Assembly (NCBI GenBank): GCA_016927685.1
Contig: JAFGMD010000024.1
Location: forward strand, 7,314 to 71,313
Direction of reading: 5' to 3'
From: Candidatus Falkowbacteria bacterium
Lineage (GTDB): Bacteria > Patescibacteriota > Patescibacteriia > CAIXNZ01
DNA length: 64,000 nucleotides
How positions within the stretch are numbered: the first letter of the stretch is position 1; the number at the start of each line of letters is the position of its first letter. Shown piece by piece: positions 1 through 64,000 of the stretch. A program made the translations under genes and the position numbers. A model generated the notes under the pieces. The model saw nothing but the letters and a program-made list of their open reading frames with translations, was not told the DNA's origin and searched no databases.

Positions 1-655
1 AAAGTAGTGCATCTTGCTTAACTTGGGCCAAATTAACCATCATGCGAGCTAGCTTTGGAGGAAGCATTCCTGAAACATCGTCTCGGCTTGGCCTGGCATA
101 ATCCCTGGCGCCAAATTCCTCAAAAAGCTGGACTGCCAGTGTTTGCCCAATGATTATTTCGCTATCTTTAGCAAAAAAGCATATTTCTGCCCCATTTTCC
201 AGCAACTTATTCTTCTTCACAATAACCGAAGAAAGCTCTAAATCTCTGCTTGTTACCCAGCGAGAATTGATATTTTTCTCTTCTCTTAGCTTTCTTTTTA
301 TCTCCATAGCCACTGGCTCTAATTTCCTGGAAAGTTGCTTTAAGGGAGTTTTTAGCCCTAAATTATATAAACTAAAGCCAAAATAGACCTTTCCTTCGCC
401 AAATTTTACCAAATTAAAGAATTTATCTTCAAAATTTTCTAAGGTTTCAACTTTACCCAAAATTTTGCCAATCTTAACAGTCCCGCCCAAACGATTATTC
501 AGCCAATTCACATCAAACTCTTTTTCTGTTTCAATAATCAAAATATTATTACTATAATCAGTAATCTTAAATCTTATATCTTGTAAAGCAAAAACCGCCT
601 CGATTTCAGCTTTTGATAATATTGGATTTTTACCTAGAATAAAAAAGTATTGCAT
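1..655 (-). CDS. Partial gene (C-terminus beyond window start): putative RNA methyltransferase, Trm11/COG1041-like with THUMP-like N-terminal region
   Basis: Minus-strand ORF starting ATG at 655 (MQYFFILGKNPILSKAEIEAVFALQDIRF...) and running off the window. Motif ...SGMLPPKLARMMVNLAQ resembles the conserved KLAR.MVNLA element preceding the SAM-binding fold of Trm11-type N2-G MTases. Absent from the ORF track because no stop lies in the window. Confidence 0.4.
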   Translation of the reverse strand, partial: MQYFFILGKNPILSKAEIEAVFALQDIRFKITDYSNNILIIETEKEFDVNWLNNRLGGTVKIGKILGKVETLENFEDKFFNLVKFGEGKVYFGFSLYNLGLKTPLKQLSRKLEPVAMEIKRKLREEKNINSRWVTSRDLELSSVIVKKNKLLENGAEICFFAKDSEIIIGQTLAVQLFEEFGARDYARPSRDDVSGMLPPKLARMMVNLAQVKQDALL

Positions 656-674
656 AAGTGTATTATAACATAAT

Positions 675-701
675 AAAAAAGCCCCAGGATTTCCCGAGGC
701 T
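675..701 (-). terminator. Putative intrinsic terminator downstream of 718..1299 gene
   Basis: Minus-strand RNA agccucgggaaauccuggggcu forms an 8-bp stem (two G.U pairs) followed by UUUUUU. Confidence 0.4.
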
Positions 702-717
702 ATAATAGTAAAATCTG

Positions 718-1299
718 TCAATAAATATGTGCTCGAAGCAATTTAATTCTGGTTGGATGTCTAAGCTTTCTCAAGGCCTTATCCCTAATTTGGCCTATCC
801 GAGTATGTGAAACATGAAATATTTCGCCAACTTCCTGCAAGGATTTTTCTTCATAACCATCAAGGCCATATAAATACTTGAGTACTTGCTCTTCTCTGGG
901 CGCAAGAAGAGAAAGGGCCTCAGCTAATGATTGTTTAAATTCCTCCTCAATAATATCTTTTTCGGGATCGCTCGGCGCAGATAATTGTTTTAATTCACTC
1001 ATGGAAGGCAGCTGCGAAAATGAAATCTCCCAAATTCTTTCAGGCTGCTTTATTTTATATAAAGCTGGGGGAAAAAGCATATCCGGTGTCATCCGAAAAA
1101 TTTTTGCTATTTTTTCACAGGTGACTGAGTATGACTTATTTCTTGCAAGTGGCGACCGTTTTAAATTAAGCAGGCCCCCCACGCTACTCTGACAAAGCTT
1201 ATACTTTCTGCAAAATGACGCTACTGACTTGAACCTGTCAAAAATAGCGTGATACAAAATATTATTCCGCAATCGTGCCTCAACTCTTATTTCTTTCAT
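718..1299 (-). CDS. Sigma-70 region-4 (HTH) domain protein; possible atypical sigma/transcription factor
   Basis: C-terminal LSLLAPREEQVLKYLYGLDGYEEKSLQEVGEIFHVSHTRIGQIRDKALRKLRH is a classic sigma70 region 4.2 HTH. RBS aaggagggg upstream and a TTGACA-like -35 at 1359-1364. Confidence 0.6.
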   Translation of the reverse strand: MKEIRVEARLRNNILYHAIFDRFKSVASFCRKYKLCQSSVGGLLNLKRSPLARNKSYSVTCEKIAKIFRMTPDMLFPPALYKIKQPERIWEISFSQLPSMSELKQLSAPSDPEKDIIEEEFKQSLAEALSLLAPREEQVLKYLYGLDGYEEKSLQEVGEIFHVSHTRIGQIRDKALRKLRHPTRIKLLRAHIY

Positions 1300-1364
1300 T
1301 ATTTCCCCTCCTTAAATTTAATGAACTGATGTATTACCTTAGCTTATTTATTTACTTTTGTCAA

Positions 1365-1397
1365 TAAAAAAACCGCCAGACATTTCTGTGTGGCGGT
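1365..1397 (-). terminator. Intrinsic terminator of 1413..1817 gene
   Basis: Hairpin ccgcca...tggcgg (1372-1397) with a T-run on the minus strand (A-run 1365-1371 on plus). Confidence 0.5.
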
Positions 1398-1412
1398 TGA
1401 AGTTAATTTTTT

Positions 1413-1817
1413 CTAAGGCGATACAATCATACAAGCTTCACGGCCGATGTTGTTGCTGTATCCGTAAAAGACACATTTAAATTTGACCTGGCGCCCCGGC
1501 ACAAGATAGCGATAACTGGGATCAGTTACATTAGTGAGTACCGGGAACATACCATTGCCAACGATGACCTTAATGACCTGAACGGAACTATTGCGGTCAA
1601 TAATTTCCGGTTGGCCCACTATCGTCCCTGTGCCTTCATGGATGATACGGGTGGTGAGCGATAAATTTTCTTTTTGCTGCTGATTGTTTTTTTCTCCATT
1701 TCCAATTACAGCAAAGAGAAAAAGCACGATGACGAGAAGAACACCTCCACCGCCGAACAGGTATCCAAACCATGTTATTGTCTGTAGATTTTTGGCTTCT
1801 TTAACCGGATTATTCAT
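1413..1817 (-). CDS. Hypothetical N-terminally membrane-anchored protein
   Basis: 134-aa ORF with a single N-terminal TM segment (FGYLFGGGGVLLVIVLFLFAVIG). TTGACA -35 just upstream (revcomp of ttgtcaata at ~1935). Confidence 0.55.
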   Translation of the reverse strand: MNNPVKEAKNLQTITWFGYLFGGGGVLLVIVLFLFAVIGNGEKNNQQQKENLSLTTRIIHEGTGTIVGQPEIIDRNSSVQVIKVIVGNGMFPVLTNVTDPSYRYLVPGRQVKFKCVFYGYSNNIGREACMIVSP

Positions 1818-1983
1818 TTTTACCCTCCATTTTTCGCTAATTTTAGAATATTTATAAAACTTACCTATATTTCCAAATATCTATAAAGATCAATTATGTC
1901 TATAAGCATAGCATATTTTAACAATTTTGTCAATATTTATTATAAAAAAACCGCCAGGCATTGCTACCCAGCGGCTGTAATTA

Positions 1984-2670
1984 TTATTCACGAATAACGG
2001 CCCATTGAAGAAAATTCTGCCCGTCTTCGTAAAGAATCATGTATAATTTCAAATTTTTCTGTTTAGTCAAATCATTGTCCCTAAAACCACAATCAGAATT
2101 ATCAGGGGCCATAAAAGCCTCAATCTGCTCGGTCTTACCGTCAGAAACCTTGCTTTCCACGAAAACAAGGTATGGATCAATACCATCAAACCCCTCTGCT
2201 TCAATACCCCACATAACTCCTTGGACCTTAATAATTTCTCCTACGCGATCCTGATGGAGGTCAGTGACTTCGTACCAAGTGCTACCAGTGAAGTAAAAAC
2301 CTTCTTTCATGTTGCAGCCTCTGACTTCAACCTTTCTGGCCACTCGGCCTAGGCTGTAATTAACCAGCGTGTTGTTGTACCACTGCACATTCTGATATTC
2401 AACATGGTCGCCATTTTTAATGTTCTCGCTCATAGATACCAAAGCACCCCAGGTGCAGTTGTCGGTCGAGCAGTCAGCTGCGTCATTGGGTCTGATTCTC
2501 ACTACCCCAATCTGACCGTTAATATTGACTGGACCTTCCACTACCACGCCCATACCCTCATGTTTGGGCCAGGATTGATCATTGATGAGCGTCAGTTTGC
2601 CTCCGCCTTGGTCGCAGGAAGCCAAAATAGCTAAGAAAAATATTACCACGGAAATTTGCCTCAAGCTCAT
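1984..2670 (-). CDS. Hypothetical lipoprotein
   Basis: Signal peptide with canonical lipobox (FFLAILASC) and a Cys-containing secreted domain. -35 TTGACA upstream (revcomp of tgtcaa 2731-2736). Confidence 0.6.
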   Translation of the reverse strand: MSLRQISVVIFFLAILASCDQGGGKLTLINDQSWPKHEGMGVVVEGPVNINGQIGVVRIRPNDAADCSTDNCTWGALVSMSENIKNGDHVEYQNVQWYNNTLVNYSLGRVARKVEVRGCNMKEGFYFTGSTWYEVTDLHQDRVGEIIKVQGVMWGIEAEGFDGIDPYLVFVESKVSDGKTEQIEAFMAPDNSDCGFRDNDLTKQKNLKLYMILYEDGQNFLQWAVIRE

Positions 2671-2740
2671 GACATGTCCTCCTCTTTTTTAAAGAATTTA
2701 TCTATTAATATATCAAGCTTTTTAATTTTTGTCAATAAGG

Positions 2741-2769
2741 TTGACATAATTATTTTCTTTTGCTAAGAT
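2741..2769 (+). promoter_or_regulatory. Sigma70-type promoter (TTGACA-17-TAAGAT) driving a non-coding transcript
   Basis: -35 TTGACA 2741-2746, 17-nt spacer, -10 TAAGAT 2764-2769. No ORF follows before the terminator at 2912-2935. Confidence 0.5.
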
Positions 2770-2776
2770 AAGAACA

Positions 2777-2935
2777 CAACATTAAAAACACTATTCCACT
2801 CCGCTCTGCGGGGATAAATGAAACCTTAGAGGTTTCAATGGTGCGATTTTACAGCATAGAGTTATGAGCAACTGCAAGAGTATTCTTGCTAGCGTCTCTT
2901 GCTCTTGCTCCAAATCCCGCCATGGGATTTTTTTA
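2777..2935 (+). ncRNA. Candidate small RNA or cis-acting leader (~160 nt) with its own promoter and intrinsic terminator
   Basis: Several perfect hairpins (ccgctctgcgggg; gaaaccttagaggtttc; gcaagag...ctcttgc) ending in aaatcccgccatgggattt + TTTTTTT (2912-2935). Lies between a divergent lipoprotein gene and rpsF. Confidence 0.4.
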
Positions 2936-2949
2936 ATATAATAATAGAA

Positions 2950-3005
2950 TTTTAGAATTATAGAGTTATAGTACTATAACGCTGCAATCTATAACGCTAT
3001 AACAC
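2950..3005 (+). promoter_or_regulatory. Palindrome-containing element upstream of rpsF (shared with the ruvB upstream region)
   Basis: 14-bp perfect palindrome TTATAGTACTATAA at 2966-2979 plus direct repeats CTATAACGCT x2. Same element, same orientation relative to the gene, at 55991-56050. Confidence 0.5.
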
Positions 3006-3037
3006 TTATCAAATTAACAATATATAACAAACTAACT

Positions 3038-3517
3038 ATGAGACTAGAACACTATGAAATTCTTTACATTCTGCCCATGTCTTATACTGCAGAAGAAGTA
3101 AAGCCAATCACAAAAAAAGTCGCTGAATTAATTAAAACAAACGGCGGCACCATAACTAAAGAACAGGATTTAGACAAGCAAAAATTTGCCTATCCGATTA
3201 AAGGCCAAAGTCATGGCTACTATTTTCTTTATGAATTTAATTTAACTACTGATAAATTAATTGGCCTAAATCGTGCCTTACAATTAACTAACGAGGTTTT
3301 AAGATTTATTATTGTTAAGAAACAAGTTAAAACAGAAGAGCAATTAAAACAAGAGGCAAAAATTCAGGAAAAAATTGCAGCCAAACGAGAAAAAGAAAAA
3401 ACTGAAGAAGCAAAGGAAGAAAAAGTTAGCAAAGAAAAAGCCAAACCTAAAATTAGCTTGGAAGATCTGGATAAAAAACTGGATGAAATTTTGGGTGACA
3501 CGAAAGAAATGCTATAA
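3038..3517 (+). CDS. rpsF: 30S ribosomal protein S6 with Lys/Glu-rich C-terminal extension
   Basis: MRLEHYEILYILPMSYTAEEV...YPIKGQSHGYYFLYEF is S6-like, and the gene has the conserved rpsF-ssb-rpsR neighbourhood. Confidence 0.9.
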   Translation: MRLEHYEILYILPMSYTAEEVKPITKKVAELIKTNGGTITKEQDLDKQKFAYPIKGQSHGYYFLYEFNLTTDKLIGLNRALQLTNEVLRFIIVKKQVKTEEQLKQEAKIQEKIAAKREKEKTEEAKEEKVSKEKAKPKISLEDLDKKLDEILGDTKEML

Positions 3518-3697
3518 AATATAAGAGCTATAAGAAAAAAATGAGCTAAGGGATTATAGGAAAATAGGAAAATGCGCACACCTTTCAACTCTTAAGCCCA
3601 TGGTCCTTTCGCTCCTATAAACCATATAGTTCCTATAGCTCCTGTAAATAATTTATAAGTTTACTTAATTTAATTAAACTAAATTAACCAAAATTAT

Positions 3698-4162
3698 ATG
3701 AATTTAAACAAAGTCATGATCATTGGCAATCTTACCCGGGATCCTGAAGTAAGATCGACACCACAAGGGGCTTCAGTTGTTAGTTTTTCAGTTGCCACAA
3801 ATTTCGGTTGGACAGATGCTAATGGGCAAAGGCAAGAAAAGGCTGAATACCATAATGTGGTGGCTTGGAGAAAATTAGCTGAGATTATTGGCCAGTATCT
3901 AAGAAAGGGGAGCAAAGTTTATATTGAAGGCAGATTGCAGACCAGAGATTGGGTCGGACAAGATGGAGTTAAAAAATACAGAACAGAGATTGTTGCTGAA
4001 AATATGATAATGCTTGATCGGCCAGGCGATCGCTCAACTTCTACTCATTCTCCCGCTCCCGCTACTGATATTCCTGTCATTGAAGAAGAAACAGCACCGG
4101 CTTTGAAAAAGGAAACAGAAACCGACAGTGACGAAATTAAGTTGGAAGACATACCTTTTTAA
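3698..4162 (+). CDS. ssb: Single-stranded DNA-binding protein
   Basis: OB-fold motifs (MNLNKVMIIGNLTRDPEVR...YHNVVAWRKLAE) and an acidic C-terminal tail ending DIPF. Confidence 0.9.
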   Translation: MNLNKVMIIGNLTRDPEVRSTPQGASVVSFSVATNFGWTDANGQRQEKAEYHNVVAWRKLAEIIGQYLRKGSKVYIEGRLQTRDWVGQDGVKKYRTEIVAENMIMLDRPGDRSTSTHSPAPATDIPVIEEETAPALKKETETDSDEIKLEDIPF

Positions 4163-4205
4163 TTAAATTTTTAAACTAAATTATTTAAAATTTATTAATA
4201 TTTTT

Positions 4206-4457
4206 ATGATTAAAAGAAATCCCAGAGCCCATCAGCAAAACTCTCAGGAAAAAATAGCCAAAGAATGCTATTTCTGCCAAAACGGCATTAATGACATTGA
4301 TTATAAGGACGGCCAATTTTTAAGACGCTGGCTATCTTCATATAGCAAAATTGTACCTCGACGCCGCAGTGGTGTTTGTACGAAACATCAAAGAAAATTA
4401 GCTCAAGCTATTAAACGCGCCCGCTATATGTCATTAATTCCTTATTGCCCTCGCTAG
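4206..4457 (+). CDS. rpsR: 30S ribosomal protein S18
   Basis: CYFCQ...IDYKD...LRRWLS...RRRSGVCTKHQRKLAQAIKRAR is an S18 signature. Confidence 0.9.
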   Translation: MIKRNPRAHQQNSQEKIAKECYFCQNGINDIDYKDGQFLRRWLSSYSKIVPRRRSGVCTKHQRKLAQAIKRARYMSLIPYCPR

Positions 4458-4498
4458 GTTTTATAGCTTAATACCTTAAAAACTTTCAACTAAAAAAT

Positions 4499-5062
4499 AT
4501 GCTTTCAAGCTTAAATGAAATAAAAAAAGGTCTTAGTATTAATTTTAATAATGAACCATACATAGTTTTAGAAGCTAACTTTGTTAGAATGCAGCAAAGA
4601 AAACCAGTTATGCAAACAAAATTGCGCAATTTAATAACAGGTAAGGTTTTAGAATATTCTTTCAAGCAAGGCGAGCGAGTTGAAGAAGCTGATTTGCAAA
4701 GAGGCACGGCTAATTTTTTATATAAAGATGAAAAGTTTGCTAATTTTATGGATAATAAAAGCTATGAACAATTTGCCATACCCCTGGAAGTTCTGGGAGA
4801 AAAAATAAAATTTTTAAAAGAGGGGACTGGATGCGATGTGCTTTATTACGAAAATAATCCAGTCAATGTTGATATACCGATTAAAATTACTCTTAAAGTT
4901 ATTACAGCGCCTCCCGGCGTTAAGGGCGATACTGCCAGTAACGTCACCAAACAAGTTACTTTGGAAACTGGCGCAATTATAAATGCTCCTCTTTTTATCA
5001 AGGAAGGCGAAAATATAGTTGTAAATACTGAAACAGGCACTTATGTAGAACGCGCTAATTAA
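4499..5062 (+). CDS. efp: Elongation factor P
   Basis: Length 187 aa, EF-P three-domain pattern, C-terminal APLFIKEGENIVVNTETGTYVER. Confidence 0.8.
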   Translation: MLSSLNEIKKGLSINFNNEPYIVLEANFVRMQQRKPVMQTKLRNLITGKVLEYSFKQGERVEEADLQRGTANFLYKDEKFANFMDNKSYEQFAIPLEVLGEKIKFLKEGTGCDVLYYENNPVNVDIPIKITLKVITAPPGVKGDTASNVTKQVTLETGAIINAPLFIKEGENIVVNTETGTYVERAN

Positions 5063-5085
5063 AACTCTGCTTATATAAAAAAAAT

Positions 5086-5116
5086 CGGCTTTGTTTTTCC
5101 AAGGCCGGTTTTTTTA
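5086..5116 (+). terminator. Intrinsic terminator after efp
   Basis: Hairpin cggctttg...caaggccg followed by TTTTTTT. Confidence 0.55.
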
Positions 5117-5117
5117 T

Positions 5118-5149
5118 AAAAAACCCCGTTTCATTTTCATGAAACGGGG
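5118..5149 (-). terminator. Intrinsic terminator after the 5160..5738 gene (back-to-back with the efp terminator)
   Basis: Perfect hairpin ccccgtttcat/atgaaacgggg, with an A-run on plus that is a U-run on minus. Confidence 0.6.
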
Positions 5150-5159
5150 TTATAATCGT

Positions 5160-5738
5160 TTATATGCTGCCTCCCCAGCAATATCTAGAAGCATTCCATT
5201 TCCAAATATTGCCAGATTGGATCTGTTCAATAGCCCATTTTGTTGCGCAATCAATGTCAAGAGCGCATTCTTTTGTCACTTCAGGATTATGGCGTAAATT
5301 AATTTGCCACAATCCGTAATCACGGCTGGACCAATTGATCGCGTCGGGCCTCCAACTGCTTTCGCATTTGATTATTCTTTTCAGTAAATGAACATTTTTA
5401 TATTCAGCTTCTTCAGCAAGCTGCATGACCAATTGTTCTATCTCGCTAGAACAAACTCTGGTTTTCCCCGATGTTTTTTTTGGCCGTTTGACTTCGACAA
5501 CCGCTTTTGGACTTTCTGGAAGTTTAATTATTATTTTGCTATAAGGAATCTGTTTTCCGTCTGGCATCTCCACATAAACATCAGACATAATGTCTGATAC
5601 CTCTGCTGATTTTTCATTTATTCTGTCCTCATTGCCACGAAGATGCATGACTACGCATAGGGAAGCAAAAAATACAATTAACATTATTTCAATCGAAAAA
5701 ATTTTCCAAAAAATCCTATTACCATCTTTTCTTGTCAT
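5160..5738 (-). CDS. Membrane-anchored lytic transglycosylase-like (SLT/lysozyme-like) protein
   Basis: N-terminal TM, and a C-terminal CESSWRPDAINWSSRDYGLWQIN block resembling the SLT-domain catalytic region. Confidence 0.55.
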   Translation of the reverse strand: MTRKDGNRIFWKIFSIEIMLIVFFASLCVVMHLRGNEDRINEKSAEVSDIMSDVYVEMPDGKQIPYSKIIIKLPESPKAVVEVKRPKKTSGKTRVCSSEIEQLVMQLAEEAEYKNVHLLKRIIKCESSWRPDAINWSSRDYGLWQINLRHNPEVTKECALDIDCATKWAIEQIQSGNIWKWNASRYCWGGSI

Positions 5739-5885
5739 AGAACCCTCCTTTGTGCTTCCGGTTTATCCTCTTTATCCCACCAACCCTATAATATTTCAAA
5801 TAATACAATATCTTATCAAATTATTTTGTTTTTGTCAATATAAAACCCTTCGATTAAGAAGGGTTTTATTATATTATTTTTATTT

Positions 5886-6929
5886 TTAAGCATTTTCTTC
5901 TTCGCCGGACTCTACTTTTTCCCAAATATCTTTTTTAATGGATTTTATTGCTTTTGGATTTTCCCTTACAAATTGCTTGGCATTTTCCCGGCCTACGCCC
6001 AATTTAATTTCACCTTCTTTTTTATCTTCATAAATATAAGTATTGCCTGATTTTTTTATGATTCCAAAATTTACACCAGTATCCAGAACATCGCCGGCAA
6101 TAGAGATGCCTTCGTTGTATAAAATATCAAATTCGCAGGTGCGAAACGGGGGAGCGACTTTATTTTTCACGATTTTAGTTTTTACCCTATTGCCGATAAA
6201 CTTTTCTCCTTGCTTTATTTGCGCTGATCTGCGCACTTCGATTCGCACAGATGAATAAAATTTTAAAGCCGTGCCGCCTGTTGTTGTTTCAGGATTGCCG
6301 AAAAATACGCCGATTTTTTGCCTTGTCTGGTTTATAAAAATTAGAATTGTTTTTGATTTACTGATAATACCGGCCAATTTTCTTAGTGCTTGACTCATTA
6401 AACGCGCCTGCAACGCCATATGCTGTTCTCCCATTTCTCCTTCTATTTCAGCTTTAGGCGTTAAGGCAGCCACTGAATCGACCACTATTACATCCACGCC
6501 ATTAGAACGCACTAGTGTTTCCACAATATCTAAGGCCTGTTCGCCTGTGTCTGGTTGTGAAATCAAAAGCTCGTCTATATTAACTCCGATTTTTTTGGCA
6601 TAGTCCGGATCTAAAGCGTGTTCGGCATCAACAAAAGCCGCTAACCCGCCTTGCTTTTGCACCTCAGCTACAATGTGCTGAGCTAAAGTAGTTTTTCCAG
6701 AAGCTTCGGGGCCAAAAATCTCAATTATTCTGCCGCGCGGTACGCCACCCACGCCCAAAGCAATATCTAAAGACAAACAACCAGTTGAAATTGCTTCAAC
6801 CTGCATAGCTTTGGCTTCGCCAAGCTTCATAATAGCTCCGTCGCCAAATTTTTCTTTAATTTGTGAAATAGCTGTTTCAGCCGCCCTTTCTCTTTCCTGC
6901 TCTTCCCCCTTATCATTCCTTTTATCCAT
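5886..6929 (-). CDS. recA: Recombinase RecA
   Basis: Walker [14 protein letters not shown], the L1/L2 region and the whole-length RecA pattern. Confidence 0.95.
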
Positions 6930-6950
6930 AATATTTGGTTAAATTATTAA

Positions 6951-7574
6951 TTACTGCACTAAAACTTCCCTGTAAATTATATTTTCTTTGCTATGTTTTT
7001 TTGATGCTGATATTTTAATGGTATTTAAACCTTTTTGCAAATCTAATGTCGCCTTAAACTCCCCCTTGCTGCCAATGTAAATTTCTTTGTCGTTTATAAA
7101 GACTCTGGCTTCTTTTTCCGTAAAACCCTTAACTTCAATAAAATTTTGTAAAATTGTTATATTTTTATCTGGCTGATAAACTTCAAGTTTTGGCGCGATA
7201 AAAATATTATTTATCTGAAATCCTAAATATATAGCTAGAGCCAAAATTACCAAGCCAATAACAATATAACGAAATATTTGTGGCGTAATATATACTCTAG
7301 TTTTCTTTTGCTCTTTTATTACATTTCCCGTGATTTCACCGCGGTTCTCTTGGTAAAGATTTAGTAATTTATTGTAATCTAATGACAAGTAATCGGCATA
7401 TGTCTTTATAATATTTCTCACATAAAGATCCTCTGGCAAAATATCATATTTATCATTTTCTATGGCCTGCAGCATGCGCTGGCTTATTTTAATGTCTTTT
7501 TCTACTTGTTCAATTCTTAAACGGGCTTCTTCGCGATATCTTTTGAAAACTTGTCCCAGTGTTTCTTCTTTCAT
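6951..7574 (-). CDS. RodZ-like HTH-domain membrane protein
   Basis: N-terminal XRE-type HTH (LGQVFKRYREEARLRIEQVEKDIKISQRMLQAIEND), a central TM and a C-terminal beta-rich domain, which is RodZ architecture. Confidence 0.55.
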   Translation of the reverse strand: MKEETLGQVFKRYREEARLRIEQVEKDIKISQRMLQAIENDKYDILPEDLYVRNIIKTYADYLSLDYNKLLNLYQENRGEITGNVIKEQKKTRVYITPQIFRYIVIGLVILALAIYLGFQINNIFIAPKLEVYQPDKNITILQNFIEVKGFTEKEARVFINDKEIYIGSKGEFKATLDLQKGLNTIKISASKKHSKENIIYREVLVQ

Positions 7575-7591
7575 ATTAATTTATTATTTCA

Positions 7592-9895
7592 TTACGCTGG
7601 TCTTTTTTCTTCTTCATCGTTAATATCCTCTTCTGTTTCATCTTCTGGTAGTTCTAATTCCTCACCTTCTTCATCATCATCGCTTATTTCTTTCTCCTCG
7701 CCATCTTCTATCTCTTCTTCGTCAGAAGACAATTCAGCTTCATTTTCATCAACCTCTTTCTCGGTTATTAAAATTTCTCTTGGTTTTGCGCCCTCACCCG
7801 GACCGACAATACCTGCTTCTTCTAATAAATCCATCAAGCGGGCTGCGCGAGCATAACCAACTTTTAACCGTCTTTGCAAAAATGAAGTGGAGGCCTTGCC
7901 TGCCTGTAAAATAATTTCCTTTGCCTCCTCAAATAATTCATCGCCCTGATCTGGATCTGAAAAATCAACACTGCCATCTCCATTAAAAGATTTTTGCTTT
8001 TCAACTACTGAAGTATCGTAATCTGGCTTCTCTCCGCTTTCCTTTAAATAATTAACCACACGATTTATTTCTGGGTCTGATAGAAATGCCCCCTGTAAAC
8101 GTTTTGGTTTAGAAAGTTCAGCGCTAGTATATAGCATATCGCCCCTGCCAAGGAGTTTTTCTGCACCAGCATAATCTAATATGGTTCTAGAATCAGTAAT
8201 AGATGCTACGGCAAAGGCAATTCTGCCTGGTATATTAGCTTTGATTAAGCCAGTGATAACTTCAACAGATGGTCTTTGCGTTGCCAGAACTAAATGGATG
8301 CCGACAGCACGAGACATTTGAGCTAAGCGTATAATCAGTCCCTCAACTTCATGGCCCATGCTAGACATTAAATCTGCCATTTCATCTACTACAAAAACAA
8401 TGTATGGCATTTTCTCTTGTGAAATCTTGTTAAAATCATCAATATTTCTTTTACCCATCTTTTCCAAAACAATATAGCGCCTATCCATTTCCGCGATTGT
8501 CCATTTTAAAGCATTGACGGTTTTTTTAACATCAGTAATCACGGGAGTAAGTAGATGAGGAATTTCATTATATAAAGGCATTTCCACACGTTTAGGATCT
8601 ACTATAATAAATCTTAAAGTATCTGGCCCATTTTGATACAACAAACTTGTGATCACAGTATGTAAACAAACTGATTTGCCTGAACCAGTTTGACCAGCGA
8701 CTAATAAATGAGGCATTTTACCCAAGTCAGCCACCCATGTATTGCCTGCCACATCGCGCCCCAAAGGTATAGTGAGCATAGTTTTGCGTTGTTTAAACTC
8801 TGAGCTTTCTAATAATTCTCTTAAGCGTACAATTGCCACTGATTGATTTGGCACTTCAATGCCAACCAATGATTTGCCCGGAATGGGCGCCTCAATTCTT
8901 AGGGGGTGAGCAGCTAAGGCCAGGGCTAAATCATCTTGTAGCGCCGTGATTCTGGAAAGCTTAACTCCTTCTGCTGGTTTTAAAGTATATTGCGTAACAG
9001 TCGGCCCAACACTAATTTCTCCCATTTCCACGGGAATACCAAAACTTTCTAAAGTTTTTTGGATAATTTGTTTATTGGCAGCAATATTCCCAGATGTCGG
9101 CTTGCTAAATTTGTCATCCAACAAATTTAAGGGCAAATCTATTTTACGAAATACGCGCCTTGTTTTTGGTTCGTCTAGCTTATATTCTTCTTTAGGCGAT
9201 TCTTTTTGCCTTGATTCAACTTTCTTGCTGGCAAAAGCAATGTCTTTTTCTTCAGCGTCTTTTTCCTCCTCTGGCTGCACCTCTGGTTCTTGCTCTTCAT
9301 ACTCATCTTCGGGCCTGCGCGCTAATTTTAATTTCACATGATAGTACCAAATAGAGAGGCGGTCAAAAATTTTGCCTAAAACCGTGCCTGACTCTTTCAG
9401 ATTCTCAACTGAATCATTTATTATTAATAAAATTGAAATTATAAAAATAGCAACTAAGGTTATTAGCGTAGCCCAAAAACCCATAATGTTTTGCAAACTA
9501 TAACTCAAAAATAATCCAAAATATCCGCCGCCTTTACCCTCATCAACCGCCAAAACCGCATCGGGAAGGGGAATGGCTAAATGAAAAAGCGCAGTTAAAC
9601 TTAAAACAAAAAATAATAAACCAATATAGCTGGCGGCGTTTACTTTTTCCTTCTTAAATAATTTCCAACCCCATAAAACTAAAATGACAGGAAATATATA
9701 CTTAGTCCAGCCCAAAAACAATGCCAAGACCTTGTCTATTTCTTCACCTGCTCGCCCTGCTAAATTAAACAAGCCGAGCAAAGAGATGCCGGCTATTGCA
9801 AATAAAAAGATAATAAATATCCATTTTTTTGTTTCTGGATGAATTTCAGTTCGTCTAACTCCGTTACGGTTATTCTTATTTTTGTTTTTTGTCAT
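7592..9895 (-). CDS. ftsK: DNA translocase FtsK/SpoIIIE
   Basis: N-terminal TM helices, an acidic linker, motor domain with Walker A GQTGSGKS, and a C-terminal gamma domain (SFLQRRLKVGYARAARLMDLLEEAGIVGP). Confidence 0.9.
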   Translation of the reverse strand: MTKNKNKNNRNGVRRTEIHPETKKWIFIIFLFAIAGISLLGLFNLAGRAGEEIDKVLALFLGWTKYIFPVILVLWGWKLFKKEKVNAASYIGLLFFVLSLTALFHLAIPLPDAVLAVDEGKGGGYFGLFLSYSLQNIMGFWATLITLVAIFIISILLIINDSVENLKESGTVLGKIFDRLSIWYYHVKLKLARRPEDEYEEQEPEVQPEEEKDAEEKDIAFASKKVESRQKESPKEEYKLDEPKTRRVFRKIDLPLNLLDDKFSKPTSGNIAANKQIIQKTLESFGIPVEMGEISVGPTVTQYTLKPAEGVKLSRITALQDDLALALAAHPLRIEAPIPGKSLVGIEVPNQSVAIVRLRELLESSEFKQRKTMLTIPLGRDVAGNTWVADLGKMPHLLVAGQTGSGKSVCLHTVITSLLYQNGPDTLRFIIVDPKRVEMPLYNEIPHLLTPVITDVKKTVNALKWTIAEMDRRYIVLEKMGKRNIDDFNKISQEKMPYIVFVVDEMADLMSSMGHEVEGLIIRLAQMSRAVGIHLVLATQRPSVEVITGLIKANIPGRIAFAVASITDSRTILDYAGAEKLLGRGDMLYTSAELSKPKRLQGAFLSDPEINRVVNYLKESGEKPDYDTSVVEKQKSFNGDGSVDFSDPDQGDELFEEAKEIILQAGKASTSFLQRRLKVGYARAARLMDLLEEAGIVGPGEGAKPREILITEKEVDENEAELSSDEEEIEDGEEKEISDDDEEGEELELPEDETEEDINDEEEKRPA

Positions 9896-10007
9896 AAATA
9901 ATTGAAAAATTAAGAGGATAATCGCCCCTTTTGTACTAGAATTTTATCATAAAAATATCGTTTTGGCAAAATAAAAAAATAGCTGTTACTTATGCTATTT
10001 TCCTTAT

Positions 10008-10080
10008 AGCGGGTGAGCGGAATCGAACCGCCATCCTCAGCTTGGAAGGCTGATATAATAAACCATTATACGACACCCGC
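10008..10080 (-). tRNA. tRNA-Gly(TCC): tRNA-Gly (anticodon UCC)
   Basis: Revcomp reads GCGGGTGTCGTATAATGGTTTATTATATCAGCCTTCCAAGCTGAGGATGGCGGTTCGATTCCGCTCACCCGCT. Near-identical architecture to E. coli glyT, anticodon loop CTTCCAA, CCA not encoded. Confidence 0.85.
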
Positions 10081-10216
10081 CCAGTTAAAAGTTTATGTAA
10101 TCCGTAACCTATTCCATAGAACATCAATGCGGGTATTTTATACACAAAACTTATTTACACATATACTTTTAACTATGGGTACGCGCACGGACAACATTAA
10201 TTTTGAACAAAAGGAG

Positions 10217-10234
10217 TCGGGCTGGTGGGACTTG
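10217..10234 (-). repeat. 18-nt direct repeat of the tRNA-Pro 3' end (T-arm/acceptor fragment)
   Basis: tcgggctggtgggacttg is identical at 10217-10234 and 10284-10301 (the latter inside the intact tRNA-Pro). Followed by hairpin cccgccgaaggcggg. Confidence 0.7.
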
Positions 10235-10283
10235 CCCGCCGAAGGCGGGTCCGCCTCTGGCGAAAACCCATCATCCGCAACAT

Positions 10284-10357
10284 TCGGGCTGGTGGGACTT
10301 GAACCCACGATCTTCTGGTCCCAAACCAGACGCGATAGCCAACTTCGCTACAGCCCG
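10284..10357 (-). tRNA. tRNA-Pro(TGG): tRNA-Pro (anticodon UGG)
   Basis: Revcomp reads CGGGCTGTAGCGAAGTTGGCTATCGCGTCTGGTTTGGGACCAGAAGATCGTGGGTTCAAGTCCCACCAGCCCGA, with a cloverleaf and anticodon loop TTTGGGA. Confidence 0.85.
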
Positions 10358-10434
10358 ATGCACAACAAGAGATATGATTAATAAGCAAGAGTATCTTTTA
10401 CTGTTGCTACAACTCAAATCTCATTACTGATTAG

Positions 10435-10507
10435 TGCCAAGGGGGAGAATCGGACTCCCGACGCAAGGATTTTCAGTCCTTCGCTCTACCACTGAGCTAC
10501 CTTGGCT
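10435..10507 (-). tRNA. tRNA-Phe(GAA): tRNA-Phe (anticodon GAA)
   Basis: Revcomp reads GCCAAGGTAGCTCAGTGGTAGAGCGAAGGACTGAAAATCCTTGCGTCGGGAGTCCGATTCTCCCCCTTGGCA, anticodon loop CTGAAAA. Confidence 0.85.
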
Positions 10508-10512
10508 TAAAT

Positions 10513-10552
10513 AGTGGGCGTGGATGGAATCGAACCATCGACCTCGTCATTA
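10513..10552 (-). repeat. Partial duplicate (3' half, ~40 nt) of tRNA-Ile
   Basis: 35 nt identical (gcgtggatggaatcgaaccatcgacctcgtcatta) to 10577-10611 inside the intact tRNA-Ile. No D-arm or 5' acceptor, so not a functional tRNA. Confidence 0.7.
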
Positions 10553-10573
10553 CCTGCCCCGCACTAAATCATG

Positions 10574-10647
10574 TGCGCGTGGATGGAATCGAACCATCGA
10601 CCTCGTCATTATCAGTGACGCGCTCTAACCATCTGAGCTACACGCGC
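10574..10647 (-). tRNA. tRNA-Ile(GAT): tRNA-Ile (anticodon GAU)
   Basis: Revcomp reads GCGCGTGTAGCTCAGATGGTTAGAGCGCGTCACTGATAATGACGAGGTCGATGGTTCGATTCCATCCACGCGCA, anticodon loop CTGATAA. Confidence 0.85.
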
Positions 10648-10674
10648 ATGTATTTGATCGAAAAATTTAGAATT

Positions 10675-10871
10675 TTAGTGCGGGGTCAGTGACCGACCCC
10701 AAATTTTTAAAGCAGTGACCCCGCACCAATGCTTCGCATTGTGCGGGGCGCAGCGCGCTCTAACCCGCCTCGACGAGCTGACTCGTCTCAGCTCGCTTGG
10801 GCGAAGCACAGCGAGGGGGACATCTGCCTGCCCGCCGAAGCACAAAGTGCATAGGCGGGAGCTATACACCC
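10675..10871 (-). ncRNA. GC-rich highly structured spacer between the 16S 3' end and tRNA-Ile, starting with a tRNA-Ala-like 5' fragment (GGGTGTATAGCTC)
   Basis: ~60% GC versus a ~30% background. It has multiple 6-14-bp inverted repeats (cccgcc/ggcggg; gagctga/tcagctc; ccccgcac/gtgcgggg; ggggtc/gacccc; and gtgcggggtcactg twice in inverted orientation, which allows alternative foldings). No ORF with an RBS. Confidence 0.45.
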
Positions 10872-10974
10872 AAAAACCATATCAATAAGAGCATTATAAC
10901 AAAAAAAATCGGCTTAATCAAGATCTAATTGATATTAAATAAGCCGATTTTTTTTAAATTGCATCTTCAACCGC

Positions 10975-10992
10975 TAAAAAGTGATAGAATCA
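10975..10992 (-). promoter_or_regulatory. 16S rRNA trailer half of the leader/trailer processing stem (probable RNase III site)
   Basis: ctaaaaagtgatagaatc is the exact reverse complement of gattctatcactttttag at 12617-12634 in the 16S leader. Confidence 0.7.
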
Positions 10993-11065
10993 AAATCCAA
11001 AAATTTGTTTCGTTAGAAACAACCGACCGAATAGAGCGGACTTTCGTCGCGCTCATATACTCCTT

Positions 11066-12559
<1,494 letters not shown>

Positions 12560-12616
12560 AAATAAAATGGTGATAAGGTTCACCATAACAACCTTCCCCA
12601 GTTGGGGAAATAAGGA

Positions 12617-12634
12617 ATTGATTCTATCACTTTT
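12617..12634 (-). promoter_or_regulatory. 16S rRNA leader half of the processing stem
   Basis: Perfect 18-nt complement to 10975-10992. Confidence 0.7.
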
Positions 12635-12822
12635 TAGTTGTCAAAGAAGAAAAAACAGGGAAATCCATTGTCTCCAAAATTATACCTGAGTATTTTTTAG
12701 AGATCGAATTTCTCTGTTTTTTCTCCTCCCCATCGGAGCTGTTGCAAAGATGGGATATCTTTGAAAAATTAAATTTTTATTGTCTTTTTTGAGAACTTAG
12801 TAAAGTTATTTTTGATACTAGC

Positions 12823-12851
12823 ATTATAAACTTTATTATTTAAGCTGTCAA
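12823..12851 (-). promoter_or_regulatory. Consensus sigma70 rRNA promoter (TTGACA-17-TATAAT)
   Basis: Minus-strand TTGACA (12846-12851), 17-nt spacer, TATAAT (12823-12828), ~260 nt upstream of the mature 16S 5' end. Confidence 0.7.
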
Positions 12852-12894
12852 GAGGATTGACCTGTTATCTATATACAGCTTTTACACAATAAAC

Positions 12895-13539
12895 TCACGA
12901 CATTTTTTTGCGTTTCTCTCGCCATTCTCTAATTTTCCCGTGGTGACCGGATAAAAGAATCCTTGGCACTTTCCAGCCCTTAAAATTTTCCGGCTTTGTA
13001 TATTGAGGATATTCTAATTCTTTTTCTTTACTAAATGATTCGTCTTTTGGTGATTCTAAATTACCAAGTACGCCCGGCAATAGGCGAGTAATCCCGTCAA
13101 TCAAAACCATAGCTGGGATTTCACCGCCAGTTAGCACATAATTGCCAATGGAAATTTCTTCGTCTGCTATTTTTTCTGCTACGCGATTATCAACTCCTTC
13201 GTAACGACCGCAAATCATGATCAGCTGGTCATATTTTTTTAGCCGTCTCAAATCTTTTTGCGTCAGCGTTTTGCCGTGTGCGGAAAATAAAATAACTCGG
13301 CTCTTCTTTTTTCTTTTTATGCTTTTAAGCGCCTTGAAAATCGGCTCGATTTTTAAAATCATGCCAGCGCCGCCGCCATAAGGCGTGTCATCAACTGATT
13401 TATATTTATTACCTGCATAATGGCGTAAGTCAGTTATTTTAATCTGAATTAATTTCTTCAACTGCGCCCGTTTAACCATGGCCTTGGCAAAATATGAGTC
13501 AAAGATATCAGGGAAGATTGTAATGATGTTGAATAACAT
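12895..13539 (-). CDS. trmD: tRNA (guanine37-N1)-methyltransferase
   Basis: MLFNIITIFPDIF...TPYGGGAGMILK...GRYEGVDNRV...ISIGNYVLTGGEIPAMVLIDGITRL carries TrmD SPOUT-knot motifs. Confidence 0.9.
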   Translation of the reverse strand: MLFNIITIFPDIFDSYFAKAMVKRAQLKKLIQIKITDLRHYAGNKYKSVDDTPYGGGAGMILKIEPIFKALKSIKRKKKSRVILFSAHGKTLTQKDLRRLKKYDQLIMICGRYEGVDNRVAEKIADEEISIGNYVLTGGEIPAMVLIDGITRLLPGVLGNLESPKDESFSKEKELEYPQYTKPENFKGWKVPRILLSGHHGKIREWREKRKKMS

Positions 13540-13577
13540 TGGGATATGAAATAAGTAATACGAAATAAGAATTGGTA

Positions 13578-13949
13578 TTATTTATTTTTAATTGTGATTT
13601 TTATTAAATTATTTAATTTTGCATTCAAAAAGTCGAGTTTATTTATTAAATCGCTTTGGTCTTTTTCTGATAAAATTTCACGTTCATACAATAAATTTGT
13701 CCAATGTTTGGATTCAAACAAAGAAGCTCTAGCATTATAATAAAATTTCGCTTTATCTAAAAAATGATAACGACCGTATCCCTCAGCCACATTGGCGCCA
13801 ATTGAATCCACGGCAGTGATATATTGGCGGCCAAAAATATATTTCATTTCTGAATTTAAAGAATTATAAATATTCCATATTGATCTGGATAATTCTCTGG
13901 CGATTTGATAAACCTCTAAATCTTCTAATTTTAAATATTTATTTTCCAT
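13578..13949 (-). CDS. Four-helix-bundle protein (23S rRNA intervening-sequence protein family, TIGR02436-like)
   Basis: 123 aa starting MENKYLKLEDLEVYQIARELSRSIWNIY... with ...ITAVDSIGANVAEGYGRY...; matches the family pattern in size and motifs. Confidence 0.55.
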   Translation of the reverse strand: MENKYLKLEDLEVYQIARELSRSIWNIYNSLNSEMKYIFGRQYITAVDSIGANVAEGYGRYHFLDKAKFYYNARASLFESKHWTNLLYEREILSEKDQSDLINKLDFLNAKLNNLIKITIKNK

Positions 13950-14049
13950 TCCGTATTACATATTTCCTATTTCTTATTACACCAATTATATCATTAAATA
14001 AAAACTCCGCGAAAAAGTTGCGGAGGTTTTTAAGTTATATGTTAATAAA

Positions 14050-14802
14050 TTATAATAATGGCCTGGCAAATGGATAACTGTAAATTATTGAATCGTCAAA
14101 ATATGTAATACCTAATTTATAATTTACACCCTTTAATTGAATAGCCTTTTCTTCGGTAATTGGCCTTAGCGCAGGGTTTTCATCGTTTGGATTGATATAA
14201 TACAAGGAAGTATCGGTTACGCCCTGGACTATTAGCCCCTTAAGTTCTGCGATTCCTGGCATATCTGTAAAAACTGTTTTACCATTATCCAACATTAAAA
14301 TATGATAAACTTTAGTAATTTCGGGATTAACATTAGGTAAATTTTTATAATATTCTTGTGCTGTAATTTTAACCCCGTCAATTAAGCGCTGTGCACAGAC
14401 CGGGGTGATACGAACTTTAGGTTCAAGAGTATAGCGGCCTGTCGCAAAAATTTCAGCATTTTGACATAGCTGATTGTCGTATATAGTGTTACTTATTACT
14501 GCATTTGGTTCATCATTGACTATGGAGATTGGGTTTTCAGTCATTTCTTCGGCTATTACACTAGGCAGATAAAATATTTTTTCTAAATTAGTAGCCTCAA
14601 TGAATCCGCTTAAATATGAGGGGGAATTAGGAATATCATGAAAATGATATTCTCCATTTGCTAAACCATATATTAAGCAGTCTTTTTCACATTCATGACC
14701 GCCATACTGATCAAGCTGTCCCGGACTTGCCAAAACTACTCCTGGAACAAGCAAAGCGCAAAAAATAATTGCAAAAAATAATGTTTTTTTCATATATTTC
14801 AA
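14050..14802 (-). CDS. Hypothetical secreted protein
   Basis: N-terminal signal peptide MKKTLFFAIIFCALLVPGVVLASP; no recognisable catalytic motif. Confidence 0.55.
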   Translation of the reverse strand: MKYMKKTLFFAIIFCALLVPGVVLASPGQLDQYGGHECEKDCLIYGLANGEYHFHDIPNSPSYLSGFIEATNLEKIFYLPSVIAEEMTENPISIVNDEPNAVISNTIYDNQLCQNAEIFATGRYTLEPKVRITPVCAQRLIDGVKITAQEYYKNLPNVNPEITKVYHILMLDNGKTVFTDMPGIAELKGLIVQGVTDTSLYYINPNDENPALRPITEEKAIQLKGVNYKLGITYFDDSIIYSYPFARPLL

Positions 14803-14923
14803 TTAATTTTATAGTGCTTTTAAATTATCAAATAATCGAATATGACGCAAGTGGAAATATTGAGGATAAAAAAAGAAAAAAGCCCTGTTTCACGGGACCT
14901 TTTTCTTTATTATCTAATAAATT

Positions 14924-15241
14924 TTAGATCTTTAAATCGTCAACGACATCTGTGTCAACATCTGCAGATCTGCGAGGGCGTTTTGAACCCTCTGGTTCAT
15001 TAATCTTCAGGTTAACACGTGCATTGTTTTTAGCGCCAATAATTTTTAAAAGAGTACGAATGGCGCGGGCAGTATTGCCTCTTTTGCCGATAACATAGCC
15101 GATATCGGCGGGGTTGATGTTCAGGGTCAATAAGACGCCCATTTCATCAACTTTTCTGTCAACTTTCACATCGCTGGGGTTACCAACAATGTTCTTGACA
15201 ATGTACTCAACAAATTCTACCTCTGGATGTTTTTCTGCCAT
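14924..15241 (-). CDS. KH-domain RNA-binding protein (KhpA/YlqC-like)
   Basis: GYVIGKRGNTARAIRTLLK is a KH GxxG-type motif, and the gene sits in the conserved position after rpsP. Confidence 0.75.
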   Translation of the reverse strand: MAEKHPEVEFVEYIVKNIVGNPSDVKVDRKVDEMGVLLTLNINPADIGYVIGKRGNTARAIRTLLKIIGAKNNARVNLKINEPEGSKRPRRSADVDTDVVDDLKI

Positions 15242-15437
15242 AGGTTTGAAACCTTCTCGTCTTTTAATCGTGAAACCGATTAAAAGCTTAATTTTTAAAC
15301 TGCAATCCTCAAAATCCGAGGATCATCCGTTTTTTGCGGATGATATTATTATATCATATCTGAAGTAATTGTCAACTCCGATTTATGTCTAAATTTAAAA
15401 ACGCCAGAAATAATGAGGCGTTTTTATGTATAAAGTG

Positions 15438-15803
15438 TTAAACTTTAGGTGTTGGTGCTGACTCTGCTGTAGGAGTAACGGGCACTTCTGGTTTTTTTGC
15501 CTCACCTTGTTCTTTTTTAATCTTTTCCTGTCGTTTTTTTGATATCTTAGATACTTTCTGCTTTTTGCCTTCAACCAAACCCTTGTCTACTAAAAGATTC
15601 CAAATAGTCGCGCTTGGCTCGGCACCCTTGTCTAACCAATATTTTATTCTATCAGCTTCTAATTTCAATTCCTTGGTTCGGGGATTATAAAAGCCTAAAT
15701 TTTCTAAATATGACCCCCAGGGATCTTTAGTTTTTTCGCAGACAATTAGCCTAAAAGTTGGTTCTTTTGTCTTGCCTTTTCGTGAAAGTTTAATAGCGAG
15801 CAT
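15438..15803 (-). CDS. rpsP: 30S ribosomal protein S16 with basic C-terminal extension
   Basis: MLAIKLSRKGKTKEPTFRLIV...GFYNP... is the S16 signature. Confidence 0.9.
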   Translation of the reverse strand: MLAIKLSRKGKTKEPTFRLIVCEKTKDPWGSYLENLGFYNPRTKELKLEADRIKYWLDKGAEPSATIWNLLVDKGLVEGKKQKVSKISKKRQEKIKKEQGEAKKPEVPVTPTAESAPTPKV

Positions 15804-15908
15804 AGTAAAATAAAAAAATTAACTCAGTAGTTAAAGTTATTTAATATTTATAATATTATAGTATTGAGTATAAAAAGTCAAGAATAAATCTAAGATAAGC
15901 TAAAAGTG

Positions 15909-15937
15909 TTGACAAATTAAGTTTTTTATGCTATAAT
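15909..15937 (+). promoter_or_regulatory. Consensus sigma70 promoter (TTGACA-17-TATAAT) for the 15964 gene
   Basis: -35 at 15909-15914 and -10 at 15932-15937. Confidence 0.6.
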
Positions 15938-15963
15938 TAGATGAATTTGATAATATTTAAAAT

Positions 15964-18030
15964 ATGCGAAAAATATTGTCTAAAAAAATAGATAAACTCA
16001 TTACTATTACCATAATTATGGTTTTGGGCATATTTTTATGTTTCCCAAATAATACTTTTGCAGCTACAGATGGTTACCCAAGGTTAGCCAACTATTATAT
16101 TGCTTGGGATGTTAAAACTGATATAGACATTGAAAACCTATCTAAATGGGACTTGGTGATTTTAAGCCCGCAATCAATGGAAAGAAACCCTCAGCTTATA
16201 TCTAAATTAAGACAAAAAAATAGTAAGATAAAAATTCTGGTTTATATGCCTATTCAGGAAATAACTTATGATCCTGCCCTGTTAAAAGAAACGCCTTATT
16301 GGACAGAGGTTTATAATACTGTTAACCAAAACAATTGGTGGCTAAAAAAATCTGACGGCCAACATGCCAGTTTTTGGCCGGGTAATTGGTTTATCAATGC
16401 TTCTTCAGTTGCGCCTAAAACAAATGGGCAAAATTGGGCTGATTATTTGCCAGAATTAATGTATAAAAAATATTTAAGCACAGATACTTGGGATGGTATT
16501 TTTTATGATAATGTCTGGCATGGACTTTCTTGGCTGAAACAGCCGATTGATATTAATGGCGATGGCCCTGCTGATAGCGATCAAGCTGTTGATGAGGCCT
16601 GGCGTTCTGGCTTAAGTCAAATTATTATAAAAACGCGTAATTTGGCCCCAACTAAAATGATTTTTGCTAATGCCAATACAAATTATTATAATAATATCTT
16701 AAATGGCCGCATGCATGAAAATTTCCCAACGCAAAGTGAAGGCGGCTGGAGCGGCTCGATGAGTAATTACCTAAGCGCAAATTTCGCTTATGCTCCCAAA
16801 GGGTTTATTCTTAACGCAAACACAAATAATACTGGTGAGAAAAATAATTATCAAATTTTTCGTTATAATATGACCTCTGCCTTAATGGGCGATGGCTATT
16901 TCAGTTTTGATTATGGCGATTTGGGCCATGACAGATTATGGTGGTATGACGAATATGATTATTATTTGGGGCAAGCAAAGACAGAGGCTAAAAATTTGTT
17001 GGATGCAAAATCGAAAGAAATTAAAGCTGGTGTTTGGCAACGTGATTTTGAAAATGCTTTAGCTATCGTTAATTCAACTTCAACAAATCAAAAAATTTCT
17101 TTTGAGGCAGAATATGAAAAAATTAAAGGTATTCAAGATAAAACAACTAATAATGGCGCGGTAATAAAAAATATAACTTTGTCGGCTAATGACGGCTTGA
17201 TTCTTTTGCGTCGCATTGAGGAAATAACAAATACGGCATTTTTTAACGGCTCTTTTATTCGTGTTTTTGACAATAAGGGCCTTAGTCAAAGAAACGGCTT
17301 TTTCTTATATGAAAATGAGTTCCGTGGCGGTAATGTTATTAGCAAAGAAGATATTAATAAAGATAATAAATATGAAATAATTGTAGCTGATGCCAGTAAA
17401 ATTACTATTTATGATGAAAATAAAAATGTATTAAATACTTTTTATCCTTATGGCACAAAATATAATAAGGGCATAAATTATGACTTAGCTGATTTAGACG
17501 GCGATGGTAATAAAGAAATTATTACTGGTACCTTAAGGGGATACGCTCCTTTAGTTAAAATTTTTGACAATAAGGGCAAGGTCATTAATCCTGGTTTTTA
17601 TGCTTATGCCAAATCATTTACCGGAGGCGTAAATGTATCAGTCTGCGATTTTAAAGGCAATGGAGAAAAAAGCATTGTTACTGGCGCCGGTTATATGGGC
17701 GGCTCATCCGTTAAAATATTTAATAAAAATGGCAAGTTGTTAGGCGCTGCTTATGCTTATGCCAAAACATTTAAAGGCGGTGTTTATGTAACTTGCGGTG
17801 ATATCAATGGAGATAATAAAGATGAAATTATTACTGGGGCTGGCTATAGTGGCACGCCTCAGGTGCGCATATTTAACAATAAATTCCAAGAAGTTGGAAA
17901 AAGTTTTTGGGCTTATGAACAAACCAGTAAAAACGGAGTGCGCGTTTTTGCCAATGACATAGACGGTGATGGTATTGATGAAATATTAGCCGCTACGCCT
18001 TCAACTTTTACGACTTCCATAACAAAATAA
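15964..18030 (+). CDS. Secreted protein: N-terminal TIM-barrel glycoside-hydrolase-like domain (GH114/GHL-like) plus C-terminal FG-GAP/VCBS-type repeats
   Basis: Signal peptide, then YYIAWDVKTD...WDLVILSP...KILVYMPIQE resembling the GH114-like fold (assignment uncertain). Four C-terminal repeats D(L/I)(D/N)GDG(N/I)(K/D)EIITG. Confidence 0.55.
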   Translation: MRKILSKKIDKLITITIIMVLGIFLCFPNNTFAATDGYPRLANYYIAWDVKTDIDIENLSKWDLVILSPQSMERNPQLISKLRQKNSKIKILVYMPIQEITYDPALLKETPYWTEVYNTVNQNNWWLKKSDGQHASFWPGNWFINASSVAPKTNGQNWADYLPELMYKKYLSTDTWDGIFYDNVWHGLSWLKQPIDINGDGPADSDQAVDEAWRSGLSQIIIKTRNLAPTKMIFANANTNYYNNILNGRMHENFPTQSEGGWSGSMSNYLSANFAYAPKGFILNANTNNTGEKNNYQIFRYNMTSALMGDGYFSFDYGDLGHDRLWWYDEYDYYLGQAKTEAKNLLDAKSKEIKAGVWQRDFENALAIVNSTSTNQKISFEAEYEKIKGIQDKTTNNGAVIKNITLSANDGLILLRRIEEITNTAFFNGSFIRVFDNKGLSQRNGFFLYENEFRGGNVISKEDINKDNKYEIIVADASKITIYDENKNVLNTFYPYGTKYNKGINYDLADLDGDGNKEIITGTLRGYAPLVKIFDNKGKVINPGFYAYAKSFTGGVNVSVCDFKGNGEKSIVTGAGYMGGSSVKIFNKNGKLLGAAYAYAKTFKGGVYVTCGDINGDNKDEIITGAGYSGTPQVRIFNNKFQEVGKSFWAYEQTSKNGVRVFANDIDGDGIDEILAATPSTFTTSITK

Positions 18031-18054
18031 ACATTTATTTGCTAAACTATAAAT

Positions 18055-19890
18055 ATGACCCCAGAAGACGAAAAAATAAATAAACAAACAGATAGCAAGG
18101 TAGTTAAGGTTGATGCCAAACCCATTGTTGAAAATAAAGAAATTGATAAAACTCGTATCGGCAATATTACGATTGATAAAATTGGCAGTTTAACATTAAA
18201 TATTGCCGCTGAACCCCTGAAAAAACGTTATGAAAAATATTATAAAAAAAATAAGCTCCACTTGCTAGTGGACTTGGTTTTGGCGGCTATTGTTATAATG
18301 CTACTGGGTAGCTTAGTAAATCTTTGGTTATTTAGCCGCGCTAAACTTTTTAATTTGATGGAATTCAGAGTAACTTCTAGCCCAGAAGCCTTGATTAATG
18401 GGCAAACAACAGAGTTCGTTATTGCATATTCTAATACAACAAATGATCAATTAACAAATGTTGCTTTAGTGCTCAAATTACCTGACAGCTTAAGAAATCC
18501 TCAATTTAATATTGATGGCTACGATACCAAAACTCATACCTTAAGAATTGGTGATATGCCTGCTAAGGCGCACGGTGAATTAATAGTAAAGGGGCTGCTT
18601 TTGGATAATTTTGACGCTAAGCAGGAATTTTTAGCGGTAATTAATTATAAAAATAAATATGGCCAGGATAGGCAGGAATTTTTTAATCAGGATTTTATTT
18701 TAAGCAATTCTGTCATTGAAACAAAAATTAATCTGCCCGAACGACTAATCGCCACATCTCCTTTTGACGGTAAATTTTCCATTAAAAATAATTCTGATTT
18801 AACATTTAAAAATTTAAAGGTTAAATTTGGCGACTCAAATACTTTTAGACTGATAAAATCTGAACTTGGCAAAATAGACGCGCAACCCTGGCCGATTGAC
18901 TCTTTGCCAAGGGACTTAGAAAAAAATTATAATTTTTCAGGCAAAGTATATATTGATAAGCCGCAAAATACTCCTATTATGATTGAAACATATGCAACTT
19001 ATGAAGATAAAGAATATTTAATCAGCAAAAGTACCGCGGTTGCCTGGACAGAGTTTGCTAGATTTATTATTGATTTTATTAATACGGAAAAAAATCAAAT
19101 TGCCAGCCCAGGTGATAGTACAACCTATACGATTCATTATAAAAATACAGAGAATGTCAGTCTGCAAAATGTTGAACTGGGAGTCGTGGTTAGGGGTGAA
19201 TATGCAGAGCAGGAAAAATATAGCGCTCTAAAAATAAATTTAATTGAACCTGGCCAAGAAGGGACCGCTGAAGTTAATGTCCCCATAAAACAAAACATTA
19301 ACTTTGATACATATAACGAAAATGGTTATAACCTTGAAGCTCGTGTTTTTGCTAATTATTCAGGCAACTCTATAGAAAGCTTGCCCCTGATGACTAAATT
19401 GAACTCTCGCCTGATCGTTAGCACCGCGGCTGTTTTTTTCACTTCTGAAGGCGACCAAATCGGCGTAGGCTCAGTACCGCCGAGAGTGGGAGAATATACC
19501 TCTTACTGGGCAGTTATAAAAGTAATGAATACTAATAATAAAGTGCGTGATACAAAATTGATTGCCCAACTTCCGGACGGTGTTGAATTCACAAATATTT
19601 ATAATGTTACGGCAGGCAATCAAATAATCCATCATGAAAATTCTAATCAAATAGAATGGCAAATTGAAGATATTCCTGTCTTGGCTGGATATTATAACCC
19701 TGCGCCAGAAGCTAGGATACAATTAGCCATAACTCCCACAGAATCACAAATGGGACAAACCCCGGCTTTATTATCCAGTATTTCTGTTTCGGCAACTGAT
19801 GATGCGACTGGCGCACTTATATCAGCGGCAGGCAAAAACATTACAACCGCAATTTCCAGCGATAATAGTTTAAATAAAGTCATTGAATAA
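18055..19890 (+). CDS. Membrane-anchored large cell-surface protein (hypothetical)
   Basis: Single TM (LVDLVLAAIVIMLLGSLVNLWLF) after a charged N-terminus, followed by a ~520-aa beta-rich extracellular region. Confidence 0.55.
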   Translation: MTPEDEKINKQTDSKVVKVDAKPIVENKEIDKTRIGNITIDKIGSLTLNIAAEPLKKRYEKYYKKNKLHLLVDLVLAAIVIMLLGSLVNLWLFSRAKLFNLMEFRVTSSPEALINGQTTEFVIAYSNTTNDQLTNVALVLKLPDSLRNPQFNIDGYDTKTHTLRIGDMPAKAHGELIVKGLLLDNFDAKQEFLAVINYKNKYGQDRQEFFNQDFILSNSVIETKINLPERLIATSPFDGKFSIKNNSDLTFKNLKVKFGDSNTFRLIKSELGKIDAQPWPIDSLPRDLEKNYNFSGKVYIDKPQNTPIMIETYATYEDKEYLISKSTAVAWTEFARFIIDFINTEKNQIASPGDSTTYTIHYKNTENVSLQNVELGVVVRGEYAEQEKYSALKINLIEPGQEGTAEVNVPIKQNINFDTYNENGYNLEARVFANYSGNSIESLPLMTKLNSRLIVSTAAVFFTSEGDQIGVGSVPPRVGEYTSYWAVIKVMNTNNKVRDTKLIAQLPDGVEFTNIYNVTAGNQIIHHENSNQIEWQIEDIPVLAGYYNPAPEARIQLAITPTESQMGQTPALLSSISVSATDDATGALISAAGKNITTAISSDNSLNKVIE

Positions 19891-19895
19891 CAAAA

Positions 19896-19921
19896 ACACC
19901 CCGCATAGGGGTGTTTTTTTA
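19896..19921 (+). terminator. Intrinsic terminator
   Basis: acaccccgcataggggtgt + TTTTTTT. Confidence 0.75.
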
Positions 19922-20092
19922 TTGCTTCTATTATTGACTTTTGGCCAAGTTTAAGCTACTATACTTATATTATTCACAAAAAATGAAAAATTATTCTCAA
20001 AAAATAAATAAAAAAATAATACGCTTTAGAACCCCCAGTACTTTTCGCGCCAATATTAAATTTAATAAACCTAATAAAATTAAATAAAAAAA

Positions 20093-21415
20093 ATGCAATA
20101 TAAATACGATGTCAAAAAGCTGCCTAAAAGCCAGCTGGAAATAAAAGTAACAATTCCTGCTAATGAGCTTGAGCCATTTTTAAATAAAGCTATTGAAAAC
20201 TTGTCTAGCCAAACTAAAATTGACGGCTTCCGCCCAGGCAAAGTGCCGTTGGAGATGCTTAAGAAAAAAGTGGGGGAAATGAAGATTTATGAAGAAGCTG
20301 CTGTTTTAGCCGTAGAAAAATCATATATAGAAATTGCCCAAAAAGAAAAATTTGAACCACTTGGCTCTCCAAAGGTAGATTTTGAAAAATTAGCTCCCCA
20401 AAACGATTTTATTTATAAAGCGACTGTTGATTTGATGCCAGCAATAAAAATTGGCGATCTCAAATCAATCAAGATTAAAGAGAAAGAAATAAATATAAGC
20501 GCCCAAGACATTGAAAAGGTTATTGAGGACTTGAGAAAGATGCGCGCCACAGAAGCTTTGGAAAGCAAAAAAGCGGAAAAGGGCGATAAAGTAGAAGTTG
20601 ATTTTGATATTCTGCGTAATAATGTATCAATTGACGGCGGAGCACAAAAAAAATACCCACTAATTATAGGCGAGGGTCAGTTTATCCCTGGCTTTGAAGA
20701 TAATTTGATTGGCTTAGAAGCGGGGTCAGACAAAGAATTTGAATTAATTTTTCCGGAAAAATACCATAACAAAAATTTGGCGGGCAAGCCAGCTAAATTT
20801 AAAGTAAAAATGTTAGCTGTCTACAAAAGAACCCTGCCAGAACTAAACGATGAATTTGCCAAAACTTTGGGTGCGCCAACAATTGCTGAATTAAAAAAAC
20901 AAATTGAACATAATTTAGAGCACGAAGAGCACCATAAAGAGGAGGAAAGGGTTGAAACGGAACTTTTAAACAAACTTATTGATAAATCTCAAGTGGGGGA
21001 AATACCTGATACTTTAATCAATAGCGAAGCCGCTAAAATGGTCCAAGAGCTACAAAGCAATGTGGCAATGCAAGGCCTAAAATTTGAGGATTACTTAAAA
21101 CATTTAAATAAAACTCCTGATCAATTAAAATTAGATTTTGCTCCCCAGGCTATTAAGAGAATTAAAGCTGCCCTAATAACCAGAACAATTTTCTTTAATG
21201 AAAAAATGGAAATTAGCGAAGCTGATACTGATAAAGAAATTGAAGCCATGAGCCACTATTACCAAAATAATCCAGATATTATTAAATCCTTAAAAACTCC
21301 TGAATACCGGGATTATATTAAAAATGTCATTGGCAACCGCAAGGTTATGGAATATTTAAAAACACTGTGCGTAGAAAGACCTGAAAAAAATAGTAAAATT
21401 GAACATAATCACTAA
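20093..21415 (+). CDS. tig: Trigger factor
   Basis: N-terminal ribosome-binding domain with ...IDGFRPGKVP..., central PPIase-like and C-terminal arm, 440 aa. Confidence 0.85.
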   Translation: MQYKYDVKKLPKSQLEIKVTIPANELEPFLNKAIENLSSQTKIDGFRPGKVPLEMLKKKVGEMKIYEEAAVLAVEKSYIEIAQKEKFEPLGSPKVDFEKLAPQNDFIYKATVDLMPAIKIGDLKSIKIKEKEINISAQDIEKVIEDLRKMRATEALESKKAEKGDKVEVDFDILRNNVSIDGGAQKKYPLIIGEGQFIPGFEDNLIGLEAGSDKEFELIFPEKYHNKNLAGKPAKFKVKMLAVYKRTLPELNDEFAKTLGAPTIAELKKQIEHNLEHEEHHKEEERVETELLNKLIDKSQVGEIPDTLINSEAAKMVQELQSNVAMQGLKFEDYLKHLNKTPDQLKLDFAPQAIKRIKAALITRTIFFNEKMEISEADTDKEIEAMSHYYQNNPDIIKSLKTPEYRDYIKNVIGNRKVMEYLKTLCVERPEKNSKIEHNH

Positions 21416-21475
21416 AAAACTGTCCCGCTCCGCGAGGCGGTTTTTTTATTTAAAATATAATGTTAAACTTAAGCC

Positions 21476-21982
21476 ATGCTAATAGCTCTTATATCCGACT
21501 CCCATGACAATTGGCCAAATGTTGAGAAGGCCATAAAATATATTAATAAAGAAAAAATTGCTACAATAATTCATTGCGGTGATGTTTGCGCTCCAGCAGT
21601 TTTGGAAGAAATGGCAAAATTATTTGCAGGGGACAGAATTCATTTAGTTAAAGGCAATGTTGATGGTGATATCGAAGGCTTCCGAAGAAAGGCAAAAGAT
21701 AATACTAAAATTAATTACCAAGGCAATACAGGTAAATTAGAAATTGATAATTTAACAATAGTTTTTTGTCATGATCCGTTTTTGGCTAAAAAAATGGCTG
21801 AAACGCAAAAATATGATTTTGCTTTTTATGGTCATACGCACAAACCCTGGCAGGAAAAAATTGGTAAAACAGAACTAATTAACCCGGGGACTTTAGCTGG
21901 TCTTTTTACTAAGGCGACCTTTGCTATTTTTGATACTATAACGAAAAAAGCCCAACTGATCCTTTTGGAAAAAATAAAATAA
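21476..21982 (+). CDS. Metallophosphoesterase (YfcE/MJ0936 family)
   Basis: Carries DSHDN, GD and GHTH metal-binding motifs; 168 aa. Confidence 0.75.
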   Translation: MLIALISDSHDNWPNVEKAIKYINKEKIATIIHCGDVCAPAVLEEMAKLFAGDRIHLVKGNVDGDIEGFRRKAKDNTKINYQGNTGKLEIDNLTIVFCHDPFLAKKMAETQKYDFAFYGHTHKPWQEKIGKTELINPGTLAGLFTKATFAIFDTITKKAQLILLEKIK

Positions 21983-21991
21983 AACGCCCCA

Positions 21992-22195
21992 CTAAGTGGA
22001 GCGTTTTCCCCTCTCTAAAAGCTTTTCTACATACCATACTTTTTGGCATAAAGTGCATTTTAACCTGAAAAGGTCAAATGCTTTTAGCTTGCCCCTGCAG
22101 TTGGGGCATTTCTTTTTAAGGGCTTTTTTTTGTTTTCTGTAAATTGCATTATACATCCGATACATCGCCGCATCCCGCTTTGACAGCCCACTCAT
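21992..22195 (-). CDS. Small zinc-ribbon protein
   Basis: Two CxxC pairs (CPNCRG...CTLCQK); 67 aa. Confidence 0.45.
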   Translation of the reverse strand: MSGLSKRDAAMYRMYNAIYRKQKKALKKKCPNCRGKLKAFDLFRLKCTLCQKVWYVEKLLERGKRST

Positions 22196-22288
22196 TTTCC
22201 GCTTCCTCCTTTTTGGTTTTTGGTAAATATTTTTTTCTAAAATCTGATATAATAATACTATACTTAAAAATTAATTTATACAAGATCT

Positions 22289-22741
22289 ATGTATGACATC
22301 TTAATAATATTGGCTAAGTTGCTTTTAGCCATTATATTGGGCGCAATAATCGGTTACGAGCGAGAATCCATAGGGAAGCCGGCTGGATCTAGAACATATG
22401 CCCTAATCGCTCTTGGCTCTGCTTTATTTACTATTCTTTCAGTAGATGGATTTGGCAAATTGCCCAATGGCAATCCCACCTCTATGATGGGCCAAATATT
22501 AATTGGTATAGGTTTTATTGGCGCTGGCTTGATTGTTTATCATAAGCATCATGTTGAGGGCCTAACTACTGCCTCTGCTCTCTGGTCAATCGCTGCTATT
22601 GGTATTGCCGTTGGCTTGGGCTGGTATGTTGTCGCTATTATTGCCTCCTTGTTGGTTTTCCTTCTTTTATTTATTGTTAGAAGGGTAGAATTTGAAAAAA
22701 ATAAAAAGAAAACACTATGGTCTTTATTCGACAAGAAATAA
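22289..22741 (+). CDS. MgtC/SapB family membrane protein
   Basis: N-terminal GAIIGYERE and LIALGSALFT motifs typical of the MgtC family; four TM helices. Confidence 0.6.
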   Translation: MYDILIILAKLLLAIILGAIIGYERESIGKPAGSRTYALIALGSALFTILSVDGFGKLPNGNPTSMMGQILIGIGFIGAGLIVYHKHHVEGLTTASALWSIAAIGIAVGLGWYVVAIIASLLVFLLLFIVRRVEFEKNKKKTLWSLFDKK

Positions 22742-23505
22742 TTGATAAAATAAAAAAATTAACAAGGAACGCCGGGCAAATTTTGCTCAAAAATTTTAAT
22801 TTGCCAAAACAAAATCATGCCAAATTTAAAAGTAAGCATGAGATCTTGACCACTGCCGACTTGATTGCTGAAAAAATAATTATTAATAAGCTAAAAAAAC
22901 TTACTCCTAATTTTCGCATTCTCTCTGAGGAATCTGGCGATAATAAAAAGAAAAGCGATTTTCTATGGACCGTTGATCCCTTAGACGGCACAACCAACTA
23001 TTACATGGGCAATCCGCTTTTTGCTGTGCAAATAGCTTTAGTTTATAAAAATGAACCCATTTTGGCATTTATTTACTCTCCTTATATCAAGGAGTTTTAT
23101 TTTGCCCAAAAAAATAAAGGGGCTTTCTTAAATGGCAAAAAAATTCATGTTTCAAATAAAAAATTTAAAACCGCTCTTTTAACATTTTGCCATGGTTCAA
23201 CAAAATCAGATGTGCTTAGGGCTATTAAAATTTATGAGCATTTTAAATTAGCCAGTTTTGACATTAGACAAATCGGTTCGGCTGCTTTAGAATTCGCCTG
23301 GGTAGCCAAGGGACGCACTGAATGCTATATTTCGCCTGGCCATCGGCTTTGGGATATTGTGCCAGGCGCATTAATTGTGCGTGAAGCCGGCGGCAGAATT
23401 TATGATTTTAAAGGAAATAGCTGGAATCTAGTAAAATCAAAAGCTATTTTTGCTTCAAACGGCATTATTGATAATAAAGTTTTAAATTTTTTGAAAAAAC
23501 TATAA
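22717..23505 (+). CDS. Inositol monophosphatase family protein
   Basis: WTVDPLDGTTNY metal-binding motif plus the C-terminal WD..A pattern. Confidence 0.8.
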   Translation: MVFIRQEIIDKIKKLTRNAGQILLKNFNLPKQNHAKFKSKHEILTTADLIAEKIIINKLKKLTPNFRILSEESGDNKKKSDFLWTVDPLDGTTNYYMGNPLFAVQIALVYKNEPILAFIYSPYIKEFYFAQKNKGAFLNGKKIHVSNKKFKTALLTFCHGSTKSDVLRAIKIYEHFKLASFDIRQIGSAALEFAWVAKGRTECYISPGHRLWDIVPGALIVREAGGRIYDFKGNSWNLVKSKAIFASNGIIDNKVLNFLKKL

Positions 23506-24122
23506 TGACCCTTGTTTTAAAAATTCATCCTGATCACCCGGAGATAAAAAAAATAGAACGTGTAGTAGAAATATTAAAATCGGATGGAATTTTTGTTTAT
23601 CCCACTGACACTATTTATGGCTTAGGTTGCGATATTTTTAACAAAGAAGCGGTGGAAAAAATTTATCAATTAAAAGGCAGGGATAGAAGAAAACCATTAA
23701 GTATTATTTGTTCTGATATTAAAGAAGCGGCCAAATATGCGATTATTCAAGATTATGCTTATCGGCTTATGAAAAAAGTTTTACCTGGCCCTTATACCTT
23801 TGTCCTAAAAGCCAGAAGTGAAATCCCCAAAACTTTTTTACCAAAAAATAGAACAGTTGGTATCCGAATTCCTAATAATCAAATCTGTCTAGAAGCTGCC
23901 AAAAAATTAGGCAACCCAATTATTACCACAAGCTTAAATATCTCGGGTCAAGAAGTTATGGCTAGCCCCAGCCAACTAAGTAAAGAGCTAACCAATAAAA
24001 TTGATGTAATTATTGACGCGGGTGTGCTGCCTCGGCAACCATCTTCAATTATTGACCTTAGTGGGGATAAGCCAATAATTTTACGCGAGGGATTGGGTGA
24101 TTTAACATTATTTAAATACTAA
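23505..24122 (+). CDS. tsaC: L-threonylcarbamoyladenylate synthase (TsaC/YrdC/Sua5 family)
   Basis: GIFVYPTDTIYGLGCD...KGR...KPLSII is the YrdC-domain signature. Confidence 0.8.
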   Translation: MTLVLKIHPDHPEIKKIERVVEILKSDGIFVYPTDTIYGLGCDIFNKEAVEKIYQLKGRDRRKPLSIICSDIKEAAKYAIIQDYAYRLMKKVLPGPYTFVLKARSEIPKTFLPKNRTVGIRIPNNQICLEAAKKLGNPIITTSLNISGQEVMASPSQLSKELTNKIDVIIDAGVLPRQPSSIIDLSGDKPIILREGLGDLTLFKY

Positions 24123-24123
24123 T

Positions 24124-24402
24124 ATGAAAAAAACTTTAATTATTATTATTATCTTTTTAGTTTTTGCTGTTGGTGTGGCCTTGGCATTTGCCACCTTCTT
24201 TAACCCAAAAAAAGTTATTACTCAGCGCTTTAATGAATGTGTTTTAATGCGAGACAAAATGACTGGCGTTGTCGGCTGTTTTGGCTGCGCCAATAATATT
24301 TGCAAGGACGCCCCGGAAAACTGGGTAATTTATCAGAACCCAGAGATTGGCATCCCTTATGCTTGTGTACCCGAAGAAACCGGCTGTGAATTAAAACAAT
24401 AG
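24124..24402 (+). CDS. Small secreted/membrane-anchored Cys-rich protein (hypothetical)
   Basis: N-terminal TM/signal followed by six Cys (CVLM...CFGCANNIC...CVPEETGC). Confidence 0.45.
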   Translation: MKKTLIIIIIFLVFAVGVALAFATFFNPKKVITQRFNECVLMRDKMTGVVGCFGCANNICKDAPENWVIYQNPEIGIPYACVPEETGCELKQ

Positions 24403-24404
24403 CT

Positions 24405-24647
24405 ATGCAAAAAATTTATAGCATAAAAGTCCTGCCTGGTTCTAAGGTAAATAAAATTATTGAGCAAAAGCAAAATTATTTGAAGATTAAATTAAGCGCT
24501 CCTGCATACGAAGGCAAAGCAAACCTGTCTTTAATTAAATTTTTAAGTGCATGTTTTAATATTTCTAAAAATAAAATTAAAATTATCTCTGGGCTCAAGT
24601 CTAGAGATAAAAAGGTTAGTCTTAATATAAATATTGACAAAAGATAA
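24405..24647 (+). CDS. DUF167/YggU-family protein
   Basis: ...EGKANLSLIKFLS...ISKNKIKIISGLKSRDKKV matches the YggU pattern; 80 aa. Confidence 0.65.
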   Translation: MQKIYSIKVLPGSKVNKIIEQKQNYLKIKLSAPAYEGKANLSLIKFLSACFNISKNKIKIISGLKSRDKKVSLNINIDKR

Positions 24648-24706
24648 AAAGGAGAATAAGGTAAAAATAACCCGCTTTTAATAAATGGCGGGAAAGGAGG
24701 AGGAAG

Positions 24707-25240
24707 ATGCGCAAATTGTTTGTTGGTCTTATGGTCATGTGCTTACTAACCCTGATTTCAGCTGAAACAAAGCACGAGCAGGAAATCAACAGCAAAAAAG
24801 TCGGCATCAAACTGGTTACGCCAGTGGATTGGACATATGATGAAAACAAATGTGACCCATTACTTAGCCTTTATTCGCCAGAAACCAAGGAACACCCCCA
24901 CAAGACTCTTGATTTGGAAAAGGGCTTGAAAATGGAGCTGGCACTCGGACTTAACGAAACGCGCTTTATGGAAGCCATGAAGGGCGTAAAAGCTGAAAAA
25001 TTTACTACACTCGTCAATATTAAGGACAAAGATTTCACGGCTATTTATCTTGAAAAAGGCACTTATGGCAGCGGCAGAGAAATGCTTTGCTTACATGCGC
25101 TTTTAAAAAATAAGGAAAAAAGCGTTTGGGTCATCGGCTATATCCCAGAGAAAGAAAAGCTTAACGAATACGCGGAAAAATATACGCTCATCCTTGCTTC
25201 AATTGAATTTCTTAAACAAACCAAGAGCGACTCTAAGTGA
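24707..25240 (+). CDS. Hypothetical secreted protein
   Basis: Strong RBS ggaaaggaggaggaag and signal peptide MRKLFVGLMVMCLLTLISA. Confidence 0.55.
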   Translation: MRKLFVGLMVMCLLTLISAETKHEQEINSKKVGIKLVTPVDWTYDENKCDPLLSLYSPETKEHPHKTLDLEKGLKMELALGLNETRFMEAMKGVKAEKFTTLVNIKDKDFTAIYLEKGTYGSGREMLCLHALLKNKEKSVWVIGYIPEKEKLNEYAEKYTLILASIEFLKQTKSDSK

Positions 25241-25251
25241 GTCGCTCTTTT
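25224..25251. terminator. Bidirectional intrinsic terminator (24707..25240 / yidD)
   Basis: Perfect hairpin agagcgactc taagt gagtcgctct + TTTT, overlapping the stop codon. Confidence 0.7.
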
Positions 25252-25274
25252 ATATTTATCTTTATAATATTTGA

Positions 25275-25538
25275 TCAAGGCACCGGATCGTGACCGCCCT
25301 TGGCAAGGGGATGACAGCGTATTAAGCGTTTTAACCCTAGCCAACCACCTTTAATCACGCCGTATTTGGCTATTGCTTCATATGTATATTGACTGCAAGA
25401 AGGATAAAAACGACAACCCCAAAAAGGGAATATCTTGGCTAAGGGACTGTGATCAAAAGAAAGTGTTTTTTGATAAGCTCTTATGGCGAATAATACTGGG
25501 ATTCTTGCTTGAAAAATAATTTTTGAATATAAATTCAT
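25275..25538 (-). CDS. yidD: Membrane protein insertion efficiency factor YidD
   Basis: ...YQKTLS...[17 protein letters not shown] is the YidD signature, in the rnpA-yidD context. Confidence 0.85.
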
Positions 25539-25888
25539 ATTAATTTTACCTTTTTAAACGCACCCAACAAATTTTTCTCGATTTCTTCATATGTTGCTGT
25601 TTTGCCTAAATTATTTATTATCTTGGGAGACACAATAACAACTATATCATACCCTTTTGCTATTTTAGCTAAATTTAAGCGCACAATTTCACTAATTCGG
25701 CGCTTAATCAAGTTTCTTTTTGTTGCTTTTTTGCTGACTTTTGTGGAAACAACAATAGCAAAACGAGGATAAGGCAAACTATTTTGCTTATATTTTATTA
25801 TTAAAAACAAAAAATAAACCGGCTTACCATGCTTCATTAGCGCTCCAATGTCCTTTTTTTTGGTTAAACGGTTTATTTTTTTTAACAT
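25535..25888 (-). CDS. rnpA: Ribonuclease P protein component
   Basis: Basic 117-aa protein between rpmH and yidD (KINRL.K..D...[23 protein letters not shown]). Confidence 0.85.
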
Positions 25889-25898
25889 AGATTAAAAT

Positions 25899-26060
25899 TT
25901 ATTTTTTTCCTTTTCTTTCAGTTGAAACTGTTAAGCTGTGTCGGCCCCTTGCCCTTCGTCTTTTTAATACAATTCTGCCCTTTTTGCTTTTCATGCGGGC
26001 GCGGAAGCCATGAGTCTTTACTCTTTTTCTCTTTTTTGGCTGATAAGTTCTTTTTGGCAT
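25899..26060 (-). CDS. rpmH: 50S ribosomal protein L34 (missed by the >=60-aa ORF track)
   Basis: Minus-strand translation [53 protein letters not shown]. Conserved rpmH-rnpA-yidD order next to dnaA. Confidence 0.85.
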
Positions 26061-26093
26061 AAACTTTTAAAATTATAGTAAAATTATATAAAA

Positions 26094-26122
26094 ATAATAG
26101 CAGTTGTGGAAATATTTGTCAA
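26094..26122 (-). promoter_or_regulatory. Consensus sigma70 promoter for rpmH (TTGACA-17-TATTAT)
   Basis: Minus-strand TTGACA 26117-26122, 17-nt spacer containing a DnaA-box-like TTTCCACAA, -10 at 26094-26099. Confidence 0.6.
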
Positions 26123-26153
26123 AATAAAAATAATGTATTAAGATAAATCCACA
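26104..26153. promoter_or_regulatory. Degenerate DnaA boxes in the rpmH-dnaA intergenic region (oriC candidate part 1)
   Basis: TTGTGGAAA (26104-26112) and TAAATCCACA (26144-26153) match TTATCCACA with 1-2 mismatches; AT-rich surroundings. Confidence 0.4.
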
Positions 26154-26266
26154 ATTTATTAACACTCTATAAACATTTGAAGGATTGCGGATGATTTTTA
26201 GTTGTGTATTTTTATGATATTATTTTTATATAAAACAAAAATCACAATTAACTTATTTGGGGAACT

Positions 26267-27655
26267 ATGAATACCCAACAAATTTGGCAAGCAGTGCTTG
26301 GTGAATTAGAACTCGGCTTGTCTAAGGCTAATTTTACCACATGGTTCAAGGGCACCTTTATATTAGAGCTCGAGGAACCCAAGGTTGTAATTGGCGTACC
26401 CAATGCTTTCACCAAAAGTTGGCTGGAAAAAAAATATACTTCTGACATAATTAAGGCTCTTAGAAATATCACGGAAAGCAACTTAAGAGAAATAATATTT
26501 AAAGTTGCTTCTTTAAAAAATATACAAAAGGAATCTGCCGAATTTAATAAAGAAGAGTCTCCCATGCAAAACAGACCTGTAATTTCTGTTGACTCTATCT
26601 CCAAGCGTCAAGCTCCTGTAAATAATTTTGGGCTAAACCCAAAATATACGTTTTCAACATTTGTGGTTGGCAAGAATAATGAACTGGCCCGTGCCGCAGC
26701 CATGGCTGTAGCCGGTAACCCGGGCGTTACTTACAACCCTCTTTTTATTTATGGAGGCGCTGGATTGGGGAAAACCCATTTATTACAAGCAATAGGCCAT
26801 GATATTGCCGCCCGAAATTTAGATAAAAAGGTCCTTTATTTAACCTGTGAAAAATTTACTAATGATTTTGTGAATGCCATGACTGCCGGTCACGGACGCG
26901 CTAACGACTTTAAGGACATATATCGTAATGTTGATGTTCTGTTAATCGATGACATTCAATTTATAGCAGGTAAGGAAGGAACTCAAGAAGAATTTTTCCA
27001 TACATTTAACGTTTTACACCAAAACAATAAACAAATCGTTTTGTCTTCGGATCGTCCGCCAAAATCCATTCCAGCGCTAGAAAACCGACTTTTAACTCGT
27101 TTTGAGTGGGGGATGATAGCTGATATATCTTTACCTGATTATGAAACCAGGCTAGCTATTTTAAAAAGCAAAACGCAAGAAAAAAATTATTCTCTAGACC
27201 AAGCTGTTTTAAATTATTTAGCCAATTCTATAGCTTCTAATATCAGAGAGCTGGAAGGCGCTTTAAACCGCATCGTTGCTTATCATCAATTAAATGGTCT
27301 GCCTCCGACTCTGGAAAGCGTGAAAAAAATATTGGCCACCCTGACAACAAACTTGCAAAAACGTTCCTTGACCGCTAAAGACATCATCCAAACCGTGGCT
27401 AATTTTTATGACGTCACAATTGATGATATTACTGGCAAGTCCCGCGAAAAAAAATTAGTTGTTCCGCGACAAATAATTATGTTTCTAATGAGAAACGAGA
27501 CCAAAAGCTCTTTCCCCGCGATTGGTACGGAGTTGGGGGGGCGCGACCATACAACAGCCATGCATGCAGTGGAAAAAATTCAAAACGATTATGATAATGA
27601 TGAAAAAATACGCAGGGAAATCGAACAACTTAAACAAAGAATGTATAATTTATAA
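26267..27655 (+). CDS. dnaA: Chromosomal replication initiator DnaA
   Basis: AAA+ Walker A GGAGLGKTHLLQAIGH, sensor motifs and a C-terminal DNA-binding domain (...TGKSREKKLVVPRQIIMFLMRNETKSSFPAIG...). Confidence 0.95.
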   Translation: MNTQQIWQAVLGELELGLSKANFTTWFKGTFILELEEPKVVIGVPNAFTKSWLEKKYTSDIIKALRNITESNLREIIFKVASLKNIQKESAEFNKEESPMQNRPVISVDSISKRQAPVNNFGLNPKYTFSTFVVGKNNELARAAAMAVAGNPGVTYNPLFIYGGAGLGKTHLLQAIGHDIAARNLDKKVLYLTCEKFTNDFVNAMTAGHGRANDFKDIYRNVDVLLIDDIQFIAGKEGTQEEFFHTFNVLHQNNKQIVLSSDRPPKSIPALENRLLTRFEWGMIADISLPDYETRLAILKSKTQEKNYSLDQAVLNYLANSIASNIRELEGALNRIVAYHQLNGLPPTLESVKKILATLTTNLQKRSLTAKDIIQTVANFYDVTIDDITGKSREKKLVVPRQIIMFLMRNETKSSFPAIGTELGGRDHTTAMHAVEKIQNDYDNDEKIRREIEQLKQRMYNL

Positions 27656-27918
27656 TTACCTGTGTTTATTTTGGGGGAAAAGTATAATATTTTTGTGAAA
27701 AAGTTATGTAAATAAAAAGGATGAGGTCTGTAAATTTTTTTCTTTTCTCCTATATATTAAATTTACTCAAAACCCTTCCCCACAAAACCCACAAGCAAAT
27801 AAAATTTTTTTACACATCTTTTCAATATATATTTTTCAAAAATTCATAACAATAAACATATTTCTTCCCCTTATCCACAATACTATATAATATAACTATT
27901 TAATTTAATACAAAAATT
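27656..27918. promoter_or_regulatory. dnaA-dnaN intergenic region: probable oriC/DUE with a perfect DnaA box
   Basis: Perfect TTATCCACA at 27871-27879; partial boxes (cccacaa) at ~27776-27800; very AT-rich. Confidence 0.5.
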
Positions 27919-29082
27919 ATGAAAATAACTTGTACACAGGAAAATTTAAAACGCGGGCTTAATTCGGTTTCTCATATTGCTAGCAAAAATACTTCCCTGC
28001 CAATATTAAGCAATGTTTTAATAAAAGCAGATAAGGGTTCGGTAAGTTTAACTACCACAAATCTAGAAATTGGCATACGTTGTTTGGTGCGTGCAAAAAT
28101 ATATAAAGACGGCAGCTTTACTGTTAATTCTAAACTTTTAACGGATTTTATCAATCTATTGCCAAACGAAAAAATTGATTTGGAACTTAAAGACGATATG
28201 TTAGAAGTATGGACTGAAAACCAAGAAACAAAAATGAAGGGTGATAGCGCTGAAGATTTCCCCCTCATACCACAAGTAGTAAAAAAGTCTGCGTATACTT
28301 GCAGGGTTGAAGATTTATTAAAAGCATTTACACAGGTTTTATTTGCGGTTTCAGTTTCTGAGACTAGGCCCGAGATTTCCGGAGTATATTTTAATTTTAG
28401 TGAAAATAATTTAACCATTGCCGCTACAGATAGTTACCGATTGGCCGAAAAAAAGATAAGATTGTCCGAAAACGTGAAAGAAGAAAAGGAGGTCATAATC
28501 CCAGCCAGAACCATACAAGAACTCTTTAGAATATTATCATCATATTCTGGCTCTGCTATTGGCGAAGAAGAGCCCGTTAGTTTAGATAAAATTGATATTT
28601 ATTTTGAAGAAAACCAGGTCTTGTTTGTATTTAATAATATTGAGCTTGTTTCCAGAATTATTGAAGGGCAATATCCAAATTATAAGCAAATAATACCCAC
28701 AACACACAAAACAAAAGCAATAGTCAATATCGCAGAATTTGTCAAAGCGGCTAAAACAGCCTCTTTGTTCTCGCGCACCGGCATTTACGATGTCAATTTA
28801 GAGCTAAAAGACGGCAAAATAACAGTTTTTTCTACAAACAGCCAGATGGGAGAAAGCAAATCCAAGGTTAACGGCAAGATCGAGGGGGATAATAATAAGG
28901 TAGTGATAAATTATCGTTATTTATTAGATGGTTTGCAAAATACTGATTCAACCGATGTTATATTTGAAATGATTGATGCAGCCAACCCTTGCGTGTTGAG
29001 ACCAGCTGAAAGCTTAGACGAGAAAAAAGAAGCCATTGCGGCAGAGGATTATTTGTATATAATAATGCCCATAAAACAATAA
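27919..29082 (+). CDS. dnaN: DNA polymerase III beta sliding clamp
   Basis: 387 aa, three-domain clamp pattern (MKITCTQENLKRGLNSVSHIASKN...LPILSNVLIKA). Confidence 0.9.
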   Translation: MKITCTQENLKRGLNSVSHIASKNTSLPILSNVLIKADKGSVSLTTTNLEIGIRCLVRAKIYKDGSFTVNSKLLTDFINLLPNEKIDLELKDDMLEVWTENQETKMKGDSAEDFPLIPQVVKKSAYTCRVEDLLKAFTQVLFAVSVSETRPEISGVYFNFSENNLTIAATDSYRLAEKKIRLSENVKEEKEVIIPARTIQELFRILSSYSGSAIGEEEPVSLDKIDIYFEENQVLFVFNNIELVSRIIEGQYPNYKQIIPTTHKTKAIVNIAEFVKAAKTASLFSRTGIYDVNLELKDGKITVFSTNSQMGESKSKVNGKIEGDNNKVVINYRYLLDGLQNTDSTDVIFEMIDAANPCVLRPAESLDEKKEAIAAEDYLYIIMPIKQ

Positions 29083-29098
29083 AAAATTGGGGGTAAAT

Positions 29099-29130
29099 AA
29101 GGCAGCCCTAATCTAGCTGCCTTTATTAAT
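29099..29130 (+). terminator. Intrinsic terminator after dnaN
   Basis: aaggcagccctaatctagctgcctt followed by a T/A-rich run. Confidence 0.55.
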
Positions 29131-29136
29131 AAAAGT

Positions 29137-29847
29137 ATGCCAAAATTAATTTTTGATATAGAAACCGTGGGGGAAGATTTTGATTCCCTAGACCAAGACA
29201 CGCAAAAAGCTCTCACGCGCTGGTTAAAGCGCGAAATTTTTAGCGACGAGGATTATCAGGCTAAGATGATTGAAATAAAAAATGGCCTGGGCTTTTCACC
29301 CTTAACAGGCGAAATAGTTGCCTTGGGCGTTTTAGACGTAGAATCAGATAAAGGGGTAGTTTATTATCAGGCACCAGGAGAAAAAACAGAAGAAACCGAA
29401 AAAGATGGCATAAAATATAAGCTGACTACCGAAAAAGAGATGCTGGAGAAATTTTGGCAAGGAGCCGCCAAATATTCCGAATTTATCAGTTTTAACGGTC
29501 GAGCTTTTGATGTTCCTTATTTGATGATTCGTTCCGCGGTACATAGCATAAGACCAACCAAAAATTTATTATCAAATCGTTATGTAAATAGCCAGAGGTC
29601 CGACGCGCTTCATCTCGACCTGATTGATCAGCTGTCTTTTTATGGCGCTATGCAACGCAAGGGCAGTCTGCATCTTTATTGCCGCGTTTTCGGCATAAAA
29701 AGCCCAAAGACAGAGGGGATTACTGGCGATGATGTGTCAAAACTATTTAAAAATAAAGAATACAAAAAAATCGCTGAATATAATTCTTGGGACTTGCGCG
29801 CCACGCGCGAACTTTATGAAAAATGGGATAAATATTTAAATATATAA
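29137..29847 (+). CDS. RNase H-like 3'-5' exonuclease superfamily protein
   Basis: Exo I motif FDIETVG, later ...FNGRAFDVPYL... and ...YNSWDL (Exo III-like H/YxxxD). Confidence 0.5.
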   Translation: MPKLIFDIETVGEDFDSLDQDTQKALTRWLKREIFSDEDYQAKMIEIKNGLGFSPLTGEIVALGVLDVESDKGVVYYQAPGEKTEETEKDGIKYKLTTEKEMLEKFWQGAAKYSEFISFNGRAFDVPYLMIRSAVHSIRPTKNLLSNRYVNSQRSDALHLDLIDQLSFYGAMQRKGSLHLYCRVFGIKSPKTEGITGDDVSKLFKNKEYKKIAEYNSWDLRATRELYEKWDKYLNI

Positions 29848-29849
29848 TA

Positions 29850-30755
29850 ATGCTTTGGTTATATATCACAATCGGTGCGTATTTACTATTTGCCCTAGCC
29901 AATATCGGGGACAAATTAATGGTGAGCAAATACGAAACAAAGCCAATCGTATATGCTTTTTATGTCGGGGCTTTGGGCGCTCTTAGTTTTACTTTAATAC
30001 CGTTTGGCGTGATAATTCCTGGCTTTAACCATCTTTTTTGGTCGCTTTGCGGAGGTCCGGCTTTTGTGGTGGCATTATATTTTATGTATAAAGCGTTCCA
30101 TGCCGGCGAAACAACCAGGGCAGTAACAATTTTAGGCGGCACGAGCCCAATTTTTACATACATTTTTTCTTCATTCTTTATACCCGAGTCATTAAAATGG
30201 ACAGAAATTTTTGCTTTTGTTGTATTGGTTATTGCTATTATTATTATTTCTTGGCCATCTAAAGACCATGATCATGAAGGAAAAAAAACGCTCAAGAAAC
30301 AGGCCCGCTTTGCTTTATATGCCGGTATAGCTTTTGCTGCCAGCTATGTATTTGCAAAATATGCTTATGCTCACCAGCCATTTATTTCGGGTTTCTTTTG
30401 GGTTAGAATGGGCGGTTTTTTAGCGGCTTTAGTGATTTATTTGATTCCTAGATACAAGAAATTTATAAAAGAAGACCTTAAAAAGCCAAAGAAAAGCAAA
30501 AAAGCCGGTCTATTAGTAGCCGTACAGATCTTGGGGGGTGCGGGCGTTGTTGGCCAAAGCTATGCTCTTTCATTGACAAGCGCCAGTTTAGTAAATGCCT
30601 TGCAGGCGATCCAATATGCCTTTATATTTTTGTTGGCGGCCATTTTGGGCAGAAAGTACAGTGTTTTAAAGGAAAAATTTACTCGTGCCGAGATTATCCG
30701 CAAAATAATTGCTATAATATTAATAGGCATTGGTTTATATTTTTTAACCATTTAG
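29850..30755 (+). CDS. Polytopic membrane protein, EamA/DMT-like transporter
   Basis: ~10 predicted TM helices in two repeats; no soluble domain. Confidence 0.45.
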   Translation: MLWLYITIGAYLLFALANIGDKLMVSKYETKPIVYAFYVGALGALSFTLIPFGVIIPGFNHLFWSLCGGPAFVVALYFMYKAFHAGETTRAVTILGGTSPIFTYIFSSFFIPESLKWTEIFAFVVLVIAIIIISWPSKDHDHEGKKTLKKQARFALYAGIAFAASYVFAKYAYAHQPFISGFFWVRMGGFLAALVIYLIPRYKKFIKEDLKKPKKSKKAGLLVAVQILGGAGVVGQSYALSLTSASLVNALQAIQYAFIFLLAAILGRKYSVLKEKFTRAEIIRKIIAIILIGIGLYFLTI

Positions 30756-30761
30756 AGCATT

Positions 30762-31760
30762 ATGAGCAAAAGAACTAAACTAGTTTTTGGTAGCATCTTT
30801 TTTTGTATAGTTTTGATAGCTATATTTTTTTATATATTAGCAATATATACATACAACCCCAATAAACAAATTGTGTATGGCGTTACTTTTTCCAAAAAAT
30901 TCGCTAAACAGATGAATCTAAACTGGCAAGAAACATATAATGCAATTTTAGACGATTTAAAAGTAAAATATATTAGAATACCGACTTATTGGGATGAAAT
31001 TCAGCCGGAAAGAGATATTTATAATTATAATGATATTGATTGGATGATAGATGAAGCGGCTAAAAGGGATGTTAGAATAATTTTAGTTTTAGGCAGGCGT
31101 CAGCCGCGTTGGCCTGAGTGCCACGATCCGGCTTGGGCTAAGGGCATGAGCCAAGAAGAATTAAGACCAATAATTTTAGATAATATTAAAAGAACCGTGG
31201 AAAAATACAAAAATAACCAAGCCATTGAAATTTGGCAGGTAGAAAACGAACCATTTTTAGATTTTTTTGGAGAATGTCATAAAATGACCAAAGATGAGGT
31301 GAAAGAAGAAGTGGACTTAGTGCGCTCGCTTGATAACCGTAGAATTATGTTAACTGATTCTGGCGAATTAAGCACATGGTTCCCCTTAATTAAAATGGCT
31401 GATTTGTTTGGCACTACTTTGTATAGAATTACTTGGAATGATTATATCGGTTATTGGCGTTATTATATTCTTTACCCCTCTTTTTATCGTATTAAGGCCT
31501 TTATTTGGAGTAAGCCGCAAGAAGCTATGTATGTAGCTGAATTACAAGCAGAGCCCTGGTTTCCACACGATCCACCCAATACGCCGGTAGAAGAACAATT
31601 TAAGTCCATGAATGCAAAAATTTTAGTTGAAAATGCTGAATTTGCAAATAAAACAAATTTTTATCGAGCATATTTTTGGGGAGTGGAATGGTGGTATTGG
31701 CTAAAAATAATAAAAAATGATAATTCGGTTTGGGAGGCGGCTAGAAAATATTTTAAATAA
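30762..31760 (+). CDS. Membrane-anchored glycoside hydrolase (GH5-like TIM barrel)
   Basis: N-terminal TM, then ...IWQVENEP... (the NEP catalytic acid/base motif of clan GH-A) and ...QAEPWF... (candidate nucleophile region). Confidence 0.5.
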   Translation: MSKRTKLVFGSIFFCIVLIAIFFYILAIYTYNPNKQIVYGVTFSKKFAKQMNLNWQETYNAILDDLKVKYIRIPTYWDEIQPERDIYNYNDIDWMIDEAAKRDVRIILVLGRRQPRWPECHDPAWAKGMSQEELRPIILDNIKRTVEKYKNNQAIEIWQVENEPFLDFFGECHKMTKDEVKEEVDLVRSLDNRRIMLTDSGELSTWFPLIKMADLFGTTLYRITWNDYIGYWRYYILYPSFYRIKAFIWSKPQEAMYVAELQAEPWFPHDPPNTPVEEQFKSMNAKILVENAEFANKTNFYRAYFWGVEWWYWLKIIKNDNSVWEAARKYFK

Positions 31761-31816
31761 ACAGAATTGACAAGAAGTCATAAATTTGCTAAGTTTCCAT
31801 CAAAGGAGGGGTTAGA

Positions 31817-32302
31817 ATGAGATATAAAAGAGATCTTTTTTGTGCAGAAAATATGGGGTTTTGCGTGGGAATCAACAGTCTTAAAAAAATGGGCGCCAGT
31901 GAAAAAGATATCGAAGAGGTGATAATTCAAGTTTTAGCCCTGCGGCTCCATTTAAATGCCGTTGTCTCCAAGTCATCCGTTTACGTGCGAAATTGTGAGT
32001 GGCAGAGGCAGTGCAACAAAAAGTGGGGCGGGTATGCGAAAGAATTACTCGATATGCCAAAAAGCGTTAATCTCAGGATTTCTAGTGAAGAACGCCGTAC
32101 TCTTGCCAAAGAATATAAAATTTTTACGGACTTTTTCTTTAGGAAAAGCAAAATGAGCGTTGCCCAAATAGCAGAAAAACATGGTCAGACAAGGGGTAGT
32201 ATTTACGCTTACTTTAAGCGGTATTTAATGCTTCTAAGGCATCCCAGAAACAAGCAGGAAATCTACCAGCGGCTGCTGGAAAGAGTTATGGTTCAGAATT
32301 AA
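31817..32302 (+). CDS. Hypothetical HTH-containing protein on a GC-richer islet
   Basis: RBS aaaggagggg; a probable HTH in MSVAQIAEKHGQTRGSIYAYFKR; local GC is visibly above the flanks. Confidence 0.45.
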   Translation: MRYKRDLFCAENMGFCVGINSLKKMGASEKDIEEVIIQVLALRLHLNAVVSKSSVYVRNCEWQRQCNKKWGGYAKELLDMPKSVNLRISSEERRTLAKEYKIFTDFFFRKSKMSVAQIAEKHGQTRGSIYAYFKRYLMLLRHPRNKQEIYQRLLERVMVQN

Positions 32303-32310
32303 ATAAAAAT

Positions 32311-32343
32311 AGACCCAGTATAAAAACTGGGTCTATTTTATTT
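32311..32343. terminator. Bidirectional intrinsic terminator
   Basis: agacccagt ataaaaa actgggtct + attttattt. Confidence 0.65.
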
Positions 32344-32350
32344 GAATATA

Positions 32351-34927
32351 TTATATTTTATATTTGAGATTAAGCTCTATTTCCACCGATGATGAATTAT
32401 CAATATCGTCATACGCCGTTACTTTTAATTTGTGGTAGCCGTGTGCAAAGCCGTTGAGAGTTGTCGTAAGATTATAAGGTGACATATAAGATGTCCCGAT
32501 GTTAATACCATCAATTTCATAAACGACGCGGCTTAGCGCTCGCGGTGCGCTGACTTGGACCTGAAAATTAACAGGGTTAGATTCTATGAGTTGCTGGTTT
32601 GCGGGGGAGAGCAAGGTAATCGTCGGGAAATTTATTGGAACATGAACATCGTCTGTCGTGGTTGGTGGCTCTTCAAAAATATATGTTTGTCCGCTTTCTT
32701 GTGCTTGTTTTTCATACCATTGTTTAACGCCATCTTCCCACCATTGAAACATTGGGTCGCTAGAAGGGTTAGTTGGCGGAGGTCCAGCTGGATTATCTTT
32801 GTCTATATAAAATAAAATATCATGAGCAACAGTAAATTTCTTTTTTTCTCTGAATGTGATTGGTGTATATTCGGTTGCTAATTTACCAGATGCGCGATCA
32901 ATTTCAACTTCAACTTCTCCAGGCATTTGTCCGCGTAAAATCGCAGGCAAAGAAGTGTCTAAGGGCTCGGGTTCTTTAAAATATTCAACGGGCGTGCCAC
33001 TTAAAATTTTAGCCATATATTCGTGCCAAATAGGAGCTGCTACCACAACACCGTCTGCACTGCCCGACATGCTCTCTCCTCTGTTATTGCCAACCCAGAC
33101 GCCTGTTACAAATGAAGGAGTATATCCTATAGCCCAGGCGTCTTTATTGTCGTTAGTCGTGCCAGTTTTTGCGCAGACAGGCCTGTCTTTTAATACCAAA
33201 GGAGAACCAGAACCAAAAATAAAAGAACGAGCGCCGTCGTCAGAAAGAATGCTGTTAATTTGCCTGACAGAGCTTTCCGATAAAACTTTATGTTTTTTGG
33301 GTTGGAATTCTTCTAATATTTTCCCCGTTTTATCTTCAACCTTTAAAATGCCTGCCAACTCAGATCTCTCTCCGTCACGGGCAAAGGCAGTAAAAGCGCC
33401 AACATGATCAATTAATTTTACTTCGCAGCCGCCAAGGACAAGCGCCAAGCCACATTGACTTTCATCAGTTATTGTTGAATATCCCATATTTTTCATCAAA
33501 TTTTTAACATTTTCATAGCCAGCCAGATATAAAGTTTTTACCGCAGGGATATTTAATGAGCCAGCAAGAGCACGGCGCAAAGTTATTGGTCCATATTCTT
33601 TTTTATTATAGTTCCTTGGTGCATATTCTTTTGGGCTTTTAGCAAAAATTGTGTAAGCATCGTATAGCACGGTTTCGGTAGTAAAGCCTTTTTCAAAGGC
33701 TGCCGCGTAAATAATAGGTTTTATAGACGAGCCCGGCTGCCGCGCTTTGATTGTGACATTAACCTGGCCGTCAATATCATTATTATTAAAGTCCTGCGAA
33801 CCGACCATGGCTAAAATTTCTCCAGTTTTAGCGTCAACAGAAAGCAAGGCCGCATTCGTCGCTTTATATGTTAAATTTTTTTCATTAGCGTTATGAACAG
33901 CATCCTCCGCGATTTTTTGTTTTTCCAAATCTAATGTAGAGGTTATTTTTAAACCACCTTTTTCCAGCGTTTCTTCGCCGTATTTTTCAGCCAATATTTC
34001 TTTGATATAAAAGACAAAATGCGGAGCAATTATGCCACCAACATTTTCTTGGCTAAATGTAACTTTTTCTGCCTTTGCCGAGTCTGCCTCTTCTTGTGTG
34101 ATATAACCATCTTGAGCCATTTCATTTAAAATCCATTTTTGTCTGTTGAATAATTCATCAACATGAGAGCCAAAAGGAGAAAGGCGCGTTGGGGCTTGAG
34201 GTAAGGCGGCTAAAATAGCGGCTTCAGCCAAGGTTACATCAGAGGCATGTTTGCCGAGATAATAATTGGCTGCTGACTCTACGCCATAATTTACCGAGCC
34301 ATAAGGGATTTGGTTAAAATACATTTTAAGAATTTGATCTTTGGTAAATTTTTTTTCAATTTGATAAGAGAGTATAAGCTCTTTTAACTTGCGCGAAATT
34401 TTCTTTTCCCTTGTTAAAATTACATTTTTGACTAGTTGTTGCGTTATAGTTGAACCGCCTTGCGCCCTACTGCCGCTTAAAATATCAAATATTATTGAAC
34501 GAATAATACTGGTGATTTTGAATCCCTTGTGTTTATAAAAATTTTTATCTTCTGCAGAAATGGTTGCCCATTTGATATAGTCAGAAATTTGGTCAAGCTC
34601 AACAATGGTGCGCCTTTCACCGCCATGCATTTCCCAAAGGATTGTTTTACCGGTACGGTCAAGAATTTTTGTTGATTCTGGGACAACGCGGTTTACCATT
34701 TCATTGGGGTCTGGCAGGTCATGAGAATACCAGGCAATTAAGCCGACAAAAATTATTCCACCCGCTAGACAACCGATAATGCAAACAATAATCAGGTTTG
34801 GCAGAATGCTTTTTATATCCCATTTGCTTTTTTTAAAAAAATTAAAATTAAGCCTTTTTAACGGGCTTTTTCTTTTCTTGTATTTTTGCCAGGATTTGGG
34901 AGAGCGAGTGAGTTGAGAAATCGGCAT
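32351..34927 (-). CDS. Class A penicillin-binding protein (PBP1A; transglycosylase + transpeptidase) with a C-terminal beta-rich extension
   Basis: GT51 motifs (EDKNFYKHKGF; GGSTITQQLVKN), transpeptidase SxxK (GSSIKP), SxN and KTG, and an N-terminal TM. Confidence 0.9.
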   Translation of the reverse strand: MPISQLTRSPKSWQKYKKRKSPLKRLNFNFFKKSKWDIKSILPNLIIVCIIGCLAGGIIFVGLIAWYSHDLPDPNEMVNRVVPESTKILDRTGKTILWEMHGGERRTIVELDQISDYIKWATISAEDKNFYKHKGFKITSIIRSIIFDILSGSRAQGGSTITQQLVKNVILTREKKISRKLKELILSYQIEKKFTKDQILKMYFNQIPYGSVNYGVESAANYYLGKHASDVTLAEAAILAALPQAPTRLSPFGSHVDELFNRQKWILNEMAQDGYITQEEADSAKAEKVTFSQENVGGIIAPHFVFYIKEILAEKYGEETLEKGGLKITSTLDLEKQKIAEDAVHNANEKNLTYKATNAALLSVDAKTGEILAMVGSQDFNNNDIDGQVNVTIKARQPGSSIKPIIYAAAFEKGFTTETVLYDAYTIFAKSPKEYAPRNYNKKEYGPITLRRALAGSLNIPAVKTLYLAGYENVKNLMKNMGYSTITDESQCGLALVLGGCEVKLIDHVGAFTAFARDGERSELAGILKVEDKTGKILEEFQPKKHKVLSESSVRQINSILSDDGARSFIFGSGSPLVLKDRPVCAKTGTTNDNKDAWAIGYTPSFVTGVWVGNNRGESMSGSADGVVVAAPIWHEYMAKILSGTPVEYFKEPEPLDTSLPAILRGQMPGEVEVEIDRASGKLATEYTPITFREKKKFTVAHDILFYIDKDNPAGPPPTNPSSDPMFQWWEDGVKQWYEKQAQESGQTYIFEEPPTTTDDVHVPINFPTITLLSPANQQLIESNPVNFQVQVSAPRALSRVVYEIDGINIGTSYMSPYNLTTTLNGFAHGYHKLKVTAYDDIDNSSSVEIELNLKYKI

Positions 34928-34999
34928 TATTTTGAGATTATAAAGTAATTGAAATTATGCCTATTATATAATATTTTAATAAATTTTTCAAGACTAGAA

Positions 35000-35506
35000 T
35001 TAAGCTCCTGTCTTCTCTAAAAATTTTTTGCAATTTATATAGGTTAGGGCAATAGCCAGGGCATCGGCAGCATCGTCGGGCCTAGGCACTGATTTTAGGG
35101 ATAGCAAAATTTTAACCATATCTTGGACTTGGCATTTTTGTGCCTTGCCATAGCCGCAAACCGACTGCTTTACCTGTAAGGGCGTAAATTCATAAAGGGG
35201 CAGTTTATTTAAAATAGCAGTTAATAATATTACGCCGCGGGCTTGTCCGACTAAGAGGGCAGTTTTTACATTTTTACAGAAAAAAAGCTGTTCAGCCACC
35301 AAAACGTCAGGTTTGTATTTTTTTATTAATTTATTTAAAGATTGATGTATGAATTTCAAGCGCATTGAAAAATTTTCTTTGCTTGAAGTGCAAACAACGC
35401 CATAATCTAAAACCTCCATTTTTTTTCCGCTTTTAATAAAAGCATAGCCAGTTGTAGCTAAGCCCGGATCAATGCCCAACACTATTATATTTGTTTTGCT
35501 AGTCAT
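35000..35506 (-). CDS. ruvC: Holliday junction resolvase RuvC
   Basis: MTSKTNIIVLGIDPGLATTGYA... and catalytic acidic residues in conserved positions. Confidence 0.85.
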   Translation of the reverse strand: MTSKTNIIVLGIDPGLATTGYAFIKSGKKMEVLDYGVVCTSSKENFSMRLKFIHQSLNKLIKKYKPDVLVAEQLFFCKNVKTALLVGQARGVILLTAILNKLPLYEFTPLQVKQSVCGYGKAQKCQVQDMVKILLSLKSVPRPDDAADALAIALTYINCKKFLEKTGA

Positions 35507-35585
35507 TATATTTGTAATTTTAGCAAATTTTTTGTTTTTAATAAAGATAATAAAACGCCCCGGGGATTTTTATTTGGGGCGCCAC

Positions 35586-36311
35586 TTATTTTATATTTGA
35601 GAAATAATTATCAACGTCTTCCATTTCATCAAGCGCTTCAAAAAGTTCTTCATTTTTTTCCTGCGTTGTTGGATCAACTGCGATTTTTTCTTTGGCTATA
35701 TATTCTATTTCAGCATAATCAGGGGTTAATTCAATATCCTCTAGTCCCTTATTTACTTTTTGCAGGTCTTCCAGTTTTGTATAAATAAGCAGCGAGTCTT
35801 CTTCTTTAATAATTTCTTGTGCGCCAAGGTCAATAATTTTTAATTCTAATTCATCTAAATTTTTACCTTCTAATTTTTCTTTTAAAATTCTAATTACACC
35901 CTTTAATTCGTATTGCCACATCACCGCATTTTTACCAGCCAAAGAACCGCCATGAGCGGCAAGAACATGTTTTATTTCAGAGGCGGTGCGATTTTTATTA
36001 TCACTTAAACACTTGATAATTAATGTAATACCACCCGGCCCAAACCCCTCGTAAAGTAACTCTTCAATTATCTCGCCTTTAATTTCGCCAGTGCCACGTT
36101 TAATAGCGCGCTCTATATTTTCTTTGGGCATATTAGCCGTTCTAGCTCTTTCTATGGCTAGCCTCAAAGAAAAATTTGTTGCAGGATCGCCGCCTTTTTC
36201 TCTGGCTGCTACAGTGATGCCCTTGCCTAATTTAGTGAAGAGATTTGCTCGCTTAGCATCAGTAACTGCTTTTTGCCTTTTTGTGGTCGCCCACTTTGAA
36301 TGGCCGCTCAT
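35586..36311 (-). CDS. yebC: YebC/PmpR family DNA-binding transcriptional regulator
   Basis: MSGHSKWATTKRQKAVTDAKRANLFTKLGKGITVAARE..GGDPATNFSLRLAIERARTANMPKENIERAIKRG. Confidence 0.9.
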   Translation of the reverse strand: MSGHSKWATTKRQKAVTDAKRANLFTKLGKGITVAAREKGGDPATNFSLRLAIERARTANMPKENIERAIKRGTGEIKGEIIEELLYEGFGPGGITLIIKCLSDNKNRTASEIKHVLAAHGGSLAGKNAVMWQYELKGVIRILKEKLEGKNLDELELKIIDLGAQEIIKEEDSLLIYTKLEDLQKVNKGLEDIELTPDYAEIEYIAKEKIAVDPTTQEKNEELFEALDEMEDVDNYFSNIK

Positions 36312-36450
36312 ATAAAATAATTCAGTTAATAATATTATCTTGATTTTAGTAAATTTTCAGCAATTAATCAAGTTACGTTTTTTCTATCCACAGAAATTTT
36401 CTTGCTTAATTTAGTATAAATGATATACTAAAGATATAAATTTTGGGGGA

Positions 36451-36550
36451 ATGCATATTAAGGAGGAAATGCAATTTAAATAACAAACTATGACAAAACA
36501 ACCCTGTTTCATTATTTTGCGCCCATGCTTAGCAAAATAATGAGCGGGGT
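36451..36550 (+). promoter_or_regulatory. Short uORF (MHIKEEMQFK or MQFK) followed by a long hairpin + U-run: candidate attenuator ahead of the 36560-41439 glycosylation cluster
   Basis: aaggagg immediately before ATG 36469 (in-frame ATG 36451), stop at 36481-36483. Then ccctgtttcattattttgc...gcaaaataatgagcgggg (about a 15-bp stem) + TTTTT ending 9 nt before the CDS start. Confidence 0.35.
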
Positions 36551-36559
36551 TTTTATAAT

Positions 36560-37180
36560 ATGTTTATACCAACCTTTGTTTTAATAGGATTATTGCTCTT
36601 ATTAACATTTTTAGCCTATATGGGGTTATATTCAATTTCACTTTATGGTTTATATTTTCTATTAATAATAACCATAATTTATTTAATTTCCATATTGATT
36701 GATGCCTATAAAGTTATGGTATGGGGCTATGCGCCTTATATTAGAAGCGGAAAAAAAATAGTAAATAGAATTTTGCAAGAAGTTGATTTTAGAGACAACT
36801 CTGTTGTTTATGAGTTAGGCTGTGGTGATGGCAGATTTATTAGAGAGTTAGCCAAACAGAGGGAGATTAATTGTATAGGTTATGAATATTCTTTAGCGCC
36901 ATATTTATTGGCTAAATTATTTAATTTTTTTAGTAGAAAAAAGGTAAAAATATATTATAAAAATTTTTTTAATGAAAATTTGTCTAACGCCGATTACGTT
37001 TTTTGTTATTTAATGCCCAAGCCAATGGAAAAATTGTCTAAAAAATTTGAAAATGAATTAAGCCCAGGCGCTGTAATTATTTCCAATACATTTGCTATAA
37101 AAAATTGGCGGCCAAAAAAAGTTATAGAATTAAAAAAGAGAGGGGTCTTAAGCAATAAAATATACATATATATTAAATAA
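36560..37180 (+). CDS. Membrane-anchored class I SAM-dependent methyltransferase
   Basis: Two N-terminal TM helices, then motif I VYELGCGDGRF and a post-I acidic residue. Confidence 0.7.
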   Translation: MFIPTFVLIGLLLLLTFLAYMGLYSISLYGLYFLLIITIIYLISILIDAYKVMVWGYAPYIRSGKKIVNRILQEVDFRDNSVVYELGCGDGRFIRELAKQREINCIGYEYSLAPYLLAKLFNFFSRKKVKIYYKNFFNENLSNADYVFCYLMPKPMEKLSKKFENELSPGAVIISNTFAIKNWRPKKVIELKKRGVLSNKIYIYIK

Positions 37181-37220
37181 AGCTATTTGCAGATATAAGC
37201 CCAATTGATATAATTTATTT

Positions 37221-38825
37221 ATGGAGATAAAGAATATATATACTAAAATAAAAGAACTGATTGAAAGGAATCAGTTCGTTTTGTATTTAGTTATTTTTAT
37301 TATTGTATTATTTACTTATTTATGGGTTCAATCAAGCCCGACCTTTTTAGATCCAGATTCATATTATCATTTGAAAATATCTAGGCTTATATATGAAAAT
37401 AGAGGCCCAATAATAAATTTTCCCTGGCTTCAATTCACGGTTTTAAAAAATTATTATATTGATCATCATTTTTTATACCATGTTTTAGCCGTCCCCTTCA
37501 TTTTGCTATTTGGCGATTTCCCTGGTTTTAAATTTTTTACTGTTATTCTAGCAACGGCTTTCGTATTACTTTCCTACACTTTTTTTAAGCGCTATAAATT
37601 AATATATCCTGAAATTTTTATTTTAACATTACTATTTGCCCCGGCACTTCTTTTTAGGATATCGCTAGCTAAAGCAAGCGCCTTTTCACTTTTAATTTTG
37701 TTTTTCGGGATTTACTGCCTTTTTAAAAGATATTATTACCTGTTATTTTTATTATCATTTTTTTATGTTTGGTCTTATGGTGGTTTTTTATTAATTTTGG
37801 GCGTAACAGGAATTTATGTTTTATCTGAAGCCGTTAATAAAATGATAAAAAGAAACCTAGCTAAAAGTTATAACCATAATTTAATCTTTTTATTTAAACA
37901 TATTTTTAATATTGAAAATTTGAAACTAGTATTTGCCTCTGCCACGGGGATTATCTGCGGTTTGATTATAAACCCTTATTTTCCCAAAAACCTTTTATTT
38001 TATTGGCAACAAATTGTGCAAATTGGCTTAGTTAATTATCGTAAAGTAGTTAATGTGGGTGGGGAATGGTACCCATATAATATTTCTAATTTATTACCAG
38101 ATAGTGGCGTTATTATTATTTTTGCCGCCCTTGCCCTAGTTTTATTTTTCATTTTTCACAAAAAGCAAAAAACCGAAAGTATTTTTTTTCTAATTTTAAG
38201 CATACTTTTTTTTATATTGACCCTTAAATCCAAGCGCTATGTTGAATATTTTATTCCTTTTTTAGTTTATTTTTCAGCTTTTTCATTAACACATAGCCTG
38301 CAAGGCATTAATATAGCAGAATATTTTAAAAAAATAAAAAAAGAAAGCGCAAGATTGGGCAAAATTATTTTTATTACAATTATTTATTTAGCGATTATTA
38401 TACCCACGATATTCATCAAAGATATTATTGAGATACATAAATCCTTTGAGGGCGGAATAAAATTCACGCGTTTTAGCGGTATAGCAACATATTTAAAAAA
38501 TAATAGCGCAAAAGGCGATATTATAATGCATACTTCTTGGGATGATTTTCCAATGCTATTTTATCAAAATGATAAAAATTATTATATTGTCGGCTTAGAC
38601 CCCACTTTTATGTATAAATACAATCCGAACCTTTATGAATCATATGCTGATATTACTATGGCAAAAAAATCAGATAATCTTTACCAGGAGATAAAAAACA
38701 ACTTCCGGGCAAGCTATTTTATTGTTAATAAAGGGCGTGATCAATTGGAGCGCAATTTGATCTTAGATGATAATTTTAGTAAAGTTTATGAAGATAATGA
38801 CGCTAAAATATTTAAGTTAAAATAA
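37221..38825 (+). CDS. Polytopic membrane protein (~13 TM), possible GT-C-type glycosyltransferase (ArnT/PMT-like)
   Basis: Many TM helices; early loop DPDSYYH resembles a GT-C DxD/loop motif; adjacent to a GT2 DPM-synthase-like gene. Confidence 0.45.
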   Translation: MEIKNIYTKIKELIERNQFVLYLVIFIIVLFTYLWVQSSPTFLDPDSYYHLKISRLIYENRGPIINFPWLQFTVLKNYYIDHHFLYHVLAVPFILLFGDFPGFKFFTVILATAFVLLSYTFFKRYKLIYPEIFILTLLFAPALLFRISLAKASAFSLLILFFGIYCLFKRYYYLLFLLSFFYVWSYGGFLLILGVTGIYVLSEAVNKMIKRNLAKSYNHNLIFLFKHIFNIENLKLVFASATGIICGLIINPYFPKNLLFYWQQIVQIGLVNYRKVVNVGGEWYPYNISNLLPDSGVIIIFAALALVLFFIFHKKQKTESIFFLILSILFFILTLKSKRYVEYFIPFLVYFSAFSLTHSLQGINIAEYFKKIKKESARLGKIIFITIIYLAIIIPTIFIKDIIEIHKSFEGGIKFTRFSGIATYLKNNSAKGDIIMHTSWDDFPMLFYQNDKNYYIVGLDPTFMYKYNPNLYESYADITMAKKSDNLYQEIKNNFRASYFIVNKGRDQLERNLILDDNFSKVYEDNDAKIFKLK

Positions 38826-38827
38826 AT

Positions 38828-39544
38828 ATGAAGGTTTTAATTGTTATACCGGTTTATAACGAAGAAAAAATTATAGTTAAGAATTTAAAAAAATTGTATG
38901 ATTTCGCCCAGACAAATCTAACAGCATACAATTATAAAATTATAATTGCTGATAATAATTCAAGCGATCGGACAGCTACATTAGTTAAGGAAATAGAAAA
39001 ATCTTATCCGTTAATAAGCTATGAATTTTTTGTAAAAAGAGGCAAGGGCTTAGCAGTTATGCGAACGTGGCAAAAATATCAAAATGACTTTGACATCTTT
39101 GCTTTTATGGATGCGGATTTATCAACTGATTTAAGCGCCTTGCCACTACTTATAAATTCAATTATTACAAAAAATGATATAGTTATTGGTTCTCGGTATC
39201 AAAAAGGAGCAAGCGTGCAAAAACCTTTAGTGCGCCATATTCTCTCCCTTGGTTATCGCACAATTTTGCATTTATTATTAGATACAAAAATTAATGATTT
39301 TCCCTGTGGCTTTAAGGCTATTAATAAAAAAATCCTTGAACAAATTGTTCCGCTTATTAAAAATGACCAATTCTTTTTTGATACAGAATTGGTCTATTTG
39401 GCCGAGCAACGAAATTTTATGATTGAAGAAATACCCGTAAAATGGTCTGAGCCACGAAGTAAAAGTGAAAGTAAAATTAACTTGAAAAGCGTATCATGGC
39501 GTTATTTAAAAGAGGTGTGGAGGATAAGCCGTAAGAAATATTAA
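38828..39544 (+). CDS. Family 2 glycosyltransferase (polyprenyl-phosphate sugar synthase, DPM-synthase-like)
   Basis: VIPVYNEE, ...ADNNSSDRT... and DxD FMDADLSTD. Confidence 0.8.
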   Translation: MKVLIVIPVYNEEKIIVKNLKKLYDFAQTNLTAYNYKIIIADNNSSDRTATLVKEIEKSYPLISYEFFVKRGKGLAVMRTWQKYQNDFDIFAFMDADLSTDLSALPLLINSIITKNDIVIGSRYQKGASVQKPLVRHILSLGYRTILHLLLDTKINDFPCGFKAINKKILEQIVPLIKNDQFFFDTELVYLAEQRNFMIEEIPVKWSEPRSKSESKINLKSVSWRYLKEVWRISRKKY

Positions 39545-39555
39545 AATTTTAAGGA

Positions 39556-41439
39556 TTAAATAACAGCAAATTCACCTAAAATTTTTTCTGTATCAATTAT
39601 TTTTTTAATACTACCAACGCCTGTAAGTTCAAATCCACCCATGATATCAATTAATAATATATTATCATTGATTATTGGCATATCGTAAAAATTTATTTGG
39701 ATTATTTGATTGGTTTGCCATTCGCTTGTAGGGTAAAGCCCATAGCCTAAAGTTTGTATTACACCATTAATTTTTAAAAAGTAATTTTTATCAATCTTCT
39801 GAAGCGGCTTAAAGAACAATGAAATTTTATCGCCCTCTTTATTATAGCCAAGAAATTTTATTTTTCCTCCCAAGCTTGTCTCTTGGGGGGTTTTAATATC
39901 AGGCAGTCTATTTTCATATATTTCATATAATACAGGCTCTGCTCCGTTATAATCTTTTTGCCATAGGGCGATATTATTCTTAAGCATCTTTAGGTGTAAG
40001 TTTTTTTCCCTCAATAATTTTTTTAAATTATTATCGCCCTCATAATAATAAGTAGGAACAGTGTTTTGATATTGTAAATGGAAGCCTGTTATATCATTAA
40101 AATCTACTAGTAAATACTGGGTATCATTTGGGACAATATAATCTCCTACATTGTATTGTTGTCGGCCCAAAAAGACATAGTTTAGTGCATATAATTTTTT
40201 ACGCGATGATAAATAAGTCAGAAAATCATACCCCGTTATTACAGAGTCGGATTCTGGTATTTGTTCTATAAATTCATTTCTTAATTTTACTTTTTCATAA
40301 TCTGTAATAAAAATTATTTTAATAAATGGCAAAAGTGGCCCGAGAGTTAGAAAAATATAGATAAAAGCCGAGATTAAAACAATAATTAAAACATCTTTAC
40401 TCTTTTCATAAAAGTTCATAAATTTTCTACTACTAGAAAGAGCTTTTATAGAAAAAATTGTTGAGAGGCAAAAAACTGCAATAAAGACTGTGGCATAGTG
40501 TGTTTTAAACACGATATCGCCGGGTTTAAGTATAAAAATAATACCTAAAAAGTATCCTAAACATAGTAATAAATTTTTTGGGCGGTATAGCGGAATAAAA
40601 AGAAAAACCATAAAAAATCCCAAAACAATTTCTAGATTTTGTATTATCATAATTTTTTGCAGGACTTCTGGAAATTTAATAAAAACATTTTCAATCATTT
40701 CCAGCGGGTTATTACCTAGCCAGGAATAATTTACAAAAAATTTATAAGAACCGGAAGTGGAAAAATGAGCAATAATTTTTAAGGCAAGTAAAAAATATAT
40801 TGCCGAAAGGATCATTGGGGATAAAATCCATTTTAATTTTTTTCTTTCAATAATGGCAAGAATGCCAAACATAAAAATAGCCAGCGGTATATCTTCGCGT
40901 ATTAATAAACTCAATAAAATAAATATAATAAAAGGTTTGAATTTATTTTGGTCATAAAAATAATATGCGTAAAACAGGAAAAATATTGCGAGGGGCAACA
41001 TATGAAATTCAAAAAGGTTTATATCCATGGTGACTGGGTTAAACAAGTAAAGCAAAATAACCAATAAAGATTGCAAAGGGCTTAAATGATTTTTACATAT
41101 TAAAAAAAGCGGAATAGCTGCCAGGGTAATAAATATAGTTTGTAAAAATAATAAAACAAGAGGAGATTTATAGAGAGAATAAAATGGTATGAGAAATAAA
41201 ATCAAAGGTTTAAAATGATCGCCTAAATATGAAGTGGGGTGAATAGTAAAATGGAAGAAATTGCCCAGGGAAGAGTTATAAAAAACCTGGTTAAAAATTG
41301 CCAGATCCATGGCATGATAAAGAAAGGTAAAATATTTAAATAAACAGATACTAAAAGTGAAGGCAATGTAGATTGCCATTAAAATCCAGGTTAATTTGGC
41401 TAATTTTAGCCAATCAATTGTTCTGAAGTATTTGATCAT
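39556..41439 (-). CDS. Large polytopic membrane protein (DUF2079-like)
   Basis: ~13 TM helices plus a C-terminal beta-rich extracytoplasmic domain; the N-terminal AMDLAIFNQ...HPTSYLGDHF block fits DUF2079 (family assignment from memory, uncertain). Confidence 0.45.
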   Translation of the reverse strand: MIKYFRTIDWLKLAKLTWILMAIYIAFTFSICLFKYFTFLYHAMDLAIFNQVFYNSSLGNFFHFTIHPTSYLGDHFKPLILFLIPFYSLYKSPLVLLFLQTIFITLAAIPLFLICKNHLSPLQSLLVILLYLFNPVTMDINLFEFHMLPLAIFFLFYAYYFYDQNKFKPFIIFILLSLLIREDIPLAIFMFGILAIIERKKLKWILSPMILSAIYFLLALKIIAHFSTSGSYKFFVNYSWLGNNPLEMIENVFIKFPEVLQKIMIIQNLEIVLGFFMVFLFIPLYRPKNLLLCLGYFLGIIFILKPGDIVFKTHYATVFIAVFCLSTIFSIKALSSSRKFMNFYEKSKDVLIIVLISAFIYIFLTLGPLLPFIKIIFITDYEKVKLRNEFIEQIPESDSVITGYDFLTYLSSRKKLYALNYVFLGRQQYNVGDYIVPNDTQYLLVDFNDITGFHLQYQNTVPTYYYEGDNNLKKLLREKNLHLKMLKNNIALWQKDYNGAEPVLYEIYENRLPDIKTPQETSLGGKIKFLGYNKEGDKISLFFKPLQKIDKNYFLKINGVIQTLGYGLYPTSEWQTNQIIQINFYDMPIINDNILLIDIMGGFELTGVGSIKKIIDTEKILGEFAVI

Positions 41440-41486
41440 GATAATTCAATTTTATACTATTTTTTGTTTAAGATAAAGCTGTGGTC

Positions 41487-41515
41487 TTGACAGAATTGTT
41501 AAAATATGCTATAAT
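41487..41515 (+). promoter_or_regulatory. Consensus sigma70 promoter (TTGACA-17-TATAAT)
   Basis: -35 at 41487-41492 and -10 at 41510-41515, upstream of the 41586 gene. Confidence 0.6.
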
Positions 41516-41585
41516 TCAGTAATGAATTGATAATATATAGTGTACTTTGATTTTTAACTAAAACTGAAAAAATAGGAGGAATAGA

Positions 41586-42122
41586 ATGAAAAAGTATCTG
41601 GTGTTGGCATTTGTGGCTTTTCTGGCGGTCAATTGTGCGACTAAAAAGTCAAGCGTGTACCGTACCGAGATCAAGAGGCCAGGCGTGGTTTTGTCAACTA
41701 ATGACGTTGATATCGCAACCGAGGTTGCTAACCACAACAACAATTACGCGACTCTGCCGCCAAGTATTGACGAGGCCTTGAAGGTCAACCCGCATGCTTA
41801 TGTCAAAGTTGACGCAAATGGCGTGACCTACTATGGCGAGTCTGCCAGCGGTGGGTATATGCAGGGCATCTGGGAGAATTATACTAATTCTCCTCTAGAG
41901 GTGACCATTTTCCAGCAAAATGAGCAGATAGCTCAATTCATGGTCCCGCCAAAGAAGTATACCCGCCTTGCTTTGCTCCCCGGGTCTTATCAATCAGTTG
42001 TCAAGGCTGGTAGAGAGGTTGTCCGTTCGGAATTCCTACTCAGCCCGATCAAAGGGCGAGCCTATTCATCATTAGCTAAGGAATGGTGCGATTTTACTCA
42101 ATACAATCGCACCAAAGATTAA
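41586..42122 (+). CDS. Hypothetical secreted protein on a GC-rich islet
   Basis: RBS ataggagg; signal peptide MKKYLVLAFVAFLAVNCA; GC clearly higher than the neighbours. Confidence 0.55.
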   Translation: MKKYLVLAFVAFLAVNCATKKSSVYRTEIKRPGVVLSTNDVDIATEVANHNNNYATLPPSIDEALKVNPHAYVKVDANGVTYYGESASGGYMQGIWENYTNSPLEVTIFQQNEQIAQFMVPPKKYTRLALLPGSYQSVVKAGREVVRSEFLLSPIKGRAYSSLAKEWCDFTQYNRTKD

Positions 42123-42140
42123 TAAGCATTCAAAAAATAA

Positions 42141-42172
42141 CGAGGCTGTTGTTATGACAGCCTCGTTTTTAT
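42141..42172. terminator. Bidirectional intrinsic terminator
   Basis: acgaggctgt tgttatg acagcctcgt + TTTTT. Confidence 0.7.
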
Positions 42173-42189
42173 TTTGATCCTTAATTTTG

Positions 42190-42615
42190 TTAGGGCGTTG
42201 TTCCGCCTTGTTCAATTCCATTGCCGCCAGGAGCAAAAATTCCGCCCTGTGAAGAGTTTATAATTACATAAAAGACAAAATTAGTAATAGCATAAGCAGA
42301 AATTATAATAACTAAGCCGATTATTGCGTAATAAATTATGTTTTTCCCTTTTTTCACCGCATCTTCCTTCCCTTGGGCTGTCATATATATAAAGCCGCCA
42401 TATATTATTAAAATAACAGCAGCAATCCCCAAAATGGTCAGGGCAGTTCTTATTAAAACAGCAGCAATTTGCTGCGGCGAAGTATAACTGCCGCCATATA
42501 CCTGTTGGCCAAAGCTATTTACATTTTCGCTGATACTAAAAGCGCCTGCTAGATTTGGCAATAAACAAAGAGAAATTAATATTAAGTAAAATAATTTGTA
42601 TAAATTTTTGTTCAT
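42190..42615 (-). CDS. Pilin-like two-helix membrane protein, paralog 1 (VirB2/TrbC-like topology)
   Basis: Signal/TM, then conserved core ILGIAAVILIIYGGFIYMTAQGKEDAVKKGKNIIYYAIIGLVIIISAYAITNF, then a Gly-rich tail. Confidence 0.6.
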   Translation of the reverse strand: MNKNLYKLFYLILISLCLLPNLAGAFSISENVNSFGQQVYGGSYTSPQQIAAVLIRTALTILGIAAVILIIYGGFIYMTAQGKEDAVKKGKNIIYYAIIGLVIIISAYAITNFVFYVIINSSQGGIFAPGGNGIEQGGTTP

Positions 42616-42636
42616 AAAAATTATTATTATAAACTA

Positions 42637-43197
42637 TTATATTGGCGGGTTTTCTGGGGCAGTCGGCGTTTGCGGCTGGTCTATTGTGTGCGTACAACCA
42701 CAGCCCGTTGCACAGCATGATTGGCTGCAACATTCTAGCTCCCCCTGATTGCGATAACTGCAGCAATAACAAGAAAAGTAATCTCTATCTTCTGGATTTT
42801 CGCATCTTTCTGTAAAAGGAGGAGGAGTAGCGCCTGGTTGCTCTAAATTTTTGGCAACAAAATAAGTAATAGAATAACCTGAAATAATAATTACCAGGCC
42901 AACTACAGCCGTAGTGATTGTTTTTTTACCGCTACTAACCTTTTTTTCATCACCCTGTGAAGTTAAATATAAATATCCTCCGTATATTAATAATATTGTA
43001 AAGATAATGCCAATGAGGGTAAAGGCCACTTTAATGATGCTTGCTGCGTATTGTTGCGGCGTTGTGGTTTCCCCATAGCCAACTTGAGTAGCAGTGCTAG
43101 TAAGCCCTTGCAGGAATTTTGAGGCCTGAATTTCTTGGCAGGACAATAAAATTCCTAAACTAATAACGATTATTAAAATGATAATTTTTTTGTTCAT
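42637..43197 (-). CDS. Pilin-like paralog 2 with an extremely Cys-rich C-terminal tail
   Basis: Core LIGIIFTILLIYGGYLYLTSQGDEKKVSSGKKTITTAVVGLVIIISGYSITYF, and tail CENPEDRDYFSCYCCSYRNQGELECCSQSCCATGCGCTHT (14 Cys in ~40 aa). Confidence 0.6.
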   Translation of the reverse strand: MNKKIIILIIVISLGILLSCQEIQASKFLQGLTSTATQVGYGETTTPQQYAASIIKVAFTLIGIIFTILLIYGGYLYLTSQGDEKKVSSGKKTITTAVVGLVIIISGYSITYFVAKNLEQPGATPPPFTERCENPEDRDYFSCYCCSYRNQGELECCSQSCCATGCGCTHTIDQPQTPTAPENPPI

Positions 43198-43601
43198 ATT
43201 TGTACTTCTATTGACGGCTCAGTTGTTTCTTGTGGTTCAAGGAGGGAAGCCACAAAATACGAAATTGAATAAGCAGTTACAATGATGGCCAAGCCAATTA
43301 TTGCGCTAATTATTATTTTTTTCGCCTTATTGACATTTTCCTCATTTCCTCTGGCTGTCATCCAGACATAGCCTCCATAAATAACTAGAATAAAAAATAC
43401 TACTCCAACTAGGCCTAAAATTGCTTGTATGATCCTGACTACAATTTCAGTCCACCCTATGCCAGTTTCTAAGCCTGCTTCGCCGGCTGATGTATTAATA
43501 TATTGACCTGAATTTTGAATATTCAAGGCCAGGCAGGGGAGCGCTGACATGCCAAGGAGAACTATTAGTAAAAATATTATAAAAGTAATTTTTTTTCGCA
43601 T
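43194..43601 (-). CDS. Pilin-like paralog 3
   Basis: Core ILGLVGVVFFILVIYGGYVWMTARGNEENVNKAKKIIISAIIGLAIIVTAYSISYF; 4-nt overlap with paralog 2. Confidence 0.6.
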   Translation of the reverse strand: MRKKITFIIFLLIVLLGMSALPCLALNIQNSGQYINTSAGEAGLETGIGWTEIVVRIIQAILGLVGVVFFILVIYGGYVWMTARGNEENVNKAKKIIISAIIGLAIIVTAYSISYFVASLLEPQETTEPSIEVQI

Positions 43602-43609
43602 AGTAATGA

Positions 43610-44026
43610 TTAAATTTGATAAATTTGGTCCGAGTCCTGTTCTGGCGTTTCCGGTTCAATGGCCGAGGAAATAAAATATGTTATTGAATAAGCCGCTGCC
43701 ACTATTAATAAGCCTATTACAGCGTAAATAATAATTTTTTTAGCTTTTTGAACTTTTTCTGTAGTCCCTGCCGCAGTCATATATAAAAAACCTCCATAGA
43801 TAATTAATACTACAAACATGGCACCAACAAGACCCAAAAATAAGTTAATTACCATCGCTACTACTTCGGCAAACTCCGCTTTTTGCAAACCTGTTTCGGT
43901 TTGTGTCTGCTGGGTAAATTCATTAATATTTTGCAAGCTATAGGCATTGAGCAGAGAAGCAGAAAATAAAAAAATACCAAACAGAATGGTTGTTAAAAGA
44001 AAAAATTTTAAATATTTACTAGGCAT
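43610..44026 (-). CDS. Pilin-like paralog 4
   Basis: Core FLGLVGAMFVVLIIYGGFLYMTAAGTTEKVQKAKKIIIYAVIGLLIVAAAYSITYF. Confidence 0.6.
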   Translation of the reverse strand: MPSKYLKFFLLTTILFGIFLFSASLLNAYSLQNINEFTQQTQTETGLQKAEFAEVVAMVINLFLGLVGAMFVVLIIYGGFLYMTAAGTTEKVQKAKKIIIYAVIGLLIVAAAYSITYFISSAIEPETPEQDSDQIYQI

Positions 44027-44039
44027 GTTTAAGATTTAT

Positions 44040-44414
44040 TTATTGCCCGCCAACTGCCTGAAAAATAAGTGCTGTTATGGCATATGCGGCCCCCAGAACA
44101 ATAGCGCCGATAATTGACCACTTAATTACCTCCTTGCCCTTATCGACTTTTTTAGAATCACCAGCCGCACTCATTATTAAAATTCCGCCGTATACCATTA
44201 AAAATAAGAAAAGCGAACCAGCAATGGCCAAGGCAGCGCCGGCAATGCGGCCCAGAAATACTGGTGCATCAATCATAAGGCTTTCGCCTAGCCCTGCCTC
44301 TTTAGCCGTGGTTGATAAACCATGATCTCCTTGAGCAGAAACAGTATTAGCGCCATAAATAGAAAATAATAAAATAAAAATTTTTGTAATACTTGTTATA
44401 TATTTTTTAATCAT
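44040..44414 (-). CDS. Pilin-like paralog 5 (C-terminus ends GGQ)
   Basis: Core LAIAGSLFLFLMVYGGILIMSAAGDSKKVDKGKEVIKWSIIGAIVLGAAYAITAL. Confidence 0.6.
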   Translation of the reverse strand: MIKKYITSITKIFILLFSIYGANTVSAQGDHGLSTTAKEAGLGESLMIDAPVFLGRIAGAALAIAGSLFLFLMVYGGILIMSAAGDSKKVDKGKEVIKWSIIGAIVLGAAYAITALIFQAVGGQ

Positions 44415-44426
44415 ATTGACTATTAA

Positions 44427-44460
44427 ATATTAAGGGCAGACGATTGCCTGCCCTTAATAT
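44427..44460 (-). terminator. Strong hairpin between paralogs 6 and 5 (possible internal terminator/attenuator)
   Basis: 13-bp perfect inverted repeat atattaagggcag / ctgcccttaatat with an 8-nt loop; the downstream U-run is weak (aauauuu). Confidence 0.4.
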
Positions 44461-44467
44461 TCCTTAA

Positions 44468-44842
44468 TTACTGTTGAGATGTCGCATTAATAATATTGGT
44501 CAAAACGAAATTGGCAATGGCATATGCCGATAAGATAATCACAAGACCTATTACGCCCTGAAAGATAAGCTTCTTTGCAGTTTTTACGTTTTCTTCATTA
44601 CCCATGGCAGTCATCCATTTAAAGCCGCCTACTAATATGATAACCACGGCAACTACGCCTAAAAGGCCCATGGCCACATTAATTATTGTGGCAATAGTTG
44701 TTCTGATGTCGCCTGTGGGTAAACCGGTTGAAGTAACATAGCTTAAGCCCACATCTAAAGTTGTTTGCGCTGCGACTAATTCTGGCAAAAGAATTAGGGC
44801 TAAAAGTCCTAATATCATGCCAATTTTCATCCCTTTTTTCAT
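44468..44842 (-). CDS. Pilin-like paralog 6
   Basis: Core AMGLLGVVAVVIILVGGFKWMTAMGNEENVKTAKKLIFQGVIGLVIILSAYAIANF. Confidence 0.6.
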   Translation of the reverse strand: MKKGMKIGMILGLLALILLPELVAAQTTLDVGLSYVTSTGLPTGDIRTTIATIINVAMGLLGVVAVVIILVGGFKWMTAMGNEENVKTAKKLIFQGVIGLVIILSAYAIANFVLTNIINATSQQ

Positions 44843-45000
44843 AATTGGATCCTTCTTAGCTTAGTTAATTCACTAAGCAATAAGATTAATTATTTAAATA
44901 TATTTATCCGTTTAAAAGCGGTTTTTAAAAAAACATTATCTTTATAATATTATACTATTTTAGCTTTCAAACCGCAATATTTAAATATTTTTTATTATAT

Positions 45001-45372
45001 TTATGTGCCACTCTGTGTAATACCCGTTATAATATAATTTACAAAAATATAGCTGCCAAATATTATTAAAAGTCCGATTACAGACCAAATTAGTATGTCT
45101 TTGCCCTTTTTAACCATATCTGGGTTGCCATGGGAAGTCAGCATAAACATGCCGCCATAGATAAACATAATAAAGGCAATTGAGCCAACTATAGCCAAAA
45201 CAGCTTTTATGATTCGCCCTATTAATTTTTGCACTCCGGCCTCTCCCGGCTCAAGCTTAATAGGCGAAATATCACTAATACTTACTTGACCTAATGCGGG
45301 AATATAATTAAGAAATATTCCTATAGTGGCCAATAATATTGTTATTAAGATAAGAAATCTAATTTTTTTCAT
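45001..45372 (-). CDS. Pilin-like paralog 7
   Basis: Core VLAIVGSIAFIMFIYGGMFMLTSHGNPDMVKKGKDILIWSVIGLLIIFGSYIFVNY. Confidence 0.6.
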   Translation of the reverse strand: MKKIRFLILITILLATIGIFLNYIPALGQVSISDISPIKLEPGEAGVQKLIGRIIKAVLAIVGSIAFIMFIYGGMFMLTSHGNPDMVKKGKDILIWSVIGLLIIFGSYIFVNYIITGITQSGT

Positions 45373-45388
45373 AAAAATTTATATTAAT

Positions 45389-45853
45389 TTATTTACATTC
45401 TCCGGTTTGGACGTCACATTTTTTGCCCGCTGGGCAATTAGCATCGCTTTTACACGGGCAGATGAGCTTTGATTCAATCCATTGCTGGGGGTCTGAAATT
45501 TCACCGCCTGAAACAACAACCAATATAAAGGCAATAATAAAATATGCCAAAAAAATAATGGCCATCCCAATTAAGGCATTAATTATTATATCTTTACCCT
45601 TTTTAACTTGATTTGGGTTACCACCAGAAATCAGCATTGTAAAACCGCCATAAATAAAATATAGCAGCAACAAACTTCCAACTATAGCTAAAATGAATTT
45701 GCCAATATTTATCGCCACATTGACCATATCACAAAGTGTGCAATCTCCAGTCGCAGTGCAAGGTGGTAAGATTTGGGCATTTGCGCATTTTATTCCAAAA
45801 AACAATATAAAAATTATTACGAATAAGCTGAGGATGTATTTTTTGTTTAACAT
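45389..45853 (-). CDS. Pilin-like paralog 8 with Cys-rich N- and C-terminal exposed segments
   Basis: Core ILAIVGSLLLLYFIYGGFTMLISGGNPNQVKKGKDIIINALIGMAIIFLAYFIIAF; N-terminal CTATGDCTLCD and C-terminal CPCKSDANCPAGKKCDVQTGECK. Confidence 0.6.
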   Translation of the reverse strand: MLNKKYILSLFVIIFILFFGIKCANAQILPPCTATGDCTLCDMVNVAINIGKFILAIVGSLLLLYFIYGGFTMLISGGNPNQVKKGKDIIINALIGMAIIFLAYFIIAFILVVVSGGEISDPQQWIESKLICPCKSDANCPAGKKCDVQTGECK

Positions 45854-45858
45854 ATAAT

Positions 45859-47223
45859 CTATTTATAGGTTTGATTAATTTTTTGCACTGCCAGAGAGAC
45901 AATTTCATTGGTTTTTAATATGCCCTCTAAATTACCAGATATCATTTCTTCTAAAATTTTATCGCTTGCCTCTGCATCTTTGCCTTTATACCAGCTCCTT
46001 GACGTAAGAATCTGGTCAGCGAATGGTGCTAATTCCAAATCATCTGTCTGTGTAATTATCAAATTTCTTAGAGCTATAGGTAATCGTGATTTTTGCAAAT
46101 ATGTTTTATTCATTTCTTCATTCGTTGTCATAAATATTATAAAATCCCACGCCTCATTTTGATTTTTACTTTTTTTAGATACTGTCTCTGTCCAGTAATT
46201 CGCAAAATTTATTGGCGTACCCACTTGAGGCATTTTCGCAATTTCAAAATTTAATTTTGGAGCACGCGCTTTAATAGTAGAAAGATTATAAGCATAACCA
46301 AAGAAAAAGGCTGTTTTACCGCTCATAAAGCTTTCCAATGAATTTGGCAAATTTTCATTCCAAGTATAAGATTGTGTCGCTGGAGAGGCAAAGCCATTAT
46401 AAAAGTTTAAAGCTTCAGCAGCTGGGGGGAGCTCTCTTTGATAGCCAGTTGGCTTTTGGTTAAATGTTGCATAACCATTAGAATCTGTCATGGGGGTACC
46501 ATTTTGCATCATGAGCAAGCTGATTATATCAGGAGAGCGCGCAACATTAGTGGCCGTTCCAATGGCCGCTCCTGATTGGATAATATTGCCTTTTGAATCT
46601 TGCTTTGTTAATTTAATGACGTCTTCTCTGAATTCATCCCAGTTAGTCGGCGGATTAGAAATACCAGCATTATTCAATAGGTCCCGATTATAATATAAGG
46701 CTAATGTATCAATACTTAACGGTAGGCCGTAAATTTGATCATTAATGACCTGATTATCGTAAATAACATCAGGAAATAGAGCTTTAACATCTCTTAGTGT
46801 TAAAGTTTTTTTTGTGCGCATTTCAGTATAAGTTTCTTTCTTGATGGTACCCTTAGTTACTTGATATGCAATTGTTACAGTCGCTGGTAAGGGAGAGATA
46901 AGACTTTGATATTCCCTCATCCAAGTAGTATTAATTGAAAAAATATCAGGGCCTCTATCTTCTGCTAAAGCACGCACTAATTGTTTTTCGTATTCATCAT
47001 AAGTAAAGTTTCTGTAATTAATAACAATATGCGGATGCTCTTTCTGATAGGCACTTATTAAATCCTGGACATCTGAACTTTCCTCAAATACTTTCCAGTA
47101 TTCAAGAGTAACTGGTTGTGGTTTGCCTAAAGTTAAACCAGCGGGCGGTCCTCCGCATTTGAAGCCACTAGTAACCAATAAAGCAGCTAGTAAGAAAAAA
47201 ATTATTATTTTGGTTGTTTTCAT
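45859..47223 (-). CDS. Extracellular solute-binding protein (sugar ABC transporter SBP family 1-like); likely start at internal Met (MKTTKIII...)
   Basis: Signal peptide after the internal start, ~450-aa periplasmic-binding-protein-like body. No permease or ATPase genes adjacent (orphan SBP). Confidence 0.6.
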   Translation of the reverse strand: MKTTKIIIFFLLAALLVTSGFKCGGPPAGLTLGKPQPVTLEYWKVFEESSDVQDLISAYQKEHPHIVINYRNFTYDEYEKQLVRALAEDRGPDIFSINTTWMREYQSLISPLPATVTIAYQVTKGTIKKETYTEMRTKKTLTLRDVKALFPDVIYDNQVINDQIYGLPLSIDTLALYYNRDLLNNAGISNPPTNWDEFREDVIKLTKQDSKGNIIQSGAAIGTATNVARSPDIISLLMMQNGTPMTDSNGYATFNQKPTGYQRELPPAAEALNFYNGFASPATQSYTWNENLPNSLESFMSGKTAFFFGYAYNLSTIKARAPKLNFEIAKMPQVGTPINFANYWTETVSKKSKNQNEAWDFIIFMTTNEEMNKTYLQKSRLPIALRNLIITQTDDLELAPFADQILTSRSWYKGKDAEASDKILEEMISGNLEGILKTNEIVSLAVQKINQTYK

Positions 47224-47227
47224 ATTT

Positions 47228-48094
47228 TTATTTAAGCTGTTTAAGATATTTTTTAAAGTCAATCGCTAAATCTTTGCGTTGCAGCGCCAAATCAACGTTA
47301 GCTTTAAGCCAGCCGATTTTTGAACCAGCATCATAATATTTGCCATCTACCAGACAGGCATAGATAGGTCTTTTTTTGGATAAATTAAAGATAGCATCAA
47401 CTAACCATAATTCTCCGCCTTGCCCTATTTTTGTGCTAGCCAATGTCTCGAATATATCTGGTGTTAAGATATAGCCTCCTAATACGCCAATGCGACTCGG
47501 TGCTTTTTCCGGCCCGGGTTTTTCTACTAGTTTTTTTATTTGATAAATATTTTTTTCTATTTTTACGCCATCAATCACGCCATACTTTTTAGTCCCCTCA
47601 TCATCAATGGCCATGGCAGTTAGAACAGGATCGCCATATTTATAATAAACATCCATTAGCTGTTTTAATCTGTTTTTTTTGGGACTGATAAAAAATTCAT
47701 CTCCCCAGATAACAGCAAATGGTTCGTTGCCAATTACTTTTGCGGCATTAAGCACTGGTGTGCCATTGCCATAAGGCCCCTTTTGTCTAATATAAATAAA
47801 ATTTGCCAAATCTGCTATTTTTTTTATTTCCTGCCGCAATCCTTCCTTACCTTGTTTTTTTAACCAATTTTGTAATTCATAATTATAATCAAAGTGATCT
47901 TCAATAGCCCTTTTTGATGCCCCGGTTACCAGAATAATATCCTCTATGCCCGATTCAACCGCCTCCTCTACGATATATTGTATAACAGGCTTATCAATAA
48001 TTGGCAGCATTTCTTTTGGCATGGCTTTGGTAGCCGGTAAAAAACGAGTGCCAAAGCCTGCTACTGGGATAACTGCTTTTTTAATTTTTGACAT
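47228..48094 (-). CDS. galU: UTP--glucose-1-phosphate uridylyltransferase
   Basis: MSKIKKAVIPVAGFGTRFLPATKAMPKEMLPIIDKPVIQYIVEEAVESGIEDIILVTG; probable start at the internal Met (ORF-track start 48178 is likely too long). Confidence 0.85.
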   Translation of the reverse strand: MSKIKKAVIPVAGFGTRFLPATKAMPKEMLPIIDKPVIQYIVEEAVESGIEDIILVTGASKRAIEDHFDYNYELQNWLKKQGKEGLRQEIKKIADLANFIYIRQKGPYGNGTPVLNAAKVIGNEPFAVIWGDEFFISPKKNRLKQLMDVYYKYGDPVLTAMAIDDEGTKKYGVIDGVKIEKNIYQIKKLVEKPGPEKAPSRIGVLGGYILTPDIFETLASTKIGQGGELWLVDAIFNLSKKRPIYACLVDGKYYDAGSKIGWLKANVDLALQRKDLAIDFKKYLKQLK

Positions 48095-48219
48095 ATCAAA
48101 AATAACTAAAAATAGGTATTTCTTTAATTTAATAATATCACAAAATAAGCCAAAATAAAACAAATTTACCCCAAGCATTTATCTTGGGGTAAATTTTATT
48201 TAAATATGGAGCTTTGTTG

Positions 48220-50487
48220 TTATTTTTTAGTGACTTCAGTATTTAAGGTCAAATTGCCCGTGCTTCCCAAATAAATCTGTGTTTTGCCGTCATAAAGCTT
48301 GAAAACTTGCGGATAAGTATTAGCTTTCCAGTAGGCTTGAAGTTTGAAAGTAAAGGTAATTTTTTCGCCAGGTTTTACCTCTTTTTTGTATTGTTTTACT
48401 GTTTTATTATTTAGCCAGGTCCAATCTTTAAACCAGGAATTTGTGCCATCAATGTCATAGCTTCTAATAGTTGGCAATTTCCATGTTTTTGTGCCAGTAT
48501 TTTCGAAGGTCAGCGTGACAGTTTTTCTGGTATTTCTGACCATGGATTCTGGTATGGTATTTTCTTTTATTTCAGCTAAATATGGCGAAATAACTTGTAT
48601 TGTTTTGTTGAATTTATGCAGTTCTTGTTCGTTATAAATCAAAGAAAAACTATAATCATATGCGCCTATATTTTTTCTGGCCTTAAGATTAAATTCAAAA
48701 GCGACTGATCCGTCTGGTTTAATAGTATCTTTAGCTTCAAAAATAGTAATTTCATTTTCAGCATTAATTACTTTTAATTTTAATTTTTCTGGCATCCAAG
48801 CATAGCCGCTAGTATTTTTAAATTGTATTTTAACTTTTTGGCTTTCAGAAATTCCGACTTTTTCACTAAAAATCAGATCAAATAATTCTGCGGGCGCGTG
48901 CTTAGTGTTTTCCTCTACCTGATTACAGCTAGTGCAGGGAATTTTATTAATAGCAATGGAAAATTCAGTATTGGGGAAATAGCCCTTATCTGACCAAGCA
49001 AGGATAAATTTTTTTGTTTCTTTTGCAGTGCTTGGTGGCGGGTTTAAAGCTAATTTAAATTGACCTATTTGCCCCGGATATACATTGCCGCCAACCAATT
49101 TATAAATCATTAAGTTATCCGTTGCCAAATTATCCTTACCGTCGCTTTCCAGGGCTATTTTTAAAGAATCTATTTTACTTAATTTATTTTTAATAATTTC
49201 ATCTGTCACATAAAGATAATTATCTTCATAGCCGCGCCAGGTTTCTTCGCCAGTATTTTTAAATTCAGCAGTTGCCACGGCAGTTTTTGTTTCTTCAATA
49301 TTTATTTCAGTCGTACTTTGTCTAACAAATTCTGCGGCGGTGGGCAATATTTTTTTATAACCGCCTAATTCCTGCAATAAGTTATAAGATAGCTGGCGTA
49401 TTTGCGGAAGCATATTATATATAATTGTTCCCGGACAATTGGTTTGGCTTAAATCTCTGTGGCCTAATATATTTGGCATCATTCTGCCTTGATATTCGCT
49501 TTGTCCCATTGGATCAATATTAAATTCTCTAGATTTTTCAGCGATTAGTTTGTTTAATGCAATTTTTGCCGCCTCTGTTAAATGATCAGGCGTATTGCAG
49601 CTAGAGTTTTTAGCATCATTCTTTGTCTCATAGCAGCCCAAAATAGCAATGCCAATTGAATTGCGATTATTCATGTAAGCATGACCGCCAACTACGCCAT
49701 CGCCGCCAAATCTGCCCTCATAAATATTCCCCTTAGAATCAATTATATAATTATAGCCAATATCGCCCCAGCCCTTAATTTTTGAATGCCAATAAAAAAT
49801 TGCTCTTATTGCAGATTCAATATTTGTATCGGGGTTTTCGCCAGCAGTATGATGTATAACAAATCTTTTGGGAGTGTAATATTCTTCTTGCCAAAGCGGT
49901 AATCCCAAGGCATCATAACGATAAGATTCTTCTGCTCCCCAATTTTTTCTAGCAATAATTTGGAAATTATTTTGTTCCAGGCTTGCTCTAAAATTATTAG
50001 AAGGGCCTTTAGTGGTGTCTAAATAGGCAAATTCCAATTTTTCTAAATTATTTTTATCTATATCATTAGCAAAAGAAATTCTATATTGGAATGTATCGGT
50101 CAGTTTCGTAGAGAGCATTTGGCTTTCTGTAATTATGCCGCCATCTTTCCCATTAGCATCATCATTTAATTCAACTTTTATCCATTCTGACCAGCTTTCG
50201 TTTAAAAAGCGGACAGCTACATCTGGAACACGATCAATATCTTTTACCTGCCATGTCGCAAATAAAGCATTAAAGGGGAAATCAGCACGCATAATAGGGG
50301 ATATTGTTTCATTATGGCTAGTGTTTGTAGCAATAAAAAAAGAGCCATTTTTGTTAGGATTATCTATAAAAATATGGCCCTCTTTAATATTTGAGGTTGA
50401 TTCTGCATTAACTAAGACAAAAGTTAGGGTTATTGAACAAAAAATAACTAAAATTAATACAAATTTTGACTTTAATGTAAATTTCAT
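48220..50487 (-). CDS. Large secreted N-acetylmuramoyl-L-alanine amidase (Amidase_2/PGRP domain) with C-terminal beta-sandwich repeats
   Basis: Signal peptide; HHTAGENPD...GWGDIGYNYIID..G.IYEGR...GGHAY..NNRNSIGIAILG (Amidase_2 zinc-binding pattern); ~350-aa repeat-like C-terminal region. Confidence 0.65.
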   Translation of the reverse strand: MKFTLKSKFVLILVIFCSITLTFVLVNAESTSNIKEGHIFIDNPNKNGSFFIATNTSHNETISPIMRADFPFNALFATWQVKDIDRVPDVAVRFLNESWSEWIKVELNDDANGKDGGIITESQMLSTKLTDTFQYRISFANDIDKNNLEKLEFAYLDTTKGPSNNFRASLEQNNFQIIARKNWGAEESYRYDALGLPLWQEEYYTPKRFVIHHTAGENPDTNIESAIRAIFYWHSKIKGWGDIGYNYIIDSKGNIYEGRFGGDGVVGGHAYMNNRNSIGIAILGCYETKNDAKNSSCNTPDHLTEAAKIALNKLIAEKSREFNIDPMGQSEYQGRMMPNILGHRDLSQTNCPGTIIYNMLPQIRQLSYNLLQELGGYKKILPTAAEFVRQSTTEINIEETKTAVATAEFKNTGEETWRGYEDNYLYVTDEIIKNKLSKIDSLKIALESDGKDNLATDNLMIYKLVGGNVYPGQIGQFKLALNPPPSTAKETKKFILAWSDKGYFPNTEFSIAINKIPCTSCNQVEENTKHAPAELFDLIFSEKVGISESQKVKIQFKNTSGYAWMPEKLKLKVINAENEITIFEAKDTIKPDGSVAFEFNLKARKNIGAYDYSFSLIYNEQELHKFNKTIQVISPYLAEIKENTIPESMVRNTRKTVTLTFENTGTKTWKLPTIRSYDIDGTNSWFKDWTWLNNKTVKQYKKEVKPGEKITFTFKLQAYWKANTYPQVFKLYDGKTQIYLGSTGNLTLNTEVTKK

Positions 50488-50555
50488 TTTTGTTTTTATT
50501 TTAAGAATTTAGCTAATTTTAGCTTAATTCTATATTCATTATAGCATATTTTTTT

Positions 50556-50614
50556 GGCTTTGTAAAGAACATTAATTAAAAAAATGGCTAATTAAAGCCA
50601 TTTTTTATTAATAT
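50556..50614. terminator. Bidirectional terminator
   Basis: Palindrome aaaaaaatggctaattaaagccatttttta. Confidence 0.5.
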
Positions 50615-52069
50615 TTATAATGAATTATCAATTGAGGGTAATTCTGGTCTTGCTTTAGTTCGCAAAATTTCCTGGACGAATTCTCTTGAAAACCCCTTGA
50701 ATAAATATATAAATATTAAATATATAATACTAGCTAAGATAATTTGTAAAATTACATTAAGATTAGCCAAAAAATACAAGCCTAAACACATAAATGCTGA
50801 AGCTAGAATTGTTTTAGGAATAATGGCTAAATTTGGCCAAAATTTAATAGTTTTTACAGTAACAATTAGGTTAAAAATAAGAATCATTGCTTCAGAAATT
50901 ACTGTAAATACCGCAGCGCCATAATAGCCATATTTTGGTATGGTAATTAAATATCCAATCAGGGAAATTAGCGCAACAAAAACATATGCCCACACCATCT
51001 TTCTTTGTTTGTCTAAAGTTACAATAGTATAGCCAAAGAGCGAATTTATAAAAATAATGCCCGTGGCTACAATAATTATTTTTAAGACATCGCCTGAAGC
51101 TGAAAATTCAGACCCAGCAATTAAAAGCATTAATTTTTTAGCAACAAAAAGCGTGCCAAAAACCATTGGTAAGCTAATTATAAGTAAAATATCAAATGTT
51201 TTTTGAAAAATATCTTTAAAACGATCATAATTTTTTTCTATCCAAGCTGCGGTTAAAATAGGGAAAATAATTCCCACAAATAAATAGATAAAGTTTACTA
51301 AAATTTCCAAGACACGATATGGCGCATTATATATTCCAACCTCTGCCTGAGATCTTGTTAAAGATAAAATCAAAGTATCGGCTTTAAAGTAAACTAAATT
51401 TAGAGCAATAGATAGGGCTAGTGGCCAAGTGATATAAAATATTTTTTTCCAAATCTGCCAATCAAAGGCAAATTTTATTTTTACAAATTTTAAAGCAAAA
51501 AGATAATTCAAAATAAAATTTGTCAAACTGCCCAATACAACTGCCCAGACAATAGCTATCAAACCTTTGTCAGCAAAAGCAAAATAAGCGACTAAAAATA
51601 AAAGTATTAATCGTCCCGCAACTTCTGAAATAGCCACGCCATTTAATTTTAATTCTTTTTGAAATAAACTAATTAGAATTTGATTAAGCGAGGAAATAAA
51701 AAATGATAAAGAAGCAATGGCAATGCCAAACTTTACTATATTGCTATAAGGGAAAAAAATAACAACAAGTGGCGCCAGTCCTAAAAAAATTAAAGCGCTA
51801 AAAAATCTGAAAGTAAAAATATTATTCATGGCTCTCCCTTTTTCCAATGAGGGATCAGAAATCAATTTTATTACAGTCAGAGATAATCCCATGTCTACTA
51901 AAATGGCAAACAGCTGAAGATAGGCCATAATAGTAGAATATTGTCCAAAGCCTATTTGACCAAGATAACGAGTCATTATGGCAATGGTCAGCACGCCAAT
52001 TAGCGTACCCAAAATTTTGCCGATAAATTGGATTATTGTATTGTAGGCAATTTTTCTTGTTAGTGACAT
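50615..52069 (-). CDS. Oligosaccharide/polysaccharide flippase (Wzx/MOP-superfamily polysaccharide biosynthesis protein)
   Basis: 14 TM helices; N-terminal KIAYNTIIQFIGKILGTLIGVLTIAIMTRYLGQIGFGQYS typical of Wzx/PST-family proteins. Confidence 0.75.
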   Translation of the reverse strand: MSLTRKIAYNTIIQFIGKILGTLIGVLTIAIMTRYLGQIGFGQYSTIMAYLQLFAILVDMGLSLTVIKLISDPSLEKGRAMNNIFTFRFFSALIFLGLAPLVVIFFPYSNIVKFGIAIASLSFFISSLNQILISLFQKELKLNGVAISEVAGRLILLFLVAYFAFADKGLIAIVWAVVLGSLTNFILNYLFALKFVKIKFAFDWQIWKKIFYITWPLALSIALNLVYFKADTLILSLTRSQAEVGIYNAPYRVLEILVNFIYLFVGIIFPILTAAWIEKNYDRFKDIFQKTFDILLIISLPMVFGTLFVAKKLMLLIAGSEFSASGDVLKIIIVATGIIFINSLFGYTIVTLDKQRKMVWAYVFVALISLIGYLITIPKYGYYGAAVFTVISEAMILIFNLIVTVKTIKFWPNLAIIPKTILASAFMCLGLYFLANLNVILQIILASIIYLIFIYLFKGFSREFVQEILRTKARPELPSIDNSL

Positions 52070-52280
52070 ATATTTAATTTAATGATACTAAAAAAGTCAA
52101 TTATCGTCTAGGTTTTGTGCTATTTTTCAGTAACAAAAATTTTAAAGCATTGAGCAATTTTTACTTGAAAATACTGGGATTTTGATGAACACAAAAATTA
52201 TACAAAGAGTCCAAATTCATTGACCCAAAATGAAAAAAATGCTATAATAGATATATAAAATAAAAATAAAAACAAATATT

Positions 52281-54089
52281 ATGAAAGCCACTTATAACAC
52301 ATATTTCGGCTGGAAATATTGCAAGCAAAAAGAATTAGCTATGAGCAGAAAAAAGTCATATTGGGATTTTTTTCTAAGTATTGTCATAGCTTTTTTTATT
52401 ATATTATTAATTTCTCATCTTTTAGCCAAACTAGATTCAATAATTAAGCTGACATCAATTAATCCGTTTGGGATTAGTATAGCCAATGCGGCCTCTAGCC
52501 ATTCTATTAGTGATGGCGATTTAATAAAATGCTCCGGCTCAACTGCTGTCTATCTAGTTAAAGATAACAACAGATATTCATTTCCATTCAAAAAGGTATA
52601 TGAAGCTTATTATGGCAATGATTTTTCAAAAGTTAAAACAGTATCGCTAGCGACTTTATCAAGTTTATCTTTGAAGGGCAATGTTAAGCTGCCCGAAAAT
52701 ACTTTAGTAAAGATTGCCACAGATCCTAAAGTTTATAAAGTTGTTAGCATAAACAATTCAAAATATTTGGAGTGGATAAAAACAGAAGCAGAGGCAAAAT
52801 CGCAATTTGGTTCTAATTGGGCAAAAAGTATTATTGATATTCCAGATGTATTTTTTGTTGATTATCAGACAGTAACAGTGCAAGCCAGCCAGCCAATCAA
52901 CACTTCTAAGCCAGCAGGTTTGATAGAAATTTGCATGAGCATTAAACCAAGTGAACAAATAACACCGGCACAAAAAATGCTTTTAGAGCAATGCGAAAAA
53001 ATGGGCGCTAAAGTTACGGACGAGGGAGTGGCTTTTGTAAATGAACCAATGATTCCGCAATCAGTCACATATAATAATGAGCCAATAGAACAAGATACAA
53101 CACCGACAAATTCTGGCAATAATTCCAATTCAGATTCCAATAATTCTTCAAATACCTCGCCAACGCCAACTAATAATAATTCTACAAATCCCGAAAGCAA
53201 TACTATTAATCCGGCTTATGGGCCCTTAATTCGTGTAGGATTATTTTCATCTACCGAAACTCAAACTATAAAAGCAAATACCAGCTTTAAGATTAAAGAT
53301 GCTAATGGGGCTGTGTTAGCTTCAGTGCCTTTAAACGCTTTAGCAACTGCCAGTTTTAATTTTACTAATAAAACATATTCTTTCGCAGCCAATGGTACAA
53401 GCATATCAACAAGTTCATATTTACGCTTTGTAGGAGATTCAAATAATACAGTTTTTGAAATAGTTAATTTAGAATGGAGACCAGCCTGGAACACAAGCTT
53501 AAATGATAATAAGTTTTTGGGCGTTTTAGAATTAAGATACAGCCCAACTACTAATAAGCTTTGGATGATTAATGAACTGCAATTAGAATATTATTTAAAG
53601 GGTTTGGCCGAAACCTCCAACAGTTCCCCGATGGAATATCAGAAAGCTTTGATTACTGCCGCCAGAACATATGCCATGTATCATTATAATCGCGGAACAA
53701 AGCATGCGGCTGAATATTATACTTTGGATGCAACATATGACCAGGTTTATAAAGGTTATAATTCGCAATTGCGTTTGCCTAAAGTTTCCGAAGCAGTAGA
53801 GGCAACAAAAGGCCAAGTTGTAACATATCAAGGCAATGTTGTTGTTACGCCTTATTTCTCGCATTCTGATGGTTATACCAGAAACTATGAAGATGTTTGG
53901 GGAGGCAAAATAGTGCCTTGGTGCCGTTCTGTAAAAGAACCTAATGGCTATACTAAAACTACTTTATATGGGCATGGCGTTGGCTTGTCAGCTTATGGTG
54001 CGATTCTTTTGGCTAACGATTATAATTATAATTTTGAACAGATATTAAAGTATTATTATACTGGCATAGAACTTAAAAAAATATATTAA
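52281..54089 (+). CDS. SpoIID/LytB-domain protein (peptidoglycan-lytic/amidase-enhancer family) with an N-terminal TM and a low-complexity Asn/Ser/Thr linker
   Basis: C-terminal ...EYQKALITAARTYAMYHY... matches the conserved SpoIID block; real start may be the internal Met (MSRKK, ~52341). Confidence 0.65.
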   Translation: MKATYNTYFGWKYCKQKELAMSRKKSYWDFFLSIVIAFFIILLISHLLAKLDSIIKLTSINPFGISIANAASSHSISDGDLIKCSGSTAVYLVKDNNRYSFPFKKVYEAYYGNDFSKVKTVSLATLSSLSLKGNVKLPENTLVKIATDPKVYKVVSINNSKYLEWIKTEAEAKSQFGSNWAKSIIDIPDVFFVDYQTVTVQASQPINTSKPAGLIEICMSIKPSEQITPAQKMLLEQCEKMGAKVTDEGVAFVNEPMIPQSVTYNNEPIEQDTTPTNSGNNSNSDSNNSSNTSPTPTNNNSTNPESNTINPAYGPLIRVGLFSSTETQTIKANTSFKIKDANGAVLASVPLNALATASFNFTNKTYSFAANGTSISTSSYLRFVGDSNNTVFEIVNLEWRPAWNTSLNDNKFLGVLELRYSPTTNKLWMINELQLEYYLKGLAETSNSSPMEYQKALITAARTYAMYHYNRGTKHAAEYYTLDATYDQVYKGYNSQLRLPKVSEAVEATKGQVVTYQGNVVVTPYFSHSDGYTRNYEDVWGGKIVPWCRSVKEPNGYTKTTLYGHGVGLSAYGAILLANDYNYNFEQILKYYYTGIELKKIY

Positions 54090-54100
54090 ATTTTTGAAAC

Positions 54101-54133
54101 AAAAAAGCTCCCCGTGCTAAGGGGAGCTTTTTT
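54101..54133. terminator. Bidirectional intrinsic terminator
   Basis: aaaaaagctcccc gtgctaa ggggagctttttt. Confidence 0.8.
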
Positions 54134-54136
54134 ATG

Positions 54137-54715
54137 TTATTCCATTGAATTTTGTGGTCTTATTTTTTCCATAAGTTCATGCTCTTCATTTTTTTGAAAT
54201 TTTTTAATTTCCTCATTGATTATCCTTACGACATTAAAGGGATCATTCACTTGCCTAAAAATAAAACGCTGAATTTCACCAGCAGTTTGCACATGGACAT
54301 CGCCGTAAGAAAAAAGAGTTTGCCAAAATCCTTTTTGAATTGCCGTGACATCTTGGATGCGTTCTAGGGTATGCTCGGCGATTTCTCTGTTAAATAGTCC
54401 TCGTTGTTCAATATTTATTATCCTGTGGTCAGTTACAATCCAGACGTCAAGATAATAATCAATAAAAGCATTTAAAAAGAATAGCAGGGTAAAAAGATAG
54501 TAAAGACTAGACAGCAAGAATAAAAATGCATAATAAATATTATTATCTAATACCTCTGGTTCAAAATAAGAAAGAAAAAGATAAAGTGCCAGGGGAACAA
54601 AAGCAATAACTATAATAACTAGCCACTTGATAATTAAAATTATCCAGTGCCTCCTTAAAAATAATACCAATTTTTCATCCTTTTCCCTATTAGGGATATG
54701 TTTTTCTATATACAT
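54137..54715 (-). CDS. Membrane protein with a bacterial PH-like domain (DUF304/bPH_2, YdbS/YdbT-like)
   Basis: Two N-terminal TM helices followed by a ~100-aa domain; family guess based on architecture and moderate motif similarity. Confidence 0.5.
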   Translation of the reverse strand: MYIEKHIPNREKDEKLVLFLRRHWIILIIKWLVIIVIAFVPLALYLFLSYFEPEVLDNNIYYAFLFLLSSLYYLFTLLFFLNAFIDYYLDVWIVTDHRIINIEQRGLFNREIAEHTLERIQDVTAIQKGFWQTLFSYGDVHVQTAGEIQRFIFRQVNDPFNVVRIINEEIKKFQKNEEHELMEKIRPQNSME

Positions 54716-54719
54716 AAAT

Positions 54720-54944
54720 TTAAATGACTAATGTGGCACTCCAGTCAATTAGTTGGCCGTAGGTATAGGTAATAAAAAGTAATAGAATTGTTATGGCTAA
54801 AAATAAGAAAGTAACAAAAAAACTGGAAAAACTTAAAAAGCCGTAAGCAAAAAGATGATAAAGGTTAAAAATGGCGAAAACGATAAATATACCCACGCCA
54901 AGACCGTAAATAATTAATAAGGTGTATAAAGATATTTCTATCAT
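54720..54944 (-). CDS. Small two-TM membrane protein (hypothetical)
   Basis: 74 aa, hydrophobic throughout; co-directional with and immediately downstream of ruvB. Confidence 0.4.
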   Translation of the reverse strand: MIEISLYTLLIIYGLGVGIFIVFAIFNLYHLFAYGFLSFSSFFVTFLFLAITILLLFITYTYGQLIDWSATLVI

Positions 54945-54950
54945 ATATAT

Positions 54951-55988
54951 TTATAATAAACTATTTTGCTCTTTATCCAAAATTGGTTTAAAGCCCAGAT
55001 GTTCAAATGCTAGTTTGGTCGCGGTTCTGCCCCGAGGAGTTCGATGTAAAAATCCCAATTGCATTAAAAACGGTTCATAAATATCTTCTAATGTATCCAT
55101 TTCTTCGTTAGTTGCCGCTGCTAAAGTGTTTAAGCCGACTGGGCCTCCGGAAAATTTTTCAATAATTGTTTTTAATATCTTGCGATCAACTTCATCAAGG
55201 CCTAATTCATCGATTTCTAATAGTTTTAAGGCATTTAATGCTAAATTTTCTGTAATTTTCCCATCAGCTTTAACTTGGGCAAAATCGCGTACGCGTTTGA
55301 GTAGACGATTAGCCACGCGCGGGGTTCTGCGTGCTCGCTCAGCAACTAAAGAGCTGGCCATTGCTTCAATTTCAATCCTTAATATCTTAGCAGAGCGGTC
55401 AATTATTTTTTGTATATCTTCGTCTTCGTAAAAATCTAGTTTATACTGGGCGCCAAAACGGTCGCGTAAAGGAGCAGAAATTAAACTGACTCTGGTTGTG
55501 GCGCCGATTAAGGTAAATTTAGGAAGATCTAATCTTAAAGTTCTGGCACTGGGCCCTTTGCCAATTATTATATCAAGCGAATAGTCTTCCATGGCAGGGT
55601 AGAGTATCTCTTCAATGGTTTTATTTAAACGATGGATTTCATCAATAAATAAGATATCGCCTTTTTCCAAATTAGTTAAAATAGCAGCCAGGTCACCGGT
55701 TTTTTCAATAGCTGGTCCAGAAGTGATCCTAATATTCGAGCCCATTTCATTGGCAATAATATGAGCTAATGTTGTTTTACCTAAACCAGGACAGCCATGA
55801 ATTAAAACATGCTCAATGGGCTCACCGCGCTTTTTAGCGGCCTGCAAAAAAATATTAAGGTTGTCCTTGACCTTATTTTGCCCGATGTATTCATTTAACT
55901 TTTTGGGGCGCAGATTCTTTTCAAAAGCGACTTCTTCAGCGCTTTCTTTAGAGGAGACTATGCGGTTTTTATCTTGTTTTTTGGACAT
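54951..55988 (-). CDS. ruvB: Holliday junction branch-migration helicase RuvB
   Basis: Walker [20 protein letters not shown], Walker [11 protein letters not shown], sensor 2 and a winged-helix C-terminus. Confidence 0.9.
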
Positions 55989-55990
55989 AA

Positions 55991-56050
55991 TTAGCGTTAT
56001 AGAATTATAGCGTTATAGAATTATAGTACTATAATGCTATAAATCTATAA
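55991..56050 (-). promoter_or_regulatory. Palindrome-containing element upstream of ruvB (same as at 2950-3005)
   Basis: TTATAGTACTATAA at 56021-56034 flanked by repeated AGCGTTATAGAATTATAG units. No SD before the ruvB ATG. Confidence 0.5.
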
Positions 56051-56151
56051 TCTAAAATCTATTTCAATCTTAGCTTTTTTGAGCTAAAAAGACAAGGCAA
56101 ATAAAAAACCCATAGACATAGATCTATGGGTTCACACTAGATTATCGACAT

Positions 56152-56358
56152 TCAATCGGAAAGGGCAAGCAAGATCTTGCGCCGCAGATAAGGATCGCTG
56201 CTGTTATTCATTGCATCAACAAGTTGCTGTAGTATTTGGCCTTCTTTTGCAGCTTCATTGATTTTCTGTCTTTCAGTTTTTTCAATAAGCGATGCGCCGG
56301 CTTCACTGTTTAAGTCACCACCCTTAGCAACAAATTCGACGATAGGGTTATTTGACAT
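56152..56358 (-). CDS. Hypothetical small soluble protein (68 aa), GC-richer than the flanks
   Basis: Strong RBS gaaaggaggaaag; GNRA-type terminators on both sides. Confidence 0.5.
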   Translation of the reverse strand: MSNNPIVEFVAKGGDLNSEAGASLIEKTERQKINEAAKEGQILQQLVDAMNNSSDPYLRRKILLALSD

Positions 56359-56419
56359 CTTTCCTCCTTTCTCAAGATTTATAATTGTAGCTTAATAATA
56401 AAAGTTTGTCAAGAATTTT

Positions 56420-56455
56420 AATACAAAAAGGCCCTCTTGCGAGAGCCCTTAATCG
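56420..56455 (-). terminator. Intrinsic terminator with GCAA tetraloop (near-duplicate of 58990-59030)
   Basis: Minus-strand RNA ggcucucGCAAgagggcc + UUUUUGUAUU. Confidence 0.6.
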
Positions 56456-56470
56456 TATAAGATAGACTTA

Positions 56471-56665
56471 TCATTTTAAAAAATCTAGTAAATAGCATAG
56501 CACTAGAGCAAATGATAATGTCGCAAGAAATAACATTATAATGAGAATGTCTAAGCCAGGTAGATCTTCGAGTATGGCCTTAAAGATTTCATTTGCGGTG
56601 AAAAGGAGTAAACATAAAATAATTGAAAGCACTATAATAGCCACTACTATTGTTGTCATATACAT
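56471..56665 (-). CDS. Small two-TM membrane peptide (64 aa)
   Basis: RBS aaaggagg; upstream leader carries AAATCGGTTTGTAA (56708-56722). Confidence 0.5.
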   Translation of the reverse strand: MYMTTIVVAIIVLSIILCLLLFTANEIFKAILEDLPGLDILIIMLFLATLSFALVLCYLLDFLK

Positions 56666-56724
56666 TCTTTCCTCCTTTGGCTGTTTTGCGCCTATTCAAT
56701 AATCAAAGTTACAAACCGATTTTT

Positions 56725-57018
56725 TTATTTAGGGCAAAGTAATTTTTTCAGCCCTTGCCGCCAGTTATTTTCTGTTTTAAACTCTCGTTTTTTTAATTCT
56801 ATGGTTGGTATCCCAAATTCTTCTATACATCTTGGATCTCTCACGCTTTTCCAATGATGACGGTCGTCTAGGTAAAGTGTCTTTCCATAAAGTCCGCATG
56901 TAATTCGTCTTCCCCCTAAAAGATCCTCGCGGCAACGAAAATTACATGCGCTAGAGCAATAATGAGGATTAGAATCATCAACATTAATTACCAAGGAAAT
57001 GCTCTCGGTGATATTCAT
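56725..57018 (-). CDS. Cys-rich small protein (97 aa; C-x3-C-x3-C plus three further Cys)
   Basis: Start overlaps the stop of the upstream 57-aa peptide (ATGA), and RBS aggagg sits inside the upstream ORF, implying translational coupling. Confidence 0.5.
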   Translation of the reverse strand: MNITESISLVINVDDSNPHYCSSACNFRCREDLLGGRRITCGLYGKTLYLDDRHHWKSVRDPRCIEEFGIPTIELKKREFKTENNWRQGLKKLLCPK

Positions 57019-57188
57019 TTTTTCCTCCGTATCAGGTAAAGAAATGTTTCTGTGATCGCAAACCCCAGCACAATCGGCAGAGCATTTGGAATAAGGGAAT
57101 AGTGCTGGAATAGCCAGGCGTAAGTGGCAATAAAGAAAAAAGCAATCAATGAGCTAAGGGTACAAAAAAAATCAGGTAACTCTTTCAT
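57015..57188 (-). CDS. Small two-TM membrane peptide (57 aa; missed by the >=60-aa ORF track)
   Basis: Translation MKELPDFFCTLSSLIAFFFIATYAWLFQHYSLIPNALPIVLGFAITETFLYLIRRKK; purine-rich RBS gggaaaggggagggaaag. Confidence 0.45.
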   Translation of the reverse strand: MKELPDFFCTLSSLIAFFFIATYAWLFQHYSLIPNALPIVLGFAITETFLYLIRRKK

Positions 57189-57229
57189 CTTTCCCTCCCC
57201 TTTCCCTCTCTTCGCTCACCGAAGCTCCA

Positions 57230-57340
57230 AAGGAGCGAAGGCGGGCTTGTTTTAAGTTGTCAAATTACAAACCGATTTTCATACAGCGACACTTTGTCGC
57301 GACCTGGAGAAAGGGGGCGACTCGAAGTCGCCCGAATTTG
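57230..57340 (-). promoter_or_regulatory. Leader/promoter unit A: terminator, conserved AAATCGGTTTGTAA motif, TTGACA, structured 5'UTR
   Basis: Terminator gggcgacucgaagucgccc (57305-57323), motif at 57265-57279, TTGACA at 57258-57263, 5'UTR hairpin cttcgctc...gagcgaag. Homologous to unit B at 57640-57760. Confidence 0.45.
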
Positions 57341-57413
57341 TTTTGAATTTTTTATTTAAATTATTCCATCCCTTCTTTTTCGATTTCAGTCATCCTTCAG
57401 CGCTTTGTGCCGT

Positions 57414-57620
57414 TCAGTGTGTCAGAATAAAGAACCCTAAAAAGCTACATGCCAAAACAAACATTACGCATAGGACTAAAGTTGGCAATTGTAGGGCAAA
57501 TCCAATAGCGGCAAAAGGATTATTTTTATCCTTTTCCATTTGCACGATGCCTATTATGGAAGTGGCAATAAAAACGCTTGCCATTAAAAACAAGGCAATA
57601 GCGCCAAAAATATTTTGCAT
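57414..57620 (-). CDS. Small two-TM membrane peptide (68 aa)
   Basis: RBS gaaggaggag; preferred over the overlapping plus-strand ORF 57343..57675, which lacks an RBS. Confidence 0.5.
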   Translation of the reverse strand: MQNIFGAIALFLMASVFIATSIIGIVQMEKDKNNPFAAIGFALQLPTLVLCVMFVLACSFLGFFILTH

Positions 57621-57639
57621 GATTTTTTTCTCCTCCTTC

Positions 57640-57760
57640 TACCTAGCGGCGTTTAAGTTGTTAAAGTACCCGTAAAAATATAACCAATTTCCAGCCTGCG
57701 GCACCATGTCACGGCCTGGAAAAAGGGGGCGACTCCATTCAAATGAAATCGCCCATAATT
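57640..57760 (-). promoter_or_regulatory. Leader/promoter unit B (paralogous to unit A)
   Basis: Terminator gggcgauuucauuugaauggagucgccc (57727-57754) + CCUUUUUUCC; shared blocks ccagg.cg.gaca, gaaa(a)t(c/t)ggtt and ttt(g/a)acaacttaaa(a)c. Confidence 0.45.
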
Positions 57761-57770
57761 ATTTTTGTAC

Positions 57771-58019
57771 TTAGATCATTTTGTCTCTCCTTTTCTGTGT
57801 CCATTCATCCAAAAGATCAAAAAATAATTTTGCCATTTGTCCAAAACAAAAGAGATCAATAATTGGCCAGCCAAACTGTCCCACGGTTATGGTCGTTGCG
57901 TTTTTTATAATTACGAATGCTTGCCAAAAACCAAAGCTGAGAAAAATAATAGCCGTAGTCCCGGAAAAAAACATGCCAAACATCAAAAAGATGATAATAC
58001 GAGTTCTTCTGACGTTCAT
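57771..58019 (-). CDS. Small two-TM membrane peptide with amphipathic C-terminus (82 aa)
   Basis: RBS aaaaggaggaataaa; consensus promoter TTGACT-17-TATAAT ~60 nt upstream (plus coordinates ~58085-58120). Confidence 0.55.
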   Translation of the reverse strand: MNVRRTRIIIFLMFGMFFSGTTAIIFLSFGFWQAFVIIKNATTITVGQFGWPIIDLFCFGQMAKLFFDLLDEWTQKRRDKMI

Positions 58020-58175
58020 TTTATTCCTCCTTTTATTTTTTCTATTTTGTTTAAGAACCCATCCCGCACATTTTGCAAGATTTTATATTATAACAACAAA
58101 ATTAATTTTAGTCAATACTATCCGTCTAGCTTATATATTATTACTGCTGATACTATCGCAAAAATAGCTAATTCT

Positions 58176-58210
58176 ATTGACAAATTCTGTAAATATGCTA
58201 TACTGTATTT
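58176..58210 (+). promoter_or_regulatory. Sigma70 promoter (TTGACA-16-TATACT) for the TrmB-like regulator gene
   Basis: ctattgacaaattctgtaaatatgctatactg, ~25 nt upstream of ATG 58232. Confidence 0.5.
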
Positions 58211-58231
58211 AGTAGTCGGAAAATTACGAAT

Positions 58232-58978
58232 ATGACCATAAAAGAATCATTGGAACAAATAGATATTACAGGCAAAAAGGCAGATATTTATCTAGCCTGC
58301 TTGGAAATGGGGGGCGCCACTGCCTATGCCATAGCCAAAAAAGTGAGCCAAAAAAGGCCCACTGTTTATGATATTTTAAACCAGCTTTTGAACGAAGGTT
58401 TAGTTTACAAATCGCTCAAGCGAGGCAAGATGTATTTTTTCCCAAGCGATCCAGCTCGGCTTTTAAAGAAAGCTAAAGAGCGCCAGGAAAACATTGAAGC
58501 GATTTTGCCTGAATTACAAAATCTATATAATGCTCCCAGATTTAAACCTACTATCAGGTATTTTGAGGGTAAAGAGGGTATTAAACAGATGTATGATGAT
58601 AGTTTAAAAAGTTTGAGAAAAGGCGATGAGATTTTAGGTTTTGTGGGCGAAGGTATTTTACAATATTTACCAAAATATGCTGATGAATATATTACCGAAA
58701 GAATTACTAAGGGAATAAGATTTCGTGGCATTTATAAAAAAGAGCTAGGAATTATGGAGTATATGGAGAAAAATGTTGAACAGCTTCGCGAAGTTCGCCT
58801 TTTGAATCCTAAGGATTTTCCAGTTAATAATGAGACAAATATTTATGGCAATAAAGTTGCTTTTGCCAGCTATGGCAAGGAAATGTTTGGTATTATCATA
58901 GAATCAGAAGAAATCAGTAAGTCGCAAAAAGCAATTTTTGAGCTGGCATGGAAAGGTGCAGAAAATTTGGAAAAATAA
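58232..58978 (+). CDS. TrmB-family transcriptional regulator (N-terminal winged HTH)
   Basis: N-terminal ...ADIYLACLEMGGATAYAIAKKVSQKRPTVYDILNQLLNEGLV... is an HTH_TrmB-like pattern; 248 aa with a C-terminal effector-binding-like domain. Confidence 0.65.
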   Translation: MTIKESLEQIDITGKKADIYLACLEMGGATAYAIAKKVSQKRPTVYDILNQLLNEGLVYKSLKRGKMYFFPSDPARLLKKAKERQENIEAILPELQNLYNAPRFKPTIRYFEGKEGIKQMYDDSLKSLRKGDEILGFVGEGILQYLPKYADEYITERITKGIRFRGIYKKELGIMEYMEKNVEQLREVRLLNPKDFPVNNETNIYGNKVAFASYGKEMFGIIIESEEISKSQKAIFELAWKGAENLEK

Positions 58979-58989
58979 AATTTATATAA

Positions 58990-59030
58990 ATACAAAAAGG
59001 CTCCCTTACGAGAGCCCTTTTGCTTTTTGA
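58990..59030. terminator. Bidirectional intrinsic terminator with GNRA tetraloop (near-duplicate of 56420-56455)
   Basis: ggcucccuuacgagagcc (plus) or ggcucucGUAAgggagcc + UUUUUGUAUU (minus). Confidence 0.6.
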
Positions 59031-59059
59031 AATAAAGAACGCTACTCCGATTTTACGGA

Positions 59060-59148
59060 TGGTGCCGAAGGCGGGACTCGAACCCGCACGGAGGATTAAC
59101 TCCAAAGGATTTTAAGTCCTTCGTGTATACCAATTTCACCACTTCGGC
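59060..59148 (-). tRNA. tRNA-Leu(TAA): tRNA-Leu (anticodon UAA), long variable arm, CCA encoded
   Basis: Revcomp reads GCCGAAGTGGTGAAATTGGTATACACGAAGGACTTAAAATCCTTTGGAGTTAATCCTCCGTGCGGGTTCGAGTCCCGCCTTCGGCACCA. Confidence 0.85.
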
Positions 59149-59202
59149 GTGTTTTTGCTATTTTCCTTTTTGTATCTACTATATTAAAATAAAATTAAGC
59201 CT

Positions 59203-59682
59203 ATGTCAAAGAAGAAAAAAGAAATTTATTTGGTTTTACAAAATATACGCTCCCTTTTTAATATTGGGTCTATTTTTAGATCAGCTGATGCATTTTTGGT
59301 TGATAAAATTTATCTTTGCGGTTATTCTGGTTATCCGGTAGATAAACAAATTACAAAAATTGCCAAGACGGCGTTGGGAGCAGAAAAAACCGTGCCTTTT
59401 GAACATTATTGGCAGACTGCCAGCTTGATTAAAAAGTTAAAAAAACAGAAAATTCAGATAGTTACTTTAGAATTAGGTAAAAAGGCTATTCCTCTTCAAA
59501 AATTTAAACCCAAGTTTCCATTAGCAATTATCGTAGGCAACGAAGTGACCGGAGTGACAAAAAATATTTTAAAGCAAACAGATAAAATTATTTATATACC
59601 AATGCAAGGAGCCAAGGAGTCGCTTAATGTGGCTATTGCGGTTAGTATCGCTCTTTATGATATTAATTTGAAAAGAAAATAA
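59203..59682 (+). CDS. SPOUT (SpoU/TrmH-family) RNA 2'-O-methyltransferase, TrmL-like by size
   Basis: 159 aa; LVLQNIRSLFNIGSIFRSADAF...IIVGNEVTGV...IPM.G..ESLNVA are SpoU motifs 1-3; no N-terminal extension, as in TrmL. Confidence 0.65.
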   Translation: MSKKKKEIYLVLQNIRSLFNIGSIFRSADAFLVDKIYLCGYSGYPVDKQITKIAKTALGAEKTVPFEHYWQTASLIKKLKKQKIQIVTLELGKKAIPLQKFKPKFPLAIIVGNEVTGVTKNILKQTDKIIYIPMQGAKESLNVAIAVSIALYDINLKRK

Positions 59683-59753
59683 AAAACTCCCCAGGAGTTT
59701 ATATAAATTTCCAATACCTAATTACTAATTACAAATTACCAATTACTAATTTG

Positions 59754-59827
59754 AGCGGGTGACCGGATTCGAACCGGCGACCTTTTCCTTGGCAAGGAAA
59801 CGTTCTAGCCAACTGAACTACACCCGC
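59754..59827 (-). tRNA. tRNA-Gly(GCC): tRNA-Gly (anticodon GCC)
   Basis: Revcomp reads GCGGGTGTAGTTCAGTTGGCTAGAACGTTTCCTTGCCAAGGAAAAGGTCGCCGGTTCGAATCCGGTCACCCGCT. Confidence 0.85.
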
Positions 59828-60041
59828 ATCATGTAAAATCAGTTTACTACAATTAATAAAAAAAATCAAGAGCTCTTTACTTTTAGATGTCTGTACTTTG
59901 TGGAATTTATTGGAGCATTTCTATTTAGATTTATAATATGAAATTAGCAAAATTAATTGAATAATTTTCCACAATTCATCCACTTGCTCAATTTTTTAAA
60001 TAAGATAAAATTGAACCAAGAATATTTATTTTATTCATTTT

Positions 60042-60674
60042 GTGAAGAATCGTTGGAAAATTTTTTTGGGGGCGGTAATTATCATTACTGCTTTTTTATT
60101 TGCAGATTATAGTTGGGCAAAAACGATTATTTCGGTAAATGAAAATTTAAATTATAAGATAACCGTTCGTATTGTTTTTGATTTTAGGGACGACGAGGCA
60201 TTAAAATATTCTGATGAATTGTTAGTTAGATGGAAAGAAGGTATGAATATTATTTGGAATAATAATTCAAGCGATGATATTGGCAAAATCTTTTACGAAT
60301 TTGATTTAATAAAAAAAGAATCGTGTAAAACTTGCGCAGATTATCCAGAATATCATTGCATAAGCGTAATAAGCGATAAAAGAAATCAAAGAGGAAATAT
60401 TGCAGATGTTACTTTTAATTTTCCTAATTCTGGTTTGAATAGCGATGGGGAGTGGTCAATATATGCTTCAGATAAAGTTGCCGCACATGAAGTCGGTCAT
60501 TTGATGGGATTATTAGACGAATATCACTATGAATATATTAATGGTGAAAAAAAATGGGTTAATGATAATAACAAAGAATCAGAACAACAAAGCATAATGG
60601 CACAAACATGGGGTACGGTTACTGTTTTTAGCGATCAAATTAATAAAATTTTAAAAAGTGCAGGTATTGTATAA
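60042..60674 (+). CDS. Secreted zinc metalloprotease (HExxHxxGxxD zincin, snapalysin/metzincin-like)
   Basis: N-terminal signal/TM (GTG start); motif AAHEVGHLMGLLDEYH. Confidence 0.6.
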   Translation: MKNRWKIFLGAVIIITAFLFADYSWAKTIISVNENLNYKITVRIVFDFRDDEALKYSDELLVRWKEGMNIIWNNNSSDDIGKIFYEFDLIKKESCKTCADYPEYHCISVISDKRNQRGNIADVTFNFPNSGLNSDGEWSIYASDKVAAHEVGHLMGLLDEYHYEYINGEKKWVNDNNKESEQQSIMAQTWGTVTVFSDQINKILKSAGIV

Positions 60675-60691
60675 TATTTTTTATAAGAAAA

Positions 60692-60716
60692 GGGAGTCCG
60701 AACGGACTCCCTTTTG
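60692..60716. terminator. Bidirectional intrinsic terminator at the edge of the GC-rich island
   Basis: gggagtccg aac ggactccc + TTTT. Confidence 0.7.
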
Positions 60717-60718
60717 TG

Positions 60719-61183
60719 TTAAACGATTTTTTCGAAAAACACTTTTTTCGGTTGGCTTTGGTCGAGTCGAGCCATGAAGATTTCAATGTTGTTGGCGGCT
60801 GGGACATATTTTTTAAAAAGTTCAACCGCTTTTTTTAAGTCATTGATCTGGTGCTCGCTGATACTGATTTTTTTGCAGACCAAGTTATGGATCTTGCCAT
60901 ACATCTGGCAGTCATCGTGATTGATAATGATCAGGCGCGGTTGCTTGGCATGCTTGAGCATGAATTCGATTTGGTCCTTGAGCGTCTTGAGGTGTTTGGG
61001 TGCAAAAAGTTCGGCGCCGACCGAGCTGACACTGCCAGGAACGACAATGTAAGCCGGGTGCTGAATTTTCAGCTCGTTTTTAACAAAGGACTTGAAGGCC
61101 TCTTGAAAGCGCGGGTCTGAGCAATGGACAATTATTGCATCGGCTCCGCTTGCTTCAAGTAGCGGATAGAAAATTTTCTCCAT
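60719..61183 (-). CDS. Hypothetical protein on the GC-rich island (weak beta-carbonic-anhydrase-like Cys/His motifs)
   Basis: HCSDPRF and NHDDC loosely resemble beta-CA zinc-ligand motifs (low confidence); GC ~50%. Confidence 0.5.
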   Translation of the reverse strand: MEKIFYPLLEASGADAIIVHCSDPRFQEAFKSFVKNELKIQHPAYIVVPGSVSSVGAELFAPKHLKTLKDQIEFMLKHAKQPRLIIINHDDCQMYGKIHNLVCKKISISEHQINDLKKAVELFKKYVPAANNIEIFMARLDQSQPKKVFFEKIV

Positions 61184-61245
61184 TTTGCCTCCTTTAAAAA
61201 AGAAAGGGAGGAGGCTGGGCCTCCTCCCTTGTTAGTGGTTAATGG

Positions 61246-62874
61246 TTATTTCTTCTTGGGTTCGTCAGCCTTGGGCCTTGAACCGTCTTCGGTCTTGGCC
61301 GGCTGGCCGGTTTTGTCTCCGACAGCTTCCTTGCTCATGGCTGCCAGCTTGTTGCCGAGCAGTTCACTCGCTTTTTTCAGGATTTCGGTCGGATCGACCA
61401 GGCCGCTGGCTTTGAGCTGCTGCACAAAGTCAAAGAACATTTTGGGAACGATGGAGGCCACACGGTTCATCGCTCCGTCTCCGCCGCTGCCAGTGTCCCA
61501 GACAGTGAGGTTGTCGATGCTGCCGAGTGAAGAGGCTAGTGAGGAGAATATTTTTTCGGCAACTTCGCCGCCTGCTTCGCCAATGGCTTTAATGACTTCG
61601 GGTGATTTTTCCATGAGGAAGAGCAGTTGGCCGGCCTGATTCAGTTTGGTCAGGGCCTCGGCCAGTTTTTCCTTGCCTTCGGCTTCGGCCAGTAGCTGGG
61701 CCTTGGTGCCATCGGCGATGGCGACCAACTTGGCCTTTTCCGCGTCTGCGGCTGCTTGGCCTTGTTGCCTGATTTTGGCAGCATCGCCTTCGGCTTCCAG
61801 AACAGCTGCACTCTTTTTGGCCTCGGCCAATTTGATCGCGGCCTGCGCTTCACCATCGGCCTTGAGAATGGCCGCCTGTCGTTGTGCTTCGGCATTGATG
61901 ACTGCGGCTTTTTGGTTTGCCTCGGCTTCTCTGATGGTCGTGGCTTCCAACTGTTTTTGCCGACGAGCCGCTTCTTTTTCCTGGACCAAAGTAGCGCCTT
62001 CGGTCTCAGCCGCAAGAGTGGCCTGCTCAGCAGTTTTCACGTCCTTTTCAGCCAAGGCCTTGGCTTTGGGCCCTGCCTGGGCAGCCAATGCTTCCTGGGC
62101 CTGAACTTCTGCCGCGTAAGCGGCCTTTTTGACTGACAGGTTTTTGTTGGCTTCGGCGATTTTTCTTTCGTTTTCGGCCGCAATCTCCGCTGCCTCTCTC
62201 ATGGCTTCAGATGTCTTTTTCTTGGCTTCGGCTTCGGCCTGGGCTTTGCCGATGGCCGCGTCACGCTGGACTTCGGCGGTTCTCTTTTGGCCCAGGGCGT
62301 TCAAATAGTTGTGAGCGTCGGAGATGCTTTTGATGCCGATAGAATCGGCATCCAAGCCCATTTTCTGCAGATCCACCAGGGACTCGCTGGTTATCTTTTC
62401 GGCAAAGGTTTTACGATCCGAGTTGAGTTCTTCAATAGTCATGGTGCCGACAATGGCGCGCAAATGCGCTTCCAAAGTCTGCAGAGCCGTGTTTTGGATT
62501 TCCTGAGGCCTGCCCAGGAATCGTTCAACGGCGTTGATTACTGAGGTATCATCGCTCTTGATCTTGATATTGGCGATCGCATCAATGCTGACTGGCACGC
62601 CGTCTTTGTTGTAGGCGTCAGTGACTCTGACATCGATCGTCATCAATTCCAGGCTCAGGTATTGGGTCTGTTCGATGATAGGCCAGACAAAGGTAGCACC
62701 GCCGCGAACAATCCTGTAGCCGACCTCCTTGTCTCCCAGTTTGCGTTTGCGTCCAGTGATGATAGCCACCTTATCTGGCGGAACCTTGATGTAGCGTTTG
62801 GACCACACCAGAAAACCGCCAACAAAGGCGAGTGCCAGAACGACAATAATGACTGGAATAATGAACGCTCCCAT
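61246..62874 (-). CDS. Flotillin-like SPFH/band-7 protein (YqiK/FloT-like) with a long Ala/Glu/Lys-rich coiled coil
   Basis: N-terminal TM, SPFH domain (KVPPDKVAIITGRK...VTDAYNKDGVPVSIDAIANIKI), ~250-aa EA-rich coiled coil, C-terminal region. Confidence 0.85.
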   Translation of the reverse strand: MGAFIIPVIIVVLALAFVGGFLVWSKRYIKVPPDKVAIITGRKRKLGDKEVGYRIVRGGATFVWPIIEQTQYLSLELMTIDVRVTDAYNKDGVPVSIDAIANIKIKSDDTSVINAVERFLGRPQEIQNTALQTLEAHLRAIVGTMTIEELNSDRKTFAEKITSESLVDLQKMGLDADSIGIKSISDAHNYLNALGQKRTAEVQRDAAIGKAQAEAEAKKKTSEAMREAAEIAAENERKIAEANKNLSVKKAAYAAEVQAQEALAAQAGPKAKALAEKDVKTAEQATLAAETEGATLVQEKEAARRQKQLEATTIREAEANQKAAVINAEAQRQAAILKADGEAQAAIKLAEAKKSAAVLEAEGDAAKIRQQGQAAADAEKAKLVAIADGTKAQLLAEAEGKEKLAEALTKLNQAGQLLFLMEKSPEVIKAIGEAGGEVAEKIFSSLASSLGSIDNLTVWDTGSGGDGAMNRVASIVPKMFFDFVQQLKASGLVDPTEILKKASELLGNKLAAMSKEAVGDKTGQPAKTEDGSRPKADEPKKK

Positions 62875-62897
62875 TTTTTCTCCTCCTTCTTTTCGGG

Positions 62898-63539
62898 TTA
62901 ATTTTGGCCTAGACGCGTGACTATCACGGTCTGCCCCATGGCCTTGGTGACTTTGACAGTGTTGCCTTCCAGAATTTCAGATCCGTCCTCGGATTGGGCC
63001 AGGTAAGTGATGGTGCCGGTATGAGTGGTGGCCTGAATTTGGCCGGCTTCGTTTTTCGGAATTTTCACAATAACCATAACTTCCTTGCCCACAAGATCAT
63101 TGGCCGAGATGTTAGCAGAGGCCTGTTGCTTGGCCAAAAAGTTGACAAAGGCATACATAAGAACGGCCATAAGAAAACCGGCCAGAATGCCAATTCCGCT
63201 TGAGGCAAATACGCCCATTTTTAAATAGCTGCAGATTGCACCGACCAGGCCAAAGCCTGCGACAAATGACATTATGATTCTGAATGAAAAGAAGCCGGGT
63301 GCGCGTAAGCCGGCCATATCCGTATGGTCGCCTCCCGAGTCTGGATGATCGGCTCCATGGTCGACGTGCAGGTCATGATCGGGATGATCAAAATCATGAT
63401 CAATGCCGAACGCGTCTCCTAATTCTCCAAGAAAGAGAGAAAAGAGACTGATACCTGCGGCGACCAATCCAATGGTCAAAAATACGCCAAAGGTGAATAT
63501 TTTGTCAAGGTGCGCTAAAAGTCCGGTAAGCCATTCCAT
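62898..63539 (-). CDS. NfeD-like membrane protein (YqiJ/YuaF-like flotillin partner) with a His/Asp-rich loop
   Basis: TM helices, DHDFDHPDHDLHVDHGADHPDSGGDH loop and a C-terminal OB-fold-like beta domain; sits immediately upstream of the flotillin gene. Confidence 0.75.
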   Translation of the reverse strand: MEWLTGLLAHLDKIFTFGVFLTIGLVAAGISLFSLFLGELGDAFGIDHDFDHPDHDLHVDHGADHPDSGGDHTDMAGLRAPGFFSFRIIMSFVAGFGLVGAICSYLKMGVFASSGIGILAGFLMAVLMYAFVNFLAKQQASANISANDLVGKEVMVIVKIPKNEAGQIQATTHTGTITYLAQSEDGSEILEGNTVKVTKAMGQTVIVTRLGQN

Positions 63540-63764
63540 TTTCTACCTCCTTTTTTTTATTCATTTTTCCTTTTTTTGCCACAATTACAACAAATTTCGC
63601 CTCCTTTCAAAACATTAAAATTTTGTTAACCGAACACTTTAACTTAACATAACTGTCCTATTATGTCAAGGTTTATAGGTATTTATTGTAAAAATCTTGA
63701 CAACATTTTTTAATCCTGTTAAACTACTCCATATTTCACAAATAAAAAGGAGGGATAGTAGTAA

Positions 63765-64000
63765 TGTCCGACAGTCAATTTGTTGACGGCGAGATGTATT
63801 TTGTTCTTTTGGATACCCTGACTGAGATTGAAGAAGAAATTCGCAGTAATGGCCACAGTAATGTGGAAAAAGCGCGTCTTTTCCATCAATTAGGTAGTAT
63901 TTACGGATTGATGGGAGAGATGAACCAGCAGAAATTTTCATGGCAAAAGGCGGTGGAACTAGATCCCCAATCAAAAATTTTCCAGCAAAGCCTGGCAAGT
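63765..64000 (+). CDS. Partial CDS (runs off the window end), hypothetical
   Basis: RBS aaaaaggaggg 8 nt before ATG 63765; translation MSDSQFVDGEMYFVLLDTLTEIEEEIRSNGHSNVEKARLFHQLGSIYGLMGEMNQQKFSWQKAVELDPQSKIFQQSLAS... is open to the window end. Confidence 0.45.

Follow-up and report, generated by a model that had tools for sequence, protein, structure and literature searches.

Among the closest described systems to the leaders analysed here are the BoxA sites of rRNA operons and the nut sites of lambda. BoxA has the consensus GYTCTTTAANA (PMC5725501), and outside rRNA operons it acts on suhB, a ParE-like toxin gene and CRISPR arrays (PMC5725501, PMC7665894). For divergent BoxA sites, the accepted way of calling them is comparison with the rRNA leader of the same genome (PMC5725501, PMC7665894). 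The stretch of DNA that we analysed (the window, 64,000 nt) comes from Candidatus Falkowbacteria, an uncultured Parcubacteria (CPR) bacterium. CPR bacteria (Patescibacteria) have tiny genomes with few recognised regulators and, to our knowledge, almost no described cis-regulatory RNAs, and they encode many small orphan membrane proteins with a suspected role in host-cell attachment. In the window, the leaders within a cluster of such tiny genes turn out to be copies of a folded and conserved intergenic element with no earlier description, here called E (Table 1).

Table 1. Positions in the window of the array genes, the element copies, the promoter and terminator sites and the BoxA-like comparators.
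Feature	Position	Strand	Basis or remark
p82, hydrophobic, 82 aa, array gene 1	57771-58019	minus	ORF listing, hydropathy scan
p68tm, hydrophobic, 68 aa, two helices	57414-57620	minus	ORF listing, hydropathy scan
p57, hydrophobic, 57 aa	57015-57188	minus	ORF listing, hydropathy scan
p97cys, soluble, 97 aa, 6 Cys	56725-57018	minus	ORF listing, homologs
p64, hydrophobic, 64 aa, two helices, last array gene	56471-56665	minus	ORF listing, hydropathy scan
p68sol, soluble, 68 aa	56152-56358	minus	separate unit 56152-56412 with own promoter
Element copy E1	57648-57759	minus	covariance model, 78.7 bits; terminator-like site in scan; fold
E1 parts (P0; CC-U5-CC; 45-nt hairpin; 12-nt insert)	57727-57754 (P0); 57682-57726 (45-nt hairpin)	minus	
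E1 box B, GGTACTTTAACAACTTAAAC	57651-57670	minus	10/11 against GYTCTTTAANA
Element copy E2	57245-57338	minus	covariance model, 76.7 bits
E2 parts (P0; CC-UUUCU-CC; hairpin core)	57315-57333 (P0); 57270-57314 (hairpin core)	minus	
E2 box B, ATTTGACAACTTAAAA	57250-57265	minus	
Extra GC-rich hairpin region, between E2 box B and p57 Shine-Dalgarno	57196-57245	minus	fold
Short form AAAATCGGTTTGTAACTTTGA, without P0-P3 hairpins	56703-56723	minus	one base past p97cys stop codon
BoxA-like box GGGTTCTTAAACAAAATAG, 5'UTR of p82	58042-58060	minus	sequence; pattern match at 58057
Comparator BoxA-like CTTTGACAAC, 16S rRNA leader	12637-12646	minus	pattern search
Comparator BoxA-like CTTTAAAAATT, 16S-tRNA-Ile spacer	10702-10712	minus	pattern search
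TrmB-family HTH regulator, 248 aa, divergent from array	58232-58978	plus	PF01978, E=3.2e-12
TrmB gene promoter-like site	58177-58204	plus	TTGACA-16-TATACT, TG-extended; region conserved in L133, L002
Array promoter	58087-58115	minus	TTGACT-17-TATAAT, TG-extended
p68sol promoter	56384-56412	minus	TTGACA-17-TACAAT
Strong array-ending terminator	56415-56450	minus	86% direct repeat of 58984-59019

A sequence-only reading of this DNA had proposed six minus-strand genes for peptides, mostly with two transmembrane helices, each behind a strong ribosome-binding site. All six are present as real-looking open reading frames in a variable array, with GGAGG or AGGAGG 5 to 12 nt upstream of each, and the stop codon of p57 overlaps the start codon of p97cys in the ATGA that had been pointed out. 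GGAGG occurs 67 times in the window on both strands, and ATG follows in 23 cases. The two-helix claim stands clearly for p68tm and p64 but not for p82 and p57, in which a Kyte-Doolittle scan (threshold, 1.6) flags an N-terminal segment only; the second helix in these two is a putative one, read by eye. Compared with one another, the peptides are not paralogous, and none has a match in Pfam, NCBIfam, PHROGs or PADLOC, in line with the earlier remark that no family was recognised among them. p82 is a singleton at 90% clustering, p57 is missing from public annotation, and p64 is called only in Logan. p97cys has three homologs, at locus L007 1161-1457 (59 to 60% identity), P0127 (38%) and P0130 (a fragment), and five cysteines (C21, C25, C29, C41 and C64) are invariant among these homologs; its AlphaFold2 model is unusable (pLDDT, 41.8). 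A homolog of p68sol (P0131, 88%) precedes ruvB in a relative with no TrmB gene or array there.

The divergently transcribed neighbour is a TrmB-type regulator, as had been proposed, with a PF01978 match that covers residues 7 to 74 only (46.6 bits; cut-off, 25.6). Archaeal TrmB has a C-terminal sugar-binding domain besides its N-terminal winged helix. No such domain was detected in the window's protein by profile search. It is 248 aa long, shorter than the NCBIfam TrmB models (profile lengths, 338 to 349), and its scores fall far under the cut-offs of these models; therefore, it is TrmB-like by its HTH only. Its 475 homologs are found in hundreds of Parcubacteria at 60 to 81% identity, and by tblastn those at L133 and L002 are 81% and 79% identical. 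The region holds three consensus-like promoters, for p82, for p68sol and for the TrmB gene, where one had been predicted. The array promoter is conserved across genomes despite a differing first gene, and the genes that are preceded by the element have no sigma-70 promoter in the promoter scan. The array-ending terminator has its repeat partner in the tRNA-Leu/TrmB terminator. The earlier view of the cluster stands in so far as its genes form one co-oriented unit, share a leader motif that is not random and lie beside a divergent TrmB-type regulator.

The two leaders that had been described as homologous align over 54 nt at 80% identity (57270-57323 with 57682-57735) and over another 18 nt at 89%. 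In order, the element consists of a GC-rich hairpin (P0), usually CC-U5-CC, a 45-nt hairpin, AAAAUYGGUU and the box CUUUGACAACUUAAAA. The 5' strand of the 45-nt hairpin includes the U tract that follows P0. The box, (G/U)(U/A)ACUUU(G/A)AC/AAACUUAAAA, is single-stranded and lies 22 to 77 nt ahead of the next start codon. The hairpin core of E2 has a degenerate P2 and an intact P3, and in the place of its extra hairpin other copies have a small hairpin of the GGCGCAAAGCGCC type. The partial third copy of the motif is also real: this short form is identical at 21 of 21 positions to L133 2667-2687 and 3247-3267, and a second short form in L133 overlaps a stop codon. A search of the 64-kb window for the motif AAATCGGTTTGTAA returned exactly two sites, 56709 and 57265, both inside the cluster, and no further copies of the element were found in the window by blastn or by the covariance model with filters off. 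The box in the predicted 5'UTR of p82 stands without hairpins; it is the same variant as that of L133 copy 1 and occupies an aligned position in the window, L002 and L133.

Eighteen copies of the element were found in at least eight Parcubacteria loci, usually as arrays of two to four copies per 1 to 2 kb (the window, L007, L128, L129, L131 and L133). Thirteen are strong covariance-model matches (29 to 90 bits) in six loci, and the weaker copies at L133 (20.5 bits) and L002 (16 bits) bring the total to eight loci. A Zambryskiibacteriota MAG is among these loci, and none was found in viral contigs. Rfam returned nothing except rRNA and tRNA genes at gathering score, and only chance-level matches at E<=10 over 56000-58300. 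Its fold is conserved: 91% of the pair cells are paired, compared to 31 to 47% when partners are slid, compensatory changes on both sides occur in 9 of the 21 modelled pairs (P0 pairs counted), and none of 500 shuffles reached the observed values. Single-sequence minimum-free-energy folds gave the same two-hairpin architecture in 13 of 15 cases. In a beta variant (L002 and L133 copy 1), CAACUCGAG/CUGGAGAUUG replaces UUUUUCCAG/CUGAAAAU and the helix is kept. The inner hairpin P3 likewise keeps its pairing but not its sequence (GTGACA/TGTCGC, CATCTC/GAGGTG or GATAC/GTATC).

The element lies on the strand of the flanking ORFs in all 18 copies; in 16 of them, a Shine-Dalgarno sequence and a start codon come shortly afterwards. 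The box is missing altogether from one copy (L128b), and the spacer between AAAAUYGGUU and the box measures 0, 12 or 70 nt. P0 has the features of an intrinsic terminator, namely, a GC-rich hairpin with a U tract within 0 to 2 nt on the transcribed strand. All 13 alpha-type copies with P0 have the U tract, as an exact CC-U5-CC in 11, the exceptions being E2 and L131_3 (GC-U5-CC). The beta-type copies have none, so termination is not universal to the element. A wobble-pair test of the strand was ambiguous, with 10 G-U pairs in the sense reading as against 8 A-C pairs and a conserved C-A, which the antisense reading would turn into G-U. Elsewhere, the genes after the element encode a 251-aa lipoprotein-like protein and proteins of 123, 141 and 184 aa. 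Because unrelated larger proteins follow the same leader, it is a general intergenic module of variable arrays and not one specific to toxins or bacteriocins.

The box closely resembles the BoxA antitermination signal in this organism's own rRNA operon. With up to two mismatches, CTTTGACAACTWAAAA occurs only in E1, E2 and the 16S leader in the 64-kb window (128 kb of sequence), and the pattern CTTT[AG]A[AC]AA[CT]T adds one further site only, in the 16S-tRNA-Ile spacer. The leader site is found between a TATAAT box and the leader/trailer processing stem, on the stem's 5' edge and 71 nt upstream of the 5' end of the 16S rRNA. Relative to the predicted start sites, it is at about +27 and the box of the first array gene at about +22 to +32. 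The 11-mer CTTTGACAACT is common to the L129 box, the L133 box and the window's 16S leader, and E2 shares a 10-mer. Against the consensus, and against the genome's own rRNA-leader BoxA (a comparison that covers the window's genome only), the element box matches BoxA in sequence. L025 and the second box of L002, next to its Shine-Dalgarno sequence, match the consensus at 11 of 11 positions. The critical positions C4 and T6 are kept, but positions 1 to 3 (GYT) are replaced in most copies by TAA, GTA or GAA, and the commonest form, with an extra base, matches 7 to 8 of the 11 positions of the gamma-proteobacterial consensus. The E. coli rrn leader TGCTCTTTAACAATTTA was confirmed to lie ahead of the 16S gene. 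The only candidate gene for a Nus-complex factor seen in the window is that of a SuhB-family inositol monophosphatase (22717-23505), and nusB was not seen in the 64 kb.

From the sequence, we propose that E may be an RNA-level intercistronic control module with a Nus-factor BoxA-like site that would organise a hypervariable small-membrane-protein operon, a reading to which we give slightly less than an even chance. The region would then be an operon for small membrane-bound and secreted proteins, hypervariable in content and driven by the one conserved sigma-70 promoter divergent from the TrmB-type gene, with copies of the module filling its internal intergenic gaps. P0 with CC-U5-CC would be an intrinsic-terminator-like site, and the box a lineage-specific BoxA where NusB and NusE (S10) would load. 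Polymerase leaving the promoter, or surviving P0, might be reloaded with the Nus complex at each gap. Transcription might thereby be carried through the P0 hairpins and the Rho-sensitive short ORFs, or the RNA might be looped and translation of the next ORF tuned as at E. coli suhB. That the array is transcribed as one unit, that Nus factors bind, and in which direction regulation acts, we infer. Every box follows its own P0 hairpin instead of preceding it, which speaks against a Nus function; a box so placed could act on later terminators only. Nus complexes of the rrn type are known chiefly for countering Rho and not intrinsic terminators. It is also possible that an AU-rich box ahead of a Shine-Dalgarno sequence is simply a translational enhancer. 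A bolder version, which we think unlikely, would make E a nut-like module of the Parcubacteria (terminator hairpin, 45-nt hairpin and BoxA) between all array genes, through which the ribosomal Nus antitermination machinery would gate shuffled surface and membrane accessory genes, with the folded sites perhaps serving as cassette breakpoints.

Alternatively, E may be an intercistronic module for mRNA processing, stability and translation that works without Nus factors. P0 would shield the upstream cistron at its 3' end, the 45-nt hairpin would shield the downstream cistron at its 5' end once an endonuclease has cut, and the box would be a ribosome standby site or enhancer, as in the T7 gene 10 leader with its hairpin and UUAACUUUA epsilon. 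Nearly all copies do have two stable adjacent hairpins, then an AU-rich stretch free of structure, then a strong Shine-Dalgarno sequence; the short forms retain just the box and the Shine-Dalgarno sequence, and in L129a/b, as in the short form of the window, the homology reaches the Shine-Dalgarno sequence. However, complementarity between the box and the 16S rRNA of this genome is no better than in shuffled controls, and this reading would leave unexplained that in the 64 kb the box otherwise matches the rRNA leader and spacer only. We consider this possible but doubtful.

It is improbable that E acts at the DNA level, as an attC-like cassette boundary or recombination site or as a small mobile repeat that shuffles genes in a plasticity zone beside tRNA-Leu. 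Array content does differ wholly from one relative to another between flanks that are conserved (up to 58068 and from 55991), the p97cys gene holds different array positions in the window and L007, a relative without TrmB and the array carries a GIY-YIG gene at the same site, and a 36-nt direct repeat flanks TrmB plus the array. DNA hairpins would also give the ambiguous wobble result. Against this, the copies that we read have no RYYYAAC/GTTRRRY core sites on either strand and form two separate local hairpins instead of one long imperfect palindrome, and a scan of 30 window proteins found no recombinase domain; for these reasons, they do not belong to the integron attC sites. The strict gene orientation, the short distance to the Shine-Dalgarno sequence and a box without hairpins in the promoter-proximal 5'UTR do not fit either, and homology that runs on into the 5'UTR would not be expected beyond a crossover point.

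We consider it quite improbable that the core is an alternative-sigma promoter or an operator of the neighbouring TrmB-like protein, a possibility that the sequence-only reading had raised. The element adjoins a TrmB-like gene in the window, L133 and L002, the absence of sigma-70 promoters before the following genes would agree with it, and P3 is a palindrome at the DNA level. Yet in P3 the pairing alone is conserved, the spacing between the boxes varies (0, 12 or 70 nt), and the conserved promoter region of TrmB and the array does not contain the motif. Loci with a TrmB-like protein 60 to 68% identical to the window's lack the element, and L025 has it with no TrmB gene within 4 kb. The core of the short form directly follows a stop codon, and the first gene's box sits in the predicted 5'UTR, downstream of a canonical promoter. 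The TTGACA of the motif has no -10 at usable spacing and lies too close to the Shine-Dalgarno sequence; thus, it is not a sigma-70 -35 box.

The sequence-only reading had likened the cluster to bacteriocin/immunity, holin-like or type-I-toxin-like modules. That its peptides are of one of these kinds, with leaders that encode antisense RNAs or peptide-specific regulation, is very hard to credit. Small hydrophobic products do account for four of the six, and the two window copies could form a plus-strand fold with a T-rich stretch, but the peptides are not paralogous and match no family in Pfam, NCBIfam, PHROGs or PADLOC, no antisense promoter was found, the antisense T-rich (U) tail is not conserved in other genomes, no transporter, processing peptidase or lysin partner was seen among the neighbours (TrmB, tRNA-Leu, SpoU and RuvB), and unrelated proteins of 123 to 251 aa follow the same element. 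Annotation of the array peptides as toxins, bacteriocins or holins is therefore unwarranted on present evidence.

A conserved, covariation-supported module that organises such genes would be among the first lineage-specific regulatory elements of the CPR. Should the box prove to be a true BoxA, Nus-factor control would reach beyond rRNA, suhB and CRISPR arrays to protein-coding accessory operons of a phylum far removed. The covariance model of the element would also serve as a sequence handle for variable arrays in metagenomes.

When compared with known systems, E shares with stabiliser hairpins and AU-rich enhancers such as that of T7 gene 10 its hairpins, its AU-rich box (GUAACUUUGA versus UUAACUUUA) and a strong Shine-Dalgarno sequence; it differs in being conserved across genera, in a box that matches the rRNA leader and in a U tract within the second helix. 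Like integron cassette arrays (attC, CALINs), the arrays consist of co-oriented, mostly promoterless small ORFs of unrelated families, with a folded, repeated site of variable length and a content that differs between relatives. Unlike attC, E has neither inverse core sites nor one long hairpin with extrahelical bases, and its conservation reaches the downstream 5'UTR; the window showed no integrase. With rrn BoxA and lambda nut it has in common a single-stranded box with a CUUU(A/G)ACAA core on the sense strand, a hairpin before the box, which is the BoxB-BoxA order of rrn leaders, a match to the box of its own 16S leader (10 to 11 of 11 positions of GYTCTTTAANA in individual copies) and internal recurrence, as of BoxA in rrn spacers. 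Binding and antitermination at the element box are putative. E differs in that it precedes protein-coding genes, is repeated in every array gap, has its box fused to a preceding terminator-like hairpin and does not keep positions 1 to 3. The BoxA sites of suhB, the ParE-like toxin gene and CRISPR arrays (PMC5725501, PMC7665894) resemble it in lying within about 50 nt upstream of a start codon or heading a repetitive array, and in being recognised by likeness to the genome's own rRNA BoxA. Whereas those occur once per transcription unit with no attached conserved hairpins, E is present several times per operon, as a structured module of 90 to 110 nt, in a CPR lineage.

The small ORFs of this cluster are separated by copies of a repeated intergenic module, element E, which on the evidence of its sequence and predicted fold is an undescribed, conserved and structured module with a BoxA-like tail. 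In our reading E organises a variable operon of small membrane proteins in Parcubacteria, where its function is putative. The two full window copies, E1 and E2, lie in the leaders that the sequence-only reading had called homologous, with 54 nt in common at 80% identity and another 18 nt at 89%. The motif AAATCGGTTTGTAA occurs exactly twice in the 64 kb, both times within the cluster, and the partial third copy of E, also noticed before, is a short form that lies one base past the stop codon of the Cys-rich gene p97cys. No further copy was found in the window by blastn or by a covariance model with its filters off. Read on the gene strand, E begins with P0, a GC-rich hairpin whose sequences fall into three or more unrelated types and which in most copies has CC-U5-CC on its 3' side. 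A 45-nt hairpin follows, with helices P1 (CC/GG), P2 (UUUCCAG/CUGAAAA) and P3, the last having 8 bp, a variable sequence and loops of mostly 3 nt. After AAAAUYGGUU and an insert of 0, 12 or 70 nt comes box B, (G/U)(U/A)ACUUU(G/A)ACAACUUAAAA, and then an optional small hairpin and the Shine-Dalgarno sequence, with the start codon 22 to 77 nt past the box. Short forms consist of AAAAUCGGUU and box B alone; the one in the related locus L133 overlaps the stop codon of a 184-aa gene. A box-B-like sequence, GGGTTCTTAAACAAAATAG, also lies 3' of the canonical promoter of the first gene, and L133 and another related locus, L002, have box-B-like sequence at the aligned position.

Comparison with other genomes and metagenome contigs brought the total to 18 copies of E in 8 loci, normally 2 to 4 per 1 to 2 kb, with array genes that differ among relatives. 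In metagenome contigs, a strict pattern search yielded E in L128, L129, L131 and L133, and a covariance model search added copies in L131, L128, L133 and, weakly, L002. The syntenic metagenome contig L007 has two, one before a 251-aa lipoprotein-like gene and one before a p97cys homolog. A loose scan of genome contigs gave more than 120 matches, mostly chance ones in unrelated phyla, and the only real one was the single copy in L025, a Zambryskiibacteriota MAG. Viral contigs had no copy, E matched no Rfam family, and a search of the literature turned up no account of it. The 1.8-kb contig L131 (1-1836) has four copies, one cut at the contig end, between ORFs of 129, 80, 106 and 101 aa, and all four have a different box B variant, GAACTTTAAAT.

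The fold is well conserved. Among 13 sequences, 91% of pair cells were paired, versus 31-47% when the partners were slid, nine pairs had double changes, and none of 500 shuffles reached the observed values. Folded singly, 13 of the 15 copies took the two-hairpin shape. In a beta variant (L002 and copy 1 of L133) both strands of P2 have other sequences (CAACUCGAG/CUGGAGAUUG) with the helix retained and the U tract lost. A wobble-pair test was ambiguous as to the strand of the fold.

A stretch in the leader of the organism's own 16S rRNA gene (CTTCTTTGACAACTAAAAAG, containing the BoxA-like CTTTGACAAC) differs little from box B. The BoxA-like site there precedes the 16S 5' end by 71 nt, follows a TATAAT box by about 27 nt and sits where the long leader/trailer processing stem has its 5' edge, a position that is classical for BoxA of rrn operons. 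With up to two mismatches, CTTTGACAACTWAAAA is found in the window at this site, in E1 and in E2 alone, and the derived pattern CTTT[AG]A[AC]AA[CT]T adds exactly one site, in the spacer between 16S and tRNA-Ile, where a second BoxA-like sequence (CTTTAAAAATT) precedes the tRNA gene. A second BoxA occupies this sort of position in rrn operons, where BoxA is found 5' of both the 16S and the 23S genes (PMC5725501). Against the gamma-proteobacterial consensus GYTCTTTAANA, in which C4 and T6 are critical (PMC5725501), E1 (GTACTTTAACA) matches at 10 of 11 positions and L025 (GTTCTTTAAAA) at all 11, as does a second box of L002 that adjoins the Shine-Dalgarno sequence. C4 and T5-T7 are kept in the boxed copies with two exceptions: position 4 is A in E2 (ATTT), and position 7 is A in copy 1 of L133. 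For E. coli, the rrn leader sequence TGCTCTTTAACAATTTATCA, with about seven copies per genome, was verified 5' of the 16S gene. Stringer et al. (PMC7665894) took the same approach, calling a divergent BoxA from the rRNA leader of the genome itself.

The 16S operon itself has a perfect TTGACA-17-TATAAT promoter and a second TATAAT box; for its processing stem the duplex energy is -62.6 kcal/mol. Downstream of 16S the window holds no 23S gene, only four tRNA genes; a 23S rRNA-intervening-sequence protein (PF05635) is encoded near the 16S gene. The window also encodes an inositol monophosphatase of the SuhB family, assigned at family level. SuhB is the fifth Nus factor in E. coli, and this gene may bear on the BoxA reading.

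Positions of features in the window (strand and remarks where reported)
Feature	Position	Strand	Remark
BoxA-like site before tRNA-Ile	10702-10712
16S operon	10702-11067, 12573-12852		regions with the features described
16S leader match to box B	12646-12628
BoxA-like site in 16S leader	12637-12646
Second TATAAT box of 16S operon	12679-12684
16S promoter	~12822-12850
PF05635 gene	13578-13949
SuhB-family gene	22717-23505
Possibly pilin-like run	42190-45853		eight co-oriented ORFs, 123-186 aa
ruvB	54951-55988	minus	flanks cluster on one side
ruvB upstream region	55992-56060
Palindrome arms	56004-56027, 56028-56051
36-nt repeat copies	56415-56450, 58984-59019		terminator hairpins, same direction
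Array terminator	56427-56450
Short form of E	56703-56723
E2	57245-57338
E1	57648-57759
E1 stretch resembling tRNA-Leu	57683-57702		3' strand of element hairpin
Box-B-like sequence	58042-58060
Array promoter	58087-58115
TrmB-like gene	58232-58978	plus	divergent from array; flanks cluster beside tRNA-Leu
tRNA-Leu	59060-59148	minus	flanks cluster, with TrmB-like gene, on other side
First 20 nt of tRNA-Leu(UAA)	59129-59148

All six minus-strand ORFs proposed for the cluster are present (p82, p68tm, p57, p97cys, p64 and p68sol, of 82, 68, 57, 97, 64 and 68 aa), each with GGAGG or AGGAGG 5-12 nt upstream, a motif (GGAGG) that is rare in the window (67 sites on both strands), and p57 and p97cys are joined by an ATGA overlap. 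The p97cys product is soluble with six Cys, and p68sol is soluble. The claim of two-helix peptides stood for p68tm and p64 in a hydropathy scan, which flagged the N-terminal segment alone in p82 and p57; a second helix in these two is our reading of the sequence. Public records call five of the six ORFs, p57 being the one left out, and all are singletons at 90% clustering. All-against-all blastp found no paralogy among the peptides, and tblastn against all compared loci found homologs for p97cys alone and none for the four hydrophobic peptides. That these four are coding is suggested by their ribosome-binding sites, their tight packing and where they lie in the array; a codon-usage frame test did not separate them from overlapping plus-strand ORFs and gave modest support to p97cys and p68sol alone. 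Homologs of p97cys are, by sequence, genuine but rare. They include that of L007 (59-60% identity, just 5' of ruvB) and the 72-aa P0127 (38%), and five Cys are invariant across the three. An exhaustive HMMER search returned two real small homologs; its remaining matches, a eukaryotic sushi-repeat protein among them, were to repeat proteins and spurious. A word-indexed search returned no homolog of p97cys and, for p68sol, a single one at 88%. An AlphaFold2 model of p97cys from three sequences was unusable (pLDDT 41.8). A toxin, bacteriocin or holin-type module, as suggested earlier, is not supported, the six peptides having no match in Pfam, NCBIfam, PHROGs or PADLOC.

The contig with the cluster is chromosomal and comes from an uncultured member of Candidatus Falkowbacteria (Parcubacteria, CPR). 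Besides housekeeping genes the window holds a 16S rRNA gene and six tRNA genes, and its positions 51725-59088 are 100% identical to a Logan contig from SRR13394437. Sequence comparison indicates that the locus is a plasticity zone. Similarity to L002 and L133 spans the TrmB-like gene (NCBI JW977_03610) and the array promoter up to about 58068 and restarts exactly at the ruvB start codon, so the region just upstream of ruvB, which has a 16-nt perfect tandem repeat (TAGCGTTATAGAATTA twice) and a 24-nt palindrome, is lineage-specific. Between these points the gene content is entirely different among relatives: 143, 67, 73 and 76 aa in L002; 216, 141 and 184 aa, plus others, in L133; 251 aa and then the p97cys homolog in L007. 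Two near-identical terminator hairpins form a 36-nt direct repeat with 86% identity that encloses the TrmB-like gene plus the array. In a relative with a p68sol homolog the site reads SpoU, GIY-YIG, p68sol, 162 aa and RuvB, with neither TrmB gene nor array, which suggests insertion or deletion between the two repeats. The variable content and the bracketing repeat keep alive a minority reading in which E is a DNA-level cassette site. In detail E is not attC-like: RYYYAAC/GTTRRRY sites are absent, the hairpins are two and separate, no recombinase was found among the scanned proteins, and similarity continues into the 5'UTR. Elsewhere in the window lies a run of ORFs whose upstream-end member matches a T4SS pilin family (PF18895), and the run may be a paralogous pilin-like cluster.

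Other roles for E fit less well. The TrmB-like neighbour is divergent, with its own consensus-like promoter, as had been stated, and E is not evidently its operator: the pairing of P3 is retained and its sequence is not, the motif is absent from the strongly conserved TrmB/array promoter region, six loci have a TrmB-like protein 60-68% identical to that of the window and no E, and L025 has E and no TrmB nearby. A first search of genome contigs for TrmB-related loci gave no match. Another Parcubacteria lineage has a TrmB-like homolog (66% identity) in L136 (2912-4776) and L137 (192-2056). There the genes transcribed divergently from it are one of 199 aa, a radical SAM/SPASM gene and one of 64 aa, a RiPP-like layout in which E is absent. 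The G-U pattern of the two window copies favoured the plus strand, as an antisense small RNA would, and this reading has no support past these two copies, the antisense U tail and promoter not being kept in other genomes. The core contains TTGACA, and a sigma-70 or ECF-type promoter there is ruled out by spacing and position. There is no -10 box, a start site would fall in or past the Shine-Dalgarno sequence, variable inserts part the two conserved boxes, and the box of the first gene lies 3' of its canonical promoter; the short forms that abut or overlap stop codons place the core within polycistronic RNA. A 15/20 match of E1 to the 5' end of tRNA-Leu (GCCGAAGTGGTGAAATTGGT in the tRNA versus GCCGCAGGCTGGAAATTGGT, sharing the D-loop sequence AAAUUGGU) was judged to be chance, and the complementarity of box B to 16S rRNA (epsilon-like) was no better than that of shuffles.

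We return to the BoxA reading. Consensus-like promoters are limited to the TrmB-like gene, p82 and p68sol, the first and last genes, and terminator-like hairpins follow p82, p64 and p68sol. We propose that p82, E1, p68tm, E2, p57/p97cys, the short E and p64 form one transcription unit, running from the conserved array promoter to a strong terminator, and that p68sol is a separate unit. Each 5'UTR would carry a BoxA-like loading site for Nus factors. At the internal sites, P0 ahead of the box may terminate transcription in part or stabilise the 3' end, and the 45-nt hairpin ahead of the box would pair with the U tract after transcription of the latter. The Nus complex would keep RNA polymerase processive over the hairpins and the short, weakly translated ORFs; alternatively, it may modulate translation of the next ORF. 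The weak points of this model are that every box lies 3' of its own P0 and not 5', that positions 1-3 of BoxA are not conserved, that one copy of E has no box, that the wobble pairs suit either strand, and that nusB and rho were not seen in the window. What the sequences show directly is the layout, the fold, its conservation and the match to the rRNA leader; the single transcript, Nus binding and the sign of any effect are inferred. Judged by sequence, the kinship of E would be with BoxA/nut-type leaders. BoxA has been described outside rRNA, at suhB, at a ParE-like toxin gene and at CRISPR arrays, and in such places it either blocks Rho or represses translation via an RNA loop (PMC5725501, PMC7665894).
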